Positions 1-64,000 of a stretch of 64,000 bases of DNA are shown here, piece by piece. The stretch lies in UHGV virus genome UHGV-0036582; one strand, written 5' to 3'. This DNA is from a virus. The translations under genes were made by a program, and so were the position numbers. Numbering within the stretch: position 1 is the stretch's first letter; each line of letters starts with the position of its first letter. Below the pieces are notes generated by a model that was not told the origin of the DNA, searched no databases, and saw only the letters and a program-made list of their open reading frames with translations.

Positions 1-129
1 TGTTTCCCGCAGGCTAAAAACACCAACCTCTTACCTCCAGGCAACCGACAAACCCACCTGTTCCCGTCCGGCTACCGTAACTTTCCACTTTGACGCCTTA
101 TTCGTACAACGATAATTAACACCAACAAG

Positions 130-143
130 AAAACAATTTGTTA
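130..143. promoter_or_regulatory. palindromic operator-like site AAAACAATTTGTTA upstream of first rightward gene
   Basis: Dyad AACAA-T-TTGTT about 20 nt upstream of RBS AAGGAA (152-157) and ATG 164; same 13-bp palindrome family recurs at 9271, 38500, 41432. Confidence 0.4.
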
Positions 144-163
144 TTTACGATAAGGAATTAATC

Positions 164-646
164 ATGAATTTTATCGCTACTGTAAACGCACCCGCACATG
201 GCAATATCGCTGTAACGTTCTCTGACATTGAAAAACGAGTACTTGGTGCATGGCGCGACAATGAGACGGTAGAACTGTCAGCACAAGAAAAATGCATTAT
301 TGCACGCGACATCATTGGCAATCGTCGTTACTCGCGGGTATTTGAAAAAGCGTATGTGGTAAATTCTGGATTCGGAACGTTCGTCTTTCCGGTGCGCTCC
401 GGGCGATTCTGCCAGTCCAAGCTGATTGAGTTCGCTACGCAGATTTCTGTCTGGATTAAAACTCAATCGTCGTTCAAATTTTCCGACGATGAAGCAGTAT
501 CGCAGGGGATGCGGATCGCCAACAATGCAATTAAATGCAAAAACATTACGTATACCGCTGGCGTTGACACATGGAAACTGTTTTGCGCTAACTTTATGCT
601 GAATGTATACGCAAGCAACCGCATCCACATCCTTGATGGCGTGTAA
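164..646 (+). CDS. hypothetical protein
   Basis: 160-aa ORF with AAGGAA RBS; followed by hairpin 655-678; no recognisable catalytic motif. Confidence 0.45.
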   Translation: MNFIATVNAPAHGNIAVTFSDIEKRVLGAWRDNETVELSAQEKCIIARDIIGNRRYSRVFEKAYVVNSGFGTFVFPVRSGRFCQSKLIEFATQISVWIKTQSSFKFSDDEAVSQGMRIANNAIKCKNITYTAGVDTWKLFCANFMLNVYASNRIHILDGV

Positions 647-654
647 CTGAGAAG

Positions 655-678
655 AGGGCCAGAAACGGCCCTTTCTCT
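655..678 (+). terminator. putative intrinsic terminator after ORF 164-646
   Basis: Stem AGGGCC / GGCCCT with 6-nt loop followed by TTCTCT; T-tract weak. Confidence 0.45.
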
Positions 679-775
679 ATAGCCACCAGCTGCCGCAGGG
701 AAATTTTCAGAAACGGCGAGGAACGTATTCATGAGCCGACGGGGAACGGCCAGGATTTTTTCGGGAAACGGCTGC
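660..775. repeat. four direct copies of GAAACGGC-like 8-mer (iteron-like)
   Basis: AGAAACGGC at 661, AGAAACGGC at 709, GGAACGGC at 743, GAAACGGC at 765 inside a 600-bp non-coding convergent region; read directly from sequence. Confidence 0.5.
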
Positions 776-899
776 ATTCGCCTTTATGTAGAAAAAACAT
801 CGGGAAGCTGGTGGAATCCAACCAGCGGTTGTCGGACAGGTGAGCGGGGAAAATTATGATGACTTTCGTCACCTGAGACATCCAGATTTCTTTCGTAGC

Positions 900-1025
900 A
901 TAATCACATACGTGATTAAGTGGTGTGATTATGTGAAAAATCACGCGCACATAATACGCGAGCGGATACAGAACAAAACAAAATGCCGATCCGCACCGAC
1001 AAATAAACGCGGATCACATAGCAAG
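900..1025. repeat. cluster of GTGATTA/TAATCAC and TCACATA short inverted/direct repeats
   Basis: TAATCAC-ATAC-GTGATTA palindrome at 901-918, GTGATTATGTGAAAAATCAC at 923-942, TCACATA again near 1013; non-coding. Confidence 0.4.
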
Positions 1026-1180
1026 ACTAAAAGCCAATGATTAACCATACTCTATAGCGCAATATAACGCGTTTTAAGCGCGTTAATGTGTTAAGTAATG
1101 GGTATGTACTGGCAAGGATATAAAAGCGCGTCTATGGCGTTATTTTGGTGCTTATTTTTATGTTGTTGGAGTGAGTTAAA

Positions 1181-1212
1181 GACAATAAAAAACGCGCCAT
1201 TGATGGCGCGTT
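1181..1212 (-). terminator. intrinsic terminator of leftward operon
   Basis: 9-bp stem AACGCGCCA / TGGCGCGTT, loop TTGA; on minus strand the hairpin is followed by TTTTTATTGTC. Confidence 0.6.
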
Positions 1213-1232
1213 ATTGTGGAAGTATTGGAAAC

Positions 1233-1268
1233 GAAAAAAGCGCCCATAGTGGGCGCTCGATTTTATTT
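1233..1268. terminator. bidirectional hairpin terminator (copy 1 of repeated 19-nt hairpin)
   Basis: AGCGCCCA-TAG-TGGGCGCT at 1239-1257 flanked by AAAAAA upstream and GATTTTATTT downstream. Confidence 0.55.
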
Positions 1269-1493
1269 ATGTAAACTGATTTCAAATCCCATTTCTACAA
1301 ACGCTTTCAGCATTAAAAATATATCAGCGTCGTTCACCTCAGCTTTTTTGCGCTCCTGGTCGCTCAATAAGTCAATTTTGCGCGTCGTTTCATCTATAAG
1401 CTCGACTGCGCGCCCAGCGTAACCAGCGATCCCAGCGATGCGATTAACATAATATTCATTATGGACGTTAACGCCAGCGATAAGAACAAACAT
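1263..1493 (-). CDS. hypothetical small protein
   Basis: 76-aa ORF at end of leftward operon immediately upstream of terminator hairpins. Confidence 0.4.
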   Translation of the reverse strand: MFVLIAGVNVHNEYYVNRIAGIAGYAGRAVELIDETTRKIDLLSDQERKKAEVNDADIFLMLKAFVEMGFEISLHK

Positions 1494-1513
1494 GATTAAG
1501 CTCCTTAAAAAAA

Positions 1514-1762
1514 TTAAATAGAATTTTGAAGTTTTCCGATTAATGCGCTTAAACGTAAGTATTCACGTTTGCGCTTGCAATCTCGCTTGCTGTTAAGCAA
1601 ATCAGAAAACGTAAAATTTAATTGGTCGCGTTGCGCGATCAAATCATCAATTAATTCCAGTTTGTAAGCGCGATACTTTGCGCGATATTCCGCGCGGATC
1701 TTGTCATAGCTGACCATCTTTAAAGCTCCTTTAAAGCGCCCATAGTGGGCGCTTGATTCCAT
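1514..1762 (-). CDS. hypothetical small basic protein (start uncertain)
   Basis: 82-aa ORF; N-terminal 15 codons overlap the repeated hairpin 1735-1753 so the real start may be the internal Met near 1717. Confidence 0.35.
   Translation of the reverse strand: MESSAHYGRFKGALKMVSYDKIRAEYRAKYRAYKLELIDDLIAQRDQLNFTFSDLLNSKRDCKRKREYLRLSALIGKLQNSI
1735..1753. repeat. second identical copy of 19-nt hairpin AGCGCCCATAGTGGGCGCT
   Basis: Identical to 1239-1257; sits between two leftward ORFs. Confidence 0.5.
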
Positions 1763-1765
1763 TAA

Positions 1766-2416
1766 TTACGCTTTAAAAGCATCAGCTAAATAATTGTAGA
1801 AATCATTCTTGATAAAGCGATATTGCTGTGTACCAGCTTTCGCACTCCCAGCTCCTTTGACTTTTTCAACAAGTCCAAGACGTTCGCAAAGATTGATCAA
1901 CTGGTTGGCTTGAGTATAGCCAGCGTCCAATTTAATTTCACACGCTTTTTTAGCTTCATTCATTAAATCGAAAACAGCGCCATTGGTGAACGTGTCGATC
2001 TCGTCGTTAATCATATCGATTAAAGCGAATACACGAGATCCAGACATATCAGCGATGGAATAAACGCATTTACCAGATTTAATTGATTTAACCAGATAAA
2101 CCAGTTTTTCCAGAGAATAACTATTAGTCATTGCATCACGAAAAAATACTTCTGGCGCTTGTTTGCTTGCTTTAATCGCATAGTAGAAAACAGAGCATAA
2201 TTTTTCGTCTTCTACTGCGTTTACGACGTTGTTGATGAAGTAAGCAAGTTTAGTGGTCGCAGCTTGCATATTTGCTTTGTCTGCTTTAGTGTGCGTACCA
2301 TTTTTATAATGTTCGTTATATGTTTGAGTTGCCAGATCTGCTTTTTCGCGCAGTTCATCGGATACAATGGAAGCAGCTTCAATGATGGATTTTTTAGAAA
2401 TGATAATGTTAGCCAT
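1766..2416 (-). CDS. hypothetical protein
   Basis: 216-aa ORF in leftward operon; no diagnostic motifs seen. Confidence 0.5.
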   Translation of the reverse strand: MANIIISKKSIIEAASIVSDELREKADLATQTYNEHYKNGTHTKADKANMQAATTKLAYFINNVVNAVEDEKLCSVFYYAIKASKQAPEVFFRDAMTNSYSLEKLVYLVKSIKSGKCVYSIADMSGSRVFALIDMINDEIDTFTNGAVFDLMNEAKKACEIKLDAGYTQANQLINLCERLGLVEKVKGAGSAKAGTQQYRFIKNDFYNYLADAFKA

Positions 2417-2654
2417 GATAATTTTTCCTTATGTAAATTTAAAATTTATTGTCGTTAGCGTCTTCGCTTTCGACGAGTTCAATTATCGATACGCGAAAAA
2501 AGATTGCAAGTGTTTTTTTAAAATTTTTTGCAGGGATGAAAGTCCTAGAAATAAAAGCGAGATCGTCGAAGGTGTTCCCTAAATAAATAATCGATTCCGG
2601 CTTTCGACCTTATATATATTTAGATTATTTGATTTATAGATATAAAGAAGTGAT

Positions 2655-2687
2655 GTGAAAAATAATAACCGGACTTAGCCGGTTATT
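2655..2687 (-). terminator. intrinsic terminator after ORF 2700-3008
   Basis: 9-bp stem AATAACCGG / CCGGTTATT (2664-2687); on minus strand followed by ATTTTTCAC. Confidence 0.55.
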
Positions 2688-2699
2688 AACCTTATAGAT

Positions 2700-3008
2700 T
2701 TATTGAACAGACTCTACAGCCTTACGATTGGTGTCAAATAGCGCATCAACGAACTGTGCCGATGACTCGCTAGATTCGCAATCCAACATTGCCCGTTCTT
2801 CATTTGCCACTTTCTTACACAGTTCCACATTCTCACCTATCGCTTTTCCTGCTTTTACGGCTGCCGAAAATTGATACATGCAAACTGATACATTCTGAGA
2901 CGTTGAGCACACGTCATTCATCAGCGACTGAATGACAGGCTTATAGTCCATTGCATTTGCCGCAACTGAGCAAAGTAAAAATAATGGTGGTAACAATATC
3001 GATTTCAT
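2700..3008 (-). CDS. secreted small protein with signal peptide
   Basis: N-terminus MKSILLPPLFLLCSVAANA typical Sec signal; several Cys in mature part. Confidence 0.5.
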   Translation of the reverse strand: MKSILLPPLFLLCSVAANAMDYKPVIQSLMNDVCSTSQNVSVCMYQFSAAVKAGKAIGENVELCKKVANEERAMLDCESSESSAQFVDALFDTNRKAVESVQ

Positions 3009-3011
3009 AAC

Positions 3012-3614
3012 TCAAAAAGGCAAAATTCGTTCAACCCAATCGAACAAAACAACTATTTTTCTACCGTTCTCGACACGTAGTGTAACCTGACAAGCATCTG
3101 CGCCTGCTGACACCCCCTCAATTTCACGGCCATCCGCCATGTACACCCTTATAGATTTGTTTGCTTTGTAGGCTTGGTTGCAAATTGCAAAAAAATCGCG
3201 GCGTGATGGCCGATTATCGACATAATCAGGGTGAACTGTTAGTCGACCTTTGAAATCGTGAGCGATACTGTCAACCACACCTGATTCAATTGTACTAATG
3301 CGTTCAAGTGGGAGCCTTATACGATTTTCTTTGTCAAAAGGGGCTGGGCAAAGGTCAACTTTGTTACGAGATGGCATGAGGCCATAAACGTACATGCAAA
3401 ACGCCTGGCCATCTTCGAGAGTGACCCTTACAGGAATTTGTTCTCTGCGCCAGAACATCAGTAGTTTTTCAACGTTAGTGTAATCTCGCGGCCAGAGTTC
3501 AGCTTGGATACCGTAGGTAATATCTTTGGTTGTCATGTCATCACAGAGTTGTTGGCAGAATGTCGATGTCACCAGAATTGCTGGTGAACACCCTGAACGC
3601 TTTTGTGTCTCCAT
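3012..3614 (-). CDS. hypothetical protein (start probably internal Met at 3536)
   Basis: ORF overlaps downstream end of lipoprotein gene; in-frame MTTKD start at 3536 avoids the overlap. Confidence 0.45.
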   Translation of the reverse strand: METQKRSGCSPAILVTSTFCQQLCDDMTTKDITYGIQAELWPRDYTNVEKLLMFWRREQIPVRVTLEDGQAFCMYVYGLMPSRNKVDLCPAPFDKENRIRLPLERISTIESGVVDSIAHDFKGRLTVHPDYVDNRPSRRDFFAICNQAYKANKSIRVYMADGREIEGVSAGADACQVTLRVENGRKIVVLFDWVERILPF

Positions 3615-3963
3615 TCTTCAGAGTCGTTTCTCGCTCTTGACGAGCGGGGTTTAGAGCACATAAACCTGCACCTTCAAGAGATGCACCCACAATTAATTCT
3701 CCGGCATTTAAATGGAAAGTCGCTTTTTCGCCTGTAGCCAGTTTTGCGACAGTTTCGCCGTTGATGAAAATGGAAGCATCACATCCAGCTCCTACAAAAC
3801 CTGTGTCTCTCATTACCACCAACGTAGCTGGCGCTGCGCTTTGATACTTGAACACTTTGGCCTGCGGTGCTGGTTTGGCGTCATGGATTGATATTGGGCG
3901 TGATTGGCACGCGGTAAGCATCAACACTGGTAACGTTAGTAGAGGGAGAAGCGAGTATTTCAT
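3541..3963 (-). CDS. lipoprotein
   Basis: MKYSLLPLLTLPVLMLTAC: signal peptide with lipobox LTAC; track ORF extends to 4005 but the signal peptide starts at the Met at 3963. Confidence 0.55.
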   Translation of the reverse strand: MKYSLLPLLTLPVLMLTACQSRPISIHDAKPAPQAKVFKYQSAAPATLVVMRDTGFVGAGCDASIFINGETVAKLATGEKATFHLNAGELIVGASLEGAGLCALNPARQERETTLKNGDTKAFRVFTSNSGDIDILPTTL

Positions 3964-4031
3964 GATAGTTTTAGAACAGAAAGTGAACAGTATGGGAGAC
4001 TTCATCTTTGTCTCCCTAATTGATAGCGTGA

Positions 4032-4310
4032 TTATTTTAATCTGCTTAATAGCGTTTCGAGATCTTCCTTTGTCATATTAGAGTTCTCATAGATACGCAT
4101 GATTTTCTCACGAGTCTTAGCGGAAGCCCCGACAGAAGATATAACCTTGTCAAAGTCGGCCATTGTCAATTGTTCCAGAATGGTATTTATGACTTCAGCC
4201 TTAGACATTTTGATATTTTTTTCTTTTAGTTTCACTTGAAACTTTCCAAGTTTGTCATTGGCCTTATCAGACAATGCTACCTGACAATAAGTTGTTTTCT
4301 TTTCGCTCAT
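4032..4310 (-). CDS. hypothetical protein
   Basis: 92-aa lysine-rich ORF directly downstream of helicase gene. Confidence 0.4.
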   Translation of the reverse strand: MSEKKTTYCQVALSDKANDKLGKFQVKLKEKNIKMSKAEVINTILEQLTMADFDKVISSVGASAKTREKIMRIYENSNMTKEDLETLLSRLK

Positions 4311-4312
4311 AA

Positions 4313-5872
4313 CTAATCTCGTTTCAGAACTCCAAAATCGAATGCTCCATCAATAGGCAATACACCTTCTGCAAAGCCAGGTGTGGTGTCGATGATGTGT
4401 TTTCGCTCATAAGAGTGAGACAACAGGTATTTGTTGCTAATGTCAATGAAATCAGTGATAAAACACACGTTTGCCTGATTTTTTTTGGCTCGTAAGCCAC
4501 GACCGACACGCTGCCTCATTTCAACTTCTGCTTTCCCACCACCAGCAAGAATGACCGCACCAACGCTTGGCACATCAACACCGACATCCAGAATAGTCGA
4601 GCCTATTAAAACATCTATTTCTCCAGACGCTAAACTGTTCAGCTTTGCTTGCCTTGTCGCCTGGTTAGATTCCCCATAGATGAAGTCAACTCTAAGGCCG
4701 GACTCTTTCATCATTTCCATCAGGATTTGCCCGTGGCGTTTAAGACGAACCAGAGTCATACAATTGAGAGAATGTTGCTTATAGAGCAATGCTTCGCGAA
4801 CAATGGCCTCGTTACGTCCCAAATTATACACGATCCCCAACTGATAAGCCTTTTGGTAGGCGGTGCTCATACCAACTCTAAAATTGAGGTGTTTGTTGGC
4901 AAGTTCGGCCTTGATTCTGGCCTCGTCTGGCTTGTAGGCAACTTTATGATAAAGGAAGTACGGCTTTGCCAGAATGCCTCGATCAATCAGGTACTTTTCT
5001 GTGACTTTAATTTCAATTCGCCCGGCCACCGCCATCAGGCGCATGTTGGCTTCCGTCGAATCCTTCATGAACGGCGTGGCTGTAAGCGCCAGACGATAGT
5101 CTGCGTTCACACATAATCTGGCGATGTCATAGAAATTTGAGCCTGAAGACTCATGCGCCTCTTCCAGAATAAGAAGAGAGACACTTGAAAGGAAGCGTTT
5201 CACCAACTCCCGACGTTTGAGGTGGTAGCTTTTCTTATCTGGTGTTGCATCGCGTGGTGGTTCTTCGAGGAAACTTGCAAGAGTTTGAACTGTAGCGACG
5301 TTGATATGTCGTGATACCTGGAACTCACCCGAGCCAATGACTCCAACCTTTTGGTCTTTTAACCACGGTTCGCCATTTTCGGCGCGGTAGTCGATGGATC
5401 TCTGGAAGTTTTCGGCCATTTGAAACATCAGAACAGAGCGGGTTGTTAAAAATAATGTCATTCGACCGATACGTGCAGCTGCTTTGCAGGCAACGTTAGA
5501 TTTCCCGCCACCAGTAGCGATCTGCGCAATCATCATTCCCTCTCGAACCAGTGTTTCCACAGTCTGATCCTGATACGCATAATCAGGATTGTATGGGAAT
5601 GGGTTAACCGCAGGATTTGGTTTACCAAGCGCCGGGGCTTTGTCTTTGCGGATATGAACACATTTGATGCCCGCCTTGTTCAAGTTCGCCGCTACAGGCT
5701 TGGCAAAGCCAGCAGGGAACGAGTTTTTACTCCAGTTGAACATCGTGCTTGTGCCCTTCCAGTCGCCAGTCTCGACTTCGTAGCTCAACATCTGTTGCAC
5801 CATTTGCTTTACCTTGTCATCTGCGCCAGAAATAAGCGCATTAACTGCGTTAGATACAATCCGAACAGTCAT
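4313..5872 (-). CDS. superfamily-2 DEAH-box DNA/RNA helicase
   Basis: Motif I ATGGGKS, motif II LILEEAHE (DEAH-type), motif III TATP, motif VI QRVGRGLR. Confidence 0.75.
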   Translation of the reverse strand: MTVRIVSNAVNALISGADDKVKQMVQQMLSYEVETGDWKGTSTMFNWSKNSFPAGFAKPVAANLNKAGIKCVHIRKDKAPALGKPNPAVNPFPYNPDYAYQDQTVETLVREGMMIAQIATGGGKSNVACKAAARIGRMTLFLTTRSVLMFQMAENFQRSIDYRAENGEPWLKDQKVGVIGSGEFQVSRHINVATVQTLASFLEEPPRDATPDKKSYHLKRRELVKRFLSSVSLLILEEAHESSGSNFYDIARLCVNADYRLALTATPFMKDSTEANMRLMAVAGRIEIKVTEKYLIDRGILAKPYFLYHKVAYKPDEARIKAELANKHLNFRVGMSTAYQKAYQLGIVYNLGRNEAIVREALLYKQHSLNCMTLVRLKRHGQILMEMMKESGLRVDFIYGESNQATRQAKLNSLASGEIDVLIGSTILDVGVDVPSVGAVILAGGGKAEVEMRQRVGRGLRAKKNQANVCFITDFIDISNKYLLSHSYERKHIIDTTPGFAEGVLPIDGAFDFGVLKRD

Positions 5873-5915
5873 AAACCTCTTTCCTTAGTGCCTTTTGTAT
5901 GTTATTTGGCTATTA

Positions 5916-5938
5916 TAATAAGTAAGTGATTACTTAGT
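5916..5938. promoter_or_regulatory. dyad TAAGTA/TACTTA motif in divergent promoter region
   Basis: ATAAGTAAGTGATTACTTAG between leftward helicase gene and rightward ParB-like gene; member of a recurrent intergenic motif family. Confidence 0.4.
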
Positions 5939-6635
5939 GGATTGTAGCAATAAAATGGATGTAAAAATCACGATTTTGCAGGTTGATGTTGCCAACCTTC
6001 GCCCGAATACCTGGAACACCAATTCGGTTGGTGCGCAGAATTTTGAAAAACTGAAAGGTTCTATCGAAAAATTGGGCTTTTTTAAGCCAATTTTGGCTCG
6101 TGAACTTGAAGATGGATTTTTTGAAATCCTCGGCGGCGAACATCGCTGGCGTGCTGCTATTGAGCAAGGAATTTCAACGGTTCCGGTGCTTTCTGTGGGC
6201 AAAATTAGCGATGTCGTAGCTAAACAGATGTCACTGGTGGACAACGAGCGATACGGTGAAGACGACCAAATCGCATTGCAACGCTTCATTGAAGAAATTC
6301 AGTCAGAACTTGACTATCAACTGTCTGAAATCGCCCCGTATGACGACGAAATCTCGATGGTTTTAGCAAAAGAGGCGGCAATCGACCTTGAAGCACTGGA
6401 GGCGTTGTCTCGTGGTAGTGATGAGCCTGTCGATACCGACAAACGAGAGAAAACCGAACGTGTGGGTGCGGAACATCAGACCATGCGCTTCAAAGTAACT
6501 TTCGATGCGTCAGATCGTGTTGCAGAAACCATAAAAAACATCATCAAAGAGCAGGCTATTAACACCGGTAATGAAATGGAGAACGCTGGTGAGGCTCTGG
6601 TGTGGCTGGTCGACTACTACAAGGAGCGTATGTAA
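5937..6635 (+). CDS. ParB-like nuclease-domain protein 1
   Basis: ParB/Srx N-terminal signature ILGGEHRWRAAIEQG (GxxRxRAA box); GTG start per ORF track. Confidence 0.65.
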   Translation: MDCSNKMDVKITILQVDVANLRPNTWNTNSVGAQNFEKLKGSIEKLGFFKPILARELEDGFFEILGGEHRWRAAIEQGISTVPVLSVGKISDVVAKQMSLVDNERYGEDDQIALQRFIEEIQSELDYQLSEIAPYDDEISMVLAKEAAIDLEALEALSRGSDEPVDTDKREKTERVGAEHQTMRFKVTFDASDRVAETIKNIIKEQAINTGNEMENAGEALVWLVDYYKERM

Positions 6636-7303
6636 TGACCAAAAAGTTTGAAATCGTATATCGCGACCCGGCAGATCTTATTCCCTATGAGATGAATGCC
6701 AAAAAGCATGATGAACAGCAGATCCGAGATCTGGCCGCAGCCATTAAAAAGCGCGGATTTGACCAGCCAATTACGGTCGATAAGAACGACGTAATTATTA
6801 CTGGCCACGGCCGCCGTGAGGCTGCAATTTTTGCTGGACTTGAGCGCGTACCGGTTATTGTTCGCGATGATCTCAGTGATGACGAGGTTCGTGCGAAGCG
6901 CCTTGAAGATAACCGACTTGCCAGCATTGATTACGATGCAATTAAGCTACAGAAAGAGCTTGAGTCGCTTGTTCTGGACGATATCGAGGTTTTCGGCTTT
7001 GAAGAGCGTGAGTTGAATGTTCTCGTTGGCAGTATGACAGAAGAAATGGACACCGACTCGCTAGTTATCGATCTTGGCGAAGAAACTAAACGACAGAAGG
7101 ATGAACACACCGAGATCAGTCGTGAAGTTGCAGCGGAAGAAGTACGTGTTGTCGACGTATTGGGCTTTAAAACGCTCCCTGCTGGCTCTGCCATTGTTGT
7201 TGGTGATTTGCTTGCCCATATGGAAGAAATGACGGGAGAAAGCGGGGTAGACGCATTTGTGGCATATGCGGAGAAGATCTCTTCCGGGGAGATGGCTGCA
7301 TGA
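6602..7303 (+). CDS. ParB-like nuclease-domain protein 2
   Basis: ITGHGRREAAIFAGL ParB-type arginine box; probable true start is the Met of MTKKFEIVY near 6636. Confidence 0.6.
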   Translation: MAGRLLQGAYVMTKKFEIVYRDPADLIPYEMNAKKHDEQQIRDLAAAIKKRGFDQPITVDKNDVIITGHGRREAAIFAGLERVPVIVRDDLSDDEVRAKRLEDNRLASIDYDAIKLQKELESLVLDDIEVFGFEERELNVLVGSMTEEMDTDSLVIDLGEETKRQKDEHTEISREVAAEEVRVVDVLGFKTLPAGSAIVVGDLLAHMEEMTGESGVDAFVAYAEKISSGEMAA

Positions 7304-7965
7304 GCAAATACATCATCAACATATCGTTTCAGACACGCGTAAATAAAACCACGCGCACGTTGGAAATCGCTGAGTCGTTCGGGCTTGGCCTGGACGAAAA
7401 AGAGTGGACGCTTTACGACAATCTGGAGCTGGAAGTGAAGCAGGGCGATGTGGTGTACATCACCGGCCAATCCGGTTCCGGCAAATCCGTTGTGCTGCGC
7501 GAGTTGCAACGACAGATGAAGGATGAAGGGCTGTCTGTAGCCTCCATCGATGATTTTACCTTCGATAATGAGGTTAACGTCATCGATCAGTTGGGCAAAA
7601 CGACCAGTGATGCGCTTGGGTTGTTATCTATGGCTGGTCTGAACGATGCATATCTGTTTGTTCGCAAGCCTTCTGAAATGTCAGACGGCCAGAAATATCG
7701 TCTCAAGATTGCCAAACTGATTGAGTCAGGCGCTAAAGTGTGGGCTGCTGACGAGTTCGGCGCTGTTCTCGACCGTGTAACCGCTCAGGTTGTGGCGTCT
7801 AACCTCCAGCGTGCCGCGCGAAAGGTTGGTGCGACGGTAATGGTGGCGACGACTCACGAAGACCTGAAGAACGCGCTGCGCCCGGATATGCAGATCACCA
7901 AGCACTACAAAGAACGCGTGAAGGTGGAATATCACAATGGTAGTCATGATGAGGTCCATTCATGA
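7300..7965 (+). CDS. stand-alone ABC-type ATPase
   Basis: Walker A GQSGSGKS, signature-like SDGQKYRL, Walker B VWAADEFG, H-loop ATTHED; no transmembrane domain. Confidence 0.65.
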   Translation: MSKYIINISFQTRVNKTTRTLEIAESFGLGLDEKEWTLYDNLELEVKQGDVVYITGQSGSGKSVVLRELQRQMKDEGLSVASIDDFTFDNEVNVIDQLGKTTSDALGLLSMAGLNDAYLFVRKPSEMSDGQKYRLKIAKLIESGAKVWAADEFGAVLDRVTAQVVASNLQRAARKVGATVMVATTHEDLKNALRPDMQITKHYKERVKVEYHNGSHDEVHS

Positions 7966-8852
7966 CGGACATCATCATTAAACGCTACCGCCCTGAAGAG
8001 TTTCCGCGTCATCTGGACTTTCTGGAGCGAATGACTGTTACAAAGGGAACTGTAGAGGACTGGCACGCTCTTAAGTCGCTTCACTACAAAACAGACGGCA
8101 AACCTTTCGCGCCAACTTACTATCGCTGCGAACTTGATGACCGTCTGGTGGGCGTCGTGGTTATGGCTTACCCGAAACTACTGTTGGCACCTCGCCACCG
8201 CATGTTTCCTAAGTTGAAACCAACCACTAATACCACCGTGGCTAACCAGTACTGGGGTCGGTACGTGAATAACAACTTTGCGGTGATCAGTCGCTCAGTT
8301 GTGGATACTCAGTATCGTGGCGTAGGCGTCTCTTATCGAATGATTAACCTGGTTAGCAGGATGCATGACCGGCCAATCATTGAGATCCAGTCCTCGATGA
8401 GCAAATACAATCCCTTCGCCATGAAAGCAGGGTTTAAGTTCATCCGCCCTGAGCGACCGAAGAGCTATGAAAGTGCACTGCGTGTATTCCAGCGCCATTT
8501 TCGTTCCGACCCGGGTGATAACGAGGCGATCGTCAAAGAGTTGTTCGCAATGAGCGAGTCTCGTCGTCGCCGTGCACTGCGTGATCTGGTGGCGGACTAC
8601 CATAAGAACAGTTCCCTGGCAAAAGCTGGGCGGAATCGTGGCACGACGATTCAGGACATTGCCGACAGTCTGGTGGACGAGGCCAGCATTGTGAAGTTGC
8701 TCAAGGACATTCACAACCTGAGCTTTACGTCTCCGTTGTATGGGGTGTATCGAAACCCTGACTTTGGTCGTCGACTGCCTGACACGCTGCCACTGCTGGC
8801 ATTCGACAAACAACCTTTGGATAAACCGTTAGAAATTGCTTTACCGGCATAA
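7962..8852 (+). CDS. GNAT-fold acyltransferase-like protein
   Basis: FAVISRSVVDTQYRGVGVSYRMINL (CoA-binding R-G-x-G) followed by NPFAMKAGFKFI (GNAT motif B); assignment by motif only. Confidence 0.5.
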   Translation: MTDIIIKRYRPEEFPRHLDFLERMTVTKGTVEDWHALKSLHYKTDGKPFAPTYYRCELDDRLVGVVVMAYPKLLLAPRHRMFPKLKPTTNTTVANQYWGRYVNNNFAVISRSVVDTQYRGVGVSYRMINLVSRMHDRPIIEIQSSMSKYNPFAMKAGFKFIRPERPKSYESALRVFQRHFRSDPGDNEAIVKELFAMSESRRRRALRDLVADYHKNSSLAKAGRNRGTTIQDIADSLVDEASIVKLLKDIHNLSFTSPLYGVYRNPDFGRRLPDTLPLLAFDKQPLDKPLEIALPA

Positions 8853-8861
8853 GGATTTGCC

Positions 8862-9128
8862 ATGACGTTAACCGATAAACAAAAGGACATCATCAAAACG
8901 CTCAATCTCGGTTATGAGCGAGGTCATCTACTTGATCTGGACGAATTGCTTGAAGTTTTGCCGTACAAGACAACCAAGCAAAGTATCCAGTTCTCAATTC
9001 GCGCTCTGATAAAAAAGGGGCTTGTGGAGAAAGGGCATACGCGCCAACGCAGTGACAATCGCTATCACCGCCGAACTCTTGGGTTAACCACTTTAGGTCG
9101 AGCCAAAGCGAAGTTACTGGTGATGTAA
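8862..9128 (+). CDS. small hypothetical protein, possible winged-helix DNA binder
   Basis: 88 aa, basic; KQSIQFSIRALIKKGLVEK helix-like segment; no firm motif. Confidence 0.35.
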   Translation: MTLTDKQKDIIKTLNLGYERGHLLDLDELLEVLPYKTTKQSIQFSIRALIKKGLVEKGHTRQRSDNRYHRRTLGLTTLGRAKAKLLVM

Positions 9129-9152
9129 TCGGTCTGGGAGCTTATTTAAAGA

Positions 9153-9207
9153 CCTGCTTCTGTATATATAAATAATAAGTAACTTATTAAATATATACGG
9201 AAGCAGG
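9153..9207. repeat. 55-bp near-perfect palindromic element, copy 1
   Basis: CCTGCTTCTGTATATATAAATAATAAGTAACTTATTAAATATATACGGAAGCAGG, nested inside outer arms GGTCTGGG 9131-9138 / CCCAGACC 9222-9229; second copy at 40508-40562. Confidence 0.7.
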
Positions 9208-9270
9208 CTTAATAAGACATGCCCAGACCTAATTAAACAACCCAGAAAACAAGTTGGTTAGAAAATGCAG

Positions 9271-9286
9271 TAAACAAGTTGTTTTA
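9271..9286. promoter_or_regulatory. palindromic operator-like site TAAACAAGTTGTTTTA upstream of terS
   Basis: AAACAA-G-TTGTTT dyad; imperfect second copy at 9245-9259; further palindrome GAGCGC-ATGGAC-GCGCTC at 9287-9304. Confidence 0.45.
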
Positions 9287-9324
9287 GAGCGCATGGACGC
9301 GCTCTGTGTGTTTTAGAGGGATCT

Positions 9325-9957
9325 ATGACGGTCGAAAAAGACGAGGTAAAAACTCGCCTGACACCAGCGGAGTGGGCCGAAGCTGAAGCCAAATGGACGT
9401 CAGGCGAATATACACTCTCAAAGCTGGAGGAAGAGTACGGCATTCGTCGTGAAACACTCTCCAGACATTTCAAAAAGCGAGGATTAGAGAAAGGCGCGGA
9501 CTCTGTTGGGAAGATGGTTCGTGAGTCTCTTAAATCTGACGCAGAGCTTCGCGCTAAAGCCCGTGCGGAAAAGATAGAAGAACGTCGTACACGTTATGAC
9601 GGCTGGGCGTATGCGTTGGGGCAGATGGTGATGGTCGAAGTCACTACGGCCAAACGTGAGGGTAAGCCTTTAGGGGCGATTGAGGATTCTCTCAAGAGCT
9701 TACAGAGAGCCAGTAATACCCTTGCAAAATGCTTTGAAGTTTCGTCCAAAGCATTGGGCATGGATCATGCGGAAAATGACGAGGAAGAAATTCCGAACCT
9801 GGTATTTGGTGAGCTTACGCCTTCCCAGGTGGCGAAATTACGTCAGGAAGACGACGAGCCTGAAATCATCGATGACGAATTGCTTGAGACGTTGGAAGAA
9901 GAAGCTCTAAGCGAATTTGATGCGACAGATGATGGAAGTGAAGGGGAGGACGAATAA
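9325..9957 (+). CDS. terS: terminase small subunit
   Basis: Directly upstream of terL with stop/start overlap; N-terminal HTH-like segment and acidic C-terminus. Confidence 0.55.
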   Translation: MTVEKDEVKTRLTPAEWAEAEAKWTSGEYTLSKLEEEYGIRRETLSRHFKKRGLEKGADSVGKMVRESLKSDAELRAKARAEKIEERRTRYDGWAYALGQMVMVEVTTAKREGKPLGAIEDSLKSLQRASNTLAKCFEVSSKALGMDHAENDEEEIPNLVFGELTPSQVAKLRQEDDEPEIIDDELLETLEEEALSEFDATDDGSEGEDE

Positions 9958-11213
9958 TGGCAATCCCGTCCTCGCTCAGTCTTGTGCAACTGCATTCTGG
10001 ACAGATGAAAGTCTTCCAGTCTCCGCATCGATTTAAAGTTGTTTGTGCTGGTCGACGCTGGGGAAAATCCCGGTTGTCGATCTCCACTATTATTCGTGCG
10101 GCGGCAAAGGAAAAAAAGCAAAGGGTCTGGTATGTCGCTCCTACTTACCAGATGGCTCGCCAGATTTTGTGGGACGATCTACAGGAAGTTCTGCCTCGTA
10201 AGTGGGTTAGGAAAAAGAACGACACCACGATGACAATCGTGTTGAAGAACGGTTCGGAGATCGCCCTCAAAGGTGCTGATAAGCCTGACACTCTGCGCGG
10301 CGTAGCGTTGCATTTTGTAGTGCTTGATGAATTTCAGGATATGAAGGCTGACACCTGGTACAAGGTGTTACGACCTACTCTTTCATCGACACGCGGCGGT
10401 GCACTGATCATTGGTACGCCAAAAGGTTTCTCGGAATTTCACAAACTGTGGACTATAGGCCAGAACGTAGAGCTGCAAAGAAAGGGACAGTGGAAGAGCT
10501 GGCAGTTTGTAACTGCCGATTCTCCGTTTGTGCCTACGGCGGAAATTGAAGCTGCTAAGAACGATATGGACCCGAAATCGTTCGCTCAGGAGTACCTGGC
10601 GAGCTTTGAGAACATGTCCGGGCGCGTTTACTACCCGTTCGATCGTAACGTGCATGTAAAACCGCTTCAGTTCAACCCTCGGTTGCCTATATGGGTAGGG
10701 CAGGACTTCAACATTGACCCGATGTCTTCAGTAATTTTGCAACCTCAGCCAAATGGTGAGCTATGGGCAATTGATGAATTGGTGCTCTTTTCCTCTAACA
10801 CGGCAGAGGTTTGTGATGAGCTTGAGAGACGCTTCTGGCGCTGGAAATCACAGATAACGGTATTTCCAGATCCGGCAGGTGCTTATCGCCAACATGCTCG
10901 CGGGGAGTCTGACGTCGACATATTCAAAGAGAAGGGATTCTTACGTGTCGATTATTCGAAAAAGCACCCGCCAATTGCGGATCGTGTTAATGCTGTTAAC
11001 CGAATGCTGATGACCGCATCTGGAGATATCCGGTTGTATATCGATCCGAAGTGCAAGCATTTGATTGATTCACTGGAAAAAGTCATCTACAAGCCTGGAA
11101 CACGAGATATGGATAAGACAGGTGGCATTGAGCATAGTGCAGACGCATTGGGCTATCCAGTACATCGTAGGTATCCAGTCAAAAACCGTGTTATTCTTGG
11201 TGGTTCTCGATAG
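9957..11213 (+). CDS. terL: terminase large subunit
   Basis: Walker A VVCAGRRWGKS, Walker B VVLDEFQD, C-terminal nuclease-like region; followed by portal gene. Confidence 0.85.
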   Translation: MAIPSSLSLVQLHSGQMKVFQSPHRFKVVCAGRRWGKSRLSISTIIRAAAKEKKQRVWYVAPTYQMARQILWDDLQEVLPRKWVRKKNDTTMTIVLKNGSEIALKGADKPDTLRGVALHFVVLDEFQDMKADTWYKVLRPTLSSTRGGALIIGTPKGFSEFHKLWTIGQNVELQRKGQWKSWQFVTADSPFVPTAEIEAAKNDMDPKSFAQEYLASFENMSGRVYYPFDRNVHVKPLQFNPRLPIWVGQDFNIDPMSSVILQPQPNGELWAIDELVLFSSNTAEVCDELERRFWRWKSQITVFPDPAGAYRQHARGESDVDIFKEKGFLRVDYSKKHPPIADRVNAVNRMLMTASGDIRLYIDPKCKHLIDSLEKVIYKPGTRDMDKTGGIEHSADALGYPVHRRYPVKNRVILGGSR

Positions 11214-11239
11214 GTAAGTAATTATCTAAGGTTATTCAA

Positions 11240-12814
11240 ATGGAATTGAACGACAAACAAATTAAGGATCTGGTGGCGCGACGCCACCCGGAATACGAAA
11301 AGAAAAAAGAACATTGGGACTTCCTCGCCAGCACTTACGCTGGCGGGCGTGGTTGGTTTACAGACAATATCTTTCGTTACTTTAAAGAGGGAGATCAGGA
11401 GTTTAAGGAGCGAGTTGAGCGTGCTTATCGCTTCAACCACACTCGTGAGGTGGTAAACCTCATCAACAAATATCTCTTTAAAGAAGACATTCATAGAAAT
11501 ATCGAAGAGGCACCAGAGCAGATCCGCAATTTCTGGAAACGTGCGACTCGCCAGAATGCCTCTATTGACTCATTTATGGCCGCTATTGATTTGCAGTCGT
11601 CTATTTACGGTCGCATATGGGTTGTTGTCGATAGCACGATGAGTGGTGATGTTGAGTCAGTAGCTGACGAGAAAAAGAAAGATGCTCGCGCCTACGCCTA
11701 CTGGATTTCACCTCAGCAAATGCTGGATGTGACATGGGACGACGACGGGAATATGTTGTGGGCGTTAATTGTGGAAGTCGCTCGTGATGACGCAGATCCT
11801 TTTACTTCTACAGGTCAGGAATACCAACGTTATCGTCTGTGGACACAAAACGAGTGGTATCTGTTCCGTGAGGAAGTGAAGAAGGGCGCTGGTGGAGCAG
11901 GTCGCCGTCAGGCAAAAGTTATTTTAGAGGATAGCGGTGAGCATAATCTCGGCGTAGTTCCTGTGTTTCCTGTTGATTGTATTGGAGAAAGTGAATCACC
12001 GTATTTCAGCCCATCGTTGATCGATGATATCGCTTATCTTGATCGTGCGGTTGCAAACTATCTGTCAAACCTTGATGCCATTATTCAGGATCAGACATTT
12101 AGCCAGTTGGCTATACCGGTACAGTCGCTTTTACCTGGTGATGAAAACCACACTAAAGTGCTTGAAATGGGCACAAAGCGAGTCTTCACCTACGATTCTG
12201 AAGGTGGAAACCAGCCGTTTTATCTGTCACCAGACCCGAAACAAGCTCAGATGATCATCACTACGATTAAGACGGTGATTAACGAAATCTACCATTCAGT
12301 TGGTGTAGCTGGTGAGCGAACGAAGCAGGACAACGCACAGGGAATCGATAATTCATCTGGTGCCGCAAAAATGTATGACTTCCAGCGTGTAAATAGCTTG
12401 CTTGTCACAAAAGCAGAGCGTCTGGAAAGGGCTGAACGCCAAATCATGCTACTGGTTGCGAAATGGATGGGGGTAGATCTGGACGAAGACCACTCTTTAA
12501 TTGCGTATCCAGAAAGTTTCGATATTCGTGGCCTTACTGATGAATTTTCTGTTGCCGAGAAACTGTCATTACTTCAGGCACCGGACTCTGTACGTCGTCA
12601 CCAGATGGAAATGCTTATTGAGAAGATTTTCCCGAACATTACTGAGGCGATGAAAAAGGAATTTGATAAAGATCTCTTGAATTTTCCTCCAAAAAATGAT
12701 CTAAATACCCTTGAAAATAAGTCAGTACTTACTTATGATCGTGGTGCAGCCCAAGAAAGCGGGCAAGATCAACCCCGAGGGAATGGGGACTCATCTACTC
12801 AAGAGAACGAGTGA
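11240..12814 (+). CDS. portal protein
   Basis: 524-aa ORF immediately after terL; size and position typical of portal. Confidence 0.7.
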   Translation: MELNDKQIKDLVARRHPEYEKKKEHWDFLASTYAGGRGWFTDNIFRYFKEGDQEFKERVERAYRFNHTREVVNLINKYLFKEDIHRNIEEAPEQIRNFWKRATRQNASIDSFMAAIDLQSSIYGRIWVVVDSTMSGDVESVADEKKKDARAYAYWISPQQMLDVTWDDDGNMLWALIVEVARDDADPFTSTGQEYQRYRLWTQNEWYLFREEVKKGAGGAGRRQAKVILEDSGEHNLGVVPVFPVDCIGESESPYFSPSLIDDIAYLDRAVANYLSNLDAIIQDQTFSQLAIPVQSLLPGDENHTKVLEMGTKRVFTYDSEGGNQPFYLSPDPKQAQMIITTIKTVINEIYHSVGVAGERTKQDNAQGIDNSSGAAKMYDFQRVNSLLVTKAERLERAERQIMLLVAKWMGVDLDEDHSLIAYPESFDIRGLTDEFSVAEKLSLLQAPDSVRRHQMEMLIEKIFPNITEAMKKEFDKDLLNFPPKNDLNTLENKSVLTYDRGAAQESGQDQPRGNGDSSTQENE

Positions 12815-12835
12815 TAAGTAACAAAAGGAATTTTT

Positions 12836-13723
12836 ATGAATCTGTGGCAAATGCTTTTGGCCCGTCGTGGTCTGATGGATGTCGCTGAAGCGCATGAGCG
12901 TGGAGGCGCTGGCGGTGTAGCTGCTGATAATGAGCAGAGTACACAAGATCCTGACAAACAGGGTGAACAAAAAGAGCAGCCGAAGGGCGATGACGAATAC
13001 GCTGGCATGACTCAGGAAGAGTTACTGGCCGAACTTCGTAAAACCAAGAAAGCTGGTGCTGAACTGCTGAAGGAGAACATGAAGCGCAAAGAGAAAGAGC
13101 GCACATTGGCCGATCAGCTTGCTCAGTACGGTGATATCGATCCGGCTCGTGCTCGCCAGCTTTTAGAAGCTGAACAGGCCGCAGAAAACGCACGTCGTGA
13201 GGCGGAGCAAGCTGAACTGGAGCGTCGTGGTGAGTTCGATGCTGTTAAAAAACAGATGATCGAAGCACACCAGGCAGAGCTGGCACAGCGTGACGAACGT
13301 TATGCAGCACTGGAAAGTGAAAACGCATCACTGAAATCTCAATTAGTCGAGATGACCGTGGGCGCGTCCTTCAGTAACTCTCTCTTCCTACGTGACAAAG
13401 TTCTGATGACCCCGGCAAAAGCCCGCGTGATCTACGGTTCTCATTTTGAAGTGGGTGAAGACGGTAGCGTAGTGGGTTATGACAAACCGGCAGGTCATAA
13501 AGAACGAGCTGTTCTGGTTGACGGTGAAGGTAAGCCGTTGCCGTTTGAATCCGCGATTGAACGCATTGTGCGGGCAGATCCGGAAGCTGACGCATTGATG
13601 CGTAGCGAAGCCAAGCAGGGTGTAGGCTCACATTCCAAATCGACCTACACAATATCCCAACCGAAGAACAAGTCGACTATGGATAAGTTGGCCTCCGGTC
13701 TGGGGAAAATTGGACTTAAGTAA
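12836..13723 (+). CDS. scaffolding protein
   Basis: Charged alpha-helical/coiled-coil rich, between portal and capsid genes. Confidence 0.5.
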   Translation: MNLWQMLLARRGLMDVAEAHERGGAGGVAADNEQSTQDPDKQGEQKEQPKGDDEYAGMTQEELLAELRKTKKAGAELLKENMKRKEKERTLADQLAQYGDIDPARARQLLEAEQAAENARREAEQAELERRGEFDAVKKQMIEAHQAELAQRDERYAALESENASLKSQLVEMTVGASFSNSLFLRDKVLMTPAKARVIYGSHFEVGEDGSVVGYDKPAGHKERAVLVDGEGKPLPFESAIERIVRADPEADALMRSEAKQGVGSHSKSTYTISQPKNKSTMDKLASGLGKIGLK

Positions 13724-13748
13724 CATCTAAATCAAAGGGAATTGATAG

Positions 13749-14624
13749 ATGCCATTACTGCGTGAAGAAGCTGAAAAGCTGTCTAACAACGAACTTGAAC
13801 AGGGTGTGATCGAAACTATCATCGATCGCGATGACCTGTTTGCCATCCTGCCTTTTATGAAAATTAATTCAAAGGCATATCTGTACAACCGTGAAAAAAC
13901 GCTGAGTGAAGCTACCTTCATCGACGTTAACGACACCATCCCTGAAGGTGCAGCAACCTTCGAAGAATGCGTTGCGAAACTGCGTATTCTGGCTGGTGAC
14001 GTAGACGTTGATAAATTCCTGGCGACCACTATGGCCGACACCAACAACCAGTTGGCTATTCAGGTTCGTCAGAAAGTTAAAGGTCTGGCTCGTGCGTTCC
14101 GTCGCAACCTGATTTTGGGTGACTCCAGCTCCAACAACAAGGCGTTTGACGGCATTCCACGCCTGATGCACGCAGATCAGAAGATCGATATCGCCGGTGC
14201 ATCTATGACTTTCTCTATGTTCGACGAACTGGTCGATGCGGTGAAAGATCTTGGTGCTGACTGCATCATGATGCGTTCAGAGCACCTGCGTGCTTACCGT
14301 GCGCTGCTGCGTACAGTAAACGTAGGTCCGTCTGAAATCATGATGGAGAACTTCGGTCGTCCGATGCTGTGTCATAACGGCGTTCCGTTCATCATCAACG
14401 ACTTCATCCCGACCGATTCTGGCAAAGCAAGCATCTACTGCCTGCATCTGTCAGAAGAGAACGGCGTTACTGGTCTGTATGGCGGCGACAACGCAGGTAT
14501 CGTTGTTGAAAACATTGGTACTGTACAGAACAAAGACGCAGTACGTACCCGTGTGAAGTGGTACTGCTCTCTGGCGAATAAGCACGATAAGGCTATCGCT
14601 GCACTGACCAATGTAAAAATTTAA
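13749..14624 (+). CDS. major capsid protein
   Basis: 291-aa ORF after scaffold, followed by strong terminator 14659-14684. Confidence 0.65.
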   Translation: MPLLREEAEKLSNNELEQGVIETIIDRDDLFAILPFMKINSKAYLYNREKTLSEATFIDVNDTIPEGAATFEECVAKLRILAGDVDVDKFLATTMADTNNQLAIQVRQKVKGLARAFRRNLILGDSSSNNKAFDGIPRLMHADQKIDIAGASMTFSMFDELVDAVKDLGADCIMMRSEHLRAYRALLRTVNVGPSEIMMENFGRPMLCHNGVPFIINDFIPTDSGKASIYCLHLSEENGVTGLYGGDNAGIVVENIGTVQNKDAVRTRVKWYCSLANKHDKAIAALTNVKI

Positions 14625-14658
14625 TCAGTGTAGTAGATAAGTAGTTATCTATGTTAAA

Positions 14659-14684
14659 GGGTGGGCTATACGCCCACCCTTTTT
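14659..14684 (+). terminator. intrinsic terminator after capsid gene
   Basis: GGGTGGGC-TATAC-GCCCACCC followed by TTTTTG. Confidence 0.8.
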
Positions 14685-14697
14685 GTAGGAGCGAGAA

Positions 14698-15618
14698 ATG
14701 CCAGAACAAAAGATGAAGATTACGGAAGAGGCATTTTCGGATTTTACGGGGCATATGTGCCGTGCCGGATTTACCAATTCTATCTCCGATGAACCTTTAA
14801 CCGAGCGGCAACAAAGTCAGCTATCTGCTTGTTTGCAGGCGGTTCCCCTCTCCCAATCCGTAAACATAACCCCGGCTTCACCGTCAGTTTTGGTTGGGAA
14901 AACTGTTCAACTTAGTGCAGGTATTAGTATGGGTAAGAGTGCCAGTTCATTCACCTGGAAGTCAGCCAATGACCAAATTGCAACCGTTAACGGCACTGGA
15001 TTAGTAACTGGCGTAGCCCCAGGCAAAGTAAAAATTACTGCAACTGATCAGGAAACCCAGCTTTCCGCTTCAGTGGAAGTCACCGTAAATCCGGTAGCCG
15101 TTCAATCCGTAACGGTAACGCCAGACTCAACCTCTGTTGAGAAAGGAAAATCAGTCAGTCTGAAAGCGAATGTTCAGCCGTCAAATGCGACGAATAAGGC
15201 TGTTACTTGGTCTTCCAAAAATGAAGATAAGGCAACGGTAGACCAGAGCGGGAACGTAACTGGTGTAGAAGTTGGCACTGCGACGATTGAGATCGTTTCC
15301 CAAGATGGTAGCAAAAAGGCAACTGCAACGGTGGAAGTAACTGCGCCTGTTGTGGCTGTTACCGGCGTCGAAATCGACCCAAATAGCACAACCGTTGAGG
15401 CAAACAAAACTGTTCAGCTGACAGCAAATGTCGAGCCGGCAGGAGCCACAAATAAAACCGTTACTTGGGAATCTAAAAATACCGAGTTTGCAACGGTTGA
15501 CAGCGAAACCGGTGTTGTAACTGGTGTTGCGGCTGGTACTGCCACAATCGAGGTTACTACCCAAGATGGTAGCCACAAAGCGACAGCGACCGTAGAAGTC
15601 ACTGCTGCACAGGAATAA
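14698..15618 (+). CDS. Ig-like (Big_2-type) domain protein, probable capsid decoration
   Basis: Three to four tandem ~80-aa repeats of the Big_2 pattern (VTVTPDSTSVEKGKSVSL...TATIEIVSQDGSKKATATVEVT). Confidence 0.65.
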   Translation: MPEQKMKITEEAFSDFTGHMCRAGFTNSISDEPLTERQQSQLSACLQAVPLSQSVNITPASPSVLVGKTVQLSAGISMGKSASSFTWKSANDQIATVNGTGLVTGVAPGKVKITATDQETQLSASVEVTVNPVAVQSVTVTPDSTSVEKGKSVSLKANVQPSNATNKAVTWSSKNEDKATVDQSGNVTGVEVGTATIEIVSQDGSKKATATVEVTAPVVAVTGVEIDPNSTTVEANKTVQLTANVEPAGATNKTVTWESKNTEFATVDSETGVVTGVAAGTATIEVTTQDGSHKATATVEVTAAQE

Positions 15619-15662
15619 TCAATATTGGGCGGCGAAAGCCGCCCATGTAGAGAGAATGCGTT

Positions 15663-16097
15663 ATGAAACCAGCAAAAATTGTTTTATTAGAACCGCAATT
15701 TTCCGGTTATTCGGGAATGTTGTGCGGCGTTCAGTTCGAGAACGGGGTGTCCGTAGCGGAGTTGCCTTTTATCGATCAGCAAAGGATTTGTGCCTCAATG
15801 CGAGCATCAACAGTCGAGGGCAAAAATGTTTCTCCGTCTGCCGCATACAGTGATCGTGGCGAGTTGACCGCAGACCTGATTACCGAGCCAGCAGCACCTG
15901 ACATTGTGCCAATGAAACGTGGGACACCAGATGAACCGGCCAAACAGATCCAGACTTTCACACGAGAAGAGCTGGAGTCAATTGCAGACAACGAAGGTAT
16001 TGCCGGTCTACGAGTTATTGGTAATCAGGTTGGTGTCAAAGCGAAAGGAATTGTCGAAATGATTGACGGCATCCTGAAAGCACAAGGCGGTGAGTAA
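15663..16097 (+). CDS. hypothetical virion protein
   Basis: 144-aa ORF in head morphogenesis block. Confidence 0.35.
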   Translation: MKPAKIVLLEPQFSGYSGMLCGVQFENGVSVAELPFIDQQRICASMRASTVEGKNVSPSAAYSDRGELTADLITEPAAPDIVPMKRGTPDEPAKQIQTFTREELESIADNEGIAGLRVIGNQVGVKAKGIVEMIDGILKAQGGE

Positions 16098-16930
16098 TGG
16101 CGCAGATCGACTCGTATCGTAGCGGTGAAGCTGTTTCTCTTTCATTTGCCTTCAACGTGCTGGATATCGAATCTGCCACCTACACAGTAAAGGACAGCAC
16201 CGGGGCTATTCTCGTTGATGGCGAGCCGCTAGAAATTACCATCGGTCAAATGTCGATTCCGGTTGTCGTGTCGGCTGAATATAACCAGCTCTCTGAGAAA
16301 GAGCGAGATCTGCGGTACGTCATTGTGAAGGCTGTTGCATCGGGTCTGACGCATGAAGAGCGGCAAATGTATGTTCTGCTGAATAGTTTTGAACTGTCGA
16401 TACCAGAACAGTCGTTTGCAACTGTCGCTGATGCTCAAATGCAGGCGATCGATATGCTGAATGGGGACACTTTGCTGTCGGATGGTGAAGGCTTAATGCG
16501 CAAGCGTCTCATTGAGGCTACCAGACGAATTAAAACTTTACCGTTCTCAATCCGCAAAATTCTACGTATCGACTTTGACCGATACGATCGCCCTCAAAAT
16601 ATGCTGAATGTGTATGACATTCCGTGGGGAGCAGATGGAGCGTACCGGCATGATTTAGTCGATTGGGAAAAGATGACGCAGGAGAAGTTTGAAGAGTTCC
16701 CTGACTACTTCAAAGAAGCGTTGATGCTTGCCGTTGTCAACGAAGCGTGTGAGATCGCAAATGGCAATGATGTAGCCGCAGCACGAGAGGATGGCATTTT
16801 GTCAGAGTCCATCGGTGAAACAACCAACATGTACCGTACCGGTAAAGCTGCAAACGTGCATGTGGCTCGTAGTACCTGGCGCTTGCTGGTCAGTTACATC
16901 AACAACCGTATGATTGTTCGCCGTGCGTAA
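16097..16930 (+). CDS. hypothetical head-tail joining protein
   Basis: 277-aa ORF, start overlaps upstream stop. Confidence 0.35.
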   Translation: MAQIDSYRSGEAVSLSFAFNVLDIESATYTVKDSTGAILVDGEPLEITIGQMSIPVVVSAEYNQLSEKERDLRYVIVKAVASGLTHEERQMYVLLNSFELSIPEQSFATVADAQMQAIDMLNGDTLLSDGEGLMRKRLIEATRRIKTLPFSIRKILRIDFDRYDRPQNMLNVYDIPWGADGAYRHDLVDWEKMTQEKFEEFPDYFKEALMLAVVNEACEIANGNDVAAAREDGILSESIGETTNMYRTGKAANVHVARSTWRLLVSYINNRMIVRRA

Positions 16931-17009
16931 CGCCAGTCGCATTATTTACTTTTGGTCGAAAGGGTTTTTGGCCAGTAATGAGAGCGACCGACAACAACAG
17001 GGAGAGAGC

Positions 17010-17354
17010 ATGAATATTTCATGGCAAACAGAAATTGCGATCTACCGCTTTGGCGCAAAGAACGTATACGGCGAGGCGCAATTACAATTCGTCAGGAAGA
17101 CGAATGTCGGCGTGGTTAAGTTCGAACAGAGTAATGAGAAATCGTCAGTTCGTGCTGATAGCTCTGGTAGTCGTGGTAAGGCGAGTCTGGAGCTGTTTGA
17201 TGCTGTGTTAGTTGTCCCTTTAGAAGCGGCTGTACAACTTGATGATGTGCTGATCCTTGAAGGTCAAAAATTAAAGGTGTCCAGTGTTCATCGCCGCTGG
17301 GGGCTACGAGGAAGACCTGGGCATCTTGAAGTGGGGGCGAATATATGGGTCTGA
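17010..17354 (+). CDS. hypothetical head-tail connector protein
   Basis: ATG at 17010 with GGGAGAGAG RBS; track ORF 16914-17354 has an upstream extension. Confidence 0.35.
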   Translation: MNISWQTEIAIYRFGAKNVYGEAQLQFVRKTNVGVVKFEQSNEKSSVRADSSGSRGKASLELFDAVLVVPLEAAVQLDDVLILEGQKLKVSSVHRRWGLRGRPGHLEVGANIWV

Positions 17355-17818
17355 AATACGATGCGCATCAGTTCAAACGTGCGGGGAATAGACTCAATAA
17401 CAGCCAGAAAGCATTTAAGCGATATCTTATTCGGGACATGGAAAAGCTGGCGCGTTTGGTTGAGCGTCTCAGCCGTGCAATGGCCCCGCTGGAAACCGGA
17501 TCTCTGGAGACAGCCATCTTTGCCAGGGTGATTAAAGAAGGTTATTCAGGGCTGCGCATTGAGCTTTCTGTGTCTGGAGCAAAACCACGTCAGGGGCATC
17601 CGGGCGTAGAAGTCGGTGACTATGCTAAGTACATGGAGCTGGGTAAATACCGACTCGGTTATCTTTCTCGAATGAAGAACGTGACAAACCCACCAATTGC
17701 CGGTGTTAAACCTCGTGTTGGGCCACACTTTCTGGAAAGAGCGGTGGAAATTAGCGAGAAGCAGTTCTCAGAAGCGATTCTTGAGGCTGCCAGAAAAGCC
17801 GGTTTTACGAGAGGTTAA
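17345..17818 (+). CDS. hypothetical tail completion protein
   Basis: 157-aa ORF, overlapping start/stop with neighbours. Confidence 0.35.
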   Translation: MGLKYDAHQFKRAGNRLNNSQKAFKRYLIRDMEKLARLVERLSRAMAPLETGSLETAIFARVIKEGYSGLRIELSVSGAKPRQGHPGVEVGDYAKYMELGKYRLGYLSRMKNVTNPPIAGVKPRVGPHFLERAVEISEKQFSEAILEAARKAGFTRG

Positions 17819-17819
17819 T

Positions 17820-18203
17820 GTGTTTATTGAAGCGTTTGCAAGTTTGATGCAGAAGGCAAAGATTGGCACGGTCGGGGCTGACATTTTCTGTCACTACTTG
17901 CCTGCCAATGTGAAATCTGGCGTCCTGCTTATTAACCCAAATACCGGTATCAGCATCGATCATGAGCTACAGGGCTTTTACCACGAATCATTCACAATAA
18001 TTGTGCGTGGTTCGTCAATTACTACGACGGTTGAGAAAGCCAATAAAATCATTGAGATGTTTCCAGTAGAGGAAACGGAATCTGGTGGTGTTTATTTTCG
18101 ACTGGTACGACCGATGGCGATGCCAATCATTTATCCCAAAAATGATGGAGCATTAATAGAAGCAGGCATTCCTGTTGAATTTGCTGGCTATTTATTGAAT
18201 TAA
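17820..18203 (+). CDS. hypothetical tail terminator-like protein
   Basis: In-frame GTG at 17820 with GAGAGG RBS 6 nt upstream, right after the upstream stop; track ORF starts at 17697. Confidence 0.35.
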   Translation: MFIEAFASLMQKAKIGTVGADIFCHYLPANVKSGVLLINPNTGISIDHELQGFYHESFTIIVRGSSITTTVEKANKIIEMFPVEETESGGVYFRLVRPMAMPIIYPKNDGALIEAGIPVEFAGYLLN

Positions 18204-18277
18204 GTTAATCGGTAAGTATATACTTATTGTTAGCGCAATGAATGCGTAGAATTAACGGAAAAAGGAGTTTTCCATCA

Positions 18278-19024
18278 ATGTCTAATACCCATGTAAAAAA
18301 CATCAAACTTGGTGCCTGTAAGGTGTCGTTTGGTGGTGTGGATTTGGGTTACACCAAAGGTGGTGTTCAGGTTGAAGTAGCCACTGAAACGCTGAAAGTC
18401 ACCGTCGATCAGTTGGGGCAGACCGTAATTTCCGAATTAGTTCAGGGGCGCAACATTACCATCACCGCGCCTCTGGCTGAGTCTGTACTCCAAAACATGG
18501 TTGACCTGATGCCTGGTTCTACTCTGAGCGAAGATGACAACTCTGTCACGATCACATCTGCACAGGGCGTTAATCTGATTGATGTGGCGAAGGAGCTGGT
18601 TCTGACTCCGCAGGACACCACCGACTATGTGTTGACCATCCCGAAAGCGGCAACCGCGGGCAACTTCACTATGACCTACCAGTCTGATGATGTTCGTGTG
18701 TTCTCTGTTCAGTTCAGCGCATACCCGGATGATGAAGGCGTTCTGGGCAAAATGAGCGGTCCTAAACCGGTAAAAACTGTGTCGATCTCACCGGAATCTC
18801 CAACCGTAAAAGCTGGAGAAACTGTGCAACTGACAGCCGAAATCACTCCAGCTGATGCCGCAGACAAAACCGGTGTTTGGGAATCCGAAGACCAGGAAAA
18901 GGCCACGGTAGATCAAACGGGTCTGGTACGTGGTGTGGCGCAGGGTTCTACAAATATCTCCTTCACCAGCAATAGCGGTGGTAAGAAGGCAACTAAGTCA
19001 GTAACGATTAACTCCGCAGGTTAA
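18278..19024 (+). CDS. major tail protein with C-terminal Ig-like (Big_2) domain
   Basis: ATG 18278 after AAAGGAG RBS; C-terminal VKTVSISPESPTVKAGETVQLTAEITPADA...ATKSVTINS Big_2 pattern; followed by terminator. Confidence 0.7.
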   Translation: MSNTHVKNIKLGACKVSFGGVDLGYTKGGVQVEVATETLKVTVDQLGQTVISELVQGRNITITAPLAESVLQNMVDLMPGSTLSEDDNSVTITSAQGVNLIDVAKELVLTPQDTTDYVLTIPKAATAGNFTMTYQSDDVRVFSVQFSAYPDDEGVLGKMSGPKPVKTVSISPESPTVKAGETVQLTAEITPADAADKTGVWESEDQEKATVDQTGLVRGVAQGSTNISFTSNSGGKKATKSVTINSAG

Positions 19025-19037
19025 TCAGTAATTAAGC

Positions 19038-19064
19038 AGAGGCTCAGGATGAGCCTCTCTTTTA
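19038..19064 (+). terminator. intrinsic terminator after major tail gene
   Basis: AGAGGCTC-AGGAT-GAGCCTCT followed by CTTTTAAAAG. Confidence 0.7.
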
Positions 19065-19079
19065 AAAGGATTTTAACCA

Positions 19080-19397
19080 ATGACCAAATTACTCGATCTC
19101 GATTCCATTCTGCCTCCGAAGAAAAGCATCAAATTTGGCGGTCAGGAATATCCCATCGTTGAAATGACGGTAGGTCTGTTCGTTTCCATCAAGCAGATGG
19201 AAGGCAAAGATCTCATGAACATGTCTCCTGTTGAGCAAGTGACAGCTTATGCAGATCTGGTTCGTAAGGTTATCCCTTCAGTACCTGACGAAGTTCTTGA
19301 AAAACTGACTGTTCAGCAACTCCAGCAGATCTTCACCTTCGCTATGGAAGTGATTGATGAAGAAAACGAAAAAGCGGCTGGCGAAGGGGCAAAGTAA
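19080..19397 (+). CDS. tail assembly chaperone (G-like)
   Basis: 105-aa acidic ORF between major tail and tape measure genes. Confidence 0.6.
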   Translation: MTKLLDLDSILPPKKSIKFGGQEYPIVEMTVGLFVSIKQMEGKDLMNMSPVEQVTAYADLVRKVIPSVPDEVLEKLTVQQLQQIFTFAMEVIDEENEKAAGEGAK

Positions 19398-19477
19398 TTT
19401 CCCGCGATGAATCCGGGACAAGGACCGTCTCAATAGATCTCGGATTCTATTTCAGTCGTGTAGTTGCTCACTACGCC

Positions 19478-19747
19478 GTGTCGCCATTAGAGCTACTGAA
19501 CGTTCCTCTCACGATGTTCTGGATGCTCAGTCGCAATATAGACCGTCTGCGTGCGGAAGAGGATGTCCGCAACTTACAAGTCGCTCGTGCGTCCCAGGCG
19601 GATGGCGAGGCTGTGAAGGCGTTCATGGAGGGTTTGCAACTCAGGATTGGAAGACCAGTCGTAACAGATAAAGTCTACGATCCAAGCCAGGATAAGGCAG
19701 ACCCTGACGCCAAAGAGCAACTGATGCAAATATTTGGCAGAGGATGA
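19478..19747 (+). CDS. tail assembly chaperone frameshift extension (GT-like)
   Basis: -1 frame relative to G is open from 19361, overlapping the last 12 codons of G; ends at start of tape measure gene. Confidence 0.45.
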   Translation: MSPLELLNVPLTMFWMLSRNIDRLRAEEDVRNLQVARASQADGEAVKAFMEGLQLRIGRPVVTDKVYDPSQDKADPDAKEQLMQIFGRG

Positions 19748-22700
19748 CAAGGGAATGTCACAAAACGTAGAGTTTATCCTGTCGCTGGAAGACAAACAGT
19801 TTACAGCGTCAATCGATCGTGCGGGGAAACTGCTTACTCGATTTGGTGAGCAGGTAACAAAGCCTGCTCAAAAAATCCAAACCTTTGAACGCTCTTTGGG
19901 TTCGGTCGCCCGTATCATTGGCGTTCTGGAAAGCAAGCTCGATTCTACGGCAGATAAACTACAGGATGTAGCTGCCGGTTTTGAGCTTGCTTCAGATGCT
20001 ACGCGTAAAATGCGTGGTAACATCACCAGCCTCAATTCTGGTCTTAAAGCCCTGATTGAGCGCGTCGATACGACAACTTCTTCAGTAGATAAACTCACCG
20101 CGTCATTACGTAAAGTGCAATCAGAGCTAAATGATTTCTCTGATTGGGCGACCTATGCAAGCAAAAGCGCAAGCCGCTTTGGTACGGAGGTCAAAGAGGC
20201 CTCTGCGTCCGTGAGTGGCATGAATACGCGCCTTAATACCACGACGAAGCGACTCAGTAATTGGGGTGTCACAACGAGTCAGGCTGCCGATGGACTGAAA
20301 AAGGTTCGTGAGCAGATGGACGAAGTTATCGGACGTCAACAACTGATTAGCAAGCCGGTACGCGTTCGTACATCTGGCAGTGGCGATGGTGGCAGCGGGC
20401 GGCGTAGCGGCTCTGGCCATAGCGGTAAAAGTAACGAAGGAGGTATGTTCTCTGGCCTTCGTGGCAATATTTTCCTGCTTGGCGAGATTGGAGATGCAGC
20501 CAGAACGGTTACTGACATCATGTTTGGATGGCAGAAGCCTATTGTTGAAGCTGCGGCCGAAATGGAACGTATGCGGGTGATGCTTCGTGGGTTGAATAAG
20601 GAGAAGTCTAACCCTGGCCAGGCAGCCGCCGATGACATGAAGTACATCGTAGACATGGCTCAAAATGCGCCGTTCGCGATGCAGGCGTTAACAGATTCCT
20701 TCGTGAAGTTTCGTTCTGCTGGCTTAGATCCAACCGATGGCTCTCTGAAGGCGCTGGTGGACTCCGTTGCTCGTTTTGGTGGTGATAGTGAGCTGTTGAA
20801 ACGTGCGGCTGTGGCCGTTCAGCAGATGTCCGGTAAGGGCGTCGTGTCAATGGAAGAGCTACGTCAGCAATTAGGTGAAGCCGTTCCTAACGCGATGCAG
20901 GCAATGGCAGACGCCGCAGGCATCACTATGGGGGAACTGACTAAAGCCGTTGCCAGCGGTACGGTTGAGGCAAAACAGGCGTTGTCTCTGATGTTTGTTG
21001 GTCTGCGTGCGGAGAATGAGAACGCAGCGAAAGACATGATGCAAACCTACACAGGTGCGCTGGCGCAACTTCAGACGTCATTCACGTTATTTGCTGATCG
21101 GGTTGGTCAGGCCGGATATCTGGATTCTCTATCGAAGGGGATGAAAGAACTGGCTTCAATCATGAATAGCGCCGAAGGGATTTCGTTTGCTAATTCTTTA
21201 GGTTCGGGGTTAACGACGGCAATCGATGGGTTGCGTCAGCTTGCTCAATGGTTAGCAAAGAACCAAGAACTGGTAATTAATCTCGGTAAGGTCGTGGCCG
21301 CGATGGTTGCGTTCAAACTGATGCGTGCAGGGATTATGGGCGTAGTTGGTGCTGGCGGCCAGATGGTTAGCACCTTCGCCACGATGGCAACCGCCATACA
21401 GACTCCATTTAACCTCGGCGCTACAGCAGTAACTCGATTCAATCGTGCGGCACGTATGGGGTTGGCTCCGATCCCCTCTCTTATTTTCGCCATCCGTGGG
21501 GCGATTACGGGGCTTAAAGGCGCTTTTGCAGGATTAACGGCGTTCATTGCGGCAAACCCTATAGGGGCAGCATTTACAGTCGCCACTGTAGCTGTTGCTG
21601 GCCTAATCACGTACATGACCATGCTCCGCAGCGAAACTTCAAAGGTCGTTGACGAGATTAGGAAAATACCAGAGGCGATGACGGCGGCCAAACGTGCACA
21701 AATGGCCGACCGCGCAGAAAAGCTCGAAAAGCAGATTCTTGCTGATCAACGAGCATTAAAAACTGGTGAGGGTGTTAATTACGTATCTAACTCTGCCGGT
21801 GTTATTACTCACAAAGAGTCGAAGGCTGACATCGAAGCACGCCTGAAAAAAAATCAGGAGGAGTATCAAAAGATAACCGGCACGATAGCTCTTGGTGACG
21901 GCGCTGTAGCAAAGCGTTTGGCTAAAGAGGCTGCCGAATCTCAGATTGAGAAAATTCGAGCGGAAAACCAGATTTTCGCGGCAACATTCGTGAAAGCCCG
22001 GCAAGAGGCTCTGGATAAGATCCAGAAAATCAATGATGACGGTTCACTTTCAGATGACGAAAAGAACAAGCTATTGGCACCGTTACGTGAAACGGTAAAC
22101 AAAAGCTATCTGGAGCCTGCGCAAAAACTGGTTGATTCACTTTCTTCTCGTAAGAATGCGACCGAGAAGCAAATTGCGACTCTTAATGATCAGCTTGAAA
22201 AAGCCAAAAAGGATGGAAATACCGAGCAGATCCAGAAACTGCAAGGCAGTATTCGTGGTTATCAGGAGCATTTGGAAGCCGTTGCTCAGGAGCTGACTCA
22301 GGCAGAGTTCGAGAGAGATAACGCGGCCAAAACTGGTAAGGGCGTAATGTCAAACCAGGGGACTGTTCTTGGGTTAGGTACAACTGATAAAGCTGCTCAG
22401 AAGGCGCTGGCGCAATATATGCGAAACCAGATGGATTCTGCGACTTATCAACGTACTTTGCCTGACGGCACTCCGATGATGGACTTCGAAGGTAAGCCGA
22501 TTATTGGGCCTAAACAACTCAAGACGCAGCTTAATTTGCAGAAAGCATCCAGTGCCAGCTCTCTGGAGAAAATGAGCGATGAAGAGCGTGCCGCAGCCAT
22601 TGCTGCACTGACTAAAGCTCGTGAACAGGATGCCGCAGCCGCCGAGAAAGCAGCCCAACGATCAGCTAATGCCTCGCAGCGAGCGGCCAAGAAAGAACAG

Positions 22701-24323
22701 GCAGCGCAACAGAAACTGGCGGCCGGATACCAGAAGGCTCTGGATAAAGCCGATCAGCTTATGGGGCAAATGGGTGAAAGCTCTAAGGCTACGGTATCGT
22801 TTGATCAGTCTCTACGCGATACAACGAAATCGCTGACGGATTTGGCTAATGCGGTTCCTAACGAGTTCATCACTCAAGAGATGATCGACAAGGCGAAAAA
22901 ACGTCTTGAAGACCTCAAAAATGCGACACCTGAATATCGCGAGATGTTTAATCGCCGCAATGTTGAGCAGATGATCTCCACTTGGGCACCGGAGGCGGAT
23001 TCCATTATTAGTGCTGGCTATACGCCGTCTCGTGAAGAGAAAGTTGCTGATTTCGAAGACACCTACAACCGCAATCTCAAAGCGTTGATAGAACTTCGTG
23101 ATAAGGCGTCTGATCCTAAAGTCGTGGCGCTTTATACAAAGAAAATCAATCAACTTATTGCTGCTGGCAATACCGCGCTTATTAAAGAGACGGGGACTGC
23201 GACGCAGAAGTTGGCACTGGAATACGAAAGCCTGGCAGAGCAGATCGAAAGCACCTGGACTGATTTGTTTAGTGGCTTAACTGATGTCCTGACTGATTTC
23301 GTTATTAACGGGAAGATGAGCTTCTCCAGCCTATCTCAGTCCATTTTGAAAGATATCACCAATATGGTCGTGAAGTCGCAGATCACGCTGCCTCTAATGA
23401 ACATGTTGGGGATGGGAACCACCGCTGCTGGTAGTTCACAGAGTGGTAATTTGCTGACCGGGGTTGCTTCCGCCGTTGCCAATCAAGGGGTACGAATGGG
23501 CAACACTGTTAACGGCGACAAGTCTGTAGGAGAAGCCACGAAGGAGACGTCCAGTTCGGTAACTGGATTGGGGCAAACAACACAGCAGACCACCAGCGCA
23601 ATTGGCACAGCAACAAATGCGATTGGTAGCTGGGTATCGGGGCTATTTGATAGCACCGAAGCCAAAGATGCTGAGACAAAAGCAGTGAAGGACTCCATCT
23701 TCTCGATGCAGAACCTCAGCTCTGTTACCGGCGCTCTGTCTGCCGCGTTTGCAATGCTTGGAGCTAATGCTTCCGGCTCTGGTAATAAGTGGTTGAATTT
23801 CGGCGCGACAGTTGCATCTGGTTTGGTTTCAGTATGGGCTGGTGGTGGATTCGATGGATTGATGTCCGGTTCTTCTGGCTCAACTTCCGGGTTCAACAAT
23901 CTGACCAGTTCTGCTGCCGATGGCACGAATGGTATTCCTGCAATTCCGAAGTTTGCAAATGGTGGCATATTCGGAAAAGACGGCGTGATCCCGCTCCGGG
24001 CATACCAGAAAGGCGGTATCGCCAACTCACCTCAATTGGCGTTGTTTGGGGAAGGCGATATGAATGAGGCGTATGTTCCATTGCCTGATGGTCGAACAAT
24101 CCCTGTAACGCTCAGTACCGATGGTATGAGTGGAGGAGGAAATGTTCTTTCTCCGGTATCAATTGAGATCAACGTCCATAGTGACGGTAGCACAACTGAA
24201 TCCGGCGATACAGAAAGCATATGGAACAATGCCGCTCAACGGATGAAAGCAATCGCGCTTGAGACTATCGCTCAAGAGAAACGCCCTGGCGGATCACTCA
24301 ACCCAAACACTCAACGTAACTAA
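19734..24323 (+). CDS. tail tape measure protein
   Basis: 1529 aa, alpha-helical, Gly/Ala-rich hydrophobic segments; position after G/GT. Confidence 0.9.
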   Translation: MAEDDKGMSQNVEFILSLEDKQFTASIDRAGKLLTRFGEQVTKPAQKIQTFERSLGSVARIIGVLESKLDSTADKLQDVAAGFELASDATRKMRGNITSLNSGLKALIERVDTTTSSVDKLTASLRKVQSELNDFSDWATYASKSASRFGTEVKEASASVSGMNTRLNTTTKRLSNWGVTTSQAADGLKKVREQMDEVIGRQQLISKPVRVRTSGSGDGGSGRRSGSGHSGKSNEGGMFSGLRGNIFLLGEIGDAARTVTDIMFGWQKPIVEAAAEMERMRVMLRGLNKEKSNPGQAAADDMKYIVDMAQNAPFAMQALTDSFVKFRSAGLDPTDGSLKALVDSVARFGGDSELLKRAAVAVQQMSGKGVVSMEELRQQLGEAVPNAMQAMADAAGITMGELTKAVASGTVEAKQALSLMFVGLRAENENAAKDMMQTYTGALAQLQTSFTLFADRVGQAGYLDSLSKGMKELASIMNSAEGISFANSLGSGLTTAIDGLRQLAQWLAKNQELVINLGKVVAAMVAFKLMRAGIMGVVGAGGQMVSTFATMATAIQTPFNLGATAVTRFNRAARMGLAPIPSLIFAIRGAITGLKGAFAGLTAFIAANPIGAAFTVATVAVAGLITYMTMLRSETSKVVDEIRKIPEAMTAAKRAQMADRAEKLEKQILADQRALKTGEGVNYVSNSAGVITHKESKADIEARLKKNQEEYQKITGTIALGDGAVAKRLAKEAAESQIEKIRAENQIFAATFVKARQEALDKIQKINDDGSLSDDEKNKLLAPLRETVNKSYLEPAQKLVDSLSSRKNATEKQIATLNDQLEKAKKDGNTEQIQKLQGSIRGYQEHLEAVAQELTQAEFERDNAAKTGKGVMSNQGTVLGLGTTDKAAQKALAQYMRNQMDSATYQRTLPDGTPMMDFEGKPIIGPKQLKTQLNLQKASSASSLEKMSDEERAAAIAALTKAREQDAAAAEKAAQRSANASQRAAKKEQAAQQKLAAGYQKALDKADQLMGQMGESSKATVSFDQSLRDTTKSLTDLANAVPNEFITQEMIDKAKKRLEDLKNATPEYREMFNRRNVEQMISTWAPEADSIISAGYTPSREEKVADFEDTYNRNLKALIELRDKASDPKVVALYTKKINQLIAAGNTALIKETGTATQKLALEYESLAEQIESTWTDLFSGLTDVLTDFVINGKMSFSSLSQSILKDITNMVVKSQITLPLMNMLGMGTTAAGSSQSGNLLTGVASAVANQGVRMGNTVNGDKSVGEATKETSSSVTGLGQTTQQTTSAIGTATNAIGSWVSGLFDSTEAKDAETKAVKDSIFSMQNLSSVTGALSAAFAMLGANASGSGNKWLNFGATVASGLVSVWAGGGFDGLMSGSSGSTSGFNNLTSSAADGTNGIPAIPKFANGGIFGKDGVIPLRAYQKGGIANSPQLALFGEGDMNEAYVPLPDGRTIPVTLSTDGMSGGGNVLSPVSIEINVHSDGSTTESGDTESIWNNAAQRMKAIALETIAQEKRPGGSLNPNTQRN

Positions 24324-24365
24324 CTATCGACTGCCCCGACCGGGGCAGTCTCACAAGGATGTGAG

Positions 24366-24701
24366 ATGGAAAGACAAACGTTTAATTGGTATCCAGATTA
24401 TGAATCTGAAAAAAGCGTAAAACCGAATGTAACGGTACTTAATTTTGGTGATGACTACGAGCAGCGACAGGCTCAAGGTCTTAATCGTATTAAAGAAGAA
24501 TGGTCGTTAACCTTTACCAGATCATACAACGAAATTAATGCAATCGATGACTTCCTGACTGAGCGAGCAGGCGTTGAGTCGTTCTATTGGGTTAATCCAA
24601 GAGGAAAACGGATTGTAGTTGTATGTGACAGTCATACGGTCAAGCGATATCAGGGGTACGCAGTATTAACCGCTCCATTCAGACAAGTATTTGAGGCTTA
24701 A
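24366..24701 (+). CDS. minor tail protein (lambda M-like)
   Basis: 111 aa, first gene of M/L/K/I/J-like order after tape measure. Confidence 0.65.
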   Translation: MERQTFNWYPDYESEKSVKPNVTVLNFGDDYEQRQAQGLNRIKEEWSLTFTRSYNEINAIDDFLTERAGVESFYWVNPRGKRIVVVCDSHTVKRYQGYAVLTAPFRQVFEA

Positions 24702-24750
24702 GTATCTGGATAAGTAAGTACTAATTTACTATCATTGTGGCGCTGACAGG

Positions 24751-25482
24751 ATGTTAGCGCCTACTTATTTCAAGGATGAAACAATGGGAATTAAAGCTGA
24801 TATTCAGAGCTTATCTCCCTCTGCACTCATTGAGTTGTTCGTACTGGATATGTCGAACACAACTTCAGGGGGGAAGCTATTCTTCCACGCCGGAACAAAC
24901 GAACTGATGCAACCGGTCGTCTGGCAAGGAGTGACATACGAGCCGTGGCCAATCAAAGCATCAGGCTTTGACAAAACGGGCCAGGGAACGTTGCCACGTC
25001 CAAAAATTCAGGTATCGAACTTTGCCGGAACCGTCTCTGCGGAAGTTCAGGCAAACGACGATCTTGTTGGCTGCCGCATTATTCGCAAGATGACGCTGGC
25101 TCGCTTCCTCGATGCCGTTAATTTTAAAGACGGTAATCCAACAGCAGATCCAAACCAACATTTCCCGGATGAAATGTGGTTTATCGAACAGAAAACGCTC
25201 GAAACTCATCAGGTTGTCGAGTTTGAGTTGTCCAGTGTGTTCGATTTGATGGGGGTGCAACTGCCGTATCGTCAGATCATTAAAAACACCTGCCCGTGGA
25301 AATACCGAGGGCCAGAATGCGGCTATACCGGTCCATATTTCGACAAAAATAACCAGCAGACGTCTATGTCTGGTGCTGATTACTGCACAAAACGTTATGA
25401 CGCCTGTAATGCGCGTCGGAATTATTTTGCCAACGGAGTGATCCATTTTGGCGGGTTTATTGGAGCTACGCGATATGGGTAA
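24751..25482 (+). CDS. minor tail protein (lambda L-like)
   Basis: 243 aa with C-terminal Cys cluster CPWKYRGPECGY...CTKRYDAC. Confidence 0.65.
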   Translation: MLAPTYFKDETMGIKADIQSLSPSALIELFVLDMSNTTSGGKLFFHAGTNELMQPVVWQGVTYEPWPIKASGFDKTGQGTLPRPKIQVSNFAGTVSAEVQANDDLVGCRIIRKMTLARFLDAVNFKDGNPTADPNQHFPDEMWFIEQKTLETHQVVEFELSSVFDLMGVQLPYRQIIKNTCPWKYRGPECGYTGPYFDKNNQQTSMSGADYCTKRYDACNARRNYFANGVIHFGGFIGATRYG

Positions 25483-26272
25483 TAAAGCAATCCCTGAGCT
25501 TGGCTCTGATGTTATGCAGCAAATCTATCTCTGCGCCATAAATCGCTACCCTAATGAAGCGTGTGGCTTTCTGGTGAGAACTAATGGCGACAAATATCGC
25601 TTTATGGAAGCGCGAAATGTTTCGGAGAACCCGCAGAACACTTTTGTAATGCACGTTGACGACATTATGGCGGCAGAGGATGCAGGTGACGTAATCGCAA
25701 TCTGGCATTCACATACTGATGAATCAGCAGAAGCATCTGATGCCGATCGTGCAGGCTGTGAAGCGACGGAAGTTCCGTGGATGATTCTGGCTATTCGCAA
25801 GAATGTTGAGGGCGATGCCCCTTTCCATTTTAGCGAGATGAATGTGATCACACCTGATGGTTTCGAAATGCCATACCTGGGTAGACCGTATGTATTTGGC
25901 GTATTCGATTGCTGGATGTTGTGTCGGGACTATTTGAAGCGTGAGTTTAACGTCGAGCTTAACCCGAACGCACACCTGCATATTCCATCGTGGTACACCG
26001 GCGATAACGACATTCTCGACCAGAACTACCGAAACGAAGGGTTGGTACGGCTTGCGCCTGGAACAGAGCCTCAACGTGGGGACGTCTTCTTTATTCAATA
26101 CGGGAAAATGCCAGATCACTGCGCGGTTTATATCGGCGATGGAATGATTCTTCATCACCAGATCGACCGTCTTAGTTGTCGTGCTTATTACGGCGGAATG
26201 TATCAGAAACATACGACGCATCACTTGCGTCACAGAGACTTGCTCAAGGGAGATGAGACGTGTCTGAGTTAG
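25448..26272 (+). CDS. tail protein K-like (JAB/MPN + NlpC/P60 domains)
   Basis: JAB motif IWHSHTDESAEASDAD (H-x-H...S..D) and NlpC/P60-like Cys/His (FDCWML...ILHH). Confidence 0.75.
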   Translation: MAGLLELRDMGNKAIPELGSDVMQQIYLCAINRYPNEACGFLVRTNGDKYRFMEARNVSENPQNTFVMHVDDIMAAEDAGDVIAIWHSHTDESAEASDADRAGCEATEVPWMILAIRKNVEGDAPFHFSEMNVITPDGFEMPYLGRPYVFGVFDCWMLCRDYLKREFNVELNPNAHLHIPSWYTGDNDILDQNYRNEGLVRLAPGTEPQRGDVFFIQYGKMPDHCAVYIGDGMILHHQIDRLSCRAYYGGMYQKHTTHHLRHRDLLKGDETCLS

Positions 26273-26853
26273 TTCATGTGCAGCTTGGCGGACCTATGGC
26301 TAAACATTTTGGTCGCCACTGGCATCTAAAGGTGCGCAATACAAAACAGGCTCTGGATTTAATTGAAGCCAACAAGCCTGGGTTTAAAGCATGGATGAAG
26401 CGCAATATCAAAACCTATGACAGTTACCACATCCAGATCACCAATAAACAGGGCCACAAGTGGTCTGTTGACGAAAGTGAATATCAGATGATGGGGCAGT
26501 CTGACAACATTGCCAAAATCCGCATTACACCTGTTCCGCGAGGAAGCGGTGGATCTGCTTTTGGGTGGTTTCAGACGGTAGTAGGGGCCGCTTTGTTGGT
26601 TGTATCGGCGGTAGTGATGCCTGCTTTAGCACCTCTCGGTTTGTCACTGATGATGGGCGGCATATCACAAATCATATCGCCGCAAGCCACTAACGAAAGT
26701 GTGAGACAGGCAGATAACTCGAACTCTTATTATTTCGACGGCCCTCAAAATACAGAAAACCAGGGCAACCCAGTACAACTTATCTATGGCGAGGAAATTC
26801 TGGTTGGCTCACAGGTTGTGAGTTCTTCAATCACGATTGACCAGCTAATGTAA
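26260..26853 (+). CDS. tail assembly protein I-like
   Basis: 197 aa with C-terminal hydrophobic segment, between K-like and J-like genes. Confidence 0.6.
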   Translation: MSELVHVQLGGPMAKHFGRHWHLKVRNTKQALDLIEANKPGFKAWMKRNIKTYDSYHIQITNKQGHKWSVDESEYQMMGQSDNIAKIRITPVPRGSGGSAFGWFQTVVGAALLVVSAVVMPALAPLGLSLMMGGISQIISPQATNESVRQADNSNSYYFDGPQNTENQGNPVQLIYGEEILVGSQVVSSSITIDQLM

Positions 26854-26864
26854 ACAAGGATTTT

Positions 26865-29800
26865 TTGAACATGGAACAGTTCAAGAAGAAAAAGCTACCG
26901 CTGTTTATTGCCGGTGCGGGTGGTAAAAAAAGCAGCAAAAGCTCCAGCCGTACACCGGTTGAAGCCGACGATACCGTAAATTCTCGTGCAATGGCCGCTA
27001 TCCTCGATCTTCTTGGGGAAGGGGTAATTGGCGGCTTAGTAAATGGCGCAAGATCTATTTTTATCGACGATCTGCCGATTGTAAATGAAGACGGTTCCTC
27101 CAACTTCAGCGGAATCACATGGGATTTTCGCGACGGTTCACAAGACCAGACTCCAATGTCTGGCTTTGATTTCGTTGAAACGCCTAAATCCGTCAATATC
27201 CAGTTAAAAAAAACACATTATGTAACGGTTTCAATCGATAACGATGAAGCTGATCGGGTTCGTGTCATCATGAAGTTTCCTTCTTTGCGAAGCATAGATA
27301 AAAAAACTGGTGACACGAACGGTACGACTGTTGAGTACAAGTTCCAGATAGCAAATGGCGACTCAACATTTGTAGATGTGGTCGCGGAAGGTGAAAAAAG
27401 CGTTGGCATTAAGCTAACAGCAAAGAAGACCGGCGTTTATTACCGTAGCTACGAGCTGAAGCTGCCTAAGCCTGGACGCGCATACAAGGTTCGTGTAGTC
27501 CGTATTACCGATGATAACAGTAGCCAGTATCTCTATAACGATACATGGGTGGATTCAATCGGGGAAATTGTCGATACACCGATGAACTATCCAAACTCTG
27601 TTTTGGTTGGATTGAAGGTAAACTCTGAGCAATTCGGCAGCACCATGCCATCTCGCTCTTATCTGGTGCGTGGCCTAAAAATTCGAGTACCTTCAAACTA
27701 TAACGAGTCAAGTAACACTTACGCTGGGGTATGGGATGGTACTTTTAAGCTGTTGTCTTCTTCGAACCCCGCGTGGATTCTCTTTGATTTGCTGACCAAT
27801 GCTCGATATGGCCTTGGTCAGTATGTGTCGGAATCTATGATTGACCTTGGTCAGTTGTACCAGATTGGTCGATATTGTGACGAAGAGGTCGATGATGGCT
27901 TTGGTGGCAAAGAGAAACGCTTTGCAATCAATACGCAGATCACCAGTCGACAGGACGCATACCGACTAATTCAGGATATTGCTGGAGCATTCCGCGGCAT
28001 GGTGTTTTGGGCTGGTGGGATGGTTAACATCATGCAGGATAGCCCATCAGATCCGGTAATGATGTTTACCAACTCTAACGTCAAAGATGGATTGTTTACC
28101 TATAAAGGTTCTGCGCGTAAAGATCGCCCATCCGTTGCGCTCGTAACCTACAACAACAAGGAGGACGGTTATAAGCAAAACATCGAGTACGTTGAAGATC
28201 AGGACGCAATGCGCCGTTATGGTGAGCGTAAGACAGAAGTCGTAGCATTTGGCTGTACAAGCCGAGGGCAGGCTCACCGAGTTGGTTTATGGCTTTTATA
28301 TACCGCCAGAATGGAGTCGGATGTAATTACATTTACTGCCGGCTTAGACGCGTCATTTCTGATGCCTGGTGAAACCGTTCTGATTCAGAACAAATATCGC
28401 GCAGGCAAACGTAACTCAGGTCGAATTGTGGCGTTTACCAAAAACAGCGTCACACTCGATGCGCCTGTGTCGTTAGCCAAAGGCGGCTGCTTTATTCGAA
28501 TACTGAATCAGGAAGGCAAAATCGTTGAACGCGATGTTCTTGAAACTGGCGAAAATATAACAAAAGTTACGTTTTCAAAAGCCCTGTCTTCGGCTGAAAC
28601 GCCTGTTTTGAACGGCGTCTGGACTATTACAGAACCAGACCTCGAACCTATGCGCGTTCGCATCGTTAACATCGCGCAGGGGGAAACGCCGGGTAGCTTT
28701 GACATCACCGCTGTTGAGAACAATCCGTCTAAATATGAGGCGATCGACAATGGTGCAACGCTTATCCCGCAAAATACGACGGTATTGGACCCGACTTACT
28801 CCAAGCCGTCTAATTTGCAAATCACCGAAGGGACTTATCTCTCAAGCCCTGGCAACCTGTCAGTAAAACTGACTGCAACATGGGAAGGGAAATCTCCAGA
28901 GTATTGGATCAGTTGGCGACGTTCTGATGAAAACAATGTATCGAACTGGCAATCGGCGCGTGTAACCGAAGAGCAATACGAAATCGTTAATGTTGCGGAG
29001 AATGGACGCTACGACTTCCAACTGTATGCGGTTTCATTCAACGGTAAAAAAACAGAGATTATCAGTACCGTTTATCAGGTGCTGGGCACAATGACACCGC
29101 CAGATGCCCCAACGTCATTAACGGCCGTTGGAGACTATCGTAATGTGATACTGAATTGGGTTAATCCAGATTCGGTAGACCTTGATCACATTAATGTTTA
29201 CGCGTCCCAGACCAATAATCTGGATACGGCGAAACTGATCGCAGAGTCTGCAAGCACCACCTTTACACATGCTGGTCTTGGGGATAGCGAAACGTGGTAT
29301 TACTGGGTTCGAGCATCGAACAAGCGAGGTATGTTAAGTCCTCCGAACTCAAACTTGGGTACAGAGGCGACAACTCGCGATGTACTGTCGTTCCTGACTG
29401 GCAAAATTACATCTTCCGAGCTTGGTCAGGCTCTGCTTGAGGACATCAACAGCAAAGCCTCTCAAGAAGCCGTTGACGAGTTAAATGAGCATATCAACCA
29501 GAGCGTCGAATCTTTGGAGGGGGCGGTAAACGACGTTAAGGAAGATATAGCTGAATTAGATAAGCAGTTCAGCGATAACCTCGCGGATTTTGAAATAAAA
29601 TTCAACGAGCGTAGCGATGCTTTGGAGAACGCACAAACCGAGCTTAAAGGTGAGGTTTCGGCAACGATCGACAAGGTCAATAAAGCGTTTGAAAAAATTG
29701 ATGCTACTGATGCTGCAATTGTTGAAATCGAAAATACCGTATCTGAACACGATAAAGCTCTCGCTAATACAGTCGAGGCAATAAAGGCTGCAAGAGATGA

Positions 29801-31499
29801 AGCGGCGGCTCTTATTGCTAAGGAAAGCGAGGCTCGTGTTGAAGGCGATGCTGCAAACGCTAAACAACTGGAAGTGTTGCAGTCAACGGTAGAGGAAAGC
29901 TCCGCTGCCGTTGAAGAAATGAAAAAGACGGTTGCAGAGGTCGATCGTGCAAGTGCAGAACTGACTACGAACATTGAGGCGTTAGCCAAAACAAATATTG
30001 ACCTGGCTCTTCGTCAAGATGAAGACCAGCACAAGCAGATGGTCAATAACGCGAAGATCGCAACAACACAGAAAACCTTTGCTGATGATATGTCTGCAAT
30101 GGCTACGAAGGTTGAAGAAATTCGCGTAGAAATTGGCGAAGACATTAAGTCCAGTATTCTGGAAGAGTCCACCGCTCGTGCCGATGGCGATGAAGCGTTG
30201 GCAAAGCGTGTCACTCAACTGCAATCTAAGTTTGAAGGAGATATCAGCGCAGCCATTAAGGAAGAGCAAGAAGCCCGAGCAACCGAAGATTCGGCACTGG
30301 CAAGCCAGATCACCCAACTTCAGGCAAAAGTTGATGATGATATTTCTGCTGCAATACGCAGTGAGCAGGAGGCTCGTGCGAGCGGAGACTCTGCGTTAGC
30401 TAAACAAATAAACCAGCTTCAAGCAAAGGTTGACGGTGATATATCCGCCGCCATCACTCAGGAGCAGGAGGCCAGAGCAAGTGCTGACGAGGCGCTCTCA
30501 CGAGAAATTAACAGCCTGCGGGCGCAGACCGGAACTGATATTGCCGCAGCTGTTGCTGTAGAGACAAAAGCAAGGACTGACGCTGATAGTGCATTGTCCA
30601 GCCAGATTACATCTCTTACAGCAAAAGCTAATGATCTCGAGGCGTCTCTTTCCAGAGAGACAACGGCTCGTGCAGATGGTGATACCGCTTTAACAAAAGA
30701 GGTTTCAAGTTTAAAAGCACAGACTGCGAAAGATATTAGTGCGGCCGTTGCAGTGGAAACGCAGGCTCGAACTGATGCTGACTCGGCGTTGTCATCTCAG
30801 ATCACCAAGCTGACCTCTCAATACAAAGAGGATATTAAAGCGGCTGTAGCAACCGAAACGAAAACGCGTACAGAGCAAGATGCGGCATTGGCGACTCAAA
30901 TCACACACTTAGAGTCTCAAACGGCAGCCAACATTTCCGCGGCGGTCACAACTGAAACGACAGCGAGAACGCAGGCAGATAATGCTCTGAGTGGGCGAAT
31001 CGATACTCTGAAAGCAGAGGTGGATGGAAATACCGCGACAATTCAACAGCAGGCAACAGCTATTGCTGATACCAACAAAAAAGTGTCAACCGCGTGGACG
31101 TTGAAAATGGAGACTTCAACGAGCGGAGGGCAGAAGTATGTTGCCGGTATTGCGCTTGGTATTGACACCACTGGGCTATCTCAGTTTTTGGTTCAGGCGG
31201 ACAGGTTTGGTTTGGTCAACTCTGTCAACGGGAAGATCACCACGCCATTTGTTATCGAAAACAGTATTGCCTATATGAATGGTGCTTATATCAAGGATGG
31301 CACAATCACCAATGCAAAGGTAGGCGATCTGCAATCTACCAATTTTGTTAGCGGTAGATCTGGATGGCGATTCGGTAAAAATGGAACGCTTGAAATAAAC
31401 GGTAATAGCGGCGGCAATGGGCGATTGGTCATTAATGGTCAGCGGATTGACGTTTATGACGATAACAACGTCCTACGAGTAAGAATTGGCCGTCTGTGA
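26865..31499 (+). CDS. tail tip / central fibre protein (lambda J-like)
   Basis: 1544 aa; N-terminal region J-like, then about nine tandem ~29-aa repeats (ISAAI..EQEARA..DSALA.QI.QLQAKVD.D) at ~30160-31020. Confidence 0.8.
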   Translation: MNMEQFKKKKLPLFIAGAGGKKSSKSSSRTPVEADDTVNSRAMAAILDLLGEGVIGGLVNGARSIFIDDLPIVNEDGSSNFSGITWDFRDGSQDQTPMSGFDFVETPKSVNIQLKKTHYVTVSIDNDEADRVRVIMKFPSLRSIDKKTGDTNGTTVEYKFQIANGDSTFVDVVAEGEKSVGIKLTAKKTGVYYRSYELKLPKPGRAYKVRVVRITDDNSSQYLYNDTWVDSIGEIVDTPMNYPNSVLVGLKVNSEQFGSTMPSRSYLVRGLKIRVPSNYNESSNTYAGVWDGTFKLLSSSNPAWILFDLLTNARYGLGQYVSESMIDLGQLYQIGRYCDEEVDDGFGGKEKRFAINTQITSRQDAYRLIQDIAGAFRGMVFWAGGMVNIMQDSPSDPVMMFTNSNVKDGLFTYKGSARKDRPSVALVTYNNKEDGYKQNIEYVEDQDAMRRYGERKTEVVAFGCTSRGQAHRVGLWLLYTARMESDVITFTAGLDASFLMPGETVLIQNKYRAGKRNSGRIVAFTKNSVTLDAPVSLAKGGCFIRILNQEGKIVERDVLETGENITKVTFSKALSSAETPVLNGVWTITEPDLEPMRVRIVNIAQGETPGSFDITAVENNPSKYEAIDNGATLIPQNTTVLDPTYSKPSNLQITEGTYLSSPGNLSVKLTATWEGKSPEYWISWRRSDENNVSNWQSARVTEEQYEIVNVAENGRYDFQLYAVSFNGKKTEIISTVYQVLGTMTPPDAPTSLTAVGDYRNVILNWVNPDSVDLDHINVYASQTNNLDTAKLIAESASTTFTHAGLGDSETWYYWVRASNKRGMLSPPNSNLGTEATTRDVLSFLTGKITSSELGQALLEDINSKASQEAVDELNEHINQSVESLEGAVNDVKEDIAELDKQFSDNLADFEIKFNERSDALENAQTELKGEVSATIDKVNKAFEKIDATDAAIVEIENTVSEHDKALANTVEAIKAARDEAAALIAKESEARVEGDAANAKQLEVLQSTVEESSAAVEEMKKTVAEVDRASAELTTNIEALAKTNIDLALRQDEDQHKQMVNNAKIATTQKTFADDMSAMATKVEEIRVEIGEDIKSSILEESTARADGDEALAKRVTQLQSKFEGDISAAIKEEQEARATEDSALASQITQLQAKVDDDISAAIRSEQEARASGDSALAKQINQLQAKVDGDISAAITQEQEARASADEALSREINSLRAQTGTDIAAAVAVETKARTDADSALSSQITSLTAKANDLEASLSRETTARADGDTALTKEVSSLKAQTAKDISAAVAVETQARTDADSALSSQITKLTSQYKEDIKAAVATETKTRTEQDAALATQITHLESQTAANISAAVTTETTARTQADNALSGRIDTLKAEVDGNTATIQQQATAIADTNKKVSTAWTLKMETSTSGGQKYVAGIALGIDTTGLSQFLVQADRFGLVNSVNGKITTPFVIENSIAYMNGAYIKDGTITNAKVGDLQSTNFVSGRSGWRFGKNGTLEINGNSGGNGRLVINGQRIDVYDDNNVLRVRIGRL

Positions 31500-31592
31500 T
31501 GGTGGAAAAAAAATTTTATATCGGTAAAAATAGGTAAGTACTTACTAAATGGCGGGCAAGGATAGCCCGCCAAATCAAGGAGCATATTCAAC

Positions 31593-34500
31593 ATGTGGTA
31601 CAGGGAAGGTACTATCACATTTACACAGGGTAGCAATACTCTGGTTGGGGCAGGGACAGCCTGGAACGTAACAGCTAATGGTGTGTTGCCGGGGATGATC
31701 GTCATTGGCCCCGACAACAAGCTGTATGAGATCAAGCGCGTAACCAGTGATACGAACATTGTTCTCTCAGAACCTTATACCGGCGAAACTCAGTCTGAAG
31801 TTCCGTGCCGAATCATTACGACCTATGAAGGCGACTTAACACAGTTTAGCGCGCGCTTTACTGCACTAATGTCGCGTATGTCGGCTGATTCCAAGTCCAT
31901 GCGCAGTTGGTTGACTGCTCTGGATGAGGTGACAATCGAGCGTGAAGACGGTACAGAAGTGACCGTTAAGCCGCTAATGCAGATCGTCAACGAGCACAAC
32001 GAAAACGTTGAGTGGTATAAAAATAACACTGACGCGATTAATGCTGCTGGCGACAAAGCTCGTGAGGCGGCGGCCAGTGCTGCCGCAGCAGCAGAAAGCG
32101 CCAATACCGCTGGAGAAAAAGCCTCTCAAGCGTCTCAAAGTGCATCCGCTGCGGCATCTTCACAAAGTGCTGCAAGTGCGAGCGCAACTGCTGCGAAAAA
32201 ATCTGAAACGAACGCACAAGCCGCAAAAGAAGCGGCAGCAGAATCAGCATCTGTAGCGTCGGCCAAAGCATCGGAGGCAGCAACATCTGCGTCCAGTGCC
32301 TCTGCATCTAAGGATGCAGCCAAAGTATCAGAGACTAACGCTTCATCGAGCGCAAACGCGGCAGCATCATCGGCAACAGAAGCTGCAAATTCGTCTAAGG
32401 CAGCAAAAACGTCAGAGACAAACGCAAAAGCATCTGAAACGGCCGCCGGGCAGAGTGCAAAGTCTGCAAACAGTTCGAAATCTGCGGCAGAAGCCTCAGC
32501 AAGCGCAGCCTCAGCAAGCGCGGATAGTGCTTCATCAAGTGCAACAGCGGCAGGAAAATCTGCGGAAAGTGCATCGTCATCAGCGACAACAGCTACCACA
32601 AAAGCGACAGAGGCGACGAGTCAGGCTACAGCTGCTAAAAATTCAGCATCGGCAGCAAAAGCCTCTGAAACAAATGCAAAGACTTCAGAAGACAATGCTG
32701 CTTCCTCTAAGGCGGCAGCTGCTGAATCTGCAAGTTCTGCGTCTGCATCAGCTACCTCGGCATCCGCTTCAAAAGATGAGGCGACTAAACAGGCGTCAGC
32801 AGCGAAGGGCAGTGCCACGACGGCATCCACAAAGGCAACAGAGGCGGCAGGCAGTGCGACGGCTGCATCTCAGAGCAAAACTGCTGCCGAATCTGCTGCG
32901 ACCCGTGCAGAAGCAGCCGCAGATCGTGCTGAAGAGATTGCCGGTGCAGTTGCGATGGAAGACGCAACCCTTACAACTAAAGGTGTTGTGAAACTTAGTA
33001 GTGCGACAGATAGCACCAGTGAATCGCTGGCTGCAACGCCAAAGGCAGTTAAAGCAGCCAATGACAATGCGAATAGTAGGGTGCCATCTAACCGAAAAAT
33101 TAACGGGAAAGCACTGACTGCGGATATCACATTAACGCCGAAAGATATTGGCACTTTAAATTCAGTAACGATGTCTTTCTCTGGCGGGGCTGGGTGGTTC
33201 AAACTGGCTACGGTTACCATGCCACAAGCGAGTTCCATCGTTTACATTGCATTGATTGGTGGCGCTGGTTACAACGTCGGCTCCCCACAGCAGGCAGGCA
33301 TTTCAGAACTGGTTTTACGAGCAGGCAATGGAAACCCCAAAGGGATTACCGGAGCTTTGTGGAAGCGTACAGCCGTCGGATTAACGAATTTCGCCTGGAT
33401 CAACACATCCGGCGATAAATATGATATTTACGTTGAGATTGGCAATTATGCGACGAGTGTAAATATCCATTGGGACTGTACTGCAAATGCGTCAGTTTCT
33501 GTTTATACCTCGCCAACATATTCAGCGAGTAAGCCTTCCGGCGTTACCGATGGCGTTGTTTATACGGTGTATAGCTCACACCAGAAACCTACACCATCAG
33601 ATATTGGAGCACTGCCAACAACGGGAGGGACTATTTCAGGTCCGTTGGCTGTTACTGGTGGGATCACCGGAACATTAAATGGCAATGCAAGTACCGCTAC
33701 GAAATTGCAGACTGCAAGAACTATCGGCGGCGTGGCCTTCGATGGCTCTGCGAACATAAATTTGCCTGGTGTAAACACGGCAGGTAATCAGAGCACTACT
33801 GGTAATGCCGCAACCGCTACAAAACTTCAAACGGCAAGAACGATTGGTGGCGTTTCATTTAACGGAACTGCCAACATCGACTTGCCCGGAGTTAACAAAA
33901 CTGGCAACCAAAGCACCACAGGTAATGCTGCTACAGCTACTAAATTGCAGACTGCAAGAACCATCGGTGGTGTTAGCTTTGATGGCACTGCGAATATTAA
34001 TTTGCCAGGTGTAAATACGGCAGGTAATCAGAGCACTACAGGTAACGCGGCCACAGCGACCAAGTTGCAAACTGCTAGAACTATTAACGGGGTGTCGTTT
34101 AACGGCTCTGCGAATATTTCAATACCAACAATTACGTCCAGAGGACGCGTTACTGCGCTCACCGGTACAACACAAGGTGCTGCGACTGGATTGCAGATGT
34201 ACGAGGCATATAACAATGGCTACCCTTCGACTTACGGGAATGTGCTTCATCTTAAGGGCGCAACGGCCGTTGGTGAAGGTGAGTTGTTCATAGGTTGGAG
34301 CGGTACAAGTGGCGCTCATGCACCTGTACATGTACGTTCGCGACGAGATACGGATACATCCAGTTGGTCTGAATGGGCGCAAGTTTATACGTCCAAAGAC
34401 TCAATTCCAGGTGTTAATGCCACCGGTAATCAGAACACTACTGGCAACGCGGCAACCGCCACCAAATTGCAGACAGCGAGAAGAATTAACAATGTGGCTT

Positions 34501-35471
34501 TTGACGGCACGAAAGATATTACTCTAACGCCTGGTAATATCGGCGCTGCTGCTTCGTCTCAGGCATGGCTGAATACTGGCGATTCAGGACAATCATTATC
34601 CACATCGTCATTTATTACGCTGCTGCAAAATAACGGCGCATTCAATCAGCGTACATGGATTGCTCGCTGTTCGTGGGCTTATGCTAATAACGCCTCAATA
34701 CCGGATAGCGAAACAAAATGCGGCACTATTCCGCTTGCTGGCGCACTGATTGAAATAACCAGCTTTGGCATGACTAACTACACAATTAGGATCACCACCG
34801 CAACGACTACCAGCGTTTCCGGTGCAAAAGTAAACGCCGAATTTATTTACGTTTACAATGGGGATGGTTATTCGCCAGGCTGGCGCAGGCAGTACAATAC
34901 TAAAAACCTGCCGACGCCACTTGAGATAGGAACTTACAGCAAATCGGAGATTGACAATTTAAATAGGAATTTTCTCACATCGTCAAGACTTGAAGCTGGC
35001 TCGTTAGATGCAAACTTCCAGACGTTAACTTGTTATTATTTGCAAATATTCGACATTCAGACAACAACCGATAGTCCTAACATGTTCGTAAGTCCGATTG
35101 CTGGCTACAACATGGTTTTTCGTTCGACTTCATCCCGTCGATACAAGACGGATATCGAGTCTTTAGAGAACAAGTACGCGGACGAGCTGTTGAAACTTCG
35201 TCCTGTATGGTATCGCTCGACTTGTGAAAGGGACAGAAAGGACTGGGGACATTATGGCCTTATTGCAGAAGAAGTCGGAGAGATAGCACCGCAATATGTT
35301 CACTGGCGTCCTCTTACAGACGAAGATGATCCAAGTATAGCGTCTGATAATGGGATGGTTGCTGAAGGCGTGATGTATGACCGTCTGGTTGTTCCACTCA
35401 TTCACCATATTCAAAAACTGACAAAAAGGGTTGAGGAGCTTGAAGCGAAGTTAAATTCACCTGAAGAATAA
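31593..35471 (+). CDS. tail fibre protein with C-terminal S74-type intramolecular chaperone
   Basis: Ala/Ser-rich low-complexity region; five tandem ~40-aa repeats GNQSTTGNAATATKLQTARTIGGVSFDGTANI; C-terminal RRYKTDIESLENKYADELLKLRPVWYR...GLIAEEV motif block. Confidence 0.8.
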   Translation: MWYREGTITFTQGSNTLVGAGTAWNVTANGVLPGMIVIGPDNKLYEIKRVTSDTNIVLSEPYTGETQSEVPCRIITTYEGDLTQFSARFTALMSRMSADSKSMRSWLTALDEVTIEREDGTEVTVKPLMQIVNEHNENVEWYKNNTDAINAAGDKAREAAASAAAAAESANTAGEKASQASQSASAAASSQSAASASATAAKKSETNAQAAKEAAAESASVASAKASEAATSASSASASKDAAKVSETNASSSANAAASSATEAANSSKAAKTSETNAKASETAAGQSAKSANSSKSAAEASASAASASADSASSSATAAGKSAESASSSATTATTKATEATSQATAAKNSASAAKASETNAKTSEDNAASSKAAAAESASSASASATSASASKDEATKQASAAKGSATTASTKATEAAGSATAASQSKTAAESAATRAEAAADRAEEIAGAVAMEDATLTTKGVVKLSSATDSTSESLAATPKAVKAANDNANSRVPSNRKINGKALTADITLTPKDIGTLNSVTMSFSGGAGWFKLATVTMPQASSIVYIALIGGAGYNVGSPQQAGISELVLRAGNGNPKGITGALWKRTAVGLTNFAWINTSGDKYDIYVEIGNYATSVNIHWDCTANASVSVYTSPTYSASKPSGVTDGVVYTVYSSHQKPTPSDIGALPTTGGTISGPLAVTGGITGTLNGNASTATKLQTARTIGGVAFDGSANINLPGVNTAGNQSTTGNAATATKLQTARTIGGVSFNGTANIDLPGVNKTGNQSTTGNAATATKLQTARTIGGVSFDGTANINLPGVNTAGNQSTTGNAATATKLQTARTINGVSFNGSANISIPTITSRGRVTALTGTTQGAATGLQMYEAYNNGYPSTYGNVLHLKGATAVGEGELFIGWSGTSGAHAPVHVRSRRDTDTSSWSEWAQVYTSKDSIPGVNATGNQNTTGNAATATKLQTARRINNVAFDGTKDITLTPGNIGAAASSQAWLNTGDSGQSLSTSSFITLLQNNGAFNQRTWIARCSWAYANNASIPDSETKCGTIPLAGALIEITSFGMTNYTIRITTATTTSVSGAKVNAEFIYVYNGDGYSPGWRRQYNTKNLPTPLEIGTYSKSEIDNLNRNFLTSSRLEAGSLDANFQTLTCYYLQIFDIQTTTDSPNMFVSPIAGYNMVFRSTSSRRYKTDIESLENKYADELLKLRPVWYRSTCERDRKDWGHYGLIAEEVGEIAPQYVHWRPLTDEDDPSIASDNGMVAEGVMYDRLVVPLIHHIQKLTKRVEELEAKLNSPEE

Positions 35472-35597
35472 ACAACCTCAACGAGAATTAGTTTAGAAAC
35501 AAGTTCTCATTAGTTTTTTAATATATATAGGTAAGTACACGCCTATTAATTGAGGGGTGAAATATGATATAAATCCGCCATCCCGATTTGGCTTTTC

Positions 35598-35933
35598 ATG
35601 GAGGAAAACATGTCGAACGAGATGGCGGGCGTTACAACAGAGCAAGTTGAGCGTATTGCCGCGATCGTTGCTCGGGAGGTTGTTGGCAAATTAGGTAAAG
35701 AGCTACGTGAAGAAATTGGCCAGGAGGTCAACGATCAGCTGAAAACCTACTTTGGTGATATGACCCCGGCGCAACATAGTATTCAACACTCCAACCTGGA
35801 CAAACTCCTTAACCGGTTAGATTCCATCTCAAGTGGGTTCTTTGGCGGCATTGTTTCTAAAATAACGTCGTTCATTATTACCGCACTGCTTTTGGGGTTA
35901 GCCGCGTATGGCGTAAAAAATGGACTGCAATAA
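35598..35933 (+). CDS. putative holin or lysis-associated membrane protein
   Basis: 111 aa with single C-terminal TM segment ITSFIITALLLGLAAYGV, first gene of lysis block; topology atypical for holins. Confidence 0.3.
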   Translation: MEENMSNEMAGVTTEQVERIAAIVAREVVGKLGKELREEIGQEVNDQLKTYFGDMTPAQHSIQHSNLDKLLNRLDSISSGFFGGIVSKITSFIITALLLGLAAYGVKNGLQ

Positions 35934-36639
35934 CAGGAGATCAAGGATGAAGACTCCGAGAGGCATTCGTAATAATAACCCCGGTAATCTTGATAAAGGA
36001 TCACCGTGGCAAGGTCTGGTTGCGAATCCAGACGAACCGCGCTTTTGCACGTTTAAAGACCCTGTTTGGGGGATTCGTGCACTGGCGGTGACTCTAATTA
36101 CCTACCACGACAAGCGTCGCGCAAAAGACGGCTCAAGTATCGATACCATTCGTGAAGTTATTGAACGTTGGGCACCGCCGAATGAAAACAACACTGACGC
36201 CTACATTAATGAGGTGTCTAAAGCCGTTGGTGTAACCGCAGACATGATTATCGATCTGCATGATTACGACATTCTTCGACCTTTGGTTGAGGCAATCATT
36301 CGCCATGAGAATGGGCGAGGTCCGCTAAAAACGCTGAACACCTGGTATGCGGCAGAAGTTATTGAGGAAGGTCTGCGTCGAGCTGGCGTCGTTAAGCCGG
36401 TGAAAACCGTGAAGGCTGTTCCTGTAACTAAAGAAACGGCAGGCGCAACTGTTACAGCAGGTATTGGTCTGGCGCAGCTGGCCGATGTTATGCCGCAGGT
36501 TTCCGCTGCTATGGATAAAGCACAAGGTCATATCTCTAGCGGGGATACAGTACGCATCATCTTCGGTATTGCCACTATTGTTGTGGCTGGATTTATCGCC
36601 TGGTCGCAGGTAAGAAGACACCAGAAAGGGATGGTCTAA
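35920..36639 (+). CDS. putative endolysin / cell-wall hydrolase with C-terminal membrane anchor
   Basis: Sits immediately upstream of the spanin pair; N-terminal GIRNNNPGNL motif; C-terminal TM IIFGIATIVVAGFIAW; enzymatic class not assignable. Confidence 0.35.
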   Translation: MDCNNRRSRMKTPRGIRNNNPGNLDKGSPWQGLVANPDEPRFCTFKDPVWGIRALAVTLITYHDKRRAKDGSSIDTIREVIERWAPPNENNTDAYINEVSKAVGVTADMIIDLHDYDILRPLVEAIIRHENGRGPLKTLNTWYAAEVIEEGLRRAGVVKPVKTVKAVPVTKETAGATVTAGIGLAQLADVMPQVSAAMDKAQGHISSGDTVRIIFGIATIVVAGFIAWSQVRRHQKGMV

Positions 36640-36640
36640 T

Positions 36641-36892
36641 ATGCTAGGCAGCCTGATGACAAAGCTAAAAGTTGCTTTGATTACGCTGGCTGCCGTTCTT
36701 TTCGTTCTGGTCGGCGCTTACACGATGGGCGGAAATGCGGCGCGACGAGCAATGGAAGAGAAGGCAAAACAGGAAGACAGGAAACGACTTCAAAGCACAG
36801 TGGACGTCAAAAATGAAACACTTGATGAGTTACGGCGCAAGGATGCTTCTACTGTTCATCATGAGTTGCACAATAAGTGGTTGCGTGATTAA
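36641..36892 (+). CDS. i-spanin (Rz-like)
   Basis: N-terminal TM VALITLAAVLFVLVGAY followed by charged helical periplasmic region. Confidence 0.55.
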   Translation: MLGSLMTKLKVALITLAAVLFVLVGAYTMGGNAARRAMEEKAKQEDRKRLQSTVDVKNETLDELRRKDASTVHHELHNKWLRD

Positions 36893-37043
36893 GCCTCAAC
36901 CCGCTGGTGTGCTTTTCTGCGATGCGGCTACACCGCTATACATCAGCCGTGATGATCTCATGACCGAAGAGACTGAAAGAGAGGTGCTTTTTCACAATAT
37001 GATTGGGGAGCGATTGTGTGGATGGGGCAGAAAAGTGCCATAA
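36735..37043 (+). CDS. o-spanin (Rz1-like lipoprotein) in +1 frame overlapping the i-spanin gene
   Basis: MKHLMSYGARMLLLFIMSCTISGC: signal peptide with lipobox ISGC; real start probably an internal Met near 36813. Confidence 0.55.
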   Translation: MRRDEQWKRRQNRKTGNDFKAQWTSKMKHLMSYGARMLLLFIMSCTISGCVIKPQPAGVLFCDAATPLYISRDDLMTEETEREVLFHNMIGERLCGWGRKVP

Positions 37044-37217
37044 CAAAAGTGGCGTTTTCTAACATAAAATTTGCATATTATTAGAGCACAAGGTAGATTT
37101 GATGCATGGATGTCAAGTAAATCATACCTTGTTTTAATAAATCGACGCATACTCGTAGCCTCTAAACCGACAAGGTCGCCGCTATGACATAAAGTTATTA
37201 CCGGCTAAGGTGGAAAC

Positions 37218-37616
37218 ATGCATACTGCACTTAACGCATCTCGTTCTATTCAGACGATAAGAGACTGTACCAAGATGATCGCATCGGTTCCGTTGCGGCA
37301 TTGGAATGACTCGCTCCAAATTCGTGAAATGAACAAACCGGGTATGCTTAAGGATCAGCGTTTCATCGTTAACCTTAAAAGTGACGTTGAAGAAGGCAAG
37401 TTTACCATCAAATTGTTTGCAGAAATGATGGTGCTCAACAATCGGTTACGTTTTCTTGTTAAGCCAGAAAAACAGTTTCCCGATGTTGTGCGTTGTGAAC
37501 AGGATGCTTTCTATGAGATTGAAAGCAAAATAGCTAAATTTATCAAAGATAAATACCGCGTAGATGTTAAAATAGCGAAACTGGATTCATCTACGGATAT
37601 GCGGCTTGCTAACTAA
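37218..37616 (+). CDS. hypothetical protein
   Basis: 132-aa ORF. Confidence 0.4.
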   Translation: MHTALNASRSIQTIRDCTKMIASVPLRHWNDSLQIREMNKPGMLKDQRFIVNLKSDVEEGKFTIKLFAEMMVLNNRLRFLVKPEKQFPDVVRCEQDAFYEIESKIAKFIKDKYRVDVKIAKLDSSTDMRLAN

Positions 37617-38393
37617 ATGTCACCATCATTCATAGCAGAGTATTCAAAAGTACTGTCTGGTTTCCCTGAATGTGAAGCAAGAGAGAAAATCAGAGTTGGC
37701 TACATGGTTAACTCTGATTTTTCTGTTTTACGGCTCACAGAGTGGTCCTTGATCGGGTCTAATTATGATTACTGTTTGACAGTGTCATTTGTAGGCGACC
37801 CTGATGCAGATTGGCTTCAAGAACATGCAATGGATCTTGACGAGCAGGGGTATTCAGAAGCAGAGATAGTTCATAGTGTTCGTGAATTAGTTGGTGATGA
37901 GCAAGAAGATGATGACGGCATTCAGATCGCCAGGTTCGTCTACAAACGATTCCAGTTTCGCTCACAAAAAGGCTCTCATCTTGGGGTCCAGATTAAAGGG
38001 GCATTTGTAACCCCTTCAAAGGAACAAAAGGGACTTGCTAGAAGAGTTTACAATTTCCTTCTCAATTGGCATGACCATGTGGTATGTGATGACCATCAGA
38101 CGGTTTACGGTGCCAGAATTTGGGCGGTCGGTATGCTTCTGGTCGGGCGTGTCCAAATCTATGACAATTTAAACAAAGAATTTATAGATGTCCTTGTTGA
38201 AGGTGGTATTGGGCAGAATGGCGTCAAACCGTGGGACGCGCTGCTATTGAGCAGCGAGGCCCAGTTACGTCACTGGAACCCTATGGCCGTCAGCATAGAC
38301 CCATCTAGTCAGATTCTCGCCATCATCTCCAAAGAAGACCGTCACATTGAAGTGGGCGTTACAACTTTTGACGCCAGGTCTACCAACCATTAA
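37617..38393 (+). CDS. hypothetical protein
   Basis: 258-aa ORF followed by strong terminator. Confidence 0.45.
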   Translation: MSPSFIAEYSKVLSGFPECEAREKIRVGYMVNSDFSVLRLTEWSLIGSNYDYCLTVSFVGDPDADWLQEHAMDLDEQGYSEAEIVHSVRELVGDEQEDDDGIQIARFVYKRFQFRSQKGSHLGVQIKGAFVTPSKEQKGLARRVYNFLLNWHDHVVCDDHQTVYGARIWAVGMLLVGRVQIYDNLNKEFIDVLVEGGIGQNGVKPWDALLLSSEAQLRHWNPMAVSIDPSSQILAIISKEDRHIEVGVTTFDARSTNH

Positions 38394-38398
38394 TTCCT

Positions 38399-38421
38399 AA
38401 ACCCGCTTCGGCGGGTTTTTG
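38399..38421 (+). terminator. intrinsic terminator
   Basis: AAACCCGC-TTCG-GCGGGT followed by TTTT. Confidence 0.85.
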
Positions 38422-38499
38422 ATGTTTCAGTTTCTTTATCAACCTACTAATTAACCTTTACACCGCAGCCGTAGGCATTTAGGCTATATCACATATAAG

Positions 38500-38513
38500 A
38501 AAACAAGTTGTTT
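38500..38513. promoter_or_regulatory. palindromic operator-like site AAAACAAGTTGTTT upstream of parA
   Basis: Same 13-bp dyad as at 9273 and 41433. Confidence 0.45.
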
Positions 38514-38548
38514 CAGACGATAATTATATACGCAAAGGGAACTCTCCA

Positions 38549-39217
38549 ATGACCAAGATCTTTGTGGTTGGCGGCACAAAGGGCGGGCCTGGCAAATCCA
38601 CCGTTGCCCAGCAAATTGCCGTTTGCCTGAAAGTCAAAAAGAAGAAGAAGGTTTATATCACTGATATAGATATTCAGCGCACGACAACAAGCTGGTGTGA
38701 AGACCGTCGACAGAACGAAGACCTTGAGCTGATTCCTTTTGCATACGTTCAGGATGACATCATTAAGCACCTAAAATCGCTTCAGGGTAGAGCTGAGTTT
38801 GTAGTGGTAGATGCTGGTGGCTTTGACTCCGAAATTCAGCGACAAGCGATGCTGATGGCCGACGTTATCATTATCCCGCTGCGTCCTAAGCGTCGTGATT
38901 TGAAATCTTTACGTGACATCGATCCTATTATCGACAATGTTCGTAATGTAAACGATAAAGTGAAGGTCCGCGCGGTCATGAACCAGTGCCCGGCTTTGCC
39001 ATCACAAGTGTCTCGCATTTTGGCGGCTAAAGAGATTGTCGAGACGTTTGGCATCGAGTCTGCGCCAGTCAATTTATATAACCGCAACGTCTATGATGAT
39101 GCGGAAGAGTCTGGTCGTTCTATCTTTGAAATGACCGGTAGCGAGCGCGACAAAAAGGCGGAAGCCGAGTTTGAAGAATTTGTAGATTATCTGTTGAGTC
39201 TGGAGGAAGAAGAATAA
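38549..39217 (+). CDS. parA: ParA-family partition ATPase
   Basis: Deviant Walker A GGTKGGPGKST, Walker B VVVDAGG; 222 aa (small type Ib ParA size). Confidence 0.8.
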   Translation: MTKIFVVGGTKGGPGKSTVAQQIAVCLKVKKKKKVYITDIDIQRTTTSWCEDRRQNEDLELIPFAYVQDDIIKHLKSLQGRAEFVVVDAGGFDSEIQRQAMLMADVIIIPLRPKRRDLKSLRDIDPIIDNVRNVNDKVKVRAVMNQCPALPSQVSRILAAKEIVETFGIESAPVNLYNRNVYDDAEESGRSIFEMTGSERDKKAEAEFEEFVDYLLSLEEEE

Positions 39218-39576
39218 TGTCCATGAAAATGGGTGACCTAGCAAAGCGCAAAGAGTCTGATGCACCGGCTAAGAACACAACTCCTTTGCGCCAACCAGTC
39301 AGACCACAGGGACGCCCGACTCGTGGCAAAGAGAAAATTAAAAGCCGCACAATGTCACTGGAGGACGAATACTTCGAACTGCTGGAGATGATGAAGTTCA
39401 TCCCTCGCTTCGAGAAGTTCACTCGTTCTGACGTGATTCGAGCAGCCATTTTCCATCTGGCAGAGAAGTCACCGCAGGAAATCGAGGACATCGTGAAATT
39501 GAATGAGGCGATCACCGCTGCCGATGTCACGATGCGTACCGATGAAATCAAACGAGAGTTGATGAAGAAAGGTTAA
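39217..39576 (+). CDS. small partition DNA-binding partner (ParG/ribbon-helix-helix-like)
   Basis: 119 aa, basic N-terminal tail, translationally coupled to parA (stop/start overlap). Confidence 0.45.
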   Translation: MSMKMGDLAKRKESDAPAKNTTPLRQPVRPQGRPTRGKEKIKSRTMSLEDEYFELLEMMKFIPRFEKFTRSDVIRAAIFHLAEKSPQEIEDIVKLNEAITAADVTMRTDEIKRELMKKG

Positions 39577-39580
39577 AAAT

Positions 39581-39613
39581 CATGCATTGGCGTAATGTAC
39601 GCGCCAATGCATG
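39581..39613. repeat. perfect 12-bp inverted repeat CATGCATTGGCG / CGCCAATGCATG with 9-nt loop
   Basis: Between convergent par operon and GIY-YIG gene; no T-tract; possible factor-dependent terminator or centromere-like site. Confidence 0.5.
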
Positions 39614-39628
39614 AGTACAATGTCAGTT

Positions 39629-40396
39629 TTATGCCGCGCTAACACTATGTTCAGTCCTAACCACTCCAACCTTCACAAAAGGGCTACCGTAGCTTGGTGG
39701 CTTCTTGATTAATTTGCCAACATACAGTTTTCTAATATGCTCATCGGCTATTCTGCCAACAAATTCATAACGTTTTGTGTCGGGGCCAAGAGCTATATCC
39801 CTTGTAAAGTACTGCTGAGAACCGGCTTTGACCCAGCATTCAATCTGATAAACTTCCATTATCAGCCCACCATATGTAGCGTAGGCATATTTGAGATTCT
39901 CGTCTCTTGGAACCTTTGCCCATACGCCACGCGTAGCTTCATATAATGCCAGAGCGGACATTCCTGACTTGTAGGTGCTGTTTAGCAGGAAGGCAAGACC
40001 GGCGTGCTCAGGAGCAATTTCAGTTTCCTCTTGCAGCACTAAGTGATGGTAGGCGTCCAGTGATATTCTGCCCATCATGGAACCACTTCCTCGTACCTTA
40101 TTCGTAAGCTCTCCGACCCCCATAAGGTCGATGCATGTCGCCTCAACAAGTTTGGCTGTGGTTTCATCCATACCATGACGAAGTATATCTATGCCTAATT
40201 TTTTATTAGCCAAAAGTTCTTTGATCCGCATGGATTTGGGAGAGTCATCGGGATACTTGATGTGATCGAGACAACGAGTCGATTTGCCTTTTCCTATGTA
40301 AAACGGTCTTTTCATCTTGTCTTCTGTATCATAGAGACAGTAAACATAGTATTTAGCCTTATCCAATGATCTCGCGTATACCGATAAATCGTCCAT
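39629..40396 (-). CDS. GIY-YIG family endonuclease (homing-endonuclease-like)
   Basis: N-terminus YVYCLYD-(10 aa)-FYIGKGKSTRCLDH matches GIY...YIG...R..H spacing. Confidence 0.6.
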   Translation of the reverse strand: MDDLSVYARSLDKAKYYVYCLYDTEDKMKRPFYIGKGKSTRCLDHIKYPDDSPKSMRIKELLANKKLGIDILRHGMDETTAKLVEATCIDLMGVGELTNKVRGSGSMMGRISLDAYHHLVLQEETEIAPEHAGLAFLLNSTYKSGMSALALYEATRGVWAKVPRDENLKYAYATYGGLIMEVYQIECWVKAGSQQYFTRDIALGPDTKRYEFVGRIADEHIRKLYVGKLIKKPPSYGSPFVKVGVVRTEHSVSAA

Positions 40397-40507
40397 TATT
40401 GCATCTCTTAGCTACTGACTAATGCGTTCTATTTTACACATAAGTTTTTAATCAATTTAACAGGCTCAAAGTGTAGAGCTTCTGGGCGTCTAAGACGACA
40501 AGTTATG

Positions 40508-40562
40508 CCTGCTTCTGTATATATTTAATAAGTTACTTATTATTTATATATACAGAAGCAGG
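40508..40562. repeat. 55-bp near-perfect palindromic element, copy 2 (inverted relative to copy 1)
   Basis: Reverse complement matches 9153-9207 at 54 of 55 positions. Confidence 0.7.
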
Positions 40563-40671
40563 TCTTTTAAAAAGACACCCACCAGAACAACTCCCTTCCG
40601 TTTCCACTTCCAAAAACTGTCACCAGTCGCTATCATCCGCTCATTGTGATAAGTAAGTAACTACCTACCAG

Positions 40672-41421
40672 GTGAGCCACATGAGCCAAATCTTTTTCGA
40701 TACCATTGACAACGACCAGTACGACTTCATGACAGAGTGGAATACCGCTGTTATGGACAAGTGGGTCGCTGAAAACATTGGTTTGTCGCGCTGCAAAGAC
40801 GAGGCTGAACTCTTCGAGACGAAGTGGTTTGATTACCGCGATATGCATCCTCTCATGGCCACCTGTCTTTTTACGGAGGCATACAAACGTCAGTACTCAA
40901 ATATCATGCTGACGCACGGTCGCGAACACTTTGAAACAGCTCCGTTCACCACCGGGTTAAAACGCCTGCCTTATCAGGAGTTGTCGACTGCCAATAAAAC
41001 GTCTCTATGGAAAGCACGCCAGTTTGCTGACCGCTATTGCTGCTCATACGACTACTTTATCTCCACCGTTCTTTCCGCAGCTGCACGACGTCTGTGGGAC
41101 AAGCTGCCGCGTCCGCAGCATTTATGGCAGCCAGAACTGATTGAGATATTTGAAGAGAAATTAGCCAGACGCGCAATAACCCGTCTGGATGACTCTCTGG
41201 TTAGCTTTAAGCATATGGGAGACATGCAGTTCAACCCGATTCAGGAAAGCTATTTTGAGTGGATTCTGGAGCGTTTGCGCACCATCCCTCGCAGCAAGCG
41301 CATACGCGCAATTTTCTCCGCTATCTGGCTAATGGAAATCGTTCCAGAGCGCCTTATTTCCGCCCACTTTCCAGAAGAACTGGAAGAAGCACGGCGGTTT
41401 ATTGATCCCCTATCTAATTAA
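40672..41421 (+). CDS. hypothetical protein upstream of replicative helicase
   Basis: 249-aa ORF, first gene of rightward replication operon; no motif identified. Confidence 0.4.
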   Translation: MSHMSQIFFDTIDNDQYDFMTEWNTAVMDKWVAENIGLSRCKDEAELFETKWFDYRDMHPLMATCLFTEAYKRQYSNIMLTHGREHFETAPFTTGLKRLPYQELSTANKTSLWKARQFADRYCCSYDYFISTVLSAAARRLWDKLPRPQHLWQPELIEIFEEKLARRAITRLDDSLVSFKHMGDMQFNPIQESYFEWILERLRTIPRSKRIRAIFSAIWLMEIVPERLISAHFPEELEEARRFIDPLSN

Positions 41422-41431
41422 CTAATACTAG

Positions 41432-41445
41432 AAAACAATTTGTTT
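41432..41445. promoter_or_regulatory. palindromic operator-like site AAAACAATTTGTTT upstream of DnaB-like gene
   Basis: AAACAA-T-TTGTTT dyad 20 nt upstream of ATG 41465. Confidence 0.45.
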
Positions 41446-41464
41446 AAAAAACAAAGGAAAGCAC

Positions 41465-42805
41465 ATGACCGAACTTTGCCATACAGGACGCGGGCTGTCC
41501 GAAGAGTTTGATGAAGATTTTCAGAACAGATTGACGGCCTATTTTTGTCGTGATCACGAGTTTCTTACTCGTGCTGGAGATCTGGTTGTACCTAGCCAAT
41601 TTGCCAATGCGGCCAATGCCATATTGGTTAATATGGTTTCGGGCTATTACCGTATGTACAAGAGCGCGCCCTCTTCATCTGCGATTCTGGATATGCTTAA
41701 GCGTGCGAAACGCGATAAGACTATCCGTGAGGAACTATTCGCCGATGTTGTTGCTGCGTTTAAGCGCATCCTTGCAGAAAAATTGTCTGATACCTCGTAC
41801 ATGGTTGACCAGGTATCAACCTTCGCAAAAAGCGTAGCGTTTGATGATGCTCTGATTAAGGCTGCTGAACTGAAAGAGAAGGGCGACTTTCAGGGGGCGA
41901 TGGCAATCATGGCCAAGGTTCAGCAGATTGGATCGAACGAAGCGACCGGAATCTATGACTACTACACCTCCGCAAGTGAGCGATTGAAAGCGCGTGAATA
42001 TGAGGCTTCAGAGGAGTATGTGCCAAACAGCATTACAACTGGACTCCCTCTGCTCGATAGGTTGCTGTACCAAAAAGGCTGGGCGAAGCGTGAAATGGTG
42101 CTCTTCATGGGGTTCGCTAAATCCGGTAAATCGACCGCAATGGGTGAGTTTTCCATAAACGCAACGCTTGCTGGCTACAATGTTCTGTATCTCTCGCTGG
42201 AGGTTCACACCAACATTTTGTCCGACCGCTTTGATGCAAGATTGTCGGAGACGGAAATGTCCAAGCTGGTGGAACGGCGCGATGAAGTTCATCGTAAGTT
42301 GGCAGAGTTGGGAGCCACTAAGGGGATTGGTAGTTTGTGGGTTGTTGAGCGTCCGTCAGGAAGTATGTCACCGGCAGATCTGGACCGTATGCTTAACAGT
42401 ATGAAAGCCAATGGCATGGTGCCTGACATGGTTGTTGTCGACTACGCAGATTTGATGCGTGCCAGTTATGACCTTCGTGATGATCGCGCCAATATTCGTA
42501 GTATCTACACCGATTTACGTGCTCTTTATGACAAGCATAACGTTGCTGGGATCACGGCATCGCAGACAAACCGTGAAGGTGGCGCGTCAGAAGTTGCCAC
42601 AATGATGCACGCCGCCGATAACATCGAAAAAGTACGTATTGCTGACCTGGTAATAACGATCAACAAAACCGAAGAAGAAGAAGCGAAAGGAGAGGCTCGT
42701 CTCTACTTTGCTGGTTCACGTAACCAGCAGGGTGGGATCAGCATTCGCGTTAAACAAAACCTCGAACAAATGCGTTTCATTGAGCGAATCTTAGACGTTA
42801 CCTAA
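41465..42805 (+). CDS. dnaB: DnaB-like replicative DNA helicase
   Basis: Walker A GFAKSGKST, Walker B MVVVDYADLM, ITASQTNREG arginine-finger region; N-terminal helical domain. Confidence 0.8.
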   Translation: MTELCHTGRGLSEEFDEDFQNRLTAYFCRDHEFLTRAGDLVVPSQFANAANAILVNMVSGYYRMYKSAPSSSAILDMLKRAKRDKTIREELFADVVAAFKRILAEKLSDTSYMVDQVSTFAKSVAFDDALIKAAELKEKGDFQGAMAIMAKVQQIGSNEATGIYDYYTSASERLKAREYEASEEYVPNSITTGLPLLDRLLYQKGWAKREMVLFMGFAKSGKSTAMGEFSINATLAGYNVLYLSLEVHTNILSDRFDARLSETEMSKLVERRDEVHRKLAELGATKGIGSLWVVERPSGSMSPADLDRMLNSMKANGMVPDMVVVDYADLMRASYDLRDDRANIRSIYTDLRALYDKHNVAGITASQTNREGGASEVATMMHAADNIEKVRIADLVITINKTEEEEAKGEARLYFAGSRNQQGGISIRVKQNLEQMRFIERILDVT

Positions 42806-42814
42806 AAAATAAGC

Positions 42815-44068
42815 GTGGAGAACACCTCCACGCTTGATTCATTTGTGAAACAACTTTTCTTTTGCCAAACCACAAAAGAAAAACACATGAGCCTTTATGT
42901 TATATCAACATTTAGGTTGGTCACAATATTGCCTGTTAAAAGTGGAATTATCGTGAGCGAGCTGAAAGAGCTAATTGCCGAATTAGATTTTGAACAATGG
43001 TTGGATACTGAAGGTATCGTTTATCGACGTGGAGGCGTGAGTGCTCGCGGTCGTGAAGTGAATATCAAGGAATGTCCGGTATGCGGCAGCTCCAACTGGA
43101 AGGTATATTTCAATCTGACCAGTGGCGTCGGCAAATGCTTTGCTGGTGATCATCCCGAAGAGATTCAGTTCAATAAGCTGGTCTTCCTCAAGCACTACAG
43201 CGGCAAATCACGACGACAGTTCGAGGAATATGTGCAGAACGCTCTTCTTTCCCAGGGGTGGGCACCAAAGAAAGAAGAGATAGTGCTTGCAAGCACAGTC
43301 GAGTTAGAGGGACCAGTTGCCCTCCCTCGTCATTACGAACTTCCTATAGATGGCCGTCTTCCAGACTATCTGGTTGAACGAAACATATCGCCTGAAATGG
43401 CAAAGTATTTTGACCTACGATACTGCGTCGAAGGCAAGCACGCTTATGTAGATCCGTATACAGATCAGGTAAAAGGACAGATATTCGATATGCGAATACT
43501 CATACCGGTTTACGATCTGGATGGGGTAATGAAGACATTTCAGGGACGAGACATTACCGGTACAGCAGAACGTCGCTACCTCTTTCCTATGCAGCTTCCA
43601 GCTTCAGGTAAGTTTCTCTACAACGGCCATAATGCAGTCGGCAAACAGACGGTAGTTGTCTGTGAGGGGGCGTTCGATGTTATGGGGGTCAAACGAGCTA
43701 TTTTTGACGAAGAAACATTACGTGATTACGTGGAACCAATAGGAACGTTCGGGATGCATCTATCTGGCAACACCACTCAGGATGCAGAAGATCAGCTGGG
43801 CGCGTTCCTGACGCTCAAGGCGCGTGGATTACGTAATGTGATCATGATGTGGGATAGTGAAAAGCAAGCTATACGCAACACTATGGCCGCAGCTAGGCGA
43901 CTCACAAGTATTGGCCTTAATGTCAAAGTTGCGTGTTTGGGCGAGGAAGGACTCGACCCCGGCGATGCGACACCGGGGCAGATTATCAAAGCCTACTATT
44001 GCGCAAAACCTTATTCACGACAGCTTGAACTCTTAAGCAAGGTGAAAGGCATTGCAGCACTAGTTTGA
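42815..44068 (+). CDS. DNA primase (zinc ribbon + TOPRIM)
   Basis: CPVCGSSNW...GKCFAGDHP zinc ribbon; TOPRIM-like VVVCEGAFDVMGV and MMWDSE; start uncertain. Confidence 0.7.
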   Translation: MENTSTLDSFVKQLFFCQTTKEKHMSLYVISTFRLVTILPVKSGIIVSELKELIAELDFEQWLDTEGIVYRRGGVSARGREVNIKECPVCGSSNWKVYFNLTSGVGKCFAGDHPEEIQFNKLVFLKHYSGKSRRQFEEYVQNALLSQGWAPKKEEIVLASTVELEGPVALPRHYELPIDGRLPDYLVERNISPEMAKYFDLRYCVEGKHAYVDPYTDQVKGQIFDMRILIPVYDLDGVMKTFQGRDITGTAERRYLFPMQLPASGKFLYNGHNAVGKQTVVVCEGAFDVMGVKRAIFDEETLRDYVEPIGTFGMHLSGNTTQDAEDQLGAFLTLKARGLRNVIMMWDSEKQAIRNTMAAARRLTSIGLNVKVACLGEEGLDPGDATPGQIIKAYYCAKPYSRQLELLSKVKGIAALV

Positions 44069-45097
44069 ACCAGTATTAGTCACGTAAACATTGACCGAAA
44101 ATGATTTAACTTCTGTGTTGAAGTTGTCAGTCATTACCGCGAGGTAGGCATTCTTGGTATCTCTGAATTGCTTCAGGATGATTTGAACGTTATCGGTGCA
44201 AACAAACGAGGTAGCCAGATTGCCTCCTTTCTCTGAAAAATCCTTTAGGAAAGTGCAGTCAATTTTGCCATCATTAGCGGTGAAGGTGGCATCATCACCC
44301 TGCCAGGTAAATGTTGCGTTAACGCCTTTATCAATGGATTTAGCAATAAGTCGCTGAGTGGAGGATTTTGCTTTAGATCTTGCTGCTGATGGTTGGTATT
44401 TACCGCTTTCTTTTAGTTCTGCAATGTAATCACAGCCATTTTTATCTTCTTTATCGCAAGCTGCCTGATAAAGCTCAGCTGCTTTTTTATAATCTTTTTT
44501 AACCCCTTCACCATACTCATACATAATGCCAAGATTCGCCAATGCAGATGCACTGCCTAGTTCGATTCCTTTTTTATAATACTCTATTGCCTTTTTGTAG
44601 CTTTTTGGCACGCCTGCGCCAACATAATATAACTGTCCTAAATATGACGCAGATTCAGGGTCGCCAGCCTCTACTGCAAGTTTGTGATATTTCAGGGAAA
44701 GTTTTTGGTCTTTCTTACCCGCAAGTCCTTTATGATAAATAACACCCAGATTGTGATAAGAGTTGCCTCCAGCTGCATCACCAGCTTTCTTAAAGAGTTC
44801 CTCTGCCTTTTTGAAATTTTTATCAACCCCATACCCAAGGGCATACATTATACCTAGAGCATTAAACGCTTCTTTGTTCCCCTTAGAAGTCGCCAGTTCA
44901 AGCCATTTTCTGGCTTCATCGTAGTTTTTTTCGACACCATGAATACCTTTCATATAGTCGATACCTAAAGCACTCTGTGACTCAACGTCGCCTGCTTTTG
45001 CCGCATCGATCAGCTTTTGTATTTCATAGGCATGTGCACTCCCCGAAACAAGTAATAGCGACAACATAAAGAAAGATATTGGTTTGAAATGTTTCAT
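44060..45097 (-). CDS. secreted Sel1-repeat (TPR-like) protein, moron
   Basis: Signal peptide MKHFKPISFFMLSLLLVSGSAHA; at least six Sel1-type ~36-aa repeats; antisense to flanking operon; sampled line about 37 percent GC. Confidence 0.75.
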   Translation of the reverse strand: MKHFKPISFFMLSLLLVSGSAHAYEIQKLIDAAKAGDVESQSALGIDYMKGIHGVEKNYDEARKWLELATSKGNKEAFNALGIMYALGYGVDKNFKKAEELFKKAGDAAGGNSYHNLGVIYHKGLAGKKDQKLSLKYHKLAVEAGDPESASYLGQLYYVGAGVPKSYKKAIEYYKKGIELGSASALANLGIMYEYGEGVKKDYKKAAELYQAACDKEDKNGCDYIAELKESGKYQPSAARSKAKSSTQRLIAKSIDKGVNATFTWQGDDATFTANDGKIDCTFLKDFSEKGGNLATSFVCTDNVQIILKQFRDTKNAYLAVMTDNFNTEVKSFSVNVYVTNTGSN

Positions 45098-45278
45098 TTT
45101 TGGATTTTCACAAGATGGTTAGGTGGTTGTGGCTACTCGGTGTAAGGCTTTGTAATCACCGATTGGTAAGGTTACTTCAATTTAGCTTAACTGTCAGCAT
45201 ACCCAATCGCCGAAAAGATAAGTAGATGATTACTTATTGGTGTGTAAGAATACTGCCATCTGTTAGCTAGGAGTTGGT

Positions 45279-46061
45279 ATGAAAGAAGAAATTAAGAGAT
45301 TAGCCTGCAACATCATTGATAAAACTGGTTTAGAAATCAGCGAGAGCAATCGGCTAGACATCATTGAAAAAGCCGTCAATACGGCAATGGATCATATCGC
45401 CACTCGTTTGGTCGAGATCCCGCTACCGGGGCTACCTTATCTGAAGGTTAAGTTGCGCGTATGGGGCGAACCTGCACATGCACGACGTTCTGCATTAGTT
45501 GTTTTTGTACGCAAAGAAAACTTACGAACTCTAAAAGTGCAGGTTGGGGCGTGGTTTGATGGCAGAGTCATCTATACAGATACCATTATCTGTCCTCCAG
45601 GTGACGAACATATTGAAGCCGTCATTCGAGAATCAATTCGAGCTATGCGCAGTTTAGCTTTGCTGGAAGACAAGCAAAACTTTGAAGATTACTTGCTGTC
45701 GGTAAAAGCTGAACCAACATTGTCTCTGAAAGCCGATTTCGTCACCCCGACAAATCTGTTGGAGGTTTTGATTAATAAAGGGGCTAATGATGCTGTAAAC
45801 CTAATCAGGGAAAGCGAATATTCGACTCTTTGCGACATGTGCAAAAGCCAGTTGGATCTTGTGCATATCATTGTTGATGCGGGGAAGGCGTGTGATGGCG
45901 TAATGGCGGAATTTGCTGGGAAGATGGTCAGGATTGCTAATGAATTACCGATGATAGAGCAAGAGGCCAAATCATACGCCACCAATCATGTCACAGAGCT
46001 TCTTGCCCCCTATCGCTTAGAAAGCGATCAGCGCAAGATGATTAGCTGGGGAAGTTGGTAA
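45279..46061 (+). CDS. hypothetical protein
   Basis: 260-aa ORF preceded by dyad TAAGTA motif at 45217. Confidence 0.4.
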   Translation: MKEEIKRLACNIIDKTGLEISESNRLDIIEKAVNTAMDHIATRLVEIPLPGLPYLKVKLRVWGEPAHARRSALVVFVRKENLRTLKVQVGAWFDGRVIYTDTIICPPGDEHIEAVIRESIRAMRSLALLEDKQNFEDYLLSVKAEPTLSLKADFVTPTNLLEVLINKGANDAVNLIRESEYSTLCDMCKSQLDLVHIIVDAGKACDGVMAEFAGKMVRIANELPMIEQEAKSYATNHVTELLAPYRLESDQRKMISWGSW

Positions 46062-46128
46062 GCTCTCTGTGTGTCGTTTTTTACGCAAATAATGATAGGT
46101 AAGCACAAGATTATTTCTGGCGGTAATT

Positions 46129-46599
46129 GTGAAAGCTGATTTGTCAAAAATCCCTTCTATTTCAGGAAATAACGGTTATTCACTTCGTTGTGAGGAAGTA
46201 AAGATAAACGGTGAGTCGGCATATTGCAGCTATTCCGTTTGCCAGCACACCATTCTTGCCTTCAAAGAAAACCGTCTTCCTCGAACTTCTTTCCAGTCGT
46301 GCGCAACCGCTATTAAAGCAGGCAAATGTAAGGCGTTAAAAATGATGGTTGAAGAGATTCGTAAAGGAGAATCTCTGTATTTCGAAGATATGACCGCACT
46401 CATTAAGGAGGTTGAAGAACGGAATAAACAAGCCAGAACTTTAAAACGAAAACGTGACAGTGTAACTATTAATAGCATGGTTAAGAAGAGCGCCACATCA
46501 CAAACATCGATCTCTGACGTGTATGCGGCATTGCTTGAAGAAACAACAAAAGAAACACATGAGCAAATCGATCAACATATGGAGGCAAAACAACAATGA
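46129..46599 (+). CDS. hypothetical Cys-rich protein
   Basis: 156 aa with N-terminal C-x-C...C..C cluster. Confidence 0.4.
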   Translation: MKADLSKIPSISGNNGYSLRCEEVKINGESAYCSYSVCQHTILAFKENRLPRTSFQSCATAIKAGKCKALKMMVEEIRKGESLYFEDMTALIKEVEERNKQARTLKRKRDSVTINSMVKKSATSQTSISDVYAALLEETTKETHEQIDQHMEAKQQ

Positions 46600-47918
46600 A
46601 AAAGTTGATCGCACTTAAGCATAAGCTGGACGAAATGAAAGCTATGGGAACCAATGCAAAAAAAGAGGCATTGGCCAACATGGATGACTTCGAGCAAAGC
46701 ATGGTTTCATTGATGCTCAACCCTTTCATCCGTTTTGGGGTAAAGAAATACAAAGTGGCAGAGCCGCTTAGTGAGTCCGTCCCAAGTGACGAAAAAGCCA
46801 TTGATGTACTGAATAAGCTGGCCTCTCGCGAGCTGACGGGGAACGCAGCAATAGCTGCTGTTGAGTCTATCGTGGCGTCAATGTGCGCCGATGGGCAGGA
46901 CGTGTTCCGTCGTTTCCTCTTAAAAGACCCGAAAGCGGGTGTTGGGATTAGCCTATGCAACAAGGTTTTTGAAAATCCCATTCCGAAATTCGAGGTGCAG
47001 CTGGCGTCACCGTATAAAGAAAAAGGCGACAAATACCCCTTCAAGCCAAACCCTAAAGCAAAATGGCCGATGATTGGCAGCCTTAAGCTCGATGGTTTGC
47101 GAGTAATTTGCGAGGTTATTGTTGACGAAGAAGAGGTTAACTTCCTTTCTCGTACTGGTAATCCAATCACGTCTCTCGATCACCTAAAGCCAGCCATGCT
47201 CGAATTAGGCAAACTTTCAGGCCACAAACACATCTTCTTCGATGGTGAAGGCACAGCCGGTTCATTTAACCAGTCCGTATCTGCATTGCGCAAAAAGAAC
47301 GTGCAGGCAATTGGCGCTATTTATCATGTTTTCGACTTCTTCCTACCGGAATGGCGAGCACAGGCTAAATCCAAAGAGTATGCAAAGACAGGTATGAAGC
47401 TGAAAGAGCGCCTGGCTATGCTCGTGGCGTTGTTCAAAAACGATCGCAGTGAAGGCTACGCACAAGACATTCACCTGCATCCGTTCTACATCATCCATAG
47501 CCACGAAGACTTCATCGAACGCTTCATGAAACGCCTGGACGATAACGAAGAAGGGGAGATGGGCAAAGATCCGAACTCTGTTTACGAGTTTAAACGTACC
47601 CGCAGCTGGTGGAAGTTAAAAGACGAAGATTCAGAAGATGGTGAAATTATCGATTTTGAGCCGGGCGACCCGGACTCTGGTTTTGCCAACACGCTTGGGA
47701 AAATTGTTATTCGTCTTGAAAACGGCGTCATCGTTCGTGCGAGCGGCATTAAGCATAAATATCTGGACGAGATCTGGAACAACAAAGAGAAGTACCGTGG
47801 TCGTATTGTCGAGGTTCATTGTCACGAGAAAACACCTGATGGCAGCTTACGCCACCCACGACTGAAATGGCCGCGTTGCTTACGCGATACCGAAGATCGA
47901 ATCGGAGATAAAGAATGA
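46596..47918 (+). CDS. ATP-dependent DNA ligase
   Basis: Nucleotidyltransferase motif I K-x-D-G-x-R in SLKLDGLRV. Confidence 0.65.
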   Translation: MKKLIALKHKLDEMKAMGTNAKKEALANMDDFEQSMVSLMLNPFIRFGVKKYKVAEPLSESVPSDEKAIDVLNKLASRELTGNAAIAAVESIVASMCADGQDVFRRFLLKDPKAGVGISLCNKVFENPIPKFEVQLASPYKEKGDKYPFKPNPKAKWPMIGSLKLDGLRVICEVIVDEEEVNFLSRTGNPITSLDHLKPAMLELGKLSGHKHIFFDGEGTAGSFNQSVSALRKKNVQAIGAIYHVFDFFLPEWRAQAKSKEYAKTGMKLKERLAMLVALFKNDRSEGYAQDIHLHPFYIIHSHEDFIERFMKRLDDNEEGEMGKDPNSVYEFKRTRSWWKLKDEDSEDGEIIDFEPGDPDSGFANTLGKIVIRLENGVIVRASGIKHKYLDEIWNNKEKYRGRIVEVHCHEKTPDGSLRHPRLKWPRCLRDTEDRIGDKE

Positions 47919-48130
47919 TCGTATTAAGTAAACGGGAGAAAGAAACGCTTCATGAAATAAGTAAGTGGCCGGAGTTCCCTGAGTACTGGAAGCCTAAAAC
48001 GCGAGCTAAGTTAGAGCGTTTAGGGTTGGTTGCAAACGTTTCTGAAACGTGGTGCTCGGCCAACTACCAGTTAACTGATAAAGGGAAATTATTGCTACAG
48101 CAATTAGTAGAATCAGGAGCCTTTAAATGA
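47915..48130 (+). CDS. hypothetical small protein
   Basis: 71-aa ORF coupled to ligase gene. Confidence 0.35.
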   Translation: MIVLSKREKETLHEISKWPEFPEYWKPKTRAKLERLGLVANVSETWCSANYQLTDKGKLLLQQLVESGAFK

Positions 48131-48275
48131 TTCCATACATCTCATTAGCTTTTATGGCTGGCTTCCTTATCGGCTTCGGCATCTGTCGTGATTTGATTAA
48201 GCAGGAACTTAAAACCAAAACACTGTGCATCGGGAAGCGTGTGTATCGGGTAGTTCATGAAACAAAGGTGAGAAA

Positions 48276-48566
48276 ATGAGTAATTTAACTTCTTGGGAAT
48301 GGTGGTTGGCAACCTATTTTATGGCAGCCGGAGTCGCATTCGCTTTTTACGTAGGGCAGTTAGTCGTAAAACTGCTGCTGATTAAATTTGCTAGCCATAA
48401 ACGTATTGATGATGGCCTGTGGCGTCTTGGTACCCTTGTGGAAACTCGCTACGGGCAACTTAATGAGAACGAAACCATTACTATCCAAGCGAAACGATTC
48501 ACTGCCACGATCACAAGAACACCTGATCGTAGAGTGGCCTTGATCAAAAAAGTCACAACCGAATAA
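48276..48566 (+). CDS. small membrane protein
   Basis: N-terminal TM WWLATYFMAAGVAFAFYVG. Confidence 0.4.
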   Translation: MSNLTSWEWWLATYFMAAGVAFAFYVGQLVVKLLLIKFASHKRIDDGLWRLGTLVETRYGQLNENETITIQAKRFTATITRTPDRRVALIKKVTTE

Positions 48567-48801
48567 AAACATCTCGATAAGTATTTACTTACTTATCTTT
48601 TATGTATAAGATGACTTTGTTTTCGTTGAGACGCGACTGTTTGAACTTAAATACAAGTGCAAACGAAGAAGTCTATCTGGCAGTAGCCTAATAAGCCAAA
48701 CACCAGCGAGGTCAGTTTCCAGCCTCGTTACCGAAATGGGACACACTGAGCGAGTGTGATTGCAGAACGCAGGAGGGAACATTCATGTTCCCTCCGATGA
48801 A

Positions 48802-48880
48802 GTAACAGAATGGGCGGTTGGTATATTTTCAACTCCATATGACTCCCGGATTCTTAGCCACTGACCGCCCATCCTGTTAC
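48802..48880. repeat. long-range inverted repeat (17-bp arms, 45-nt spacer) in tRNA leader
   Basis: GTAACAGAATGGGCGGT vs ACCGCCCATCCTGTTAC (16 of 17 complementary); enclosed by further hairpins (GGAGGGAACAT / ATGTTCCCTCC at 48771-48794). Confidence 0.55.
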
Positions 48881-48956
48881 GTCATTTTGTTCAATTATGT
48901 CGTTTATACTGGGTTAAAAAGCGGCGACGTAGCCCGGCTGGTATGGTTAGCCAGCA

Positions 48957-49079
48957 CACAACGTTGAGGCCATTACATTTTTATCAATTCTAAGGTTCTA
49001 TTCACAGAGATACCGGCGAGCGTTGATATGTAACATGTTGGGCAAACATTCAATCGGAGTAGTGGCCTCAACGTTGTGA
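48957..49079. repeat. long-range inverted repeat (16-bp arms, 91-nt spacer) in tRNA leader
   Basis: CACAACGTTGAGGCCA at 48957-48972 vs GTGGCCTCAACGTTGTG at 49063-49079. Confidence 0.55.
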
Positions 49080-49342
49080 AGACGGGATTGTTGTGTAGGT
49101 TTAACCACTGTTGCCATTGGTGCCTGTTTTCACAACAAATGATTCCATACATCACATTGTATAAATTACAAAGTAGGTGCTGTCCTCAGAAACATCATCT
49201 ACTTAAAGATTTTGCCTTCTATTGAGCGAAGTCGAAAACGTCTGGCACTAACGGAAAGTGCAAGTAGCGGTGCGTTTCCTGGCAGAAACTAACACCGCCG
49301 CGATTGGCACTGTTGAGTAATAAATACTGGCAGTGCTGAATT

Positions 49343-49417
49343 GATGGTGTAGCTCAGCGGTAGAGCAGTTGGCTGTTAACCAACTGGTCGGTGGTTCGAA
49401 TCCACCCACCATCGCCA
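49343..49417 (+). tRNA. tRNA-Asn (anticodon GTT)
   Basis: Cloverleaf folded by hand: acceptor GATGGTG/CACCATC, D-stem GCTC/GAGC, anticodon stem GTTGG/CCAAC with loop CTGTTAA, T-arm GGTGG-TTCGAAT-CCACC, 3' GCCA. Confidence 0.85.
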
Positions 49418-49422
49418 ATTTA

Positions 49423-49509
49423 GGGGAGTTAGTCCGTAGGGGCAGCGGGGTAGACTGTAAATCTACTGTCATTGCGACTCGGGTGGTTCGACTCCATCAC
49501 TCCCCACCA
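49423..49509 (+). tRNA. tRNA-Tyr (anticodon GTA), long variable arm
   Basis: Acceptor GGGGAGT/ACTCCCC, anticodon stem GTAGA/TCTAC with loop CTGTAAA, long variable arm, T-arm GGTGG-TTCGACT-CCATC, 3' ACCA; D-arm pairing irregular. Confidence 0.6.
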
Positions 49510-49513
49510 AATT

Positions 49514-49589
49514 GCCGGTTTAGCTCAGTTGGTAGAGCGCCTGCCTTGTAAGCAGGATGTCAGCGGTTCGAGTCCGCTAACCGGCACCA
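49514..49589 (+). tRNA. tRNA-Thr (anticodon TGT)
   Basis: Acceptor GCCGGTT/AACCGGC, D-stem GCTC/GAGC, anticodon stem CCTGC/GCAGG with loop CTTGTAA, T-arm AGCGG-TTCGAGT-CCGCT, 3' ACCA. Confidence 0.85.
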
Positions 49590-49813
49590 ATACAACGATA
49601 AGATCATTACGGTTAATCGTCGTTCATGTGCACAATGACTGGTCGAAAGGTAGTGATCTTACCGTTGTGGTGGATTCGCAGACTGATGCGATAGCTTTCT
49701 TGGATGTTAGGGAAATGCGGCCGCAAATCTTCCCTTTCGCGAGCGGTGATCGTCCGTAGTCCTAATTGGCTGCACCGTATGCCGGAGATTCAGTACCGGC
49801 CACCACAACGGCC

Positions 49814-49900
49814 GGAGAGTAGGGAGCATGGTGCTCAAGCGGTCTTGAAAACCGTCCCATTGCGCAAGCGATGATGGTTCGATTCCATTACTCTCCGCCA
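49814..49900 (+). tRNA. tRNA-Ser (anticodon TGA), long variable arm
   Basis: Acceptor GGAGAGT/ACTCTCC, D-stem GAGC/GCTC, anticodon loop CTTGAAA, long variable arm, T-loop TTCGATT, 3' GCCA. Confidence 0.7.
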
Positions 49901-49902
49901 GA

Positions 49903-49980
49903 CACAGCGTTGAGCGGTTTGGCCTTTTAATCAACTCGATTAAGACTCCGCTAACATAAACCAGACCGCTCAACGCTGTG
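49903..49980. repeat. 16-bp perfect inverted repeat directly after tRNA-Ser
   Basis: CACAGCGTTGAGCGGT vs ACCGCTCAACGCTGTG with 46-nt spacer; arms resemble those of the 48957/49064 repeat. Confidence 0.6.
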
Positions 49981-50054
49981 ATAGACAATTACGGCAGACG
50001 TTCTTAACCATAGCTTGCTAACATCCTAGCAACACTTTTTTCAGCGCAAAATTC

Positions 50055-50078
50055 AAAGGGGCTTCGGCCCCTTTTTTG
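50055..50078. terminator. bidirectional intrinsic terminator
   Basis: AAA-GGGGC-TTCG-GCCCC-TTTTTT; ends both the tRNA transcript and the convergent minus-strand gene. Confidence 0.85.
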
Positions 50079-50092
50079 TTGAACAGTGCAAT

Positions 50093-51355
50093 TTACTTTG
50101 CATAGTCGCCCAATTTTAATATTTCGCGCTTATATTCATTAACCATGCTACTGGATTCAGTATAAATTCGATTTAAAAGATTATCGTTATCTTTATTTTC
50201 ATTTATCTTAATTAGTGCTAATTTATATTCATAGTCATCAAATGCCACAATTAAATGGTGGCCTGGGATTATATCTTCGTCACTCTTAAAGTATATATCT
50301 TCAAGTATGTAATCTAGTTGATTAGATTTTCTTTTCTCGATGTAATCTTCAGCCATAGCTATTACATCATTCCTGTCATTTAACCTGTTTTTTTCGGAAG
50401 GCACATCTTCGTAATGTTGCACGATTGAACAACCAATAAGGCGTGGGATGTAAACGTCAAAATGAGTAACTCTATCATTCGCGGTTTTAAGTAGTTCCTC
50501 AAAGTAGTTTCTTACATGTAAAGGCAACTTCTCAAAGTAATCATTAATTATAGGAGAACAAGGAGTTTTATAATTCATAAGAACCGACGGTACGAGCTTT
50601 GGGTGTCGAAACATCCAGTCCCTTTTAACGTCCGATGGAACATAATAACTTTTAATGATATTATCAAAATAATTTATCATTCGAGATTTGAATATTTTGT
50701 TGAATCTAAGGTTTATGAATGTATCCAGATAAGGCATATTTGAATAAGCATCATCAAAAAATATTTCATCATTGAAAAAATCATATTTATTCAATAAACA
50801 ACACAGTTTTTCCGAATTAATATGTTCACAATAATCGATTTTTAATCCAAAGATAGCAATGATCAACTTCATCTGAGGTGGGATTTTAAAAATTAATTGT
50901 GACACATACGCTCTTTTTTCCTTGAGACATTCCCCATCAATATAAAATGAACCATCCACATACTCAAATATATTAATAATATGCTTCACATACTGTATTA
51001 CCTCATGCTGTCTTACCAATGGATAATATAGTCTATGTAACTCATCGCTGTTTAAATTAATTTTGTGTTTATCGATAATTTGTTTTGCAAGAAGACATAA
51101 CTCATCATGTTGATTTAATAAGGAATCAAACCATTGTTTAAATGCACTCTTTCGCATTTCGAACAATGATTCAGTTGTTAATTGAAGGGCTGAAAAAGCT
51201 GCTTTTGCACTTTTTCTCGCTTCGTAGGCATTCCATGCTGTTGCTATAAAAGCAAATGCTGTAGCCAATGTTCCAACAGTTTGACCATTTAAAACAACCC
51301 AATCCCAAAAAATGACGGTGAGCAGTAGTATAATAATGAAAATTAAAAAAGGCAT
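50093..51355 (-). CDS. AT-rich moron: membrane-anchored protein of unknown function (candidate exclusion/abortive-infection factor)
   Basis: 420 aa; N-terminal hydrophobic segments (FLIFIIILLLTVIFWDWVV, VGTLATAFAFIATAW); hand-counted GC about 20-28 percent in sampled lines versus about 50 percent in structural genes; opposite strand to flanking genes. Confidence 0.6.
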   Translation of the reverse strand: MPFLIFIIILLLTVIFWDWVVLNGQTVGTLATAFAFIATAWNAYEARKSAKAAFSALQLTTESLFEMRKSAFKQWFDSLLNQHDELCLLAKQIIDKHKINLNSDELHRLYYPLVRQHEVIQYVKHIINIFEYVDGSFYIDGECLKEKRAYVSQLIFKIPPQMKLIIAIFGLKIDYCEHINSEKLCCLLNKYDFFNDEIFFDDAYSNMPYLDTFINLRFNKIFKSRMINYFDNIIKSYYVPSDVKRDWMFRHPKLVPSVLMNYKTPCSPIINDYFEKLPLHVRNYFEELLKTANDRVTHFDVYIPRLIGCSIVQHYEDVPSEKNRLNDRNDVIAMAEDYIEKRKSNQLDYILEDIYFKSDEDIIPGHHLIVAFDDYEYKLALIKINENKDNDNLLNRIYTESSSMVNEYKREILKLGDYAK

Positions 51356-51529
51356 GTATGTATTTCACTCTACTAACTATAAAATATTAGGCTAATGTTA
51401 ACCAAACAATGCCTTAATTAATAGATTGATCGAGGCTTTAATAGCTTTATAATGCAGACTGTAAAGATAAGTATGCACATACCTATCTTCTTTGTAAGTA
51501 AAGTTGCATATCAATTCTATGAGGTAACA

Positions 51530-51775
51530 ATGACGATCACTATCTACGGACGAGATAACTGCTCATACTGCAAACGTGCGGTCGAGCTGGCGAAGCAACT
51601 AAAGGGACATGGCTACGGTGATTATGAGTACATCGACATCACCACTGCCGGTATCGACAAGGAAAAACTAAGTGAAATTGTTGGTAAACCGGTAGAGACT
51701 ATCCCCCAAGTGCTGATCGATGGCCAACCGATTGGCGGATACACAGAACTGGCTGCATACGTCAGCACCCTCTGA
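51530..51775 (+). CDS. glutaredoxin (NrdC-like)
   Basis: ITIYGRDNCSYCKRA CxxC active site; C-terminal PQVLIDGQPIGGY; ATG 51530 after GAGGTAA RBS. Confidence 0.75.
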   Translation: MTITIYGRDNCSYCKRAVELAKQLKGHGYGDYEYIDITTAGIDKEKLSEIVGKPVETIPQVLIDGQPIGGYTELAAYVSTL

Positions 51776-51780
51776 TTTTA

Positions 51781-51805
51781 ACGGCTCACAGGAGCCGTTT
51801 TTATT
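51781..51805 (+). terminator. intrinsic terminator after glutaredoxin gene
   Basis: ACGGCTC-ACAG-GAGCCGT followed by TTTTATT. Confidence 0.8.
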
Positions 51806-51854
51806 CCCACCAAACTCACTCCCGTTTCCCTTAAAATTCAAAAAACAACGTCAA

Positions 51855-51887
51855 AATGATTCCATACCTACTATGTATGGAATCATT
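51855..51887. promoter_or_regulatory. 12-bp perfect inverted repeat upstream of recombinase gene
   Basis: AATGATTCCATA-cctactatg-TATGGAATCATT; left arm is the third copy of the AAATGATTCCATAC repeat. Confidence 0.5.
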
Positions 51888-51985
51888 GCTGAAAATGAGT
51901 TACTTTTACTCTTGATCCTATAAGAATCTATGCCTAATATACTGTTTACTTATACAGTGCATCGGCGTAACTCGGTGATTGTCAT

Positions 51986-53089
51986 ATGAAAAATAGCTTT
52001 GACAGAGCACGCGCTGCGGAGAACACCTCAAAAGAGGCGATAGAGTATCTCGAAAGAGCATCTCAAATGCAGGCCGTTATGATCTCCCAGGTCAGCAATG
52101 ACATGAGATTCTCGGACGCATTCATGTTATTCACTCGCTTATCTCTGCTGATAACCAGACGTCGGCCAGAGATCGCTGTTCATTGTATTTTGATACATGT
52201 TTTGCCGCACCTTGCCGATGTAAAAGTAAGTGACATTAATAGGTTCATGGTGAACCAACTGGTCAACCCACTAATACTGGATGGCAAAATTGTTATGGGC
52301 CGCCGCGTTTTCTCTCTGATGAAGCAGTTCCTTAGCTGGTGCGCCTTCCAGGGGATGATAGACGTGTCACCGTTAAACGATATGTCACTTAACAATGTTG
52401 CCGGTGGCGCAAAGCCCACACCTCGCGAGCGGAAGCTGACCGACGCAGAGGTATGGGTGTTCTGGAATATATGGGACTACTTCAATGTGTGCGCTGGTAC
52501 AAAATGGGCGGCCAGGCTATGTCTTGTATCCGCAAGACGACCTGACGAAGTACTGCGGGCTAAAAAAAGTGAGTTCAACCTCCAGCGTGGGGTTTGGAAT
52601 CAAGGCAAGAGAAACAAATCAGCCCGTGAGCATTCTCTGCCTTTAAGCACATTAATGCGCACATGCATTGAAGAGTTATTCGAATATGGTAAAGGCAGCC
52701 AGTGGCTTGTGCCTTCGAATAAAAAAATCGGGAATGATCTTCCGATGTCTAAAGTGGCAATAGCCCAGGCATTACGCCGTATCCTGGAACGACCAGAACT
52801 GATGGAGCTTGAGCCATTTACACCCCGAGATTTGCGTCGTACTGCGCGTAGTTACTTCCCAGCATTAGGCATAAGCCAGGAGGTATCACGCAAAATCATG
52901 AACCACAGTCTTGAGGGGATAGATCGGGTCTACGACCGGCACGATTATATGGACGAGATGCGAGACGCCTTAGAAAGTTTCTCGACGTACATCGCATCAA
53001 TCGTAGAGCAACCGGATTTAGACGAAATTGACCACAAATTCAAGGGAGATCGTCTATCAACAGAGCTTATTCGTGTAAATTTTTCATAG
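51986..53089 (+). CDS. tyrosine recombinase / phage integrase family
   Basis: C-terminal catalytic block PRDLRRTARS ... MNHS ... VYDRHDY (Arg/His/Tyr positions of the tyrosine recombinase fold); 367 aa. Confidence 0.7.
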   Translation: MKNSFDRARAAENTSKEAIEYLERASQMQAVMISQVSNDMRFSDAFMLFTRLSLLITRRRPEIAVHCILIHVLPHLADVKVSDINRFMVNQLVNPLILDGKIVMGRRVFSLMKQFLSWCAFQGMIDVSPLNDMSLNNVAGGAKPTPRERKLTDAEVWVFWNIWDYFNVCAGTKWAARLCLVSARRPDEVLRAKKSEFNLQRGVWNQGKRNKSAREHSLPLSTLMRTCIEELFEYGKGSQWLVPSNKKIGNDLPMSKVAIAQALRRILERPELMELEPFTPRDLRRTARSYFPALGISQEVSRKIMNHSLEGIDRVYDRHDYMDEMRDALESFSTYIASIVEQPDLDEIDHKFKGDRLSTELIRVNFS

Positions 53090-53470
53090 AGACTTTATGG
53101 CCTCAACAACCTTTTGTGATGCGCCTTTCTCTTTACCGAATCGCTCGTTATATGCAGCAAGAACCTGTTTTTCGTCCTCGTTAAGAGGCGCAGTGCCTTC
53201 TTTGTATAAAAATGCTGCGAGTTCAGGTTGGCGTTCTTCCAGCACCATCATCATAAGACGACTTGGCTCAATACCCAGCGCCAGCGCCAGCGGACGAACC
53301 TTATCGATAGGCAAAGGAATTTTGCCACTTTTAATTAAAGAAAGGTTGTTGGCATTTTTATAACCAATAAGTCTAGCTATTTGGGCCTGACTCATAGGTG
53401 AGGATTCAATCAGCCCTGCGATAAAAGCAGCATAGCGACTTTCTATAAATTCAATCTTGTTGTCAGACAT
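53084..53470 (-). CDS. XRE-family HTH transcriptional regulator (repressor-like)
   Basis: SQAQIARLIGYKNANNLSLIKSGK helix-turn-helix; no peptidase domain; convergent with recombinase, divergent from downstream operon. Confidence 0.7.
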   Translation of the reverse strand: MSDNKIEFIESRYAAFIAGLIESSPMSQAQIARLIGYKNANNLSLIKSGKIPLPIDKVRPLALALGIEPSRLMMMVLEERQPELAAFLYKEGTAPLNEDEKQVLAAYNERFGKEKGASQKVVEAIKSL

Positions 53471-53501
53471 TGTTACAACCTTTGCGCGTTTAATTCTCTC
53501 T

Positions 53502-53515
53502 GGTAAGTGCTTACC
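53502..53515. promoter_or_regulatory. GGTAAG...CTTACC palindrome in divergent promoter region
   Basis: GGTAAGTGCTTACC; further GGTAAG/CTTACC half-sites at about 53617 and 53685. Confidence 0.45.
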
Positions 53516-53721
53516 GATATTACATCAAAGGTTAGGGTTGTAAAGCTATTATCATTTTTTTCGGCAGGCACTTGTAAGACCGAGCAAAGGCCCACGCATG
53601 GAGAAAAACTAGCCCAAAATAGGTAAGAAAATTAACTTGCATCTGATATGGATGTATTCAGTATTGATATAATTTTTAGTAGTATTCCTTACCATAGTAT
53701 AAGTTAGAATGGATTGATTGA

Positions 53722-53934
53722 ATGAACACCACTATTTCCAGCCTAATCGCTCTTGAGATCGGACACGTACAAAAATTAGCTGATGAATGTGTAGCTGACA
53801 TTCTCACCGATCTACCGAATGAGCAGATTCAGGTTGGTGTGAATGACACAACTGGCTTTATATTCGAACTTAACAACAAACGCTTCACGCTTCTCAATAC
53901 CGGCTCCGGGTCTTTAGCCGTCAGAATCTGTTAA
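53722..53934 (+). CDS. hypothetical small protein
   Basis: 70-aa ORF divergent from regulator gene. Confidence 0.35.
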   Translation: MNTTISSLIALEIGHVQKLADECVADILTDLPNEQIQVGVNDTTGFIFELNNKRFTLLNTGSGSLAVRIC

Positions 53935-54032
53935 CCCCTCTTCTCCCTGCGCGAATGGCTTAGTTCCCTGTTCGCGCAGTGCTACATTAAACATACTAGT
54001 AAATAATTTGTTTTCATAACAAAGGATTAGCC

Positions 54033-56132
54033 ATGTCTAAAAAACGTTCCATCAAAGAGGTTCAGGACTTCCGTGACAGTGTAAAACGAGTAGTCGCTCT
54101 CCTTTCAGGTAAAAACATCCCTGTTGCAGAACGAGGGGACGACGCTTATGTACGCTATAACGATGATGGAGAGCCAATTCTCGTAAACATCCCATCAATC
54201 CCGGATAACGCAACACCAGCATTGATGAATGCTGTGCGCGGATTTCTCGATCATGAGGTTGCTCACATTTTGTTTACCGATATTCATGTGTCCAACAAAA
54301 TGAGAGAAAAAGGACGCGTTCCTTCCTGGTCGCTATGGAATGCCTTAGAAGACGTGTTTATCGAGCGAAAAATGGGGCAGGTCTTTAACGGAACAAGACG
54401 TAATCTGATGGCAACTCAGCGCCTTATAATCGAAAAAGTCTTTAAACCAAAGGCTTCAGAGGCTATTACTTATTGTGGCAAAGATCAGCGCGCGCTTTTT
54501 CTAAACTTCTTTCTCTGTCCGGTTGTAAGAGCCTGGGATGGCCAAGCACCGTTCGTAGATTTCATGGATGAATACTGGCCTGTCATTGAGAAACCAATTT
54601 CATTATTAAAAGAACATGGTATCGATGTGGCCGTGCGTAACATGTCTTGCACCGGGGATTGTTTAAAGGTGGCTGCGACCATCGCTAAGATCCTCAAAGA
54701 CACAGAAAGTGAAAGCAAAGGTAAGGAGTCAGCTCCGGGAAAAACTTCCGATCCTTCAGACGCTGATCACGCGGATTCCTCTGGAGAAGGCGATGAAGAT
54801 CACAAGACACCCGAATCGTTAGATAATCACATATCTATTAAAGAAAATTCAAAAGGTAAGCACAAATACGATAATAACAACAGTGATAATTCAGATAACT
54901 CTGAATCATCAGAAACAATATTCGATGATACAGAAAATGATAAAGAGGTATCAGATTCTGGTGCTTCTGATAACGCGGCGTCAGAAGCATTGACCACTGA
55001 CCACGAAAAAAGAAAATCGACAGAAGACGGCTCTTCAGACATTCCAACTCCGTCAAAAATGAGTCTGGAAGAGGCTTTAGAGGAGTTGGATAGCATGGAA
55101 GATGAAGTCGGAGGCATGACAGAAGATGCGCTATCCGAAACGATTAAAAGCGAGTTAACAGAAAGCTCGAAAAGCGAATACAGGCCATACAATCGCTCAT
55201 ACGACTTCATCGGCTCGATTGATCAGGCAGAAGCCCATATCAAACGGCTTATTAAAACATTCTCCGATATTGATTTAGGTGGATATCCAATCAGCCGTTA
55301 TCGCATCGTTCCTGAAGGCAACCAACTCTTCGACAAATATATTGAAAAGCACCTTTCGTCAGGTGTTTCGTCGACGCTGGCAAAAGACCTGGAACGTGCA
55401 ATAGCAAGCAGAAACAGAGTTCAGTTTATACCTGGCCAGCGTCGGGGGCGCATTCATGGTTCAAGTATCTACAGATTAACAATGAATGATGATCGCGTGT
55501 TTCGTAAAAAAGAAGAATCTAAAGCCGTTAACGCCTGTGTTCAACAAGTGATTGATTTATCAGGTTCAATGAGTGGTATAACGATACAATTGGCTCTTGC
55601 AAGTGCATATACCATCGCCGATGCCCTTGATCGAATAAATGTTCCCAACATTATCACCGGCTTCACTACATTTGGTAGTCATATGGCGGCAGGAGAACTT
55701 AAGGCTGTCAAGTATGAGTTCTCTCGCTTTGAATCTTTAATGCTACCTATCATCAAAAATTGGAATGAAAAGGTAAATTCTCGCGAAGTTCGCTCACGTA
55801 TGGGGTGCGTAGGCTACACATTCCCACTTCTTAATAACGTGGATGGTGAAAGCATAGCCAGCCTTGCATCGTTATTTTCCGGTCGCATGGAGGACAGGAA
55901 GATCATGCTTGTTCTGAGTGATGGCGCGCCGTGGGCTGTTGGGAGAGGTTTTGACGCTCATTTGCGTTCGGTTGCGAAGCAAATTGAAACGCAGACTGAT
56001 ATTGATTTGATGGCAATTGGCATCATGACTGACGCACCGGAGAGATTTTACTCAAATCATGCCCTGGTAACGAGCGTTGATAGTCTTGGTTCATCTGTAG
56101 TTACTGAACTATCTCGTATCATTTTAAAGTGA
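54033..56132 (+). CDS. CobT-like von Willebrand factor A (VWA) domain protein
   Basis: C-terminal MIDAS motif VIDLSGSMSG; long acidic Ser/Asp/Glu-rich insert at about 54700-55100. Confidence 0.7.
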   Translation: MSKKRSIKEVQDFRDSVKRVVALLSGKNIPVAERGDDAYVRYNDDGEPILVNIPSIPDNATPALMNAVRGFLDHEVAHILFTDIHVSNKMREKGRVPSWSLWNALEDVFIERKMGQVFNGTRRNLMATQRLIIEKVFKPKASEAITYCGKDQRALFLNFFLCPVVRAWDGQAPFVDFMDEYWPVIEKPISLLKEHGIDVAVRNMSCTGDCLKVAATIAKILKDTESESKGKESAPGKTSDPSDADHADSSGEGDEDHKTPESLDNHISIKENSKGKHKYDNNNSDNSDNSESSETIFDDTENDKEVSDSGASDNAASEALTTDHEKRKSTEDGSSDIPTPSKMSLEEALEELDSMEDEVGGMTEDALSETIKSELTESSKSEYRPYNRSYDFIGSIDQAEAHIKRLIKTFSDIDLGGYPISRYRIVPEGNQLFDKYIEKHLSSGVSSTLAKDLERAIASRNRVQFIPGQRRGRIHGSSIYRLTMNDDRVFRKKEESKAVNACVQQVIDLSGSMSGITIQLALASAYTIADALDRINVPNIITGFTTFGSHMAAGELKAVKYEFSRFESLMLPIIKNWNEKVNSREVRSRMGCVGYTFPLLNNVDGESIASLASLFSGRMEDRKIMLVLSDGAPWAVGRGFDAHLRSVAKQIETQTDIDLMAIGIMTDAPERFYSNHALVTSVDSLGSSVVTELSRIILK

Positions 56133-56227
56133 ACAAAACAGCCTTAATGATAAGTAACCACTTACGATAGATAATGATATATTTATATAAGAAGTTGAAC
56201 GCTCATTAGAGAACAAAGGAAAAACGC

Positions 56228-57463
56228 ATGACGACTACTGCACTGCAAAATGAAAAAAATCCTTCTGATTACCTTGTTTGCAAGTGGTGCGGCAAATCAT
56301 TTCACTATTTTAAGTCCCATGTAGCCAATGGTAATTGCGAGGGCATTCCTGAGTCAGTAAAAGATGCCGATCCTGACACCGTACTGAAAATGTACACAAC
56401 GCAGTTTCCAGATGAACCAACGCTATCGAAAAAGGCACTTGATGCAATTCAAGCTAAACGTGCCGAGCAAAAAAGCGAAATGGCCAAATCTTCTGGCTTG
56501 ACCAGTAGCCCTGGCTACACAGGCACAGTTGAGTACAAGACAGATCTGGTCGCAGCTCACGAACTGCTAAACGTAACGGTGGAAGAACTCGGAACAAAAC
56601 GTGGGACGCCGCTCATGGTTAGCGTCAACGTCAATACGCCGTATCCAGAGTTCGTTCCCGAAGTGAAGAAAGGCTACGTATATGGCGACTTCGAACTGAT
56701 CAAAGATATTTTCATGATGCTTGAACTTGGCATACCTGGCTATTTGTGGGGTCATGCAGGAACAGGCAAATCGTCATTGCCTACACAGCTATGTGCTTTG
56801 CTCAATCGTCCGTTGATCCGTGCCCAACATACAGCATCAATGGAAGAGGCACATGTTACGGGGCAAATTCTGGCGCGTGATGGCTCTACGTATTTCGAAC
56901 CTGGCTTGCTTGCGCTCGCAATGAAGCATGGCTGGGTTTACCTCGCAGATGAATACGACTTTGCGTTTCCACAAATTCTTGGCGTGTATCAGCCAGTGCT
57001 GGAAGGTGAAGCGTTGGTCATCAAAGAGGCAACTCCAGAATGGCGTCGCATTACTCCGCATGAACGGTTTGCTTTCATTGGCACTGGCAACACGAACGGA
57101 TCTGGTGATGAAACCGGCTTGTACCAGGGTACAAACATCCAGAACGCCGCGAACTTTTCGCGTTTTGGCATCGTTTCGAATGTGAAATACATGAGCAAAG
57201 ACGCAGAGATCAACATGTTGACAAATGCAGGCATCGTGGATGAATACGCTGAAAAGATGGTTAAGTTTGCCGGTATCGTTCGCGATGGATACGAAGAACA
57301 CCTTATTAGTCAGCCAATTGGCCCTCGTGAACTTTTGTTGTCGGCCAAGATTGGAATGATGCGAGGCGACTTTGTGACAGGTATTGAGCGTTCTTTCATT
57401 AACAAACTCCCTTCAGCTTCTGCACAAGCGGCTCGTGAAGTTGTTCAAAAAATATTTGGTTAA
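56228..57463 (+). CDS. CobS/MoxR-like AAA+ ATPase
   Basis: Walker A GHAGTGKSS, Walker B VYLADEYD; N-terminal Cys cluster CKWCGK...GNCEG. Confidence 0.75.
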   Translation: MTTTALQNEKNPSDYLVCKWCGKSFHYFKSHVANGNCEGIPESVKDADPDTVLKMYTTQFPDEPTLSKKALDAIQAKRAEQKSEMAKSSGLTSSPGYTGTVEYKTDLVAAHELLNVTVEELGTKRGTPLMVSVNVNTPYPEFVPEVKKGYVYGDFELIKDIFMMLELGIPGYLWGHAGTGKSSLPTQLCALLNRPLIRAQHTASMEEAHVTGQILARDGSTYFEPGLLALAMKHGWVYLADEYDFAFPQILGVYQPVLEGEALVIKEATPEWRRITPHERFAFIGTGNTNGSGDETGLYQGTNIQNAANFSRFGIVSNVKYMSKDAEINMLTNAGIVDEYAEKMVKFAGIVRDGYEEHLISQPIGPRELLLSAKIGMMRGDFVTGIERSFINKLPSASAQAAREVVQKIFG

Positions 57464-57465
57464 TC

Positions 57466-57669
57466 GTGCGTAAAGGATGTTTCGGCTCTCTTATCGCTGC
57501 TTCTGAAACTGGTAAGGCTTGTCTGGTGTGTCCAGACAAGCCCGATTGTCACCAATCAGCAAAAGAAGTTGCGATTTCGATGCATGGGAAGTTCGTAGGC
57601 TTCCCCAATGACAAAATCAAAAAAACCAGAAAGGTAAAAACACATGAAGGCACTGATGGTTCGAACTGA
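57466..57669 (+). CDS. small Cys-rich (zinc-finger-like) protein
   Basis: 67 aa with C..C...C..C..C spacing; overlaps start of DnaE gene. Confidence 0.3.
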   Translation: MRKGCFGSLIAASETGKACLVCPDKPDCHQSAKEVAISMHGKFVGFPNDKIKKTRKVKTHEGTDGSN

Positions 57670-60600
57670 CTTCTCACTTGGGGAGTCGGCTCTAAAAGCA
57701 GAAAACGCGGTGAAGATTGCCAGAGAAGCTGGCTACACCGCTGTAATTTCAGCAGATAGCATGAATATTGCGAGCGTTATTCCACTACAACGTGCCGCTG
57801 GTGACGACATGGCGGTTATTTGTGGTGTGAAACTAAACATTGTTGATGATCCCACATACGAGCACCGGGCTAAACTTGCTAAAGAATCTATGAGATGTAT
57901 GGAATCATTAGAGCGGGGACGTAACTACTCGTTTACCGCTCTAATTAAAAATGAGCAAGGATATCGCGACATCTGCGAACTAATGACGGTGGCCAACACA
58001 CGAGAACAGTTCTACTTTGTACCGCGTCTCTCGCTCGAACAGTTGGTTTCTACATATGCCAAAGGCAACATCATCCTGCTCACTTCCGACATCGGTAGCG
58101 TGTTCCAACGCAACGATTTTGCAAAAATCATAAGCTCACTGATTACAGCGGGCGGGAAAGACAACTTCTATAGCGTGGTTTATCCGCACCCTACCCCATT
58201 CTACGACCAGATTAACGTCCGAGCGATGAAAGTAGCCAGCGCACTGAAAATAGAGCCAGTAGCGTTCTATCCCGCTTATTACGAATCGATCGACGATGCA
58301 GACATTAAAGACATTGCGCACATGGTTACGAACAACATAAAAATCGACCAGCCGCATCGTCTGCGTATCCCCCACCAGCGAGATAACGCCATCAATGGTC
58401 GTCGCCATCTCCTTGAGGCGCTTAAAGCCTTCTCCGTTCGCATGGATGTGCCGGTAACAGCTGCAATGGCCTCAACAACGCAGGACTCCATTATCGATGC
58501 CTGCACATGGCGCTGGCATGAATTGCCACCAGCACTGCCCAAGATGGCAGACGACGAACCTGCAACGCTGATGAAACTGGCTGTTGCAGGGCTGCGTAAA
58601 CGTCTTACCACAAAAGAGTTTGGATACACACCACCTGCTTCTGAGAACAGGGTTTATGTTGAGCGGCTAAAGTACGAAATGGACACGCTGACTCGCCTGG
58701 GATTCTGTGGTTACTTCCTGATGGTACGCGATCTGATGAATCACAGCCGTGAAACTGGCATTCCTGTCGGGCCTGGTCGTGGTTCCTCTGCCGGTTCTCT
58801 GGTGGCGTGGTGCATAGGCATAACCAACGTCGACCCAATCCGTCACGGTCTTCTGTTTGAGCGTTTCATCAACCCTGAGCGTCTCGACTTGCCGGATGCG
58901 GACTTGGACTTCAGCCAGGCACGTCGCCATGAGGTGATCGAGTATCTGAATGAACGCTACGGCGAAGATTACGTTGCAGGCATTCCGAACTTCACCTACC
59001 TGGGCGCAGCCTCTGCACTACGTGACACCGCTCGTATTTATGGTGTGGAGTCCGCAGATATGGCGGTATCAAAAGAACTGAAGAACGTCGAGGATGATAG
59101 CCTTCCATTGGAAGAGCTGCGCGAACAACTGGCAAGTCTCGACAAATACGCAACAAAATATCCTGATGCATTCAATGCAGCCTGCAAGTTACAAAGCCTT
59201 ATGCGTGGCTTTGGTAGACATGCGGCAGGGATGATCGTAGCAGGTGTTCCTCTGACAGAACGTACACCGGTTGAACGCCGTGGTGACGCGCGTTGTATCG
59301 CATTTGACAAGCGTTACTGCGAGGCTATGGGCCTAATTAAGCTGGACGTACTTGGTCTGGCAACTCTCGATTTGCTCGATAGTGCAAAACGCTACATAAA
59401 AGAGAACACAGGTGAAGATATCAATCTTGATGCCATTTCTCTTGAAGATCGCAAGGTGCTGGATGGTTTTGCTGCTGGGTACACTCAAGGTGTTTTCCAG
59501 CTTGAATCAGGCCCAATGCGCAAGCTGCTTAAAGATTTAGGTGGTGGAATTGAGCCAATGAGCTTTAAAACGGTTGTTGCTACGACTGCGCTCTTCCGGC
59601 CGGGTCCAATTCAGTCAGGCATGTTGGATGACTATGTTTCTGTAGCCAAAGGCTTTATGACGCCGGAATCATTACACCCCGTTCTTGATGAACTTACCGC
59701 AGAAACAAATGGCGTGATTCTCTATCAGGAACAGACGATGAACGCGACTCGATTGCTTGCTGGCTTCACAATGGCTGAAGCTGACGGCGTTCGTAAAGCG
59801 ATCGGCAAAAAAGACATGGAAAAAATGAAGAGCATGGGCGAGAAGTTCATCGTTCAGGCTCAAGCTGGCTGGATAGACGTTGAGCTGGAAGATGGCACTA
59901 CACAGCGCATTCACCGTGCGGAACATTTTAAATGCGAAGACGGAACTCTGAAAACTGTCGAAGAGGCACTTGAGTACGGCGCAAAACTACCTATAAACGC
60001 AGTACGCGTTACAGCGTCACATCCAGGGCTATCAGAGATGAAAGCGAAGGAGATCTGGACCGCATTCGAAAAGAATGGTGCCTACCAGTTCAACAAATCA
60101 CACTCTGTTGCTTACTCCTTAATCAGTTATCAATCTATGTGGTTGAAAACTCATTATCCCGCGGAGTTCTTCGCTGCTGCTCTCACTATTCTTGGCGAAG
60201 ATAAACACCAGGGGCTGGTTAAAGATGCGCTGACCTATGGTATTCGCGTATTGCCACCAGACGTTAACGTGTCATCTAACCGAATCGAGATCCGCACGCT
60301 TGAAGATGGCAGCCAGGTGCTGTATGCGCCCTTCTCTGCTGTGAAAGGGTGTTCTGAGAATGGCTGCCAAGCCATCATGAGAGCGCGAGAAAAAGTTGGC
60401 GGCAAATTCGAGTCACTGGCGCAATTCGAAGAAGCTGTCGAGAAACGTGCCTGTAATAGTCGAGTGCGCGAATCACTGCAAAAAGTAGGTGCGTTTGCAT
60501 CCATCGAGCCAGGTAGTCTGCCAGCAACTGATCCAGAGCGTCTCCGCGACCAGGCTGAATTGATGGGAAACCTTGTCATAGACGCAGTTAAAGCCTCACG

Positions 60601-61162
60601 TCCGTTTGAGATGAACCCCAAACGTTCGGCTGAGATTAACGTGCTCATGACACGGATGGCGGCTGAAATGGGATTAGGTGATGAACTAATCCGCCCTAGC
60701 ATTGGCATTAAGCCGAAAATCATGATCATTCTGGACAATGCGAACGGCAATGATGCTCGAACCGGTTACTTTATGGAGAACGGATACGACGACTTTAAGG
60801 CCAAGCTATTGACGGCTGGAGATTTACGCATGGGCGATCTCTATGTCACAGGCGTTTGCAAGAAGGTTAAAGACAAAGAAAAAGACTACACCAAAGACGA
60901 GATCGGCCAGTTCACCGACTTTATACGTGAAGAGATCAATCTGGTGCGTCCGACCTATGTGCTGACGTGTGGCAGCCGGGCAACGGCATTGTTTAACAAC
61001 AAAAACAAGCCATCCGATTTGGTCGGCAGGAAGGAGTACCTTCCAGACCTTGACGTTACTGTCTTTTACGGGTTTAACCCCAACATTCTTTACTTCAGAC
61101 CTGAAGAGGGAGAACGACTAGAAGCGATATTAGCCGACGTAGCAGAAACCATTAAGACGTGA
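57644..61162 (+). CDS. dnaE: DnaE-type DNA polymerase III alpha subunit (PHP + polymerase core)
   Basis: 1172 aa; N-terminal PHP-like region, conserved blocks GFCGYFLMVRDL, GPGRGSSAGSLVAWCIGIT, LDFSQARR, GVFQLESG. Confidence 0.9.
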   Translation: MKALMVRTDFSLGESALKAENAVKIAREAGYTAVISADSMNIASVIPLQRAAGDDMAVICGVKLNIVDDPTYEHRAKLAKESMRCMESLERGRNYSFTALIKNEQGYRDICELMTVANTREQFYFVPRLSLEQLVSTYAKGNIILLTSDIGSVFQRNDFAKIISSLITAGGKDNFYSVVYPHPTPFYDQINVRAMKVASALKIEPVAFYPAYYESIDDADIKDIAHMVTNNIKIDQPHRLRIPHQRDNAINGRRHLLEALKAFSVRMDVPVTAAMASTTQDSIIDACTWRWHELPPALPKMADDEPATLMKLAVAGLRKRLTTKEFGYTPPASENRVYVERLKYEMDTLTRLGFCGYFLMVRDLMNHSRETGIPVGPGRGSSAGSLVAWCIGITNVDPIRHGLLFERFINPERLDLPDADLDFSQARRHEVIEYLNERYGEDYVAGIPNFTYLGAASALRDTARIYGVESADMAVSKELKNVEDDSLPLEELREQLASLDKYATKYPDAFNAACKLQSLMRGFGRHAAGMIVAGVPLTERTPVERRGDARCIAFDKRYCEAMGLIKLDVLGLATLDLLDSAKRYIKENTGEDINLDAISLEDRKVLDGFAAGYTQGVFQLESGPMRKLLKDLGGGIEPMSFKTVVATTALFRPGPIQSGMLDDYVSVAKGFMTPESLHPVLDELTAETNGVILYQEQTMNATRLLAGFTMAEADGVRKAIGKKDMEKMKSMGEKFIVQAQAGWIDVELEDGTTQRIHRAEHFKCEDGTLKTVEEALEYGAKLPINAVRVTASHPGLSEMKAKEIWTAFEKNGAYQFNKSHSVAYSLISYQSMWLKTHYPAEFFAAALTILGEDKHQGLVKDALTYGIRVLPPDVNVSSNRIEIRTLEDGSQVLYAPFSAVKGCSENGCQAIMRAREKVGGKFESLAQFEEAVEKRACNSRVRESLQKVGAFASIEPGSLPATDPERLRDQAELMGNLVIDAVKASRPFEMNPKRSAEINVLMTRMAAEMGLGDELIRPSIGIKPKIMIILDNANGNDARTGYFMENGYDDFKAKLLTAGDLRMGDLYVTGVCKKVKDKEKDYTKDEIGQFTDFIREEINLVRPTYVLTCGSRATALFNNKNKPSDLVGRKEYLPDLDVTVFYGFNPNILYFRPEEGERLEAILADVAETIKT

Positions 61163-61170
61163 TCCCATAA

Positions 61171-61197
61171 ACATGGCCTCTATGGCCATGTTTTCCC
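61171..61197 (+). terminator. putative terminator after dnaE
   Basis: ACATGGCC-TCTAT-GGCCATGT followed by TTTCCC; T-tract weak. Confidence 0.5.
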
Positions 61198-61287
61198 TTA
61201 TCCCCTCATATCCCCTATCCTCGAACTCCTTGCCTTATCATCACAATGATATAATCAATATAAAATGATAAGTAAAAAGGAAAGCAC

Positions 61288-61719
61288 ATGATCACCGATA
61301 TTTACGAGAAAATAATGTCTGATCTCGAGTTTGACCGAGACAATCTGGAGGAAGTCTGGCGTAGACAACCCCGCCTTTTAATGGAGTATGGCTCAAAACT
61401 CGCTCATGCAGAAAGAAGTGTCGCAGAGGCAAAACTTAACCTTGAAGCTGTTGAAGCAAAGCTATACGACACAGAGCGTAAGAACTTGAGTATGAACGGC
61501 ATTAAGTTCAACGAGTCTGTACTGGACGCTAAGGTTAAAACAAACCCACAGTATCTGTCTAAACGGCAGAAGTTGGATGAAGCACGGCACATCGCAGACA
61601 TATACAAACATGCTGTCGCCGCCTTTTCGCATCGCCGAGACATGATCGTTCAGGCGTCAAAGATGGCCATCGTTGAATTAGAGCGATTAGGCTCTGAACG
61701 CTTTATTACTCCCCGTTGA
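61288..61719 (+). CDS. hypothetical protein, possibly UvsY-like recombination mediator
   Basis: 143 aa, helical; loose resemblance to the T4 UvsY N-terminal pattern; position upstream of SSB. Confidence 0.3.
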   Translation: MITDIYEKIMSDLEFDRDNLEEVWRRQPRLLMEYGSKLAHAERSVAEAKLNLEAVEAKLYDTERKNLSMNGIKFNESVLDAKVKTNPQYLSKRQKLDEARHIADIYKHAVAAFSHRRDMIVQASKMAIVELERLGSERFITPR

Positions 61720-61836
61720 TTTTTGATAGATAATAAGTAAGTACTGATCTATCATTTAACAGCTCGAAAGAGCCACGAATGAACGAAAGCCCAACGCGCA
61801 TAGCGCCATCGGCCAAATCACAACAAGGAGAAACAC

Positions 61837-62865
61837 ATGTCTAAGACATTACTTGATTTGCTTAACAAAACTCGTGAAGACATTGCCGCCAAACGTGGTA
61901 ACAACGTTGATCTGACTCGCTTAAAAGACGGCGTCAACTATATCCGCATCTTCCCGAATAAAGACGACCCAAACGGTAAGTTCTTCCAGACTTTCGGTAT
62001 GCACTACGTTAAGTATCAGAACGAGGAAGGTAAAGAAGCAACCAACGCTTATATTTGTGAGCAACATACTCACGGTCGCGCTTGTCAGCTATGCGAAATG
62101 GTGATGGAAGGTCGCGCTCGTCACAAGGGTAACAAAGCAATGGAAGAACGCATCGGTCAAATGCGTGCCACTCCTCGCTACCTGGTCAACGGCATTCTTT
62201 CTGCTCGTGAGGATTTCGCAGATGCTGAGAAATGCCAGTTAATCGAGCTGCCGTCTACTGTATTCGATGATATCTGCAAAGCAATCACCGAAGACATCGC
62301 TGATGATATCGGCAATCCACTGAGCAAAGAGGAAGGCTACGCATTCCTGATTAAACGTACTGGCTCTGGTCGCGATACCAAATATGACGTCTCGCCTAAG
62401 CGTAAAGTCTACAAAGGCGATATCGAAGATAAATTCTGGAATACCCAGCATGATCTGATCGCATACGCAAATCAGGCTGATGAAACTCGTCTTCTGTCGA
62501 CAGTTCGCACTATGGGTCGTCTGATTGGCATCGCTGCACCAACTGCCGCAGCATCTGCACCAGCAATTTCCTCAACCGCGAAAACATCGGCTGCGGCACT
62601 ACCTGGATTTGGCTCTGTCACTGGTCATACAGAAGGAGCGACGGCTGTAGCAACCGCGCACACACCGGCTTCTGAACCAACCAGTCTGGTTGATGAAGAA
62701 ATCCTCCGTGCCGTTGAAACTGAATTTAAACCAGAGGCAAGTTCCGCTGCCGTTGCTGTATCAGTCAAAGAGTCTGAAGCAGTCGCAGCGACATCTGTAG
62801 CAACCGCATCTGCGACGGAAGATGAAGGTCTGGATGACCTACTGAGAGAGCTGGACTCTCTGTAA
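61837..62865 (+). CDS. gp32-like single-stranded DNA-binding protein
   Basis: IRIFPNKDD...HYVKY...YICEQHTHGRACQLCE parallels the T4 gp32 zinc site (His, Cys x3); acidic C-terminal tail DEGLDDLLRELDSL. Confidence 0.6.
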   Translation: MSKTLLDLLNKTREDIAAKRGNNVDLTRLKDGVNYIRIFPNKDDPNGKFFQTFGMHYVKYQNEEGKEATNAYICEQHTHGRACQLCEMVMEGRARHKGNKAMEERIGQMRATPRYLVNGILSAREDFADAEKCQLIELPSTVFDDICKAITEDIADDIGNPLSKEEGYAFLIKRTGSGRDTKYDVSPKRKVYKGDIEDKFWNTQHDLIAYANQADETRLLSTVRTMGRLIGIAAPTAAASAPAISSTAKTSAAALPGFGSVTGHTEGATAVATAHTPASEPTSLVDEEILRAVETEFKPEASSAAVAVSVKESEAVAATSVATASATEDEGLDDLLRELDSL

Positions 62866-62880
62866 TCCCATTACGTGACC

Positions 62881-62912
62881 AGTAAGGCGTCTACGGACGC
62901 CTTACTTTTTGG
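62881..62912 (+). terminator. intrinsic terminator after SSB gene
   Basis: AGTAAGGCGTC-TACG-GACGCCTTACT followed by TTTTGG. Confidence 0.7.
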
Positions 62913-62925
62913 AAGGAATGTACCG

Positions 62926-63870
62926 GTGAATTATCTCTTCGTAGATGGCAATAGCCTGGGTTATTACCACCAACAATCTGACAAATTGCACAACGGCGAA
63001 ATGGAAGTACAGGCTGCTTTCGGCTTTGTTAAGAACGTCCGTCGTTATGCCTCCATCCTCCATGCCCGACCTATGATTCTTTGGGATGGATTTAGTGACA
63101 AGCGTCGCGACTTTTACCCGGACTACAAAGCAAATCGCGACGACGATCCTGATATGAAAAAGATGAAGGAAGGCTTTGCTATCCAGAAGCCATACATCCT
63201 CAAAATGATGACCGCGCTTGGTGTTAACCAAATCATTGCAAAAGATGCAGAAGCGGATGATCTGGCCGGGCTGCTGGTATCCCGCATGGCACCGCAGCCA
63301 ACCGTTGAACACATCTATCTGTTAACAGGCGATAGCGACTGGCTTCAGTTAGTTCGCGAAAACGTAAGCTGGGTAAGCCTGCGTGAAGACGCCAAAAACA
63401 AGCAGGTTAATTTTGAGCAATTTGCGGAGCTGACAGGATTCGCCACGCCTCGCGCATTTTTGGAAGCAAAAGCATTACAAGGCGATAACTCGGACAACAT
63501 TAGCGGTGTTGGTGGCATTGGTGCTGGCGGTGCGAAAGAGCTGCTGCATGAATGGGGAAGTGTCGCAACGATGGTACGCGGCATCAACGACGGCTCAATC
63601 GTGGTTAATAAAGGGCGTCATAAGACCGCCTTCAACAAACTAGCGAAGAATGCCTTCAACGAGAAAACAGGCTGTCGAATGCTCGAAGCGTTCAAGAGAA
63701 ACATCACCCTAATGAACCTGATTGAGACGAAGTTTCCGCCTACCGAAATCGAAACAATCAAAGGCAATCGTGACGTGAAAGCATTCGAGCAACTGTGCTA
63801 CGAGCTGAATTTCCGTTCGTTCCTTGAAGACCTTGAAGTGTTTGTTCTTCCATTCGAAAGGTATTGCTAA
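62926..63870 (+). CDS. 5'-3' exonuclease / flap endonuclease (FEN, PIN + H3TH)
   Basis: LFVDGNSLGYY, LTGDSDWLQL, GVGGIGAGGAKELL motifs; GTG 62926 after GGAAGG RBS; track ORF start 62875 lies inside the upstream terminator. Confidence 0.85.
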   Translation: MNYLFVDGNSLGYYHQQSDKLHNGEMEVQAAFGFVKNVRRYASILHARPMILWDGFSDKRRDFYPDYKANRDDDPDMKKMKEGFAIQKPYILKMMTALGVNQIIAKDAEADDLAGLLVSRMAPQPTVEHIYLLTGDSDWLQLVRENVSWVSLREDAKNKQVNFEQFAELTGFATPRAFLEAKALQGDNSDNISGVGGIGAGGAKELLHEWGSVATMVRGINDGSIVVNKGRHKTAFNKLAKNAFNEKTGCRMLEAFKRNITLMNLIETKFPPTEIETIKGNRDVKAFEQLCYELNFRSFLEDLEVFVLPFERYC

Positions 63871-64000
63871 TGCTTAAATCGATTATCAATGGCGCTACAA
63901 CCACCCCTGCCCAACTGGCAAAAGAGATTGTCTTTTATCACGGTGAGTACGCTGTCATCGCACTGCCGTCAATTCTAGGCGCTGCCGGAATGAAAGCGAC
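63870..64000 (+). CDS. partial ORF running off window end
   Basis: ATG overlaps FEN stop (TAATG); 43 codons visible. Confidence 0.3.
   Translation, partial: MLKSIINGATTTPAQLAKEIVFYHGEYAVIALPSILGAAGMKA

What the first reader, a model, noticed from the sequence alone, without database searches (positions are those of the whole stretch)
44060..45097. Secreted Sel1-repeat protein encoded antisense inside the replication module
A 345-aa protein with a Sec signal peptide and at least six Sel1/TPR-like repeats is encoded on the minus strand between the primase and downstream rightward genes, in DNA of visibly lower GC (about 37 percent in a sampled line). Sel1-repeat proteins commonly mediate protein-protein interactions at the cell envelope, so this is a candidate lysogenic-conversion or exclusion moron.
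Basis: partly seen in the sequence, partly recalled or inferred. Interest (0 to 1): 0.5.

Follow-up and report, generated by a model that had tools for sequence, protein, structure and literature searches.

The report
Portable periplasmic Sel1-plus-barrel cargo gene
A real, conserved accessory gene of an SSU5-type phage-plasmid encodes an exported Sel1-repeat protein ending in an undescribed small beta-barrel; it hops between phages, plasmids and chromosomes, probably protects the host cell envelope, and its function is untested.

Summary
The ORF 44060-45097(-), 345 aa, is real. It has Pfam Sel1 at E 1e-37, belongs to PHROG 8741 (function unknown), and shows dN/dS of 0.03-0.19. RefSeq already calls it "tetratricopeptide repeat protein".

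The window is an SSU5/pECOH89-like phage-plasmid. The gene is convergent with the primase and overlaps its stop by 9 nt.

The protein has four parts:
- a Sec-type signal peptide;
- five full Sel1 repeats plus capping helices, not six or more;
- a short linker;
It has no Pfam or PDB sequence relative and only 8 representatives among 1.84 billion proteins.

GC is only modestly low: 40.6% against 46.4%, the 5th percentile.

The slot is polymorphic. It is empty in most Escherichia relatives and in isolated phages. It is occupied in about 91 plasmids. It holds a different gene in SSU5.

E. coli alleles share a 98-99% identical barrel but deeply divergent Sel1 modules with 5, 6 or 7 repeats. This pattern comes from recombination, not positive selection.

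The gene carries a conserved promoter-like block. It also occurs in a contractile-tail prophage, in other plasmids, in a CdiA-fragment (orphan-CDI-like) island and in an IS-captured chromosomal fragment.

So it is a portable moron. Periplasmic immunity or exclusion is the best guess, and it is unproven.

The parts
44060..45097 (-). Complete ORF, 345 aa: signal peptide, Sel1 solenoid, linker and beta-barrel C-terminal domain (CTD). Identical to RefSeq WP_001718051.1 'tetratricopeptide repeat protein'.
45029..45097 (-). Codons 1-23: Sec-type signal peptide MKHFKPISFFMLSLLLVSGSAHA, with predicted cleavage AHA|YE. No lipobox.
   Evidence: charge and hydrophobicity. (conserved in homologues). (pLDDT below 50 for residues 1-19).
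44393..45028 (-). Codons 24-235: Sel1-like-repeat solenoid. It has an N-terminal half repeat, 5 full 36-37-aa repeats and a cap helix carrying the invariant C214-x7-C222 pair.
   Evidence: One search gives the Foldseek matches LpnE, LceB, HcpC and EsiB at E about 1e-12.
44360..44392 (-). Codons 236-246: basic, low-confidence linker that varies between homologues.
44063..44359 (-). Codons 247-345: conserved eight-stranded up-and-down beta-barrel domain with invariant C281 and C300. It has no Pfam or PDB sequence relative.
   Evidence: pLDDT 84. (fold matches). (no sequence family). (8 representatives in 1.84e9 proteins).
44060..44068 (.). A 9-nt convergent overlap of the Sel1 stop region with the primase stop region. 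The Sel1 TAG stop is the complement of the primase Leu codon CTA. The overlap is conserved in the E. coli and Enterobacter versions.
45169..45197 (-). Promoter-like block CTGACA-N17-TAACCT, about 100 nt upstream of the ATG. It is conserved in 7 of 10 genomic contexts of the family.
   Evidence: It scores 8/12 against the sigma-70 consensus, below the threshold of the scan.
44069..45190 (.). Approximate extent of the cargo segment that is absent from 'empty' relatives such as PhiR41_1, Cyrano and most Escherichia/Shigella plasmids.
42815..44068 (+). Flanking DNA primase (Toprim, phrog_47). It is part of the backbone, not of the cargo.
45279..46061 (+). Flanking backbone gene (phrog_4248, function unknown).

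Best explanation
Shown or strongly supported (about 0.9):
- The gene is a self-contained accessory ('moron') gene of an SSU5/pECOH89-type phage-plasmid.
- It encodes a protein whose sequence indicates Sec export to the periplasm.
- The mature protein, about 35 kDa, has two binding-type modules. One is a five-repeat Sel1 solenoid. The other is a disulfide-containing eight-stranded beta-barrel that defines a very small family found only on mobile elements of Enterobacterales and a few chromosomal islands.
- The barrel is kept nearly constant. The Sel1 module is exchanged by recombination between deeply divergent versions with 5, 6 or 7 repeats.

Inferred (about 0.35-0.4):
- The gene is transcribed from its own weak sigma-70-like promoter while the phage-plasmid is carried as a plasmid.
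- In the periplasm the protein acts as a stoichiometric binder that protects the carrier cell. It would neutralise or intercept an incoming periplasm-acting protein, such as a superinfecting phage component or a toxin from a bacterial competitor.
- In this model the constant barrel supplies a common function (an inhibitor-like plug or an anchor to a conserved partner). The variable Sel1 surface supplies specificity.
For: Real, selected gene:
- Pfam Sel1 E 1e-37.
- PHROG 8741 E 1e-143.
- dN/dS 0.03-0.19 between classes. Within a class, pN/pS is 0.15 for Sel1 and 0.05 for the barrel.

Export:
- Signal-peptide features.
- Four invariant Cys.

Architecture:
- The models have pLDDT above 90 for the solenoid and 84 for the barrel.

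Accessory nature:
- The slot is empty in PhiR41_1, Cyrano, CMS-2020a and most Escherichia/Shigella plasmids.
- About 91 of 358 backbone plasmids are occupied.
- 62 of 5426 complete E. coli genomes carry the family, all on plasmids.
- SSU5 holds an unrelated gene there.

Portability:
- The same family lies inside the tail module of a sheath-bearing prophage (L034).
- It lies next to tail-fibre-like and umuD-like genes in Leclercia.
- It is on a Pantoea megaplasmid, and next to a plasmid Rep gene.
- It sits among CdiA (filamentous-haemagglutinin) fragments, an orphan-CDI-like island, in Pseudenterobacter.
- It sits as an IS3-flanked fragment, with a primase remnant, in the E. whittamii chromosome.

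Own promoter-like block in 7 of 10 contexts.

Modular recombination:
- The barrel is 98-99% identical between E. coli classes, against 54-68% for the Sel1 part.
- Synonymous distances for the two modules are discordant.

Hints towards an inhibitor or immunity role:
- A BFVD hit is annotated 'putative lysozyme inhibitor'.
- Sel1-repeat proteins serve as T6SS immunity proteins: the PA5086-88 structures appear among the hits, and Klebsiella Sel1E is described in PMC7108748.
- The 381- and 417-aa E. coli-type alleles examined are accompanied by a lipoprotein gene in the same slot.
Against: - No experiment or expression data exist for this gene.
- No match to any PADLOC defence model.
- No cognate toxin or effector gene is adjacent in the window.
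- There is no sequence relation to MliC/PliC.
- No signature of positive selection on the Sel1 surface.
- The promoter-like block is weak (8/12), the Shine-Dalgarno sequence is poor, and no terminator was found.
- The best structural matches of the solenoid are host-interaction proteins (LpnE, LceB, HcpC, EsiB), not immunity proteins.
Confidence: 0.4

Rival explanations
1. Host-interaction or colonisation factor (classical lysogenic conversion). The Sel1 protein reaches the cell surface or the milieu and binds a eukaryotic host molecule, as proposed for EsiB (secretory IgA), LpnE/LceB and the Hcp proteins.
For: - The best Foldseek matches of the solenoid are LpnE, LceB, HcpC and EsiB/c5321, at E about 1e-12 and 27-33% identity.
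- Carriers include ETEC, STEC and clinical isolates.
Against: - Those matches reflect the generic Sel1-repeat fold.
- Only a Sec signal is present, with no evident route across the outer membrane.
- Carriers come from cattle, pigs, chickens, river water and soil as much as from patients.
- Homologues occur in plant- and environment-associated Pantoea and Leclercia.
Confidence: 0.15
2. Periplasmic regulator or adaptor of a host envelope process. It would bind a sensor kinase domain (like ExoR), a secretion or motor component (like AlgK or MotX), or a peptidoglycan enzyme. This would remodel the envelope for the benefit of the plasmid-state phage.
For: - Weak NCBIfam similarities to AlgK, MotX and ExoR (E 1e-7 to 7e-3).
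- AlgK structures appear among the Foldseek hits.
- The same phage-plasmid also carries an FljA-like flagellin repressor, so envelope or motility reprogramming is a theme.
Against: - All those scores are far below the family cutoffs (30-40 bits against 330-700).
- Deep allelic replacement of the Sel1 module fits poorly with a conserved host target.
Confidence: 0.2
3. Component of the phage's own lytic programme (replication, lysis or virion assembly).
For: - It lies inside the replication module and overlaps the primase stop.
- In L034 the homologue lies inside a tail module on the same strand.
Against: - It is absent from isolated SSU5-like phage genomes (PhiR41_1, Cyrano, SSU5) and from most relatives.
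- It is on the opposite strand in the window.
- It is exported.
- It is retained alone in chromosomal contexts.
Confidence: 0.05
4. The minus-strand transcription unit matters mainly as an antisense or convergent regulator of the primase/replication operon, and the protein is secondary.
For: The arrangement is convergent with a conserved 9-nt overlap, and no terminator was found between the two genes.
Against: - Strong purifying selection acts on the protein.
- The gene keeps its coding capacity in contexts without any primase.
Confidence: 0.05

Closest known systems
Bacterial Sel1-like-repeat (SLR) exported proteins: H. pylori HcpB/HcpC, Legionella LpnE/LceB, UPEC EsiB (c5321)
   Same: - Signal peptide plus a right-handed solenoid of 36-aa helix-turn-helix repeats.
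- 27-33% identity and Foldseek E about 1e-12.
- One C-x7-C pair, as in Hcp repeats.
   Different: - Only the last repeat carries the cysteine pair, whereas Hcp proteins have one per repeat.
- It carries an extra C-terminal beta-barrel that none of those proteins has.
- It is encoded on phage-plasmids and other mobile elements.
SLR-type T6SS immunity proteins (P. aeruginosa PA5086/5087/5088 for PldB; K. pneumoniae Sel1E for VgrG4)
   Same: - Sel1 solenoids that protect by binding a toxin (PMC7108748).
- They appear among the structural matches (E 4e-5 to 6e-4).
- One homologue lies among CdiA (filamentous-haemagglutinin) fragments, an orphan-CDI-like island.
   Different: - No effector gene is adjacent here.
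- The structural similarity is weaker than to the generic SLR proteins.
- The barrel domain is absent from those immunity proteins.
PliC/MliC/PhiA periplasmic lysozyme or peptidoglycan-hydrolase inhibitors, and small barrel T6SS immunity proteins (BtaiB)
   Same: - Periplasmic eight-stranded beta-barrel of about 100 aa with a disulfide.
- A phage 'putative lysozyme inhibitor' appears among the BFVD hits.
   Different: - 6-11% identity.
- No hit to the MliC Pfam model or to any PDB sequence.
Phage morons and exclusion genes (lambda bor/lom, T4 sp/imm, T5 llp)
   Same: - An extra gene present in some but not other closely related genomes.
- Its own promoter-like signal.
- An envelope-targeted product.
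- Slightly different base composition.
   Different: - No sequence or structural relation to any of them.
- Expression and phenotype are untested.
- No terminator was detected.

Membership tests
Pfam Sel1 repeat (PF08238) / SLR fold | Repeats score above the Pfam gathering threshold | tested here: met
   127.6 bits against a cutoff of 30.7, in 5 stretches
Pfam Sel1 repeat (PF08238) / SLR fold | Alpha-alpha solenoid structure similar to solved SLR proteins | tested here: met
   The AlphaFold model has pLDDT above 90 for residues 24-220. Foldseek matches LpnE, LceB, HcpC and EsiB at E about 1e-12.
Sec-exported periplasmic protein | N-terminal signal peptide with n, h and c regions and an A-x-A cleavage site; no lipobox | tested here: met
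   Heuristic only. Net charge +2, a 13-aa hydrophobic core with mean Kyte-Doolittle hydropathy 2.2, AHA|Y. Conserved in homologues, with 4 invariant Cys. SignalP and localisation experiments were not available.
Helicobacter cysteine-rich proteins (Hcp) | A disulfide-forming Cys pair in every SLR repeat | tested here: not met
   Only one C-x7-C pair (C214/C222), in the last repeat or cap
MliC/PliC lysozyme inhibitors | Match to the MliC/PliC sequence family | tested here: not met
   No Pfam hit for any of 10 barrel domains at E up to 5. No PDB sequence hit.
MliC/PliC lysozyme inhibitors | Eight-stranded periplasmic beta-barrel fold | tested here: inconclusive
MliC/PliC lysozyme inhibitors | Inhibition of lysozyme activity | not testable with these tools
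   Needs a biochemical assay
T6SS/CDI immunity protein | Encoded directly next to its cognate toxin gene | tested here: not met
   The neighbours in the window are the primase and phrog_4248. In Pseudenterobacter it lies among CdiA (filamentous-haemagglutinin) fragments, one with a PT-VENN domain, but about 0.9 kb from the nearest fragment and with its own promoter block.
Known anti-phage defence systems (PADLOC-DB v2) | Significant match to a defence-protein model | tested here: not met
   Only a noise-level PtuA hit, E 7.6e-4 with 0 stretches
Phage moron | Present in some but absent from other closely related genomes at the same site | tested here: met
Phage moron | Own promoter and terminator | tested here: inconclusive
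   A conserved CTGACA-N17-TA(A/C)CCT block that scores only 8/12. No terminator was found.
Phage moron | Base composition different from its neighbours | tested here: inconclusive
   GC 40.6% against 46.4%, z -1.64, 5th percentile
Phage moron | Expressed from the repressed prophage / plasmid state | not testable with these tools
   No transcriptome data were found
Outer-membrane eight-stranded barrel (OmpX/OmpA/PagL type), considered for the C-terminal domain | Domain of about 150 aa or more with long strands and a C-terminal aromatic beta-signal | tested here: not met
   99 aa, mean strand length about 8.5 residues. The C-termini vary and are non-aromatic (…TNTGSN, …VSE, …VTK). There is an invariant Cys pair.

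The most novel reading that the evidence does not exclude
The Sel1-plus-barrel proteins would be the founding members of a modular periplasmic immunity or superinfection-exclusion family. In this reading a conserved PliC-like barrel blocks or anchors, and an exchangeable Sel1 solenoid sets specificity. The target would be periplasm-acting weapons such as phage tail lysins or injection proteins, colicins, or T6SS or CDI toxins. The family would spread as a promoter-equipped cassette between phage-plasmids, prophages, plasmids and chromosomes of Enterobacterales.
Probability: 0.2. Interest if true: 0.65.

Novelty: new variant of a known kind. Interest (0 to 1): 0.4.

Why it matters
SSU5-type phage-plasmids are common in clinical and livestock E. 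coli, Enterobacter, Citrobacter and Salmonella. They are mostly noticed for carrying resistance genes, and their other cargo is largely uncharacterised.

This gene is one of only two counter-oriented genes in the co-directional structural-plus-replication block of this element. The other resembles the PD-T4-3 defence gene.

Three properties are typical of conflict genes:
- a constant barrel combined with swappable Sel1 modules;
- portability between unrelated mobile elements;
- retention after chromosomal capture.

If it proves to be a periplasmic immunity or exclusion factor, it would add a new protein architecture to phage-encoded host protection. It would also help to explain competition among co-circulating phage-plasmids. 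If not, it is still a clean example of a moron hot-spot and gives a name-worthy new domain.

Tried and rejected
1. I first read the BLAST breakpoints as meaning that the cassette supplies the last 18 primase codons. One search shows the primase tails are homologous in all variants, only more diverged. The claim is withdrawn.
2. Positive or diversifying selection on the Sel1 module is not supported. dS is saturated between classes with dN/dS about 0.14. Within a class pN/pS is 0.15. The diversity comes from recombination of old alleles.
3. The C-terminal domain as an outer-membrane barrel is rejected on size, strand length, lack of a C-terminal aromatic signal and the invariant cysteines.
4. 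A sequence link of the C-terminal domain to MliC/PliC, DUF4251 or Big_5 was not found. The single Big_5 hit is a short motif match.
5. A CpxR-box-like motif (CTAAA-N5-GTAAC) inside the promoter block is not conserved in the Enterobacter and Pseudenterobacter copies and was dropped.
6. PADLOC gave no defence-family match.
7. The AFDB50 fold library was unavailable.
8. Literature searches for phage-encoded Sel1 proteins, SSU5 with Sel1, and pECOH89 found nothing on this gene.
9. The other cargo genes of the slot (SSU5_041 and the pECOH89 lipoprotein) have no known function, so they give no functional lead.
Full report
**1. Observation**

The ORF exists exactly as stated: 44060..45097, minus strand, 345 aa.
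- It matches Pfam Sel1 (PF08238) at E 1e-37, 127.6 bits against a cutoff of 30.7, in five repeat stretches.
- It matches PHROG 8741, a phage protein family of unknown function, at E 1e-143.
- No plus-strand ORF longer than 66 aa overlaps it.
- Its neighbours are a DnaB-like helicase (41465-42805), a Toprim primase (42815-44068), phrog_4248, phrog_5055 and an ATP-dependent DNA ligase (46596-47918), all on the plus strand.
- In the roughly 43-kb co-directional block from 5.9 to 49 kb, only two genes point the other way: this one and a GIY-YIG gene at 39629-40396.
- GC is 40.6% against 46.4% for the window, z -1.64, 5th percentile, with GC3 0.36. That is lower, but not striking. The window holds far stronger outliers at 50-51 kb.

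**2. What the element is**

The window is an SSU5/pHCM2/pECOH89-type phage-plasmid.
- The flanks match Escherichia phages PhiR41_1, Cyrano and CMS-2020a at 92-95%, and match 358 plasmid records.
- RefSeq already annotates the identical protein (WP_001718051.1, plasmid pRM13322) as 'tetratricopeptide repeat protein'.

**3. Anatomy of the protein**

- Residues 1-23 form a Sec-type signal peptide: MKHFKP with charge +2, a 13-residue hydrophobic core, then SAHA|YE, with no lipobox. The pattern is conserved in homologues.
- Residues 24-235 form a Sel1 solenoid. It has an N-terminal half repeat, five full 36-37-aa repeats and a cap helix.
- Foldseek places the solenoid with generic exported Sel1 proteins (LpnE, LceB, HcpC, EsiB/c5321; E about 1e-12, 27-33% identity). 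The T6SS immunity proteins PA5086-88 follow at E 4e-5 to 6e-4.
It is an eight-stranded up-and-down beta-barrel. The domain-only model has pLDDT 84 and pTM 0.73.
- All four cysteines are invariant in the family: C214/C222 in a C-x7-C arrangement, and C281/C300 in the barrel. This fits an oxidising compartment.
- The barrel has no Pfam hit and no PDB sequence hit.
- An exhaustive search of 1.84 billion representative proteins found only 8 relatives. They include a distant protein with the same signal-Sel1-barrel architecture (P0124, 37% identity in the barrel) and a barrel-only protein (P0123).
- The hits also include the periplasmic lysozyme inhibitors PliC (8.0 and 7.8), MliC/YdhA (7.2) and PhiA (7.2), and the T6SS immunity protein BtaiB (8.0).
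- In the viral structure library, the best matches are small phage proteins, one of them annotated 'putative lysozyme inhibitor'.
- This is similarity at the level of fold only.
- An outer-membrane barrel is unlikely. The domain has 99 aa, its strands average about 8.5 residues, the C-termini are variable and non-aromatic, and there is a conserved Cys pair.

**4. The locus is a cargo slot**

- Compared with 'empty' relatives, about 1.12 kb (window about 44069-45190) lies exactly between the primase stop and a conserved CAATC(A/G)CC...AAGATAAGTA sequence.
- My first reading, that the cassette replaces the primase tail, was wrong. The tails are homologous.
- The Sel1 stop codon is the complement of the penultimate primase codon. 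The 9-nt overlap is the same in pECOH89, an ETEC plasmid and an Enterobacter cloacae plasmid.
- Most Escherichia/Shigella backbones are empty.
- 91 plasmid records carry the barrel: 60 Escherichia, 22 Enterobacter and 8 Citrobacter.
- 62 of 5426 complete E. coli genomes carry the family, always on plasmids. The window's allele occurs in only three of them.
- No isolated phage in the phage collection has the gene.
- SSU5 itself holds an unrelated 321-aa gene in the slot.
- The 381- and 417-aa E. coli-type alleles examined are accompanied by a 137-aa lipoprotein gene (lipobox LVGC, phrog_2320). The Enterobacter-type 417-aa loci (L035/L036) and the window-type allele show no match to it.
- A few large plasmids keep only a 3' remnant of the barrel.

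**5. Modular alleles**

- E. coli phage-plasmids carry at least three allele classes: 345 aa with 5 repeats, 381 aa with 6, and 417 aa with 7.
- Their barrels are 98-99% identical. Their Sel1 parts are only 54-68% identical, which is as divergent as comparisons between genera at 52-58%.
- Between the window and the pECOH89 allele, synonymous sites in residues 1-172 are saturated with dN/dS about 0.14. The barrel has dS 0.16 and dN about 0.
- Within the 381-aa class, pN/pS is 0.15 for Sel1 and 0.05 for the barrel.
- The two modules also give discordant synonymous distances for the same pairs. L019-L022 gives 0.27 against 0.03, and L019-L028 gives 0.04 against 0.20.
- The pattern is therefore recombinational exchange of old Sel1 modules on a constant barrel, under purifying selection. 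It is not positive selection.

**6. Portability**

A block CTGACA-N17-TA(A/C)CCT lies 88-107 nt upstream of the ATG (window 45197-45169, minus strand). It is conserved in seven of ten contexts examined:
- the window;
- pECOH89;
- the ETEC plasmid;
- the E. cloacae plasmid;
- the chromosomal copies in Pseudenterobacter and E. whittamii;
- in variant form (TATTCT), a contractile-tail prophage.

It is a weak sigma-70-like signal at 8/12 and fell below the scan threshold. No terminator was found, and the Shine-Dalgarno sequence is poor.

Outside SSU5-like elements the family occurs in these places:
- between tail-sheath/tube and downstream tail genes of a contractile-tail prophage (L034);
- downstream of a tail-fibre-like ORF and upstream of umuD-like genes in Leclercia, frameshifted in one genome and intact in viral contigs;
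- on Pantoea megaplasmids;
- next to a plasmid Rep gene, for P0124;
- among CdiA (filamentous-haemagglutinin) fragments, an orphan-CDI-like island with IS elements, in Pseudenterobacter timonensis;
- in Escherichia whittamii, as an IS3-flanked fragment that still carries a 72-aa primase remnant, inserted between ompW-yciCB and yciA-tonB, with the Sel1 ORF intact.

The last case shows the gene being kept after the rest of the phage-plasmid was lost.

**7. Mechanism**

Shown or well supported:
- It is a selected, self-contained accessory gene.
- It encodes a protein with a Sec-type signal peptide, so export to the periplasm is predicted.
- The protein has two binding-type modules.

Inferred:
- It is expressed from its own promoter in the plasmid state.
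- It acts as a periplasmic binder that protects the carrier cell (immunity or exclusion). The barrel would supply a constant function and the Sel1 module the specificity.

The arguments for this are the conflict-gene-like population pattern, the company it keeps and the precedents.
- The company it keeps: a lipoprotein partner, a neighbouring PD-T4-3-like gene and an orphan-CDI-like island.
- The precedents: Sel1-type immunity proteins (PMC7108748; PA5086-88) and barrel-type periplasmic inhibitors.

The arguments against are:
- no defence-family match;
- no adjacent toxin gene;
- a generic barrel fold;
- no positive selection;
- no data on expression or phenotype.

I put about 0.9 on the descriptive part and about 0.35-0.4 on the protective function.

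Rival explanations and my estimates:
- envelope regulator or adaptor, about 0.2;
- host-interaction factor, about 0.15;
- role in the lytic programme, about 0.05;
- mainly antisense regulation of the primase operon, about 0.05.

**8. Novelty and verdict**

- The gene is already annotated generically, and its Sel1 part is ordinary.
- Not described, as far as the libraries and literature searched here show, are the C-terminal barrel domain, the signal-Sel1-barrel architecture, its restriction to mobile elements of Enterobacterales, the modular allele structure, and the cassette-like mobility with a linked promoter block.
- I rate it a new variant of a known kind, of moderate interest (0.4).
Its interpretation as a moron is supported. 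The proposed exclusion or conversion role remains a reasonable but untested hypothesis.

Noticed in passing
window 39629-40396 (-): A 255-aa GIY-YIG protein (Pfam LEM-3-like GIY-YIG, phrog_5356) matches the PADLOC anti-phage defence model PD-T4-3 at E 1.3e-23. It is the only other counter-oriented gene in the long plus-strand block and is conserved in PhiR41_1 and many relatives. At the equivalent place SSU5 has a DUF2971 protein that matches PADLOC PDC-S31, so this looks like a second cargo or defence slot.
   Followed up: partly
window 3012-3614 (-): A 200-aa protein matches Pfam 'Repressor of phase-1 flagellin' (FljA-like, PF03614) at E 2.5e-84, and phrog_1444 'transcriptional repressor'. 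It is a possible lysogenic-conversion function acting on host flagellin expression.
   Followed up: no
window 50093-51355 (-): A 420-aa ORF with very low GC (31%), the strongest compositional outlier in the window. It has no Pfam or PADLOC hit and matches only phrog_18168 (function unknown). A tyrosine integrase/recombinase gene lies nearby at 51986-53089.
   Followed up: partly
window 4313-5872 (-): A 519-aa SF2 helicase (ResIII/DEAD/Helicase_C) has partial similarity to PADLOC PbeA models (E 7e-23). It lies in a minus-strand gene cluster at the left end of the window (1766-5872).
   Followed up: no
L003 (pECOH89) 4939-5352 (+); also L019-L033: A 137-aa lipoprotein gene (MSKNKLILTGALLSLFALVGC..., phrog_2320, function unknown) accompanies the 381- and 417-aa E. 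coli-type Sel1 alleles examined. It gave no match in the Enterobacter-type loci L035/L036 and is missing next to the window-type 345-aa allele. The two may be a functional pair.
   Followed up: partly
L011 (Escherichia whittamii NZ_JACSQI010000004.1) about 3550-6950: IS3 remnants, an intact Sel1-barrel gene and a 72-aa primase fragment are inserted between chromosomal ompW-yciCB and yciA-tonB. This is a chromosomal capture of a piece of an SSU5-like phage-plasmid.
   Followed up: partly
L034 (IMGVR_UViG_3300012846_000002) 5059-6300: A 413-aa family member is inserted, on the same strand, between the tail sheath/tube genes and the downstream tail genes of a contractile-tail prophage. This is an unusual position for a cargo gene.
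   Followed up: partly
window 54033-56132 (+): A 699-aa CobT/VWA-domain protein (CobT_C at E 1e-82) is encoded on the phage-plasmid. Its role was not examined.
   Followed up: no

What the first reader, a model, noticed from the sequence alone, without database searches (positions are those of the whole stretch)
48125..51887. Three copies of a 17-bp sequence (AAATGATTCCATAC[A/C]T) bracketing the tRNA and moron island
AAATGATTCCATACATC occurs at 48125-48141 and 49137-49153, and AAATGATTCCATAC at 51854-51867, where it forms the left arm of a perfect 12-bp palindrome just upstream of the tyrosine recombinase gene. Three exact copies of a 14-mer within 4 kb are not expected by chance. The copies flank the structured leader, four tRNAs, the AT-rich moron and the glutaredoxin. 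They could be recombinase binding or recombination sites delimiting an acquired cassette, or duplicated promoter or translation-start fragments (each copy contains ATG ATT CCA TAC).
Basis: seen in the sequence. Interest (0 to 1): 0.6.

Follow-up and report, generated by a model that had tools for sequence, protein, structure and literature searches.

The report
Recombinase site with scattered conserved half-sites
The repeated 14-mer is the arm of a lox-like recombination site that sits in front of a phage-plasmid's tyrosine recombinase gene. Extra single copies of that arm, kept unchanged even inside essential genes, lie within 6 kb on both sides and all point towards the site, which no described recombinase system does.

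Summary
The core ATGATTCCATAC occurs five times in the window, not three. Two copies form a perfect 13-7-13 palindrome (51855-51887), about 100 bp upstream of a tyrosine recombinase gene (int). The other three are solitary: 48127 (+), 49139 (+) and 57897 (-, inside dnaE). A sixth, decayed copy lies inside int.

The window is an SSU5-like phage-plasmid. About 130 int loci carry a palindrome of this geometry at the same place. Where Int is only 45-52% identical, both arms have changed together to TGACTCCAGAC. Int is the only gene always linked to the palindrome, so the palindrome is very probably Int's crossover site.

The solitary copies share a 15-mer, ATGATTCCATACATC. Only 1 of its 15 columns varies across relatives, while more than half of the flanking columns vary (p = 2e-5 to 6e-4). 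They have no second arm and no conserved spacer. In a complete 108 kb genome they occur only within about 6 kb of the palindrome, and all point towards it.

They do not delimit the tRNA and moron island. Its right edge is the palindrome and its left edge is a terminator.

My best reading is that the solitary copies are Int-binding half-sites that do not recombine, with a regulatory or architectural role. The binding and the role are inferred, not shown.

The parts
51855..51887 (.). Core recombination site. It has 13-bp perfect inverted arms (AATGATTCCATAC at 51855-51867 and GTATGGAATCATT at 51875-51887) around a 7-bp asymmetric spacer, CTACTAT (51868-51874).
   Evidence: Sequence read directly. 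The same 13-7-13 geometry lies upstream of int in about 130 loci. The arms are invariant within the SSU5-like group while the spacer varies by lineage. Both arms co-vary to TGACTCCAGAC in Int homologues of 45-52% identity. It is the right boundary of the variable island.
51986..53089 (+). Tyrosine recombinase gene int (367 aa). The protein has a core-binding and a catalytic domain and no arm-binding domain.
   Evidence: Pfam PF00589 scores 38.3 bits against a cut-off of 27.1. PHROG 1 'integrase' matches. The AlphaFold model (pLDDT 82) is closest to lambda Int residues 75-356 and to Tn1549 Int. R184/R185, K211, R284, H307 and Y316 are invariant in alignment A1.
48127..48141 (+). Solitary half-site 1: ATGATTCCATACATC. 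It overlaps the stop codon of the 71-aa ORF and forms the first five codons (MIPYI) of the 50-aa membrane-peptide ORF 48127..48279.
   Evidence: Among 31 distinct relatives 1 of 15 motif columns varies, against 106 of 180 flank columns (Fisher p = 7e-5).
49139..49153 (+). Solitary half-site 2: ATGATTCCATACATC. It lies in the non-coding leader about 190 bp upstream of tRNA-Asn.
   Evidence: 1 of 15 motif columns varies, against 96 of 180 flank columns (p = 6e-4). A copy also lies in the corresponding non-coding region, next to a tRNA-like 3' end, in L072, whose Int is 56% identical.
52592..52603 (-). Decayed half-site 5 inside int: TTGATTCCAAAC, over codons V-W-N-Q. It is probably not functional in this lineage.
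   Evidence: In the Klebsiella, Salmonella, Yersinia and Kluyvera lineages the same position reads TTGATTCCATACATC, and in L072 it reads CTGATTCCATACATC. The match is partly forced by the invariant residues W204, Q206 and G207.
57894..57908 (-). Solitary half-site 6: ATGATTCCATACATC on the minus strand, inside dnaE codons 84-89 (R-C-M-E-S-L).
   Evidence: It lies in a poorly conserved linker of DnaE. The nucleotides are invariant in 48 distinct relatives while the adjacent codons vary: 1 of 15 motif columns against 114 of 180 flank columns (p = 2e-5).
51912..51957 (+). Putative int promoter (TTGATC at 51912-51917, a 17-nt spacer, TAATAT at 51935-51940) overlapped by a LexA-type box, CTGTTTACTTATACAG (51942-51957).
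   Evidence: Read from the sequence. The box is conserved in all Enterobacteriaceae SSU5-group loci and absent from the distant loci. The simple promoter scan did not list this promoter: it matches 8 of 12 positions, below the scan's cut-off of 9.

Best explanation
The palindrome at 51855-51887 is the crossover site of the adjacent tyrosine recombinase Int. The pair is a simple, self-contained, Cre/lox-like module. One Int monomer would bind each 13-bp arm, and strands would be exchanged across the 7-bp spacer. Its likely uses are resolving plasmid multimers and recombining with co-resident elements, which would explain why unrelated DNA abuts its left arm.

The solitary 15-mers (48127+, 49139+, 57894-, and the decayed 52592-) are single-arm copies of the same recognition sequence. 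Selection on the DNA itself keeps them unchanged. I read them as sites that bind one Int monomer and are not crossover partners. They would act as regulatory or architectural sites that become occupied when Int rises. In this lineage int sits behind a LexA-type box, so Int should rise during the SOS response. Once occupied, the sites could block or modulate transcription of the early and replication genes they sit in. Alternatively, they could anchor loops to the palindrome.

What is shown: the anatomy, the conservation, the covariation of the arms with Int, the clustering and the orientation.
What is inferred: that Int binds the solitary sites.
What is speculative: the regulatory or looping role.
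For: 1. Int is the binding partner of the palindrome.
- The palindrome lies upstream of int in every SSU5-like locus and in 59 of 62 loci fetched with a diverse Int alignment. The other three carry a degraded version.
- Both arms change together, from TGATTCCATAC to TGACTCCAGAC, where Int is 45-52% identical.
- In those loci int is the only gene universally present near the palindrome, in 53 of 53. The HTH repressor homologue is absent from most of them.
- The 7-bp spacer varies between lineages while the arms do not. This is typical of tyrosine recombinase core sites.
- The Int fold is lambda-Int-like, with a core-binding and a catalytic domain, and the catalytic residues are conserved.

2. 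The solitary copies are selected as DNA.
- 1 of 15 motif columns varies against 96-114 of 180 flank columns (p = 7e-5, 6e-4 and 2e-5).
- Synonymous positions are frozen inside the ORF50 and dnaE copies.
- The dnaE copy sits in a linker whose amino acids are otherwise unconserved.

3. The solitary copies are linked to the palindrome.
- They match the arms exactly over 12-13 bases.
- In the complete 108 kb Cyrano genome all copies lie within a 9.2 kb span around int.
- In every locus the copies on the left are (+) and those on the right are (-), so all point towards the palindrome.

4. The solitary copies are not crossover sites.
- There is no second arm: 0-3 of 12 positions match, by my own comparison with the consensus flanks printed.
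- Only the first 3 spacer bases (ATC) are conserved.
- No inversion or deletion junction appears in about 150 loci.

5. Int plausibly acts as a DNA-binding regulator.
- In 27 of 58 distinct distant upstream regions a -10-like hexamer sits a fixed 14 nt beyond the right arm, so the arm overlaps the -35 region of the int promoter.

6. There is precedent.
- The tyrosine recombinase TnpI binds extra copies of its core motif (DR1, DR2) as non-crossover accessory sites (PMC2847244).
Against: - No binding or recombination data exist for this protein. The motif does not appear in the searchable literature.
- SSU5 itself has no int or palindrome yet keeps the three solitary sites, one with a mismatch. 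This is weak evidence, because SSU5 is a recent 6.5 kb deletion derivative whose flanks are 96-98% identical to int-bearing relatives.
- More distant SSU5-like elements with TGACTCCAGAC arms (L093, L121, L122) have no solitary copies. The covariation test therefore could not be run on the solitary sites themselves.
- The solitary sites carry A at the first base after the 12-mer core, where the palindrome arms mostly carry C or T. They also carry a conserved ATC that the palindrome lacks. A second factor or a different binding mode is therefore possible.
- The sites have no consistent position or orientation relative to promoters or to the direction of transcription (and direct reading). This argues against a simple operator role.
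- A monomer bound to an isolated half-site would be expected to bind weakly.
Confidence: 0.6

Rival explanations
1. One reading: the copies are recombination sites that delimit an acquired cassette (leader, tRNAs, moron, glutaredoxin), which Int can excise, insert or invert.
For: The region between the tRNA terminator and the palindrome is hypervariable. At least 7 unrelated left flanks abut the palindrome, while the right flank is constant. Homology between lineages resumes within 3 bases of the left arm's first base. This is what site-specific exchange at the palindrome would produce.
Against: - Only one full site exists per genome.
- The solitary copies lack a second arm, and their spacers do not match the palindrome's spacer.
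- The island's left boundary, about 50076-50081, is a terminator and not a motif copy.
- The solitary copies are fixed at the same backbone positions whatever the island contains, and two lie inside dnaE and int.
- No recombined junction appears among about 150 loci.
Confidence: 0.1
2. The motif is the operator of a transcription factor, not of Int. This would be like the asymmetric, dispersed C1 operators of phage P1. The candidate is the HTH repressor encoded at 53084..53470 (-), or another regulator.
For: The sites are dispersed, asymmetric and about 15 bp long, and one is bivalent (palindromic) next to the immunity region. This resembles the layout of P1 C1 operators (my own knowledge). 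SSU5 keeps the solitary sites without int.
Against: - The palindrome persists, with co-varying arms, in 53 loci where int is the only shared gene and the repressor homologue is absent.
- SSU5 has also lost the repressor.
- Two 13-bp arms whose centres lie 20 bp apart, around a 7-bp spacer, do not fit a 128-aa HTH dimer.
- A separate inverted-repeat family, AGATAAGTA-N4-6-TACTTATCT, sits at promoter-proximal positions and is a better operator candidate.
- Three of the sites are inside coding sequence, away from promoters.
Confidence: 0.08
3. The motif acts at the RNA level. Plus-strand transcripts carry AUGAUUCCAUACAUC (at the ORF50 start and in the tRNA leader) and its exact complement (in the int and dnaE mRNAs). 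A 15-bp RNA duplex could therefore couple their translation or stability.
For: All copies lie in regions likely to be transcribed from the plus strand. One overlaps a start codon. The polarity split, sense on the left and antisense on the right, yields complementary RNA pairs.
Against: - This does not explain why the motif is identical to the arms of a palindrome that co-varies with Int.
- The palindrome lies upstream of the proposed int promoter, so it would not be part of the int mRNA.
- Nothing in the RNA model predicts clustering around the palindrome.
- No Rfam family matches the region apart from the tRNAs.
Confidence: 0.07
4. The solitary copies are Rci/sfx-like asymmetric crossover sites, with one conserved 12-bp arm, a 7-bp core and a non-specific second arm. 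Int would use them to invert the segment between a (+) copy and a (-) copy.
For: The anatomy matches sfx sites: a 12-bp conserved arm plus a 7-bp core (PMC11852207). Left and right copies are mutually inverted. In this window the sites at 48127 and 57897 have identical 7-bp cores, ATCTCAT.
Against: - Core identity is not conserved. Examples are ATCCTAT against ATCCTCC in SSU5 and ATCGTAT against ATCCATT in pJN2-26. Close relatives of the window also differ at the dnaE site.
- An inversion would split dnaE.
- No inverted arrangement appears in about 150 loci.
- Int is 367 aa with no Pfam match beyond the integrase domains, so an Rci-like extra C-terminal domain is unlikely. I did not examine this directly.
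Confidence: 0.07
5. The copies are non-functional relics: scars of old recombination events, duplicated gene-start fragments or chance matches.
For: Two copies begin with ATG ATT CCA TAC ATC, and one of them starts a real ORF.
Against: - Shuffles rule out chance.
- The 15-mer is far more conserved than its flanks at all three sites, across lineages whose flanks are as little as 48-60% identical.
- Scars would decay at the neutral rate.
- The hybrid-site model predicts reverse-complementary spacers in paired scars, but the spacers are the same in both.
Confidence: 0.03

Closest known systems
Cre/loxP of phage-plasmid P1
   Same: The host element is a phage that persists as a plasmid. A single tyrosine recombinase gene lies next to its own site. 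The site has two 13-bp perfect inverted arms around a short asymmetric spacer. No accessory arm-type sites are needed (loxP anatomy as described in PMC10250229).
   Different: - The spacer is 7 bp, not 8, so published lox-like site searches that fix an 8-bp spacer would miss it.
- Int has no detectable sequence similarity to Cre or to any PDB chain.
- Its fold is closer to the lambda and Tn1549 integrases than to Cre.
- int carries a LexA-type box.
- To my knowledge P1 has no dispersed conserved loxP half-sites.
TnpI/IRS of Tn4430 (and Tn5401)
   Same: A tyrosine recombinase binds extra copies of the same motif that forms its core site. These copies are accessory sites where no crossover occurs (PMC2847244).
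   Different: DR1 and DR2 lie adjacent to the core site, on one side of it (PMC2847244; the one-sided arrangement is from my own knowledge). Here the extra copies are 0.7-6 kb away, on both sides, pointing inward, and embedded in genes.
Rci/sfx shufflon of plasmid R64
   Same: The sites are asymmetric, with one conserved 12-bp arm, a 7-bp core and a non-conserved second arm (PMC11852207).
   Different: In sfx sites the whole core is conserved and inversions are frequent. Here only 3 of the 7 core bases are conserved, no inversions are seen, and the system also has a fully symmetric site.
XerCD/dif with KOPS
   Same: A resolution site is flanked by polar sequence motifs that point towards it from both sides (my own knowledge).
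   Different: KOPS are 8-mers bound by FtsK and are unrelated in sequence to the dif arms. There are thousands of them over megabases. Here there are only 3-4 copies, of the arm sequence itself, within 6 kb.
Lambda-type integrases with arm-type sites
   Same: Int's closest solved folds are lambda Int and Tn1549 Int. The 7-bp overlap region is typical of that family (my own knowledge).
   Different: Int has no N-terminal arm-binding domain. Its homologues of 26-34% identity carry Pfam PF13356, which this family lacks. The extra sites here have the core-type sequence, not a distinct arm-type sequence.

Membership tests
Tyrosine recombinase (Pfam PF00589, Phage_integrase) | The catalytic-domain profile matches above the curated cut-off. 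| tested here: met
   38.3 bits against a cut-off of 27.1. PHROG 1 'integrase' matches at E = 5e-46. Foldseek gives probability 1.00 to lambda Int, Tn1549 Int, Xer and IntI.
Tyrosine recombinase (Pfam PF00589, Phage_integrase) | The catalytic residues R, K, H-x-x-R, H/W and the nucleophilic Y are present. | tested here: inconclusive
   R184/R185, K211, R284, H307 and Y316 (9 residues after H307) are invariant in alignment A1. The first His of H-x-x-R is an invariant Arg (R281, in 'TPRDLRR'). I assigned these roles by motif, not from a structural superposition.
Simple (Cre/Xer-type) core recombination site | Two inverted recombinase-binding arms flank a 6-8 bp spacer, next to the recombinase gene, and the arms co-vary with the recombinase. 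| tested here: met
   The 13-7-13 geometry holds in about 130 loci. The arms switch from TGATTCCATAC to TGACTCCAGAC as Int diverges, and the spacer is free to vary.
Simple (Cre/Xer-type) core recombination site | Int binds, cleaves and recombines the site. | not testable with these tools
   This needs EMSA and an in vivo or in vitro recombination assay.
Cre-type recombinase family (by sequence) | Detectable homology to Cre, Dre, Vika and similar enzymes, and a site with an 8-bp spacer. | tested here: not met
   phmmer against the PDB, which includes Cre, finds nothing at E <= 0.01. Foldseek ranks Cre 34th, at E about 0.01, behind lambda Int at E = 6e-7. The spacer is 7 bp.
Heterobivalent (lambda/P4-type) integrase | An N-terminal arm-binding domain and distinct arm-type sites. 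| tested here: not met
   There is no PF13356 or PF09003 hit. Relatives of 26-34% identity do carry PF13356. The first 40 residues of the model form short helices. The extra sites have the core-type sequence.
Rci/sfx-type asymmetric inversion sites | The 7-bp core is conserved in all sites, and inversion polymorphism is seen between inverted copies. | tested here: not met
   Only ATC is conserved. Cores differ between sites and between lineages. Gene order is the same in about 150 loci.
TnpI-like accessory binding motifs | Extra copies of the core motif lie adjacent to the core site and shape the synapse. | tested here: not met
   The copies lie 0.7-6 kb from the core, at distances that vary between lineages. 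The functional analogy, binding without crossover, remains possible.
Repressor operator set (P1 C1-like) | The motif co-occurs with, and depends on, a repressor gene. | tested here: not met
   The palindrome occurs without the repressor homologue in most distant loci, where only int is shared.
Cassette-delimiting recombination sites (pdif-module or integron-like) | Recombination sites sit at both boundaries of the variable module. | tested here: not met
   The right boundary is the palindrome. The left boundary is a terminator at about 50076-50081, with no motif.

The most novel reading that the evidence does not exclude
The inward-pointing half-sites would be a new kind of accessory architecture for a tyrosine recombinase. 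When the SOS response raises Int, a tetramer would hold the palindrome (two arms) together with one left (+) and one right (-) solitary arm. Those two solitary arms together mimic a split full site. The result would be a non-recombining pseudo-synapse that loops out and silences, or insulates, the lysogeny-control and early-replication region. Int would then be a recombinase co-opted as a switch factor in the decision between plasmid maintenance and lytic growth. The model explains the orientation rule, the clustering within 6 kb, the roughly equal numbers of sites on each side, and the restriction of both the LexA box and sites 1 and 6 to one lineage.
Probability: 0.15. Interest if true: 0.75.

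Novelty: new variant of a known kind. Interest (0 to 1): 0.55.

Why it matters
1. It identifies an uncharacterised, self-contained recombinase and site pair that is widespread on Enterobacterales plasmids and SSU5-like phage-plasmids. The pair has a 7-bp spacer and two natural specificity classes, TGATTCCATAC and TGACTCCAGAC. Published pipelines that look for lox-like sites fix an 8-bp spacer and would miss it. It is therefore a candidate orthogonal tool for genome engineering.

2. It pins the right edge of the cargo hot-spot of these phage-plasmids to the recombinase site. This suggests how morons, and possibly resistance genes, are swapped between elements.

3. Recombinase half-sites are conserved inside essential genes. 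One of them fixes five residues (C-M-E-S-L) in an otherwise variable linker of the replicative polymerase. Together with an SOS-type box in front of int, this suggests a recombinase with a second, non-recombination role in a phage-plasmid. That idea is directly testable by ChIP, EMSA and silent recoding.

Tried and rejected
- Second arm: I looked for one beside each solitary copy. At most 3 of 12 positions match the arm, so they are true half-sites (my own comparison with the consensus flanks).
- Hybrid-site (scar) model: I worked it through by hand. It predicts reverse-complementary spacers in paired scars. The observed spacers are the same in both, so the model fails.
- Covariation at the solitary sites: I searched distant lineages for solitary copies matching their own arm type. 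Loci with TGACTCCAGAC arms have none, so the test could not be applied. The one suggestive case, TGCCTCCAGAC inside int in three Rahnella loci, overlaps the conserved W-x-Q codons and I did not pursue it.
- Promoter role: I checked whether the solitary sites are promoters or sit at a fixed distance from promoter elements. There is no consistent -10 or -35 geometry (and direct reading).
- Rfam: a scan of 47000-53000 found only the four tRNAs and one insignificant tmRNA-like hit.
- Literature: searches for the motif, for SSU5 or pHCM2 recombinases and for phage Cyrano found nothing on this site. The supplements of the Cre-type discovery paper are not held.
- Exact 15-mer scan of viral contigs: it returned many single chance hits in unrelated large contigs and was uninformative.
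- SSU5 as a natural int knockout: it is a recent 6.5 kb deletion, so its retained sites say little. The deletion junction carries no motif.
- Replication-terminus or fork-trap idea: repA lies only about 14 kb to the right of site 6 in Cyrano, so the palindrome is not opposite the plasmid origin. I did not analyse GC skew, because nearly all genes are on one strand.

Full report
**Observation.**
The 12-mer core ATGATTCCATAC occurs five times in the window. The two extra copies are 51875-51886 (-) and 57897-57908 (-). No dinucleotide-preserving shuffle of the window reaches that count. The copies at 51855-51867 and 51875-51887 are the two arms of a perfect 13-bp inverted repeat around a 7-bp spacer: AATGATTCCATAC-CTACTAT-GTATGGAATCATT. 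The other three copies are solitary and share a longer motif, ATGATTCCATACATC. The copies at 48127 and 57897 share 19 bases. A decayed sixth copy, TTGATTCCAAAC, lies at 52592-52603 (-) inside the recombinase gene. Apart from that decayed copy there are no near-copies anywhere else in the 64 kb: the 13-mer has no matches with 1-2 mismatches and the 11-mer core has no other match with up to 1 mismatch.

**Context.**
The window is an SSU5-like phage-plasmid. The closest records are Escherichia phages CMS-2020a and Cyrano, at about 97% identity. The gene order around the finding is as follows:
- DNA ligase;
- a 71-aa ORF;
- a 50-aa membrane peptide, whose start is site 1;
- a 96-aa ORF;
- a long non-coding leader, which contains site 2;
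- four tRNA genes and a terminator;
- a variable island, here an AT-rich 420-aa ORF on the minus strand plus glutaredoxin;
- the palindrome;
- int (51986..53089, 367 aa);
- a convergent HTH repressor-like ORF (53084..53470, minus strand);
- cobT-like genes;
- dnaE (57644..61162), which contains site 6.

**The palindrome is Int's site.**
I fetched 71 loci from viral contigs with the Int protein, 80 with the DnaE N-terminus and 62 from species-representative genomes with an alignment of diverse Int homologues.
- Every SSU5-like locus that contains int has the 13-7-13 palindrome about 130 bp upstream of it. The arms are invariant. The spacer differs by lineage: CTACTAT, TCCTTAG, CTATTAA, TTGTAAG, TTGGTAG, TTATATA and others.
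- Loci whose Int is only 45-52% identical come from Pantoea, Rahnella, Erwinia, Ewingella, Xenorhabdus, Photorhabdus and Morganella. Many are megaplasmids or other plasmids with no SSU5 backbone. They have the same geometry at the same place, but both arms have changed together to [A/G]TGACTCCAGAC.
- In those loci int is the only gene present in all 53. The other large clusters are spurious ORFs that overlap int. The HTH repressor homologue is absent from most of them.

Arms that co-vary with the recombinase, a freely varying spacer, and int as the only constant neighbour are the signature of a simple tyrosine recombinase core site.

Int itself scores above the PF00589 threshold. R184/R185, K211, R284, H307 and Y316 are invariant, and an invariant Arg replaces the first His of H-x-x-R. 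The model has pLDDT 82. Its best structural matches are lambda Int residues 75-356 and Tn1549 Int, that is, a core-binding plus a catalytic domain. Cre matches only marginally. phmmer finds no PDB relative. Relatives of 26-34% identity carry the arm-binding domain PF13356, which this family lacks. Int is therefore an integrase-lineage enzyme that has become a 'simple' recombinase. It works like Cre/loxP without belonging to the Cre family.

**The solitary copies are under selection as DNA.**
Across 31, 12 and 48 distinct flank sequences for sites 1, 2 and 6, only 1 of the 15 motif columns varies. In the 180 flanking columns, 106, 96 and 114 vary (Fisher p = 7e-5, 6e-4 and 2e-5).

Site 6 lies in a linker of DnaE that is not conserved at the protein level. 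The window reads KESMRCMESLERGR, where more distant SSU5-like elements read KEKGEELLPIDRDF. The nucleotides GATGTATGGAATCAT are nevertheless frozen while the neighbouring codons change. Here the DNA motif dictates the residues CMESL.

Site 1 likewise freezes the synonymous positions of MIPYI.

In the Klebsiella, Salmonella, Yersinia and Kluyvera lineages, and in L072 (Int 56% identical), the copy inside int is a good match that includes the ATC extension. It has decayed in the E. coli lineage of this window. That match is partly forced by the invariant residues W204, Q206 and G207.

**The solitary copies are tied to the palindrome but are not crossover partners.**
In the complete 108 kb Cyrano genome every copy lies within a 9.2 kb span around int. 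In every locus examined, the copies to the left are on the plus strand and those to the right on the minus strand, so all point towards the palindrome.

None has a second arm: 0-3 of 12 positions match, by my comparison with the consensus flanks. Only the first three 'spacer' bases (ATC) are conserved. The rest differ between sites and lineages, and from the palindrome's spacer. The identical ATCTCAT at 48127 and 57897 in this window is not conserved even among close relatives. Gene order is the same in about 150 loci, so there is no sign of inversion or deletion between copies.

The distance from site 2 to the palindrome ranges from 1.2 to 6.7 kb. No fixed geometry is therefore required.

**The island.**
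Pairwise comparisons with eleven relatives show that the variable island begins after the tRNA terminator, at about 50076-50081. It ends at the palindrome: in nine of the comparisons homology resumes at 51852-51855, the first base of the left arm or up to 3 bases before it. At least seven unrelated sequences abut the left arm, while the right flank, which holds the int promoter, is constant.

This is what recombination at the palindrome between elements with different left-hand DNA would leave behind. The arms and spacer are shared, so the visible break falls at the outer edge of the arm. It is wrong for the solitary copies.

**Clues to what the half-sites do.**
In 27 of 58 distinct distant upstream regions, a -10-like hexamer (TAGAAT, TAAAAT or TATATT) sits a fixed 14 nt beyond the right arm. 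The arm then overlaps the -35 region of the int promoter, which suggests that Int represses its own gene.

In the Enterobacteriaceae SSU5 group the int promoter has been rebuilt: TTGATC, 17 nt, TAATAT, overlapped by a LexA-type box, CTGTTTACTTATACAG (51942-51957). The box is conserved in all loci of that group and absent from the distant loci. Sites 1 and 6 are confined to the same group. L072, which lacks the box, has only the tRNA-side copy and the int-internal copy. Int is therefore probably SOS-inducible exactly where most of the half-sites occur.

A lone half-site should bind a monomer more weakly than the cooperative palindrome does. The half-sites would then fill only when Int is abundant.

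I therefore favour the reading that they are binding sites where no crossover occurs, through which induced Int acts on the genes it sits in (the 50-aa membrane peptide, the tRNA leader, int itself and dnaE) or forms loops to the palindrome. TnpI, which binds extra copies of its core motif as accessory sites, is a precedent for binding without crossover (PMC2847244). Those sites, however, lie adjacent to the core.

The orientation rule is not explained by the direction of transcription. Sites 1 and 2 are on the sense strand and sites 5 and 6 on the antisense strand. The rule is defined relative to the palindrome, which hints at a physical interaction. I rate a pseudo-synapse holding the palindrome, one left arm and one right arm as the most novel reading that the evidence does not exclude.

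**Rivals.**
- A repressor operator is unlikely, because the palindrome persists without the repressor. A different inverted repeat, AGATAAGTA-N4-6-TACTTATCT, occupies promoter-proximal positions at 45216, 48576 and 51465. A related GGTAAGTGCTTACC lies in the repressor/cro-like intergenic region. This family is the better operator candidate.
- An RNA-pairing role does not explain the identity with Int's arms.
- Rci/sfx-like inversion sites share the anatomy of a 12-bp arm and a 7-bp core (PMC11852207). However, the core is not conserved here and no inversions are seen.
- Relics or chance matches are excluded by the conservation statistics.
- SSU5 lacks int yet keeps the sites. SSU5 is a recent 6.5 kb deletion of the island, int and repressor segment from an element whose flanks are 96-98% identical to relatives that keep int. 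This says little either way.

**Limits.**
Nothing here shows binding or catalysis. The covariation test could be applied to the palindrome only, because lineages with the other arm type have no solitary copies. The role assigned to the half-sites is inference.

**Verdict.**
The palindrome with int is a new member of the class of simple tyrosine recombinase modules. The dispersed, inward-pointing, strongly conserved half-sites are a variant that I could not find described in the searchable literature.

Noticed in passing
window 45216-45240, 48576-48597, 51465-51488, 56149-56157; related repeat at 53503-53516: A second, unrelated inverted-repeat family, AGATAAGTA-N4-6-TACTTATC(T), sits just upstream of ORF 45279, the tRNA leader, the glutaredoxin ORF and ORF 56228. 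A similar GGTAAGTGCTTACC lies between the HTH repressor-like ORF and the divergent 70-aa ORF. It is probably the operator set of the repressor/cro-like pair.
   Followed up: partly
window 51912-51957: A LexA-type box, CTGTTTACTTATACAG, overlaps the -10 of a TTGATC-N17-TAATAT promoter in front of int. It is conserved in all Enterobacteriaceae SSU5-group loci and absent from distant int loci. It implies that the recombinase is SOS-inducible.
   Followed up: partly
window 53084-53089: int (+) and the HTH repressor-like gene (-) converge and overlap by 6 bp. SOS-induced int transcription would run antisense into the repressor gene, which is a possible induction mechanism for a repressor too small (128 aa) to carry a cleavage domain.
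   Followed up: no
window 51868-51874 and the homologous position in L063/L064, L078/L081 and L085/L086: The asymmetric 7-bp spacer is found in both orientations relative to int among close relatives (CTATTAA and TTAATAG). The spacer alone seems to flip, perhaps by template switching at the palindrome.
   Followed up: no
window 51851-51853 and 51889-51891: The two or three bases just outside each arm are hypervariable among otherwise nearly identical genomes. The left side reads caaa, ctaa, ctca, taca or ccca, and the right side reads tgct, tact, tagt or tcgt. I have no explanation for this.
   Followed up: no
window 50076-51854: This is the hot-spot for variable cargo. The left edge is the tRNA terminator (50055-50081) and the right edge is the palindrome. 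Contents differ widely between relatives: PhoH, an N4 gp49-like gene, hypothetical genes, or the AT-rich 420-aa ORF here.
   Followed up: partly
L002 (SSU5) 12643-12666, compared with L080 5427-11973: Phage SSU5 lacks a 6.5 kb segment containing the island, the palindrome, int, the repressor and the 70-aa ORF. Its flanks are 96-98% identical to relatives that keep the segment. SSU5 has no int homologue anywhere in its genome. This fits SSU5 being a derivative that has lost its lysogeny module.
   Followed up: partly
window 48580-49340: A long, conserved non-coding leader lies between the 96-aa ORF and tRNA-Asn. It has a weak, insignificant tmRNA-like Rfam hit at 48640-48742. The tRNA-Ser at 49814-49900 scores just under the tRNA-Sec gathering threshold. 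Its nature is unresolved.
   Followed up: no
L094-L096, position 10583 (-): In three Rahnella loci with TGACTCCAGAC arms, the position inside int reads TGCCTCCAGAC, one mismatch from their own arm type. This hints that the int-internal copy co-varies with the arms, but it overlaps the conserved W-x-Q codons.
   Followed up: no

Follow-up and report, generated by a model that had tools for sequence, protein, structure and literature searches.

A widespread phage RNA resembling the coding half of tmRNA and its possible docking on the tmRNA of the host

In bacteria, ribosome rescue and quality control proceed mainly through trans-translation, which is also a target of antibiotics. Some phages carry complete tmRNA genes, for example, the mycobacteriophage Bxz1. 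Two-piece tmRNAs occur in alpha- and beta-proteobacteria and in cyanobacteria; there, one gene yields both pieces and the coding piece retains the 5′ acceptor strand. Clusters of phage tRNA genes may also harbor other stable RNAs, such as species 1 and 2 of T4 and the large ornate RNAs GOLLD and ROOL, and the EHEC prophage RNAs AgvB and AsxR are examples of anti-sRNAs encoded by phages. To our knowledge no virus rewrites trans-translation, and our literature searches yielded no account of such a virus nor of the RNA described here.

The window analyzed here comprises 64,000 nucleotides of the virus genome UHGV-0036582. On the plus strand of this SSU5-like phage-plasmid we find four tRNA genes, at least five long conserved hairpins and a terminator; the locus is a phage tRNA cluster which is preceded by non-coding, highly structured, and conserved sequence. 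A tRNA gene was accepted when ARAGORN reported a cloverleaf and the Rfam model RF00005 scored at least 29 bits. The genes of tRNA-Asn(GTT/GUU) (49343–49417, 75.5 bits), tRNA-Tyr(GTA/GUA) (49423–49509, 39.7 bits at a gathering score of 29), and tRNA-Thr(TGT/UGU) (49514–49589, 76.5 bits) are of this kind, so that the tRNA-Tyr, which the sequence-only reading had marked for confirmation, is now confirmed. Of the four tRNA genes of that reading only tRNA-Ser(TGA/UGA) (49814–49900, ARAGORN) is not a clean call. It is atypical with a Sec-like D arm and stays below the Rfam gathering score, its top match being tRNA-Sec with 46.6 bits versus 47; the same Sec-like behavior is seen in P7, D6, a Klebsiella plasmid, and Sf13. 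The Asn–Tyr–Thr trio is also annotated in a P1-like phage. The four tRNAs would supplement the tRNAs of the host. The unit is closed by an intrinsic terminator with an 8-bp G+C stem and a T run (50055–50074, to 50080 with the T run).

The ∼700 nt upstream of the tRNA genes had been taken as one leader. This view cannot be upheld, as a separate RNA gene occupies the ∼155 nt next to the promoter. The earlier suggestion of non-coding RNAs or processing structures went in the right direction, but the tmRNA-like RNA gene at the 5′ end had been missed. It is true for the plus strand that the leader lacks an ORF of 60 codons or more, whereas the minus strand has two mechanical ORFs of 60 aa. Mechanical ORFs of 93–95 aa overlap the gap between tRNA-Thr and tRNA-Ser, and the same ORFs overlap tRNA genes. 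We infer that the locus is a series of RNA genes rather than a leader followed by tRNAs.

Transcription of the first RNA is predicted to start at ∼48619. By reading the sequence, a sigma-70-like promoter is placed at 48584–48612 on the plus strand (−35 TTTACT at 48584–48589, 17-nt spacer, −10 TAAGAT at 48607–48612) and not, as previously proposed, at 48577. It has 8 of 12 consensus matches and was not reported by a consensus scan; stronger promoters are found at the homologous position in the Felixounavirus Sf13 (TTGACA-17-TAAGAT) and in pYD38-A and Bas80 (TTGACA-17-TAGATT). Nucleotides 48619–48773 are predicted to form a discrete structured RNA. It begins with an arm antisense to tmRNA (48619–48643), which is followed by the upstream signal ACAAGU (48653–48658) whose A at 48655, at position −4, aligns with A86 of tmRNA. 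The tag frame GCA AAC GAA GAA GTC TAT CTG GCA GTA GCC TAA TAA (48659–48694) reads ANEEVYLAVA and ends with two stops. The stops are enclosed by an analogue of helix 5 (48677–48706; CUGG 48677–48680 with CCAG 48703–48706), and two pseudoknots complete the RNA. In pseudoknot a (48707–48741) stem S1 pairs CGAGG 48707–48711 with CCUCG 48723–48727, and stem S2 pairs the loop UUCCA 48717–48721 with UGGGA 48737–48741. In pseudoknot b (48742–48770) the stems are CACACU 48742–48747 with AGUGUG 48753–48758 and GCG 48750–48752 with CGC 48768–48770.

This architecture can be compared with tmRNA (SsrA) element by element. Like tmRNA, the phage RNA has a GCA resume codon whose −4 position is a conserved A, a tag of 10 codons which starts with AND or ANE and ends with small hydrophobic residues before the stop(s), stops inside a helix-5-like stem, and H-type pseudoknots downstream of it. 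Unlike tmRNA, it has no acceptor stem (with G3:U70), T arm, or CCA, and pseudoknot 1 is replaced by a hairpin, in the window type by almost nothing. It has two pseudoknots after the tag where E. coli tmRNA has three, it measures ∼155 nt versus 363 nt, and its arm antisense to host tmRNA is present in no tmRNA. ARAGORN reported no tmRNA in the 64-kb window, in seven loci, or in the whole HK620 genome, and no Rfam tmRNA model reached its gathering score in the window or in HK620. The beta, permuted, and alpha tmRNA models of Rfam align weakly with the tag region and remain below threshold (beta_tmRNA 14–17 bits, gathering 84; tmRNA_permuted 13–30, gathering 47; alpha_tmRNA 20, gathering 50), and our own covariance model finds nt 82–174 of the real E. 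coli tmRNA with 21.7 bits (E 0.016). As in Bxz1, the element would be a phage-borne part of trans-translation often located close to phage tRNA genes; whereas the phage tmRNAs are full and detectable by ARAGORN, the RNA described here is not detected and would need the tRNA-like domain of the host.

The structure is borne out by covariation. In the family alignment 89% of the cells are paired compared to 37–45% with slid partners, both sides have changed in 15 of the 23 pairs of the family structure, and the covariation score is 0.38 versus 0.06–0.15 for the slid controls (0 of 500 shuffles). The helix-5 analogue occurs as CUGG:CCAG, CUGAU:AUCAG, and UGGCA:UGCCA with 97% of cells paired. At least seven compensated variants are found for S1 of pseudoknot a, and the variants of its S2 include CCGA:UCGG, CCAG:CUGG, CCAA:UUGG, and CUAG:CUAG. 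S1 of pseudoknot b is paired in 97.7% with both sides changed in four pairs, and its S2, short in the window, is far longer and compensated in relatives (GACGGGAG:CUCCCGUC, GCCCUGA:UCAGGGC). The covariance model R1 has a sole strong match in the window (48651–48781, 91.5 bits, E 1e-16) and scores 76–129 bits in 18 loci (P1, P7, D6, SSU5, HK620, Felix-like, Vi01, N4-like, Carvaje, CS01, Bas80, KpV2811, and others).

The RNA is found in P1/P7/D6, in SSU5-like plasmids including Y. pestis pMT1, in Felixounaviruses, in Vi01-like and N4-like phages, in HK620, and in many siphoviruses, and its DNA similarity reaches unrelated phages. Among 5426 complete E. coli genomes 756 (14%) have a copy, which is annotated in none of them, and an Rfam scan of the RNA in the window and its relatives gave nothing at the Rfam thresholds. 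E. coli LF82 and Y. pestis with pMT1 are among the strains with a copy, and S. Typhi CT18 (pHCM2) is a further candidate. Judged from sequence, this large, unannotated RNA family is a relative of the tmRNA coding half; several hypothetical ORFs over the RNA in public records are probably spurious. As candidates for expression of the pMT1 copy we considered two Y. pestis sRNAs and rejected both: sR082 adjoins the phospholipase D gene, a region without a model match, and sR083 is placed by the supplement at other pMT1 coordinates. A search of bacterial genome contigs with GCAAACGANNANNNNTNNCTGGC was discarded too, as this pattern is too loose and gave only chance matches or protein genes (e.g. 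the SurE-like ANDDGYLAPG).

The variation of the tag frame is of the coding type. Each of the 41 distinct versions has 10 codons followed by TAA, TAG, or TGA, and the changes are mainly synonymous: any of the four bases is found in the third position of codon 10 (GCN), and CUG and UUG are present as synonyms. The +1 frame (ATG/GTG CAA ACG...) can be dismissed as coding frame, as its start is not conserved and stops close it in 40 of the 41 versions. The A at −4 before GCA is invariant in all 37 representatives; in tmRNA A86 is the key determinant of the frame and a U85C exchange is tolerated (PMC2481249). Upstream of the tag, most lineages have an in-frame stop at a distance of 6–21 codons with no ATG, GTG, or TTG in between. 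This is a tag frame of the tmRNA type, internal and without a start codon, with a GCN resume codon, A at −4, and one or more stops.

In the subtype of the window, TTG and ATG codons precede the tag in frame, and these are among the observations that a conventional explanation would account for, namely that a tRNA precursor has the element as a commonplace structured leader or spacer, or that it is a conventional small ORF (29 codons from ATG 48603, ending in the tag). The element lies upstream of the tRNAs in the window and inside the tRNA arrays of Felixounaviruses, and the long hairpins resemble processing sites. We nevertheless consider this explanation hardly credible. ATG 48603 falls within the spacer of the promoter, 5′ of the −10 element and therefore ahead of the predicted start, the majority of lineages have the in-frame stop and no start codon, and in several lineages the RNA has its own promoter. 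Furthermore, the RNA is present without a nearby tRNA gene: the whole HK620 genome, where the late-leader region from pR′ to the terminator holds the RNA, has zero tRNA genes, none was called in the 2.5-kb loci around the RNA in CS01, Vi01, and KpV2811, and none near the RNA in three metagenomic contigs (the fetched loci overall cover 2.5–13.5 kb). Its presence in phages without tRNA genes rules out that the RNA is, as such, the leader of a tRNA operon.

The 5′ arm consists of the seed GUUUUCGU (48619–48626), the block GCGACU (48633–48638), and a GUUU extension. RNA duplexfold pairs the arm of the window with E. coli ssrA over 20 bp at tmRNA nt 81–104/105 (−26.3 kcal/mol). In all 37 representatives the best ssrA duplex ends at nt 104/105, begins at nt 63–81, and comprises 20–30 bp, and the target at nt 63–104 takes in A86, the resume codon, and codons 1–5. 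The mean energy of the arm with tmRNA is −30.1 kcal/mol compared to −14.7 for the downstream region of the RNA itself and −21.4 elsewhere in tmRNA. Across the family the z-scores against shuffles go down to −6; for the window subtype, shuffles are only modestly beaten (z −2.0, with 4 of 100 shuffles as good). The register of the complementarity differs between lineages. Wobble pairs preserve the 6/6 match with AGUCGC in each of the block-2 variants GCGGCU, GCGAUU, GUGAUU, GUGGCU, and GUGGUU; the Felix-type block GCGUCU has one mismatch to tmRNA. The seed is present in 132 of 134 members although the membership search did not require it, and no partner in cis within the RNA was consistent between lineages. 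We take the hosts, all of them Enterobacterales, to share one identical tmRNA segment; the Salmonella tmRNA presumably differs at one seed position, and Salmonella phages still carry GUUUUCGU. U-rich arms in general pair readily with the A-rich linker of tmRNA.

In silico the arm thus has what is expected of an antisense sRNA, a conserved accessible seed, a defined target, and variation that preserves the pairing. With antisense sRNAs that act through a 5′ seed and with anti-sRNAs it shares the short, invariant, and accessible seed near the transcript start and a host non-coding RNA as putative target. AgvB and AsxR are of a different type, as here the putative target is tmRNA, the complementarity, 20–30 bp in three blocks, is far longer, and a translated-looking tag frame and pseudoknots are attached.

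Considering the tmRNA-like coding half together with the arm, we suggest, with a probability of roughly 0.5, that the phage RNA docks on the tmRNA of the host, where it either blocks the tag template or supplants it. The stretch of host tmRNA to which the free arm is complementary starts at the end of pseudoknot 1, runs over A86 and the resume codon, and includes the first five codons of the tag. The arm would dock on the single-stranded resume region and mask the host template, and the minimum effect would be that host tagging is blocked. In a second step the phage strand would exit the duplex on the side of pseudoknot 1, so that A(−4)/GCA would land approximately where the host resume site would be. 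Alanyl-tmRNA–SmpB would then still rescue stalled ribosomes, adding AANEEVYLAVA in place of AANDENYALAA. The result would be a hybrid two-piece tmRNA of host and virus with which ribosomes rescued by host Ala-tmRNA–SmpB add a phage peptide (AAN[DE]xx[YF]LAVA or AANDD..[MA]AA) and not the host degron; we advance this outcome tentatively and rate it at a little short of even odds. We infer docking in vivo, the exchange of the template, and a benefit for the phage, and we know of no precedent for a ribosome that resumes on a template merely base-paired to tmRNA.

The same complementarity would be expected if the RNA were purely an antisense RNA whose arm shuts down or destroys tmRNA, by steric block or by RNase III/E, and whose tag-like frame is not translated. 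This would require no ribosome step without precedent, and the duplex of 28–30 bp found in some lineages would be enough for RNase III. However, a pure antisense RNA leaves unexplained why a frame of 10 codons plus stop is kept in 41 versions with mostly synonymous variation and interchanged stop codons, and why A(−4)/GCA is invariant and the scaffold of helix 5 and pseudoknots conserved; we regard it as rather unlikely. It should be added that an arm duplex of 20–30 bp could alternatively be a target of RNase III. The scaffold itself, together with the A-rich tract upstream, would suit a decoy which copies the message-and-pseudoknot portion of tmRNA and thereby titrates its binding proteins, for instance, S1, SmpB, RNase R, or Hfq. 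A decoy would need neither conservation of the tag at the amino-acid level nor an arm whose variants preserve the pairing to tmRNA, and we judge it quite improbable.

Downstream of the RNA the locus is rich in hairpins, whose fold z-scores were determined against dinucleotide shuffles. A perfect 11-bp hairpin found by inverted-repeat search (GGAGGGAACAU/AUGUUCCCUCC, 48772–48795) is located directly 3′ of the RNA, and its loop differs between near-identical relatives. It is followed by a long hairpin with the conserved base UAACAG...CUGUUACGUC and a variable interior of 45 nt (48797–48818/48864–48885, 22 nt, 91%, z −5.1), whose stem is found again behind the RNA of SSU5, Klebsiella plasmids, P7, and D6. 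The next hairpin, CACAACGUUGAGGCC.../...GGCCUCAACGUUGUG (48957–48976/49059–49078, 20 nt, 95%, z −6.7), overlaps with the stem GUUGUGAAGACGGG/CCUGUUUUCACAAC (49073–49086/49123–49136, z −3.3), and a 20-bp hairpin, CACAGCGUUGAGCGG.../...CCGCUCAACGCUGUG (49903–49922/49961–49980, 20 nt, 95%, z −9.9), stands directly after tRNA-Ser. The three long-range inverted repeats described in the sequence-only reading are therefore real and somewhat longer than stated (22, 20, and 20 nt; 91%, 95%, and 95%), and two of them do share one arm sequence, CACARCGTTGAG. Three further inverted repeats had been overlooked (49587–49610/49650–49673, 49662–49673/49800–49811, and 49073–49086/49123–49136); for the hairpins other than the three described before, the z-scores are −4.8, −3.3, and −2.4. 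The structures are conserved in relatives, as the stems, including those at 48957–49136, are kept with compensatory changes in SSU5 and Klebsiella phage-plasmids.

The 224-nt gap between tRNA-Thr and tRNA-Ser, previously described as non-coding, is more than a gap: it is a conserved module (49587–49811) of a long hairpin (49587–49673) and a cloverleaf-like body closed by CCGUUGUGGUGG/CCACCACAACGG (49662–49811). P7 and D6 have it as well, and homologous sequence is present in the late leader of HK620 (3′ part) and in Carvaje, Bas80, and pYD38-A; in other phages it stands directly after the tmRNA-like RNA, and in the close relative Cyrano it is missing. This position raises the question whether the phage has a two-piece tmRNA of its own, independent of host tmRNA, in which the body at 49662–49811 (module 2) or an adjacent tRNA is the separate acceptor RNA. 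Module 2 is tRNA-like in its closing stem of 9–12 bp and in two hairpins, one just behind the 5′ strand and one adjoining the 3′ strand; it directly follows the coding RNA in HK620, Bas80, pYD38-A, KpV2811, and Carvaje, and the permuted-tmRNA model of Rfam aligns with tRNA-Ile plus the element in Sf13 (29.9 bits). Yet module 2 was not found in the fetched Felix-like, SSU5, Vi01, and CS01 loci, it has no encoded CCA, G3:U70 pair, or T-loop consensus, neither ARAGORN nor Rfam detects a tRNA-like domain in it, and the arm is complementary to host tmRNA rather than to module 2. With no canonical acceptor piece found and module 2 a weak candidate, we deem a separate phage acceptor improbable. The sequence CUGAUGA of module 2 in some phages also suggested a hammerhead ribozyme, which was rejected since the window has CUGAUGC and Rfam gave no match.

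Near-perfect stems of 20–24 bp stand directly after the 3′ ends of the RNA, of tRNA-Thr, and of tRNA-Ser, as is typical of RNase III processing hairpins. The remaining hairpins are probably processing or boundary modules between RNA genes, and precursor processing at the 20–24-bp hairpins would be of the RNase III/E type. With their long terminal stems, variable interiors, and adjoining tRNA genes they also resemble Y RNAs (YrlA). Felixounaviruses encode a Ro60-like protein (DUF2828 gene) upstream of the array, and one hairpin of Carvaje holds a perfect T arm. A Y RNA/Ro60 identity was rejected, as there is no Ro60/TROVE domain among the ten ORFs scanned near the locus and no YrlA (RF02553) match in the window; the sole YrlA alignment, 25.6 bits versus a gathering score of 69, lies over tRNAs in D6. 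Like species 1 and 2 of T4, GOLLD, and ROOL, the phage RNA is a structured non-coding RNA located, and predicted to be transcribed, together with phage tRNA genes; unlike GOLLD and ROOL, it has no Rfam match and an architecture of its own that appears to be derived from tmRNA. The GOLLD, ROOL, DicF, and STnc families gave no match in the window. Sub-threshold matches to STnc100 occur 3′ of tRNA-Ser in P7 and D6.

The RNA family merits an entry in the RNA family databases, and among its carriers are well-studied phages and plasmids: P1, P7, Felix O1-like and Vi01-like phages, HK620, plasmids of the SSU5/pHCM2 type, and Y. pestis pMT1. Should only the antisense part of our proposal be true, a viral inhibitor of tmRNA with a wide distribution would remain. 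If the proposal is true as a whole, no RNA before this one would have been shown to use tmRNA as carrier of a foreign template, the template would be supplied to tmRNA through base pairing alone, and nature would offer a tool to re-code the ssrA tag. Classic phages, P1 among them, and about one in seven of the complete E. coli genomes would then contain the viral piece of a hybrid tmRNA.

The sequence-only reading had described the region upstream of the four tRNA genes as a single tRNA-operon leader. This description does not hold, as its first part, a structured RNA of ~155 nt (48619–48773, here called the tmRNA-like RNA), is also present in phages without any tRNA gene nearby. A distant-mode DNA search with the leader only matched the SSU5 family and, over ~100 nt, Felixounaviruses, HK620/HK633, and Klebsiella siphoviruses, unannotated every time; the matched sequences contain ten-codon GCA AAC GAx ... 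TAA frames which resemble the tmRNA tag ANDENYALAA. A second search from the P7 copy added P1, P7, and D6 (in the ban-operon leader, just after the P1 'dicF-like region'), Vi01-like Ackermannviridae, N4-like Gamaleyaviruses, Cronobacter CS01, and Roufvirus-like and Bas80-like siphoviruses. Copies are present in 756 of 5426 complete E. coli genomes, mostly on phage-plasmids, and none is annotated. The Yersinia pestis plasmid pMT1 also carries the RNA (L428, KIM10+, 1543–1702; tag ANEDTYLAVA, 90.9 bits). About 300 nt separate the pMT1 copy from caf1R; the F1 capsule operon, to which caf1R belongs, seems to have taken the place of the downstream hairpins and tRNAs.

The element is situated within the tRNA arrays of Felix-like phages, upstream of the tRNAs in this window, P1, and Carvaje, and between pR'/qut and the tQ terminator in HK620, whose whole genome has no tRNA gene; no tRNA was called in the fetched loci of CS01, Vi01, and KpV2811 either. 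As the element also occurs without tRNA genes nearby, it is an RNA gene in its own right rather than a tRNA leader. In P1 (L229, 1409–1510) the annotated 'dicF-like region' with its terminator hairpin lies immediately 5′ of it, and in SSU5 the label 'C-type natriuretic protein' has been given to an upstream coding sequence whose end abuts the element. In Felixounaviruses, the RNA is found in a ~250-nt gap between tRNA-Ile and tRNA-Arg with its own promoter (TTGACA-17-TAAGAT); these arrays start after a Ro60-like DUF2828 gene (L008, Sf13, 1–807; L010). The DUF2828 homologue gp130 of Bas63 was reported to be a counter-defence gene, and some of the 'tRNAs' have been suggested to be Y RNAs (PMC11482910).

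In the window the RNA is encoded on the plus strand. A promoter-like motif is indeed present, though at 48584–48612 and not at 48577 (−35 TTTACT, 48584–48589; −10 TAAGAT, 48607–48612), and judged from this motif the transcript should start at about 48619. It begins with the invariant seed GUUUUCGU (48619–48626), followed by the resume upstream signal ACAAGU with an A at −4 (48653–48658), the tag frame ANEEVYLAVA (48659–48688), the stop codons UAA UAA (48689–48694), a helix-5 analogue (CUGG, 48677–48680, with CCAG, 48703–48706), and pseudoknots a (48707–48741) and b (48742–48770). Most relatives have an additional weak hairpin between seed and resume signal.

The structure was evaluated with 37 representatives that share less than 93% identity. 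Pairing in the five helices amounts to 89%, compared to 37–45% with partners slid by 1–3 columns, and in 15 of 23 pairs both sides have changed. Covariation reaches a score of 0.38, which was matched in 0 of 500 shuffles; the slid controls give 0.06–0.15. The loop-to-downstream pairings that form both pseudoknots covary clearly: CCGA:UCGG, CCAG:CUGG, CCAA:UUGG, CUAG:CUAG, and UUCCA:UGGGA occur in pseudoknot a, and GCCC:GGGC, GCCCAC:GUGGGC, GACGGGAG:CUCCCGUC, GCCCUGA:UCAGGGC, and UCCCCG:CGGGGA in pseudoknot b. A covariance model built from this alignment finds one strong match in the window (48651–48781, 91.5 bits), scores 76–129 bits in other lineages, and matches genuine E. coli tmRNA weakly at nt 82–174. 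With the Rfam tmRNA models, alignment was confined to the tag region at scores well short of threshold, and the RNA fits no Rfam family. We found no description of it in the openly accessible literature searched, exact tag peptides included. That the family and its structure are real we regard as practically certain.

The tag frame was compared in 41 distinct nucleotide versions. In all 41, a run of exactly ten sense codons is closed by a stop, for which TAA, TAG, and TGA are all found. Codon 10 is GCN with all four third bases, several tags exist in three to six purely synonymous versions (CUG/UUG included), and the +1 frame is closed in 40 versions. Codon 5 is the most variable position; in the E. 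coli tag, the residue at this position and the preceding one are reportedly dispensable for SspB binding. A protein decoy, one of the rival explanations, would be compatible with the covarying fold and would leave the synonymous tag versions aside. The tags fall into two classes, AN[DE][DEN]x[YF]LAVA and AND[DN]..[ML][MAVI]AA. In the LAVA class, the SspB-type N-terminal motif is retained and the ClpX-binding end altered, and the ..MAA/AAA class is the reverse; an ...LVA end is still a degron. A plain leader or small ORF is a further rival. In most lineages, an in-frame stop lies 6–21 codons upstream and there is no ATG, GTG, or TTG between this stop and the GCA, which excludes conventional initiation in those lineages. 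Upstream in-frame TTG and ATG codons do exist in the window subtype; the ATGs, however, are located inside the promoter or ahead of it.

Position −4 is always A, and position −5 is either U or C. In E. coli tmRNA, frame choice depends mainly on A86 (−4); a U85C change is accepted, the −1 triplet is of little weight, and the pseudoknots and the tag sequence are replaceable (PMC2481249). Judged from its sequence, the tmRNA-like RNA has everything a tmRNA template needs except the tRNA-like domain. The likeness to tmRNA, with a putatively shared function, is thus that of the template half, whereas the domain defining membership is missing.

For the invariant seed, no consistent partner in cis was found. 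GUUUUCGU is the exact complement of nt 97–104 (tag codons 3–5) of E. coli tmRNA, taken from a RefSeq genome. In all 37 representatives, the best predicted duplex of tmRNA with the 5′ end of the RNA (at most its first 32 nt) extends from tmRNA nt 63–81 to nt 104/105 and comprises 20–30 bp. Its mean energy is −30.1 kcal/mol, compared to −14.7 for the arm paired with downstream sequence of its own RNA and −21.4 for pairing elsewhere in tmRNA. Three blocks recur in this arm (48619–48643 in the window): GUUUUCGU with ACGAAAAC (nt 97–104); block 2 (48633–48638), GCGACU with AGUCGC (nt 86–91, from A86 to the second base of the resume codon); and a third block, in some arms UUUGCGG(C)UUUUU facing the loop and 3′ strand of pseudoknot 1 (nt 69–82), in others (A/G)UUUUU facing the A-rich linker of tmRNA. 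The register differs between lineages. Compared to shuffled tmRNA, z is −3 to −6 for HK620-, N4-, CS01-, and Bas80-type arms; arms of the window/SSU5 type reach only about −2, and those of the Felix and Vi01 types about −1. Thus, energy alone is not decisive for this window; decisive for pairing is the family-level pattern. The block 2 variants GCGGCU, GCGAUU, GUGAUU, GUGGCU, and GUGGUU each keep 6 of 6 positions paired through G:U wobble, and a pair is lost only in Felix-type arms (GCGUCU) and in a handful of uncertain cases. Of 18 possible single substitutions, only 3 would preserve pairing. GUUUUCG was present in 132 of 134 members from a scan without seed requirement, so the seed is not an artefact of the search pattern. 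The RNA's own resume region, AUAAAU|GCA (ACAAGU|GCA in the window), differs from the host's AUAGUC|GCA exactly where block 2 reads, and therefore the arm is predicted to prefer host tmRNA. Altogether, we consider pairing with host tmRNA probable. Pure antisense inhibition would account for this pairing, with the coding features falling outside it.

The three inverted repeats of the sequence-only reading are present, with CACARCGTTGAG as the shared arm of two of them, and three further ones were found. All fold far more stably than shuffles (z −2.4 to −9.9), and their pairing is kept by compensatory changes in SSU5 and Klebsiella plasmids. Each long hairpin starts immediately 3′ of an RNA gene's end: after pseudoknot b (...GGGC|ACACAACAGG in many phages, GUAACAG in the window), after tRNA-Thr (...CCA|AUACAACG), and after tRNA-Ser (...CCA|GACACAGCG). 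They have the common base motif ACA(A/G)C(A/G)...(C/U)G(U/C)UGU, 20–24-bp stems, and variable interiors, which would fit a multi-RNA precursor in which they serve as boundary or processing elements, the stems being of RNase III size. The Carvaje hairpin that follows the tmRNA-like RNA (L009, ~2640–2740) has a perfect T arm inside it, AUGGG-UUCGAGU-CCCAU, which resembles a tRNA-derived or Y-RNA-like insertion into the variable interior. Two copies of the strand triplet ACAACG ... CGUUGUG(G) ... (C)CACAACG are present (48957–49136 and 49587–49811). In each, both outer strands are possible partners of the middle strand, and only one of the two structures can form at a time; the triplet could be a folding switch or provide shared boundaries for RNA-module recombination.

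The 224-nt Thr–Ser spacer consists of one such hairpin followed by a body with three conserved stems, module 2 (49662–49811; L007, ~2715–2830; L234, 1437–1566; L009, 2707–2810). Its closing stem (GUUGUGGUG/CACCACAAC) and two flanking hairpins, one beside the 5′ strand and one abutting the 3′ strand, are conserved around a hypervariable centre in a cloverleaf-like topology. The spacer accompanies the atypical tRNA-Ser in P7, D6, and Carvaje, where module 2 precedes tRNA-Ser as in the window, and lies directly 3′ of the tmRNA-like RNA in HK620, Bas80, pYD38-A, KpV2811, and Carvaje. A phage-encoded acceptor piece, another rival, might be sought in such a body, but ARAGORN and Rfam found no tRNA-like domain in the window, seven other loci, and the complete HK620 genome.

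Escherichia phage CMS-2020a and Cyrano, both SSU5-like phage-plasmids, each share 98% identity with the window. The RNA locus is flanked by a DNA-ligase operon on one side and by a divergent 420-aa ORF and an integrase gene on the other, and a terminator (50055–50074) closes the unit. The A+T-rich 420-aa ORF (50093–51355, minus strand) converges on this terminator, has no Pfam match, adjoins the integrase gene, and may be a cargo or defence gene. ARAGORN places tRNA-Asn, -Tyr, -Thr, and -Ser where they had been proposed, and Asn, Thr, and also the doubted Tyr pass the Rfam tRNA threshold. tRNA-Ser(UGA) (49814–49900) is called by ARAGORN, but its best Rfam match is tRNA-Sec at 46.6 bits against a threshold of 47, because its D arm combines a 5-bp stem and a 4-nt loop; an 8-bp acceptor stem, as in tRNA-Sec, is possible. 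The D6 annotation states that the same gene is not callable by tRNAscan-SE. This odd tRNA-Ser is also found in P7, D6, Klebsiella phage-plasmids, and Felixounavirus Sf13, and 3′ of it P7 and D6 (L004/L005, 3247–3386) have sub-threshold STnc100 matches (43 and 39.6 bits versus 47). In Cyrano/pLF82 (L001, 4797–5044, versus window 49343–49900), the Asn, Thr, and Ser tRNAs stand back to back without tRNA-Tyr and the spacer, both of which are therefore insertion/deletion modules. The Cyrano coding sequence CYRAN_40, which spans tRNA-Thr and tRNA-Ser on the opposite strand, is probably spurious. The claim that the leader lacks ORFs of at least 60 codons needs amendment for the minus strand, which has two mechanical ORFs of exactly 60 aa (48600–48782 and 48973–49155) antisense to the RNA genes; similar ORFs are labelled hypothetical proteins in relatives' public records (e.g., L003, 1797–1937).

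How might the arm and the tag frame act together? The tmRNA segment from pseudoknot 1 to helix 5 is single-stranded, and it is here that SmpB and the ribosome set the frame. The arm would mask host A86, the resume codon, and codons 1–5. Because the pairing is antiparallel, the phage strand would exit the duplex at the pseudoknot-1 end and, beyond a short hairpin, place the phage A(−4) and GCA only a few nucleotides away from the host's would-be positions. We thus propose a hybrid two-piece tmRNA, in which the template would come from the phage and the alanine-charged tRNA-like domain, together with SmpB, from the host; this arrangement would cover both the antisense and the coding features. 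A hybrid lambda-immP22 phage needs tmRNA for plaques (PMC2481249). To the template swap, by which the phage tag would replace the host tag, we assign a probability of about 0.4.
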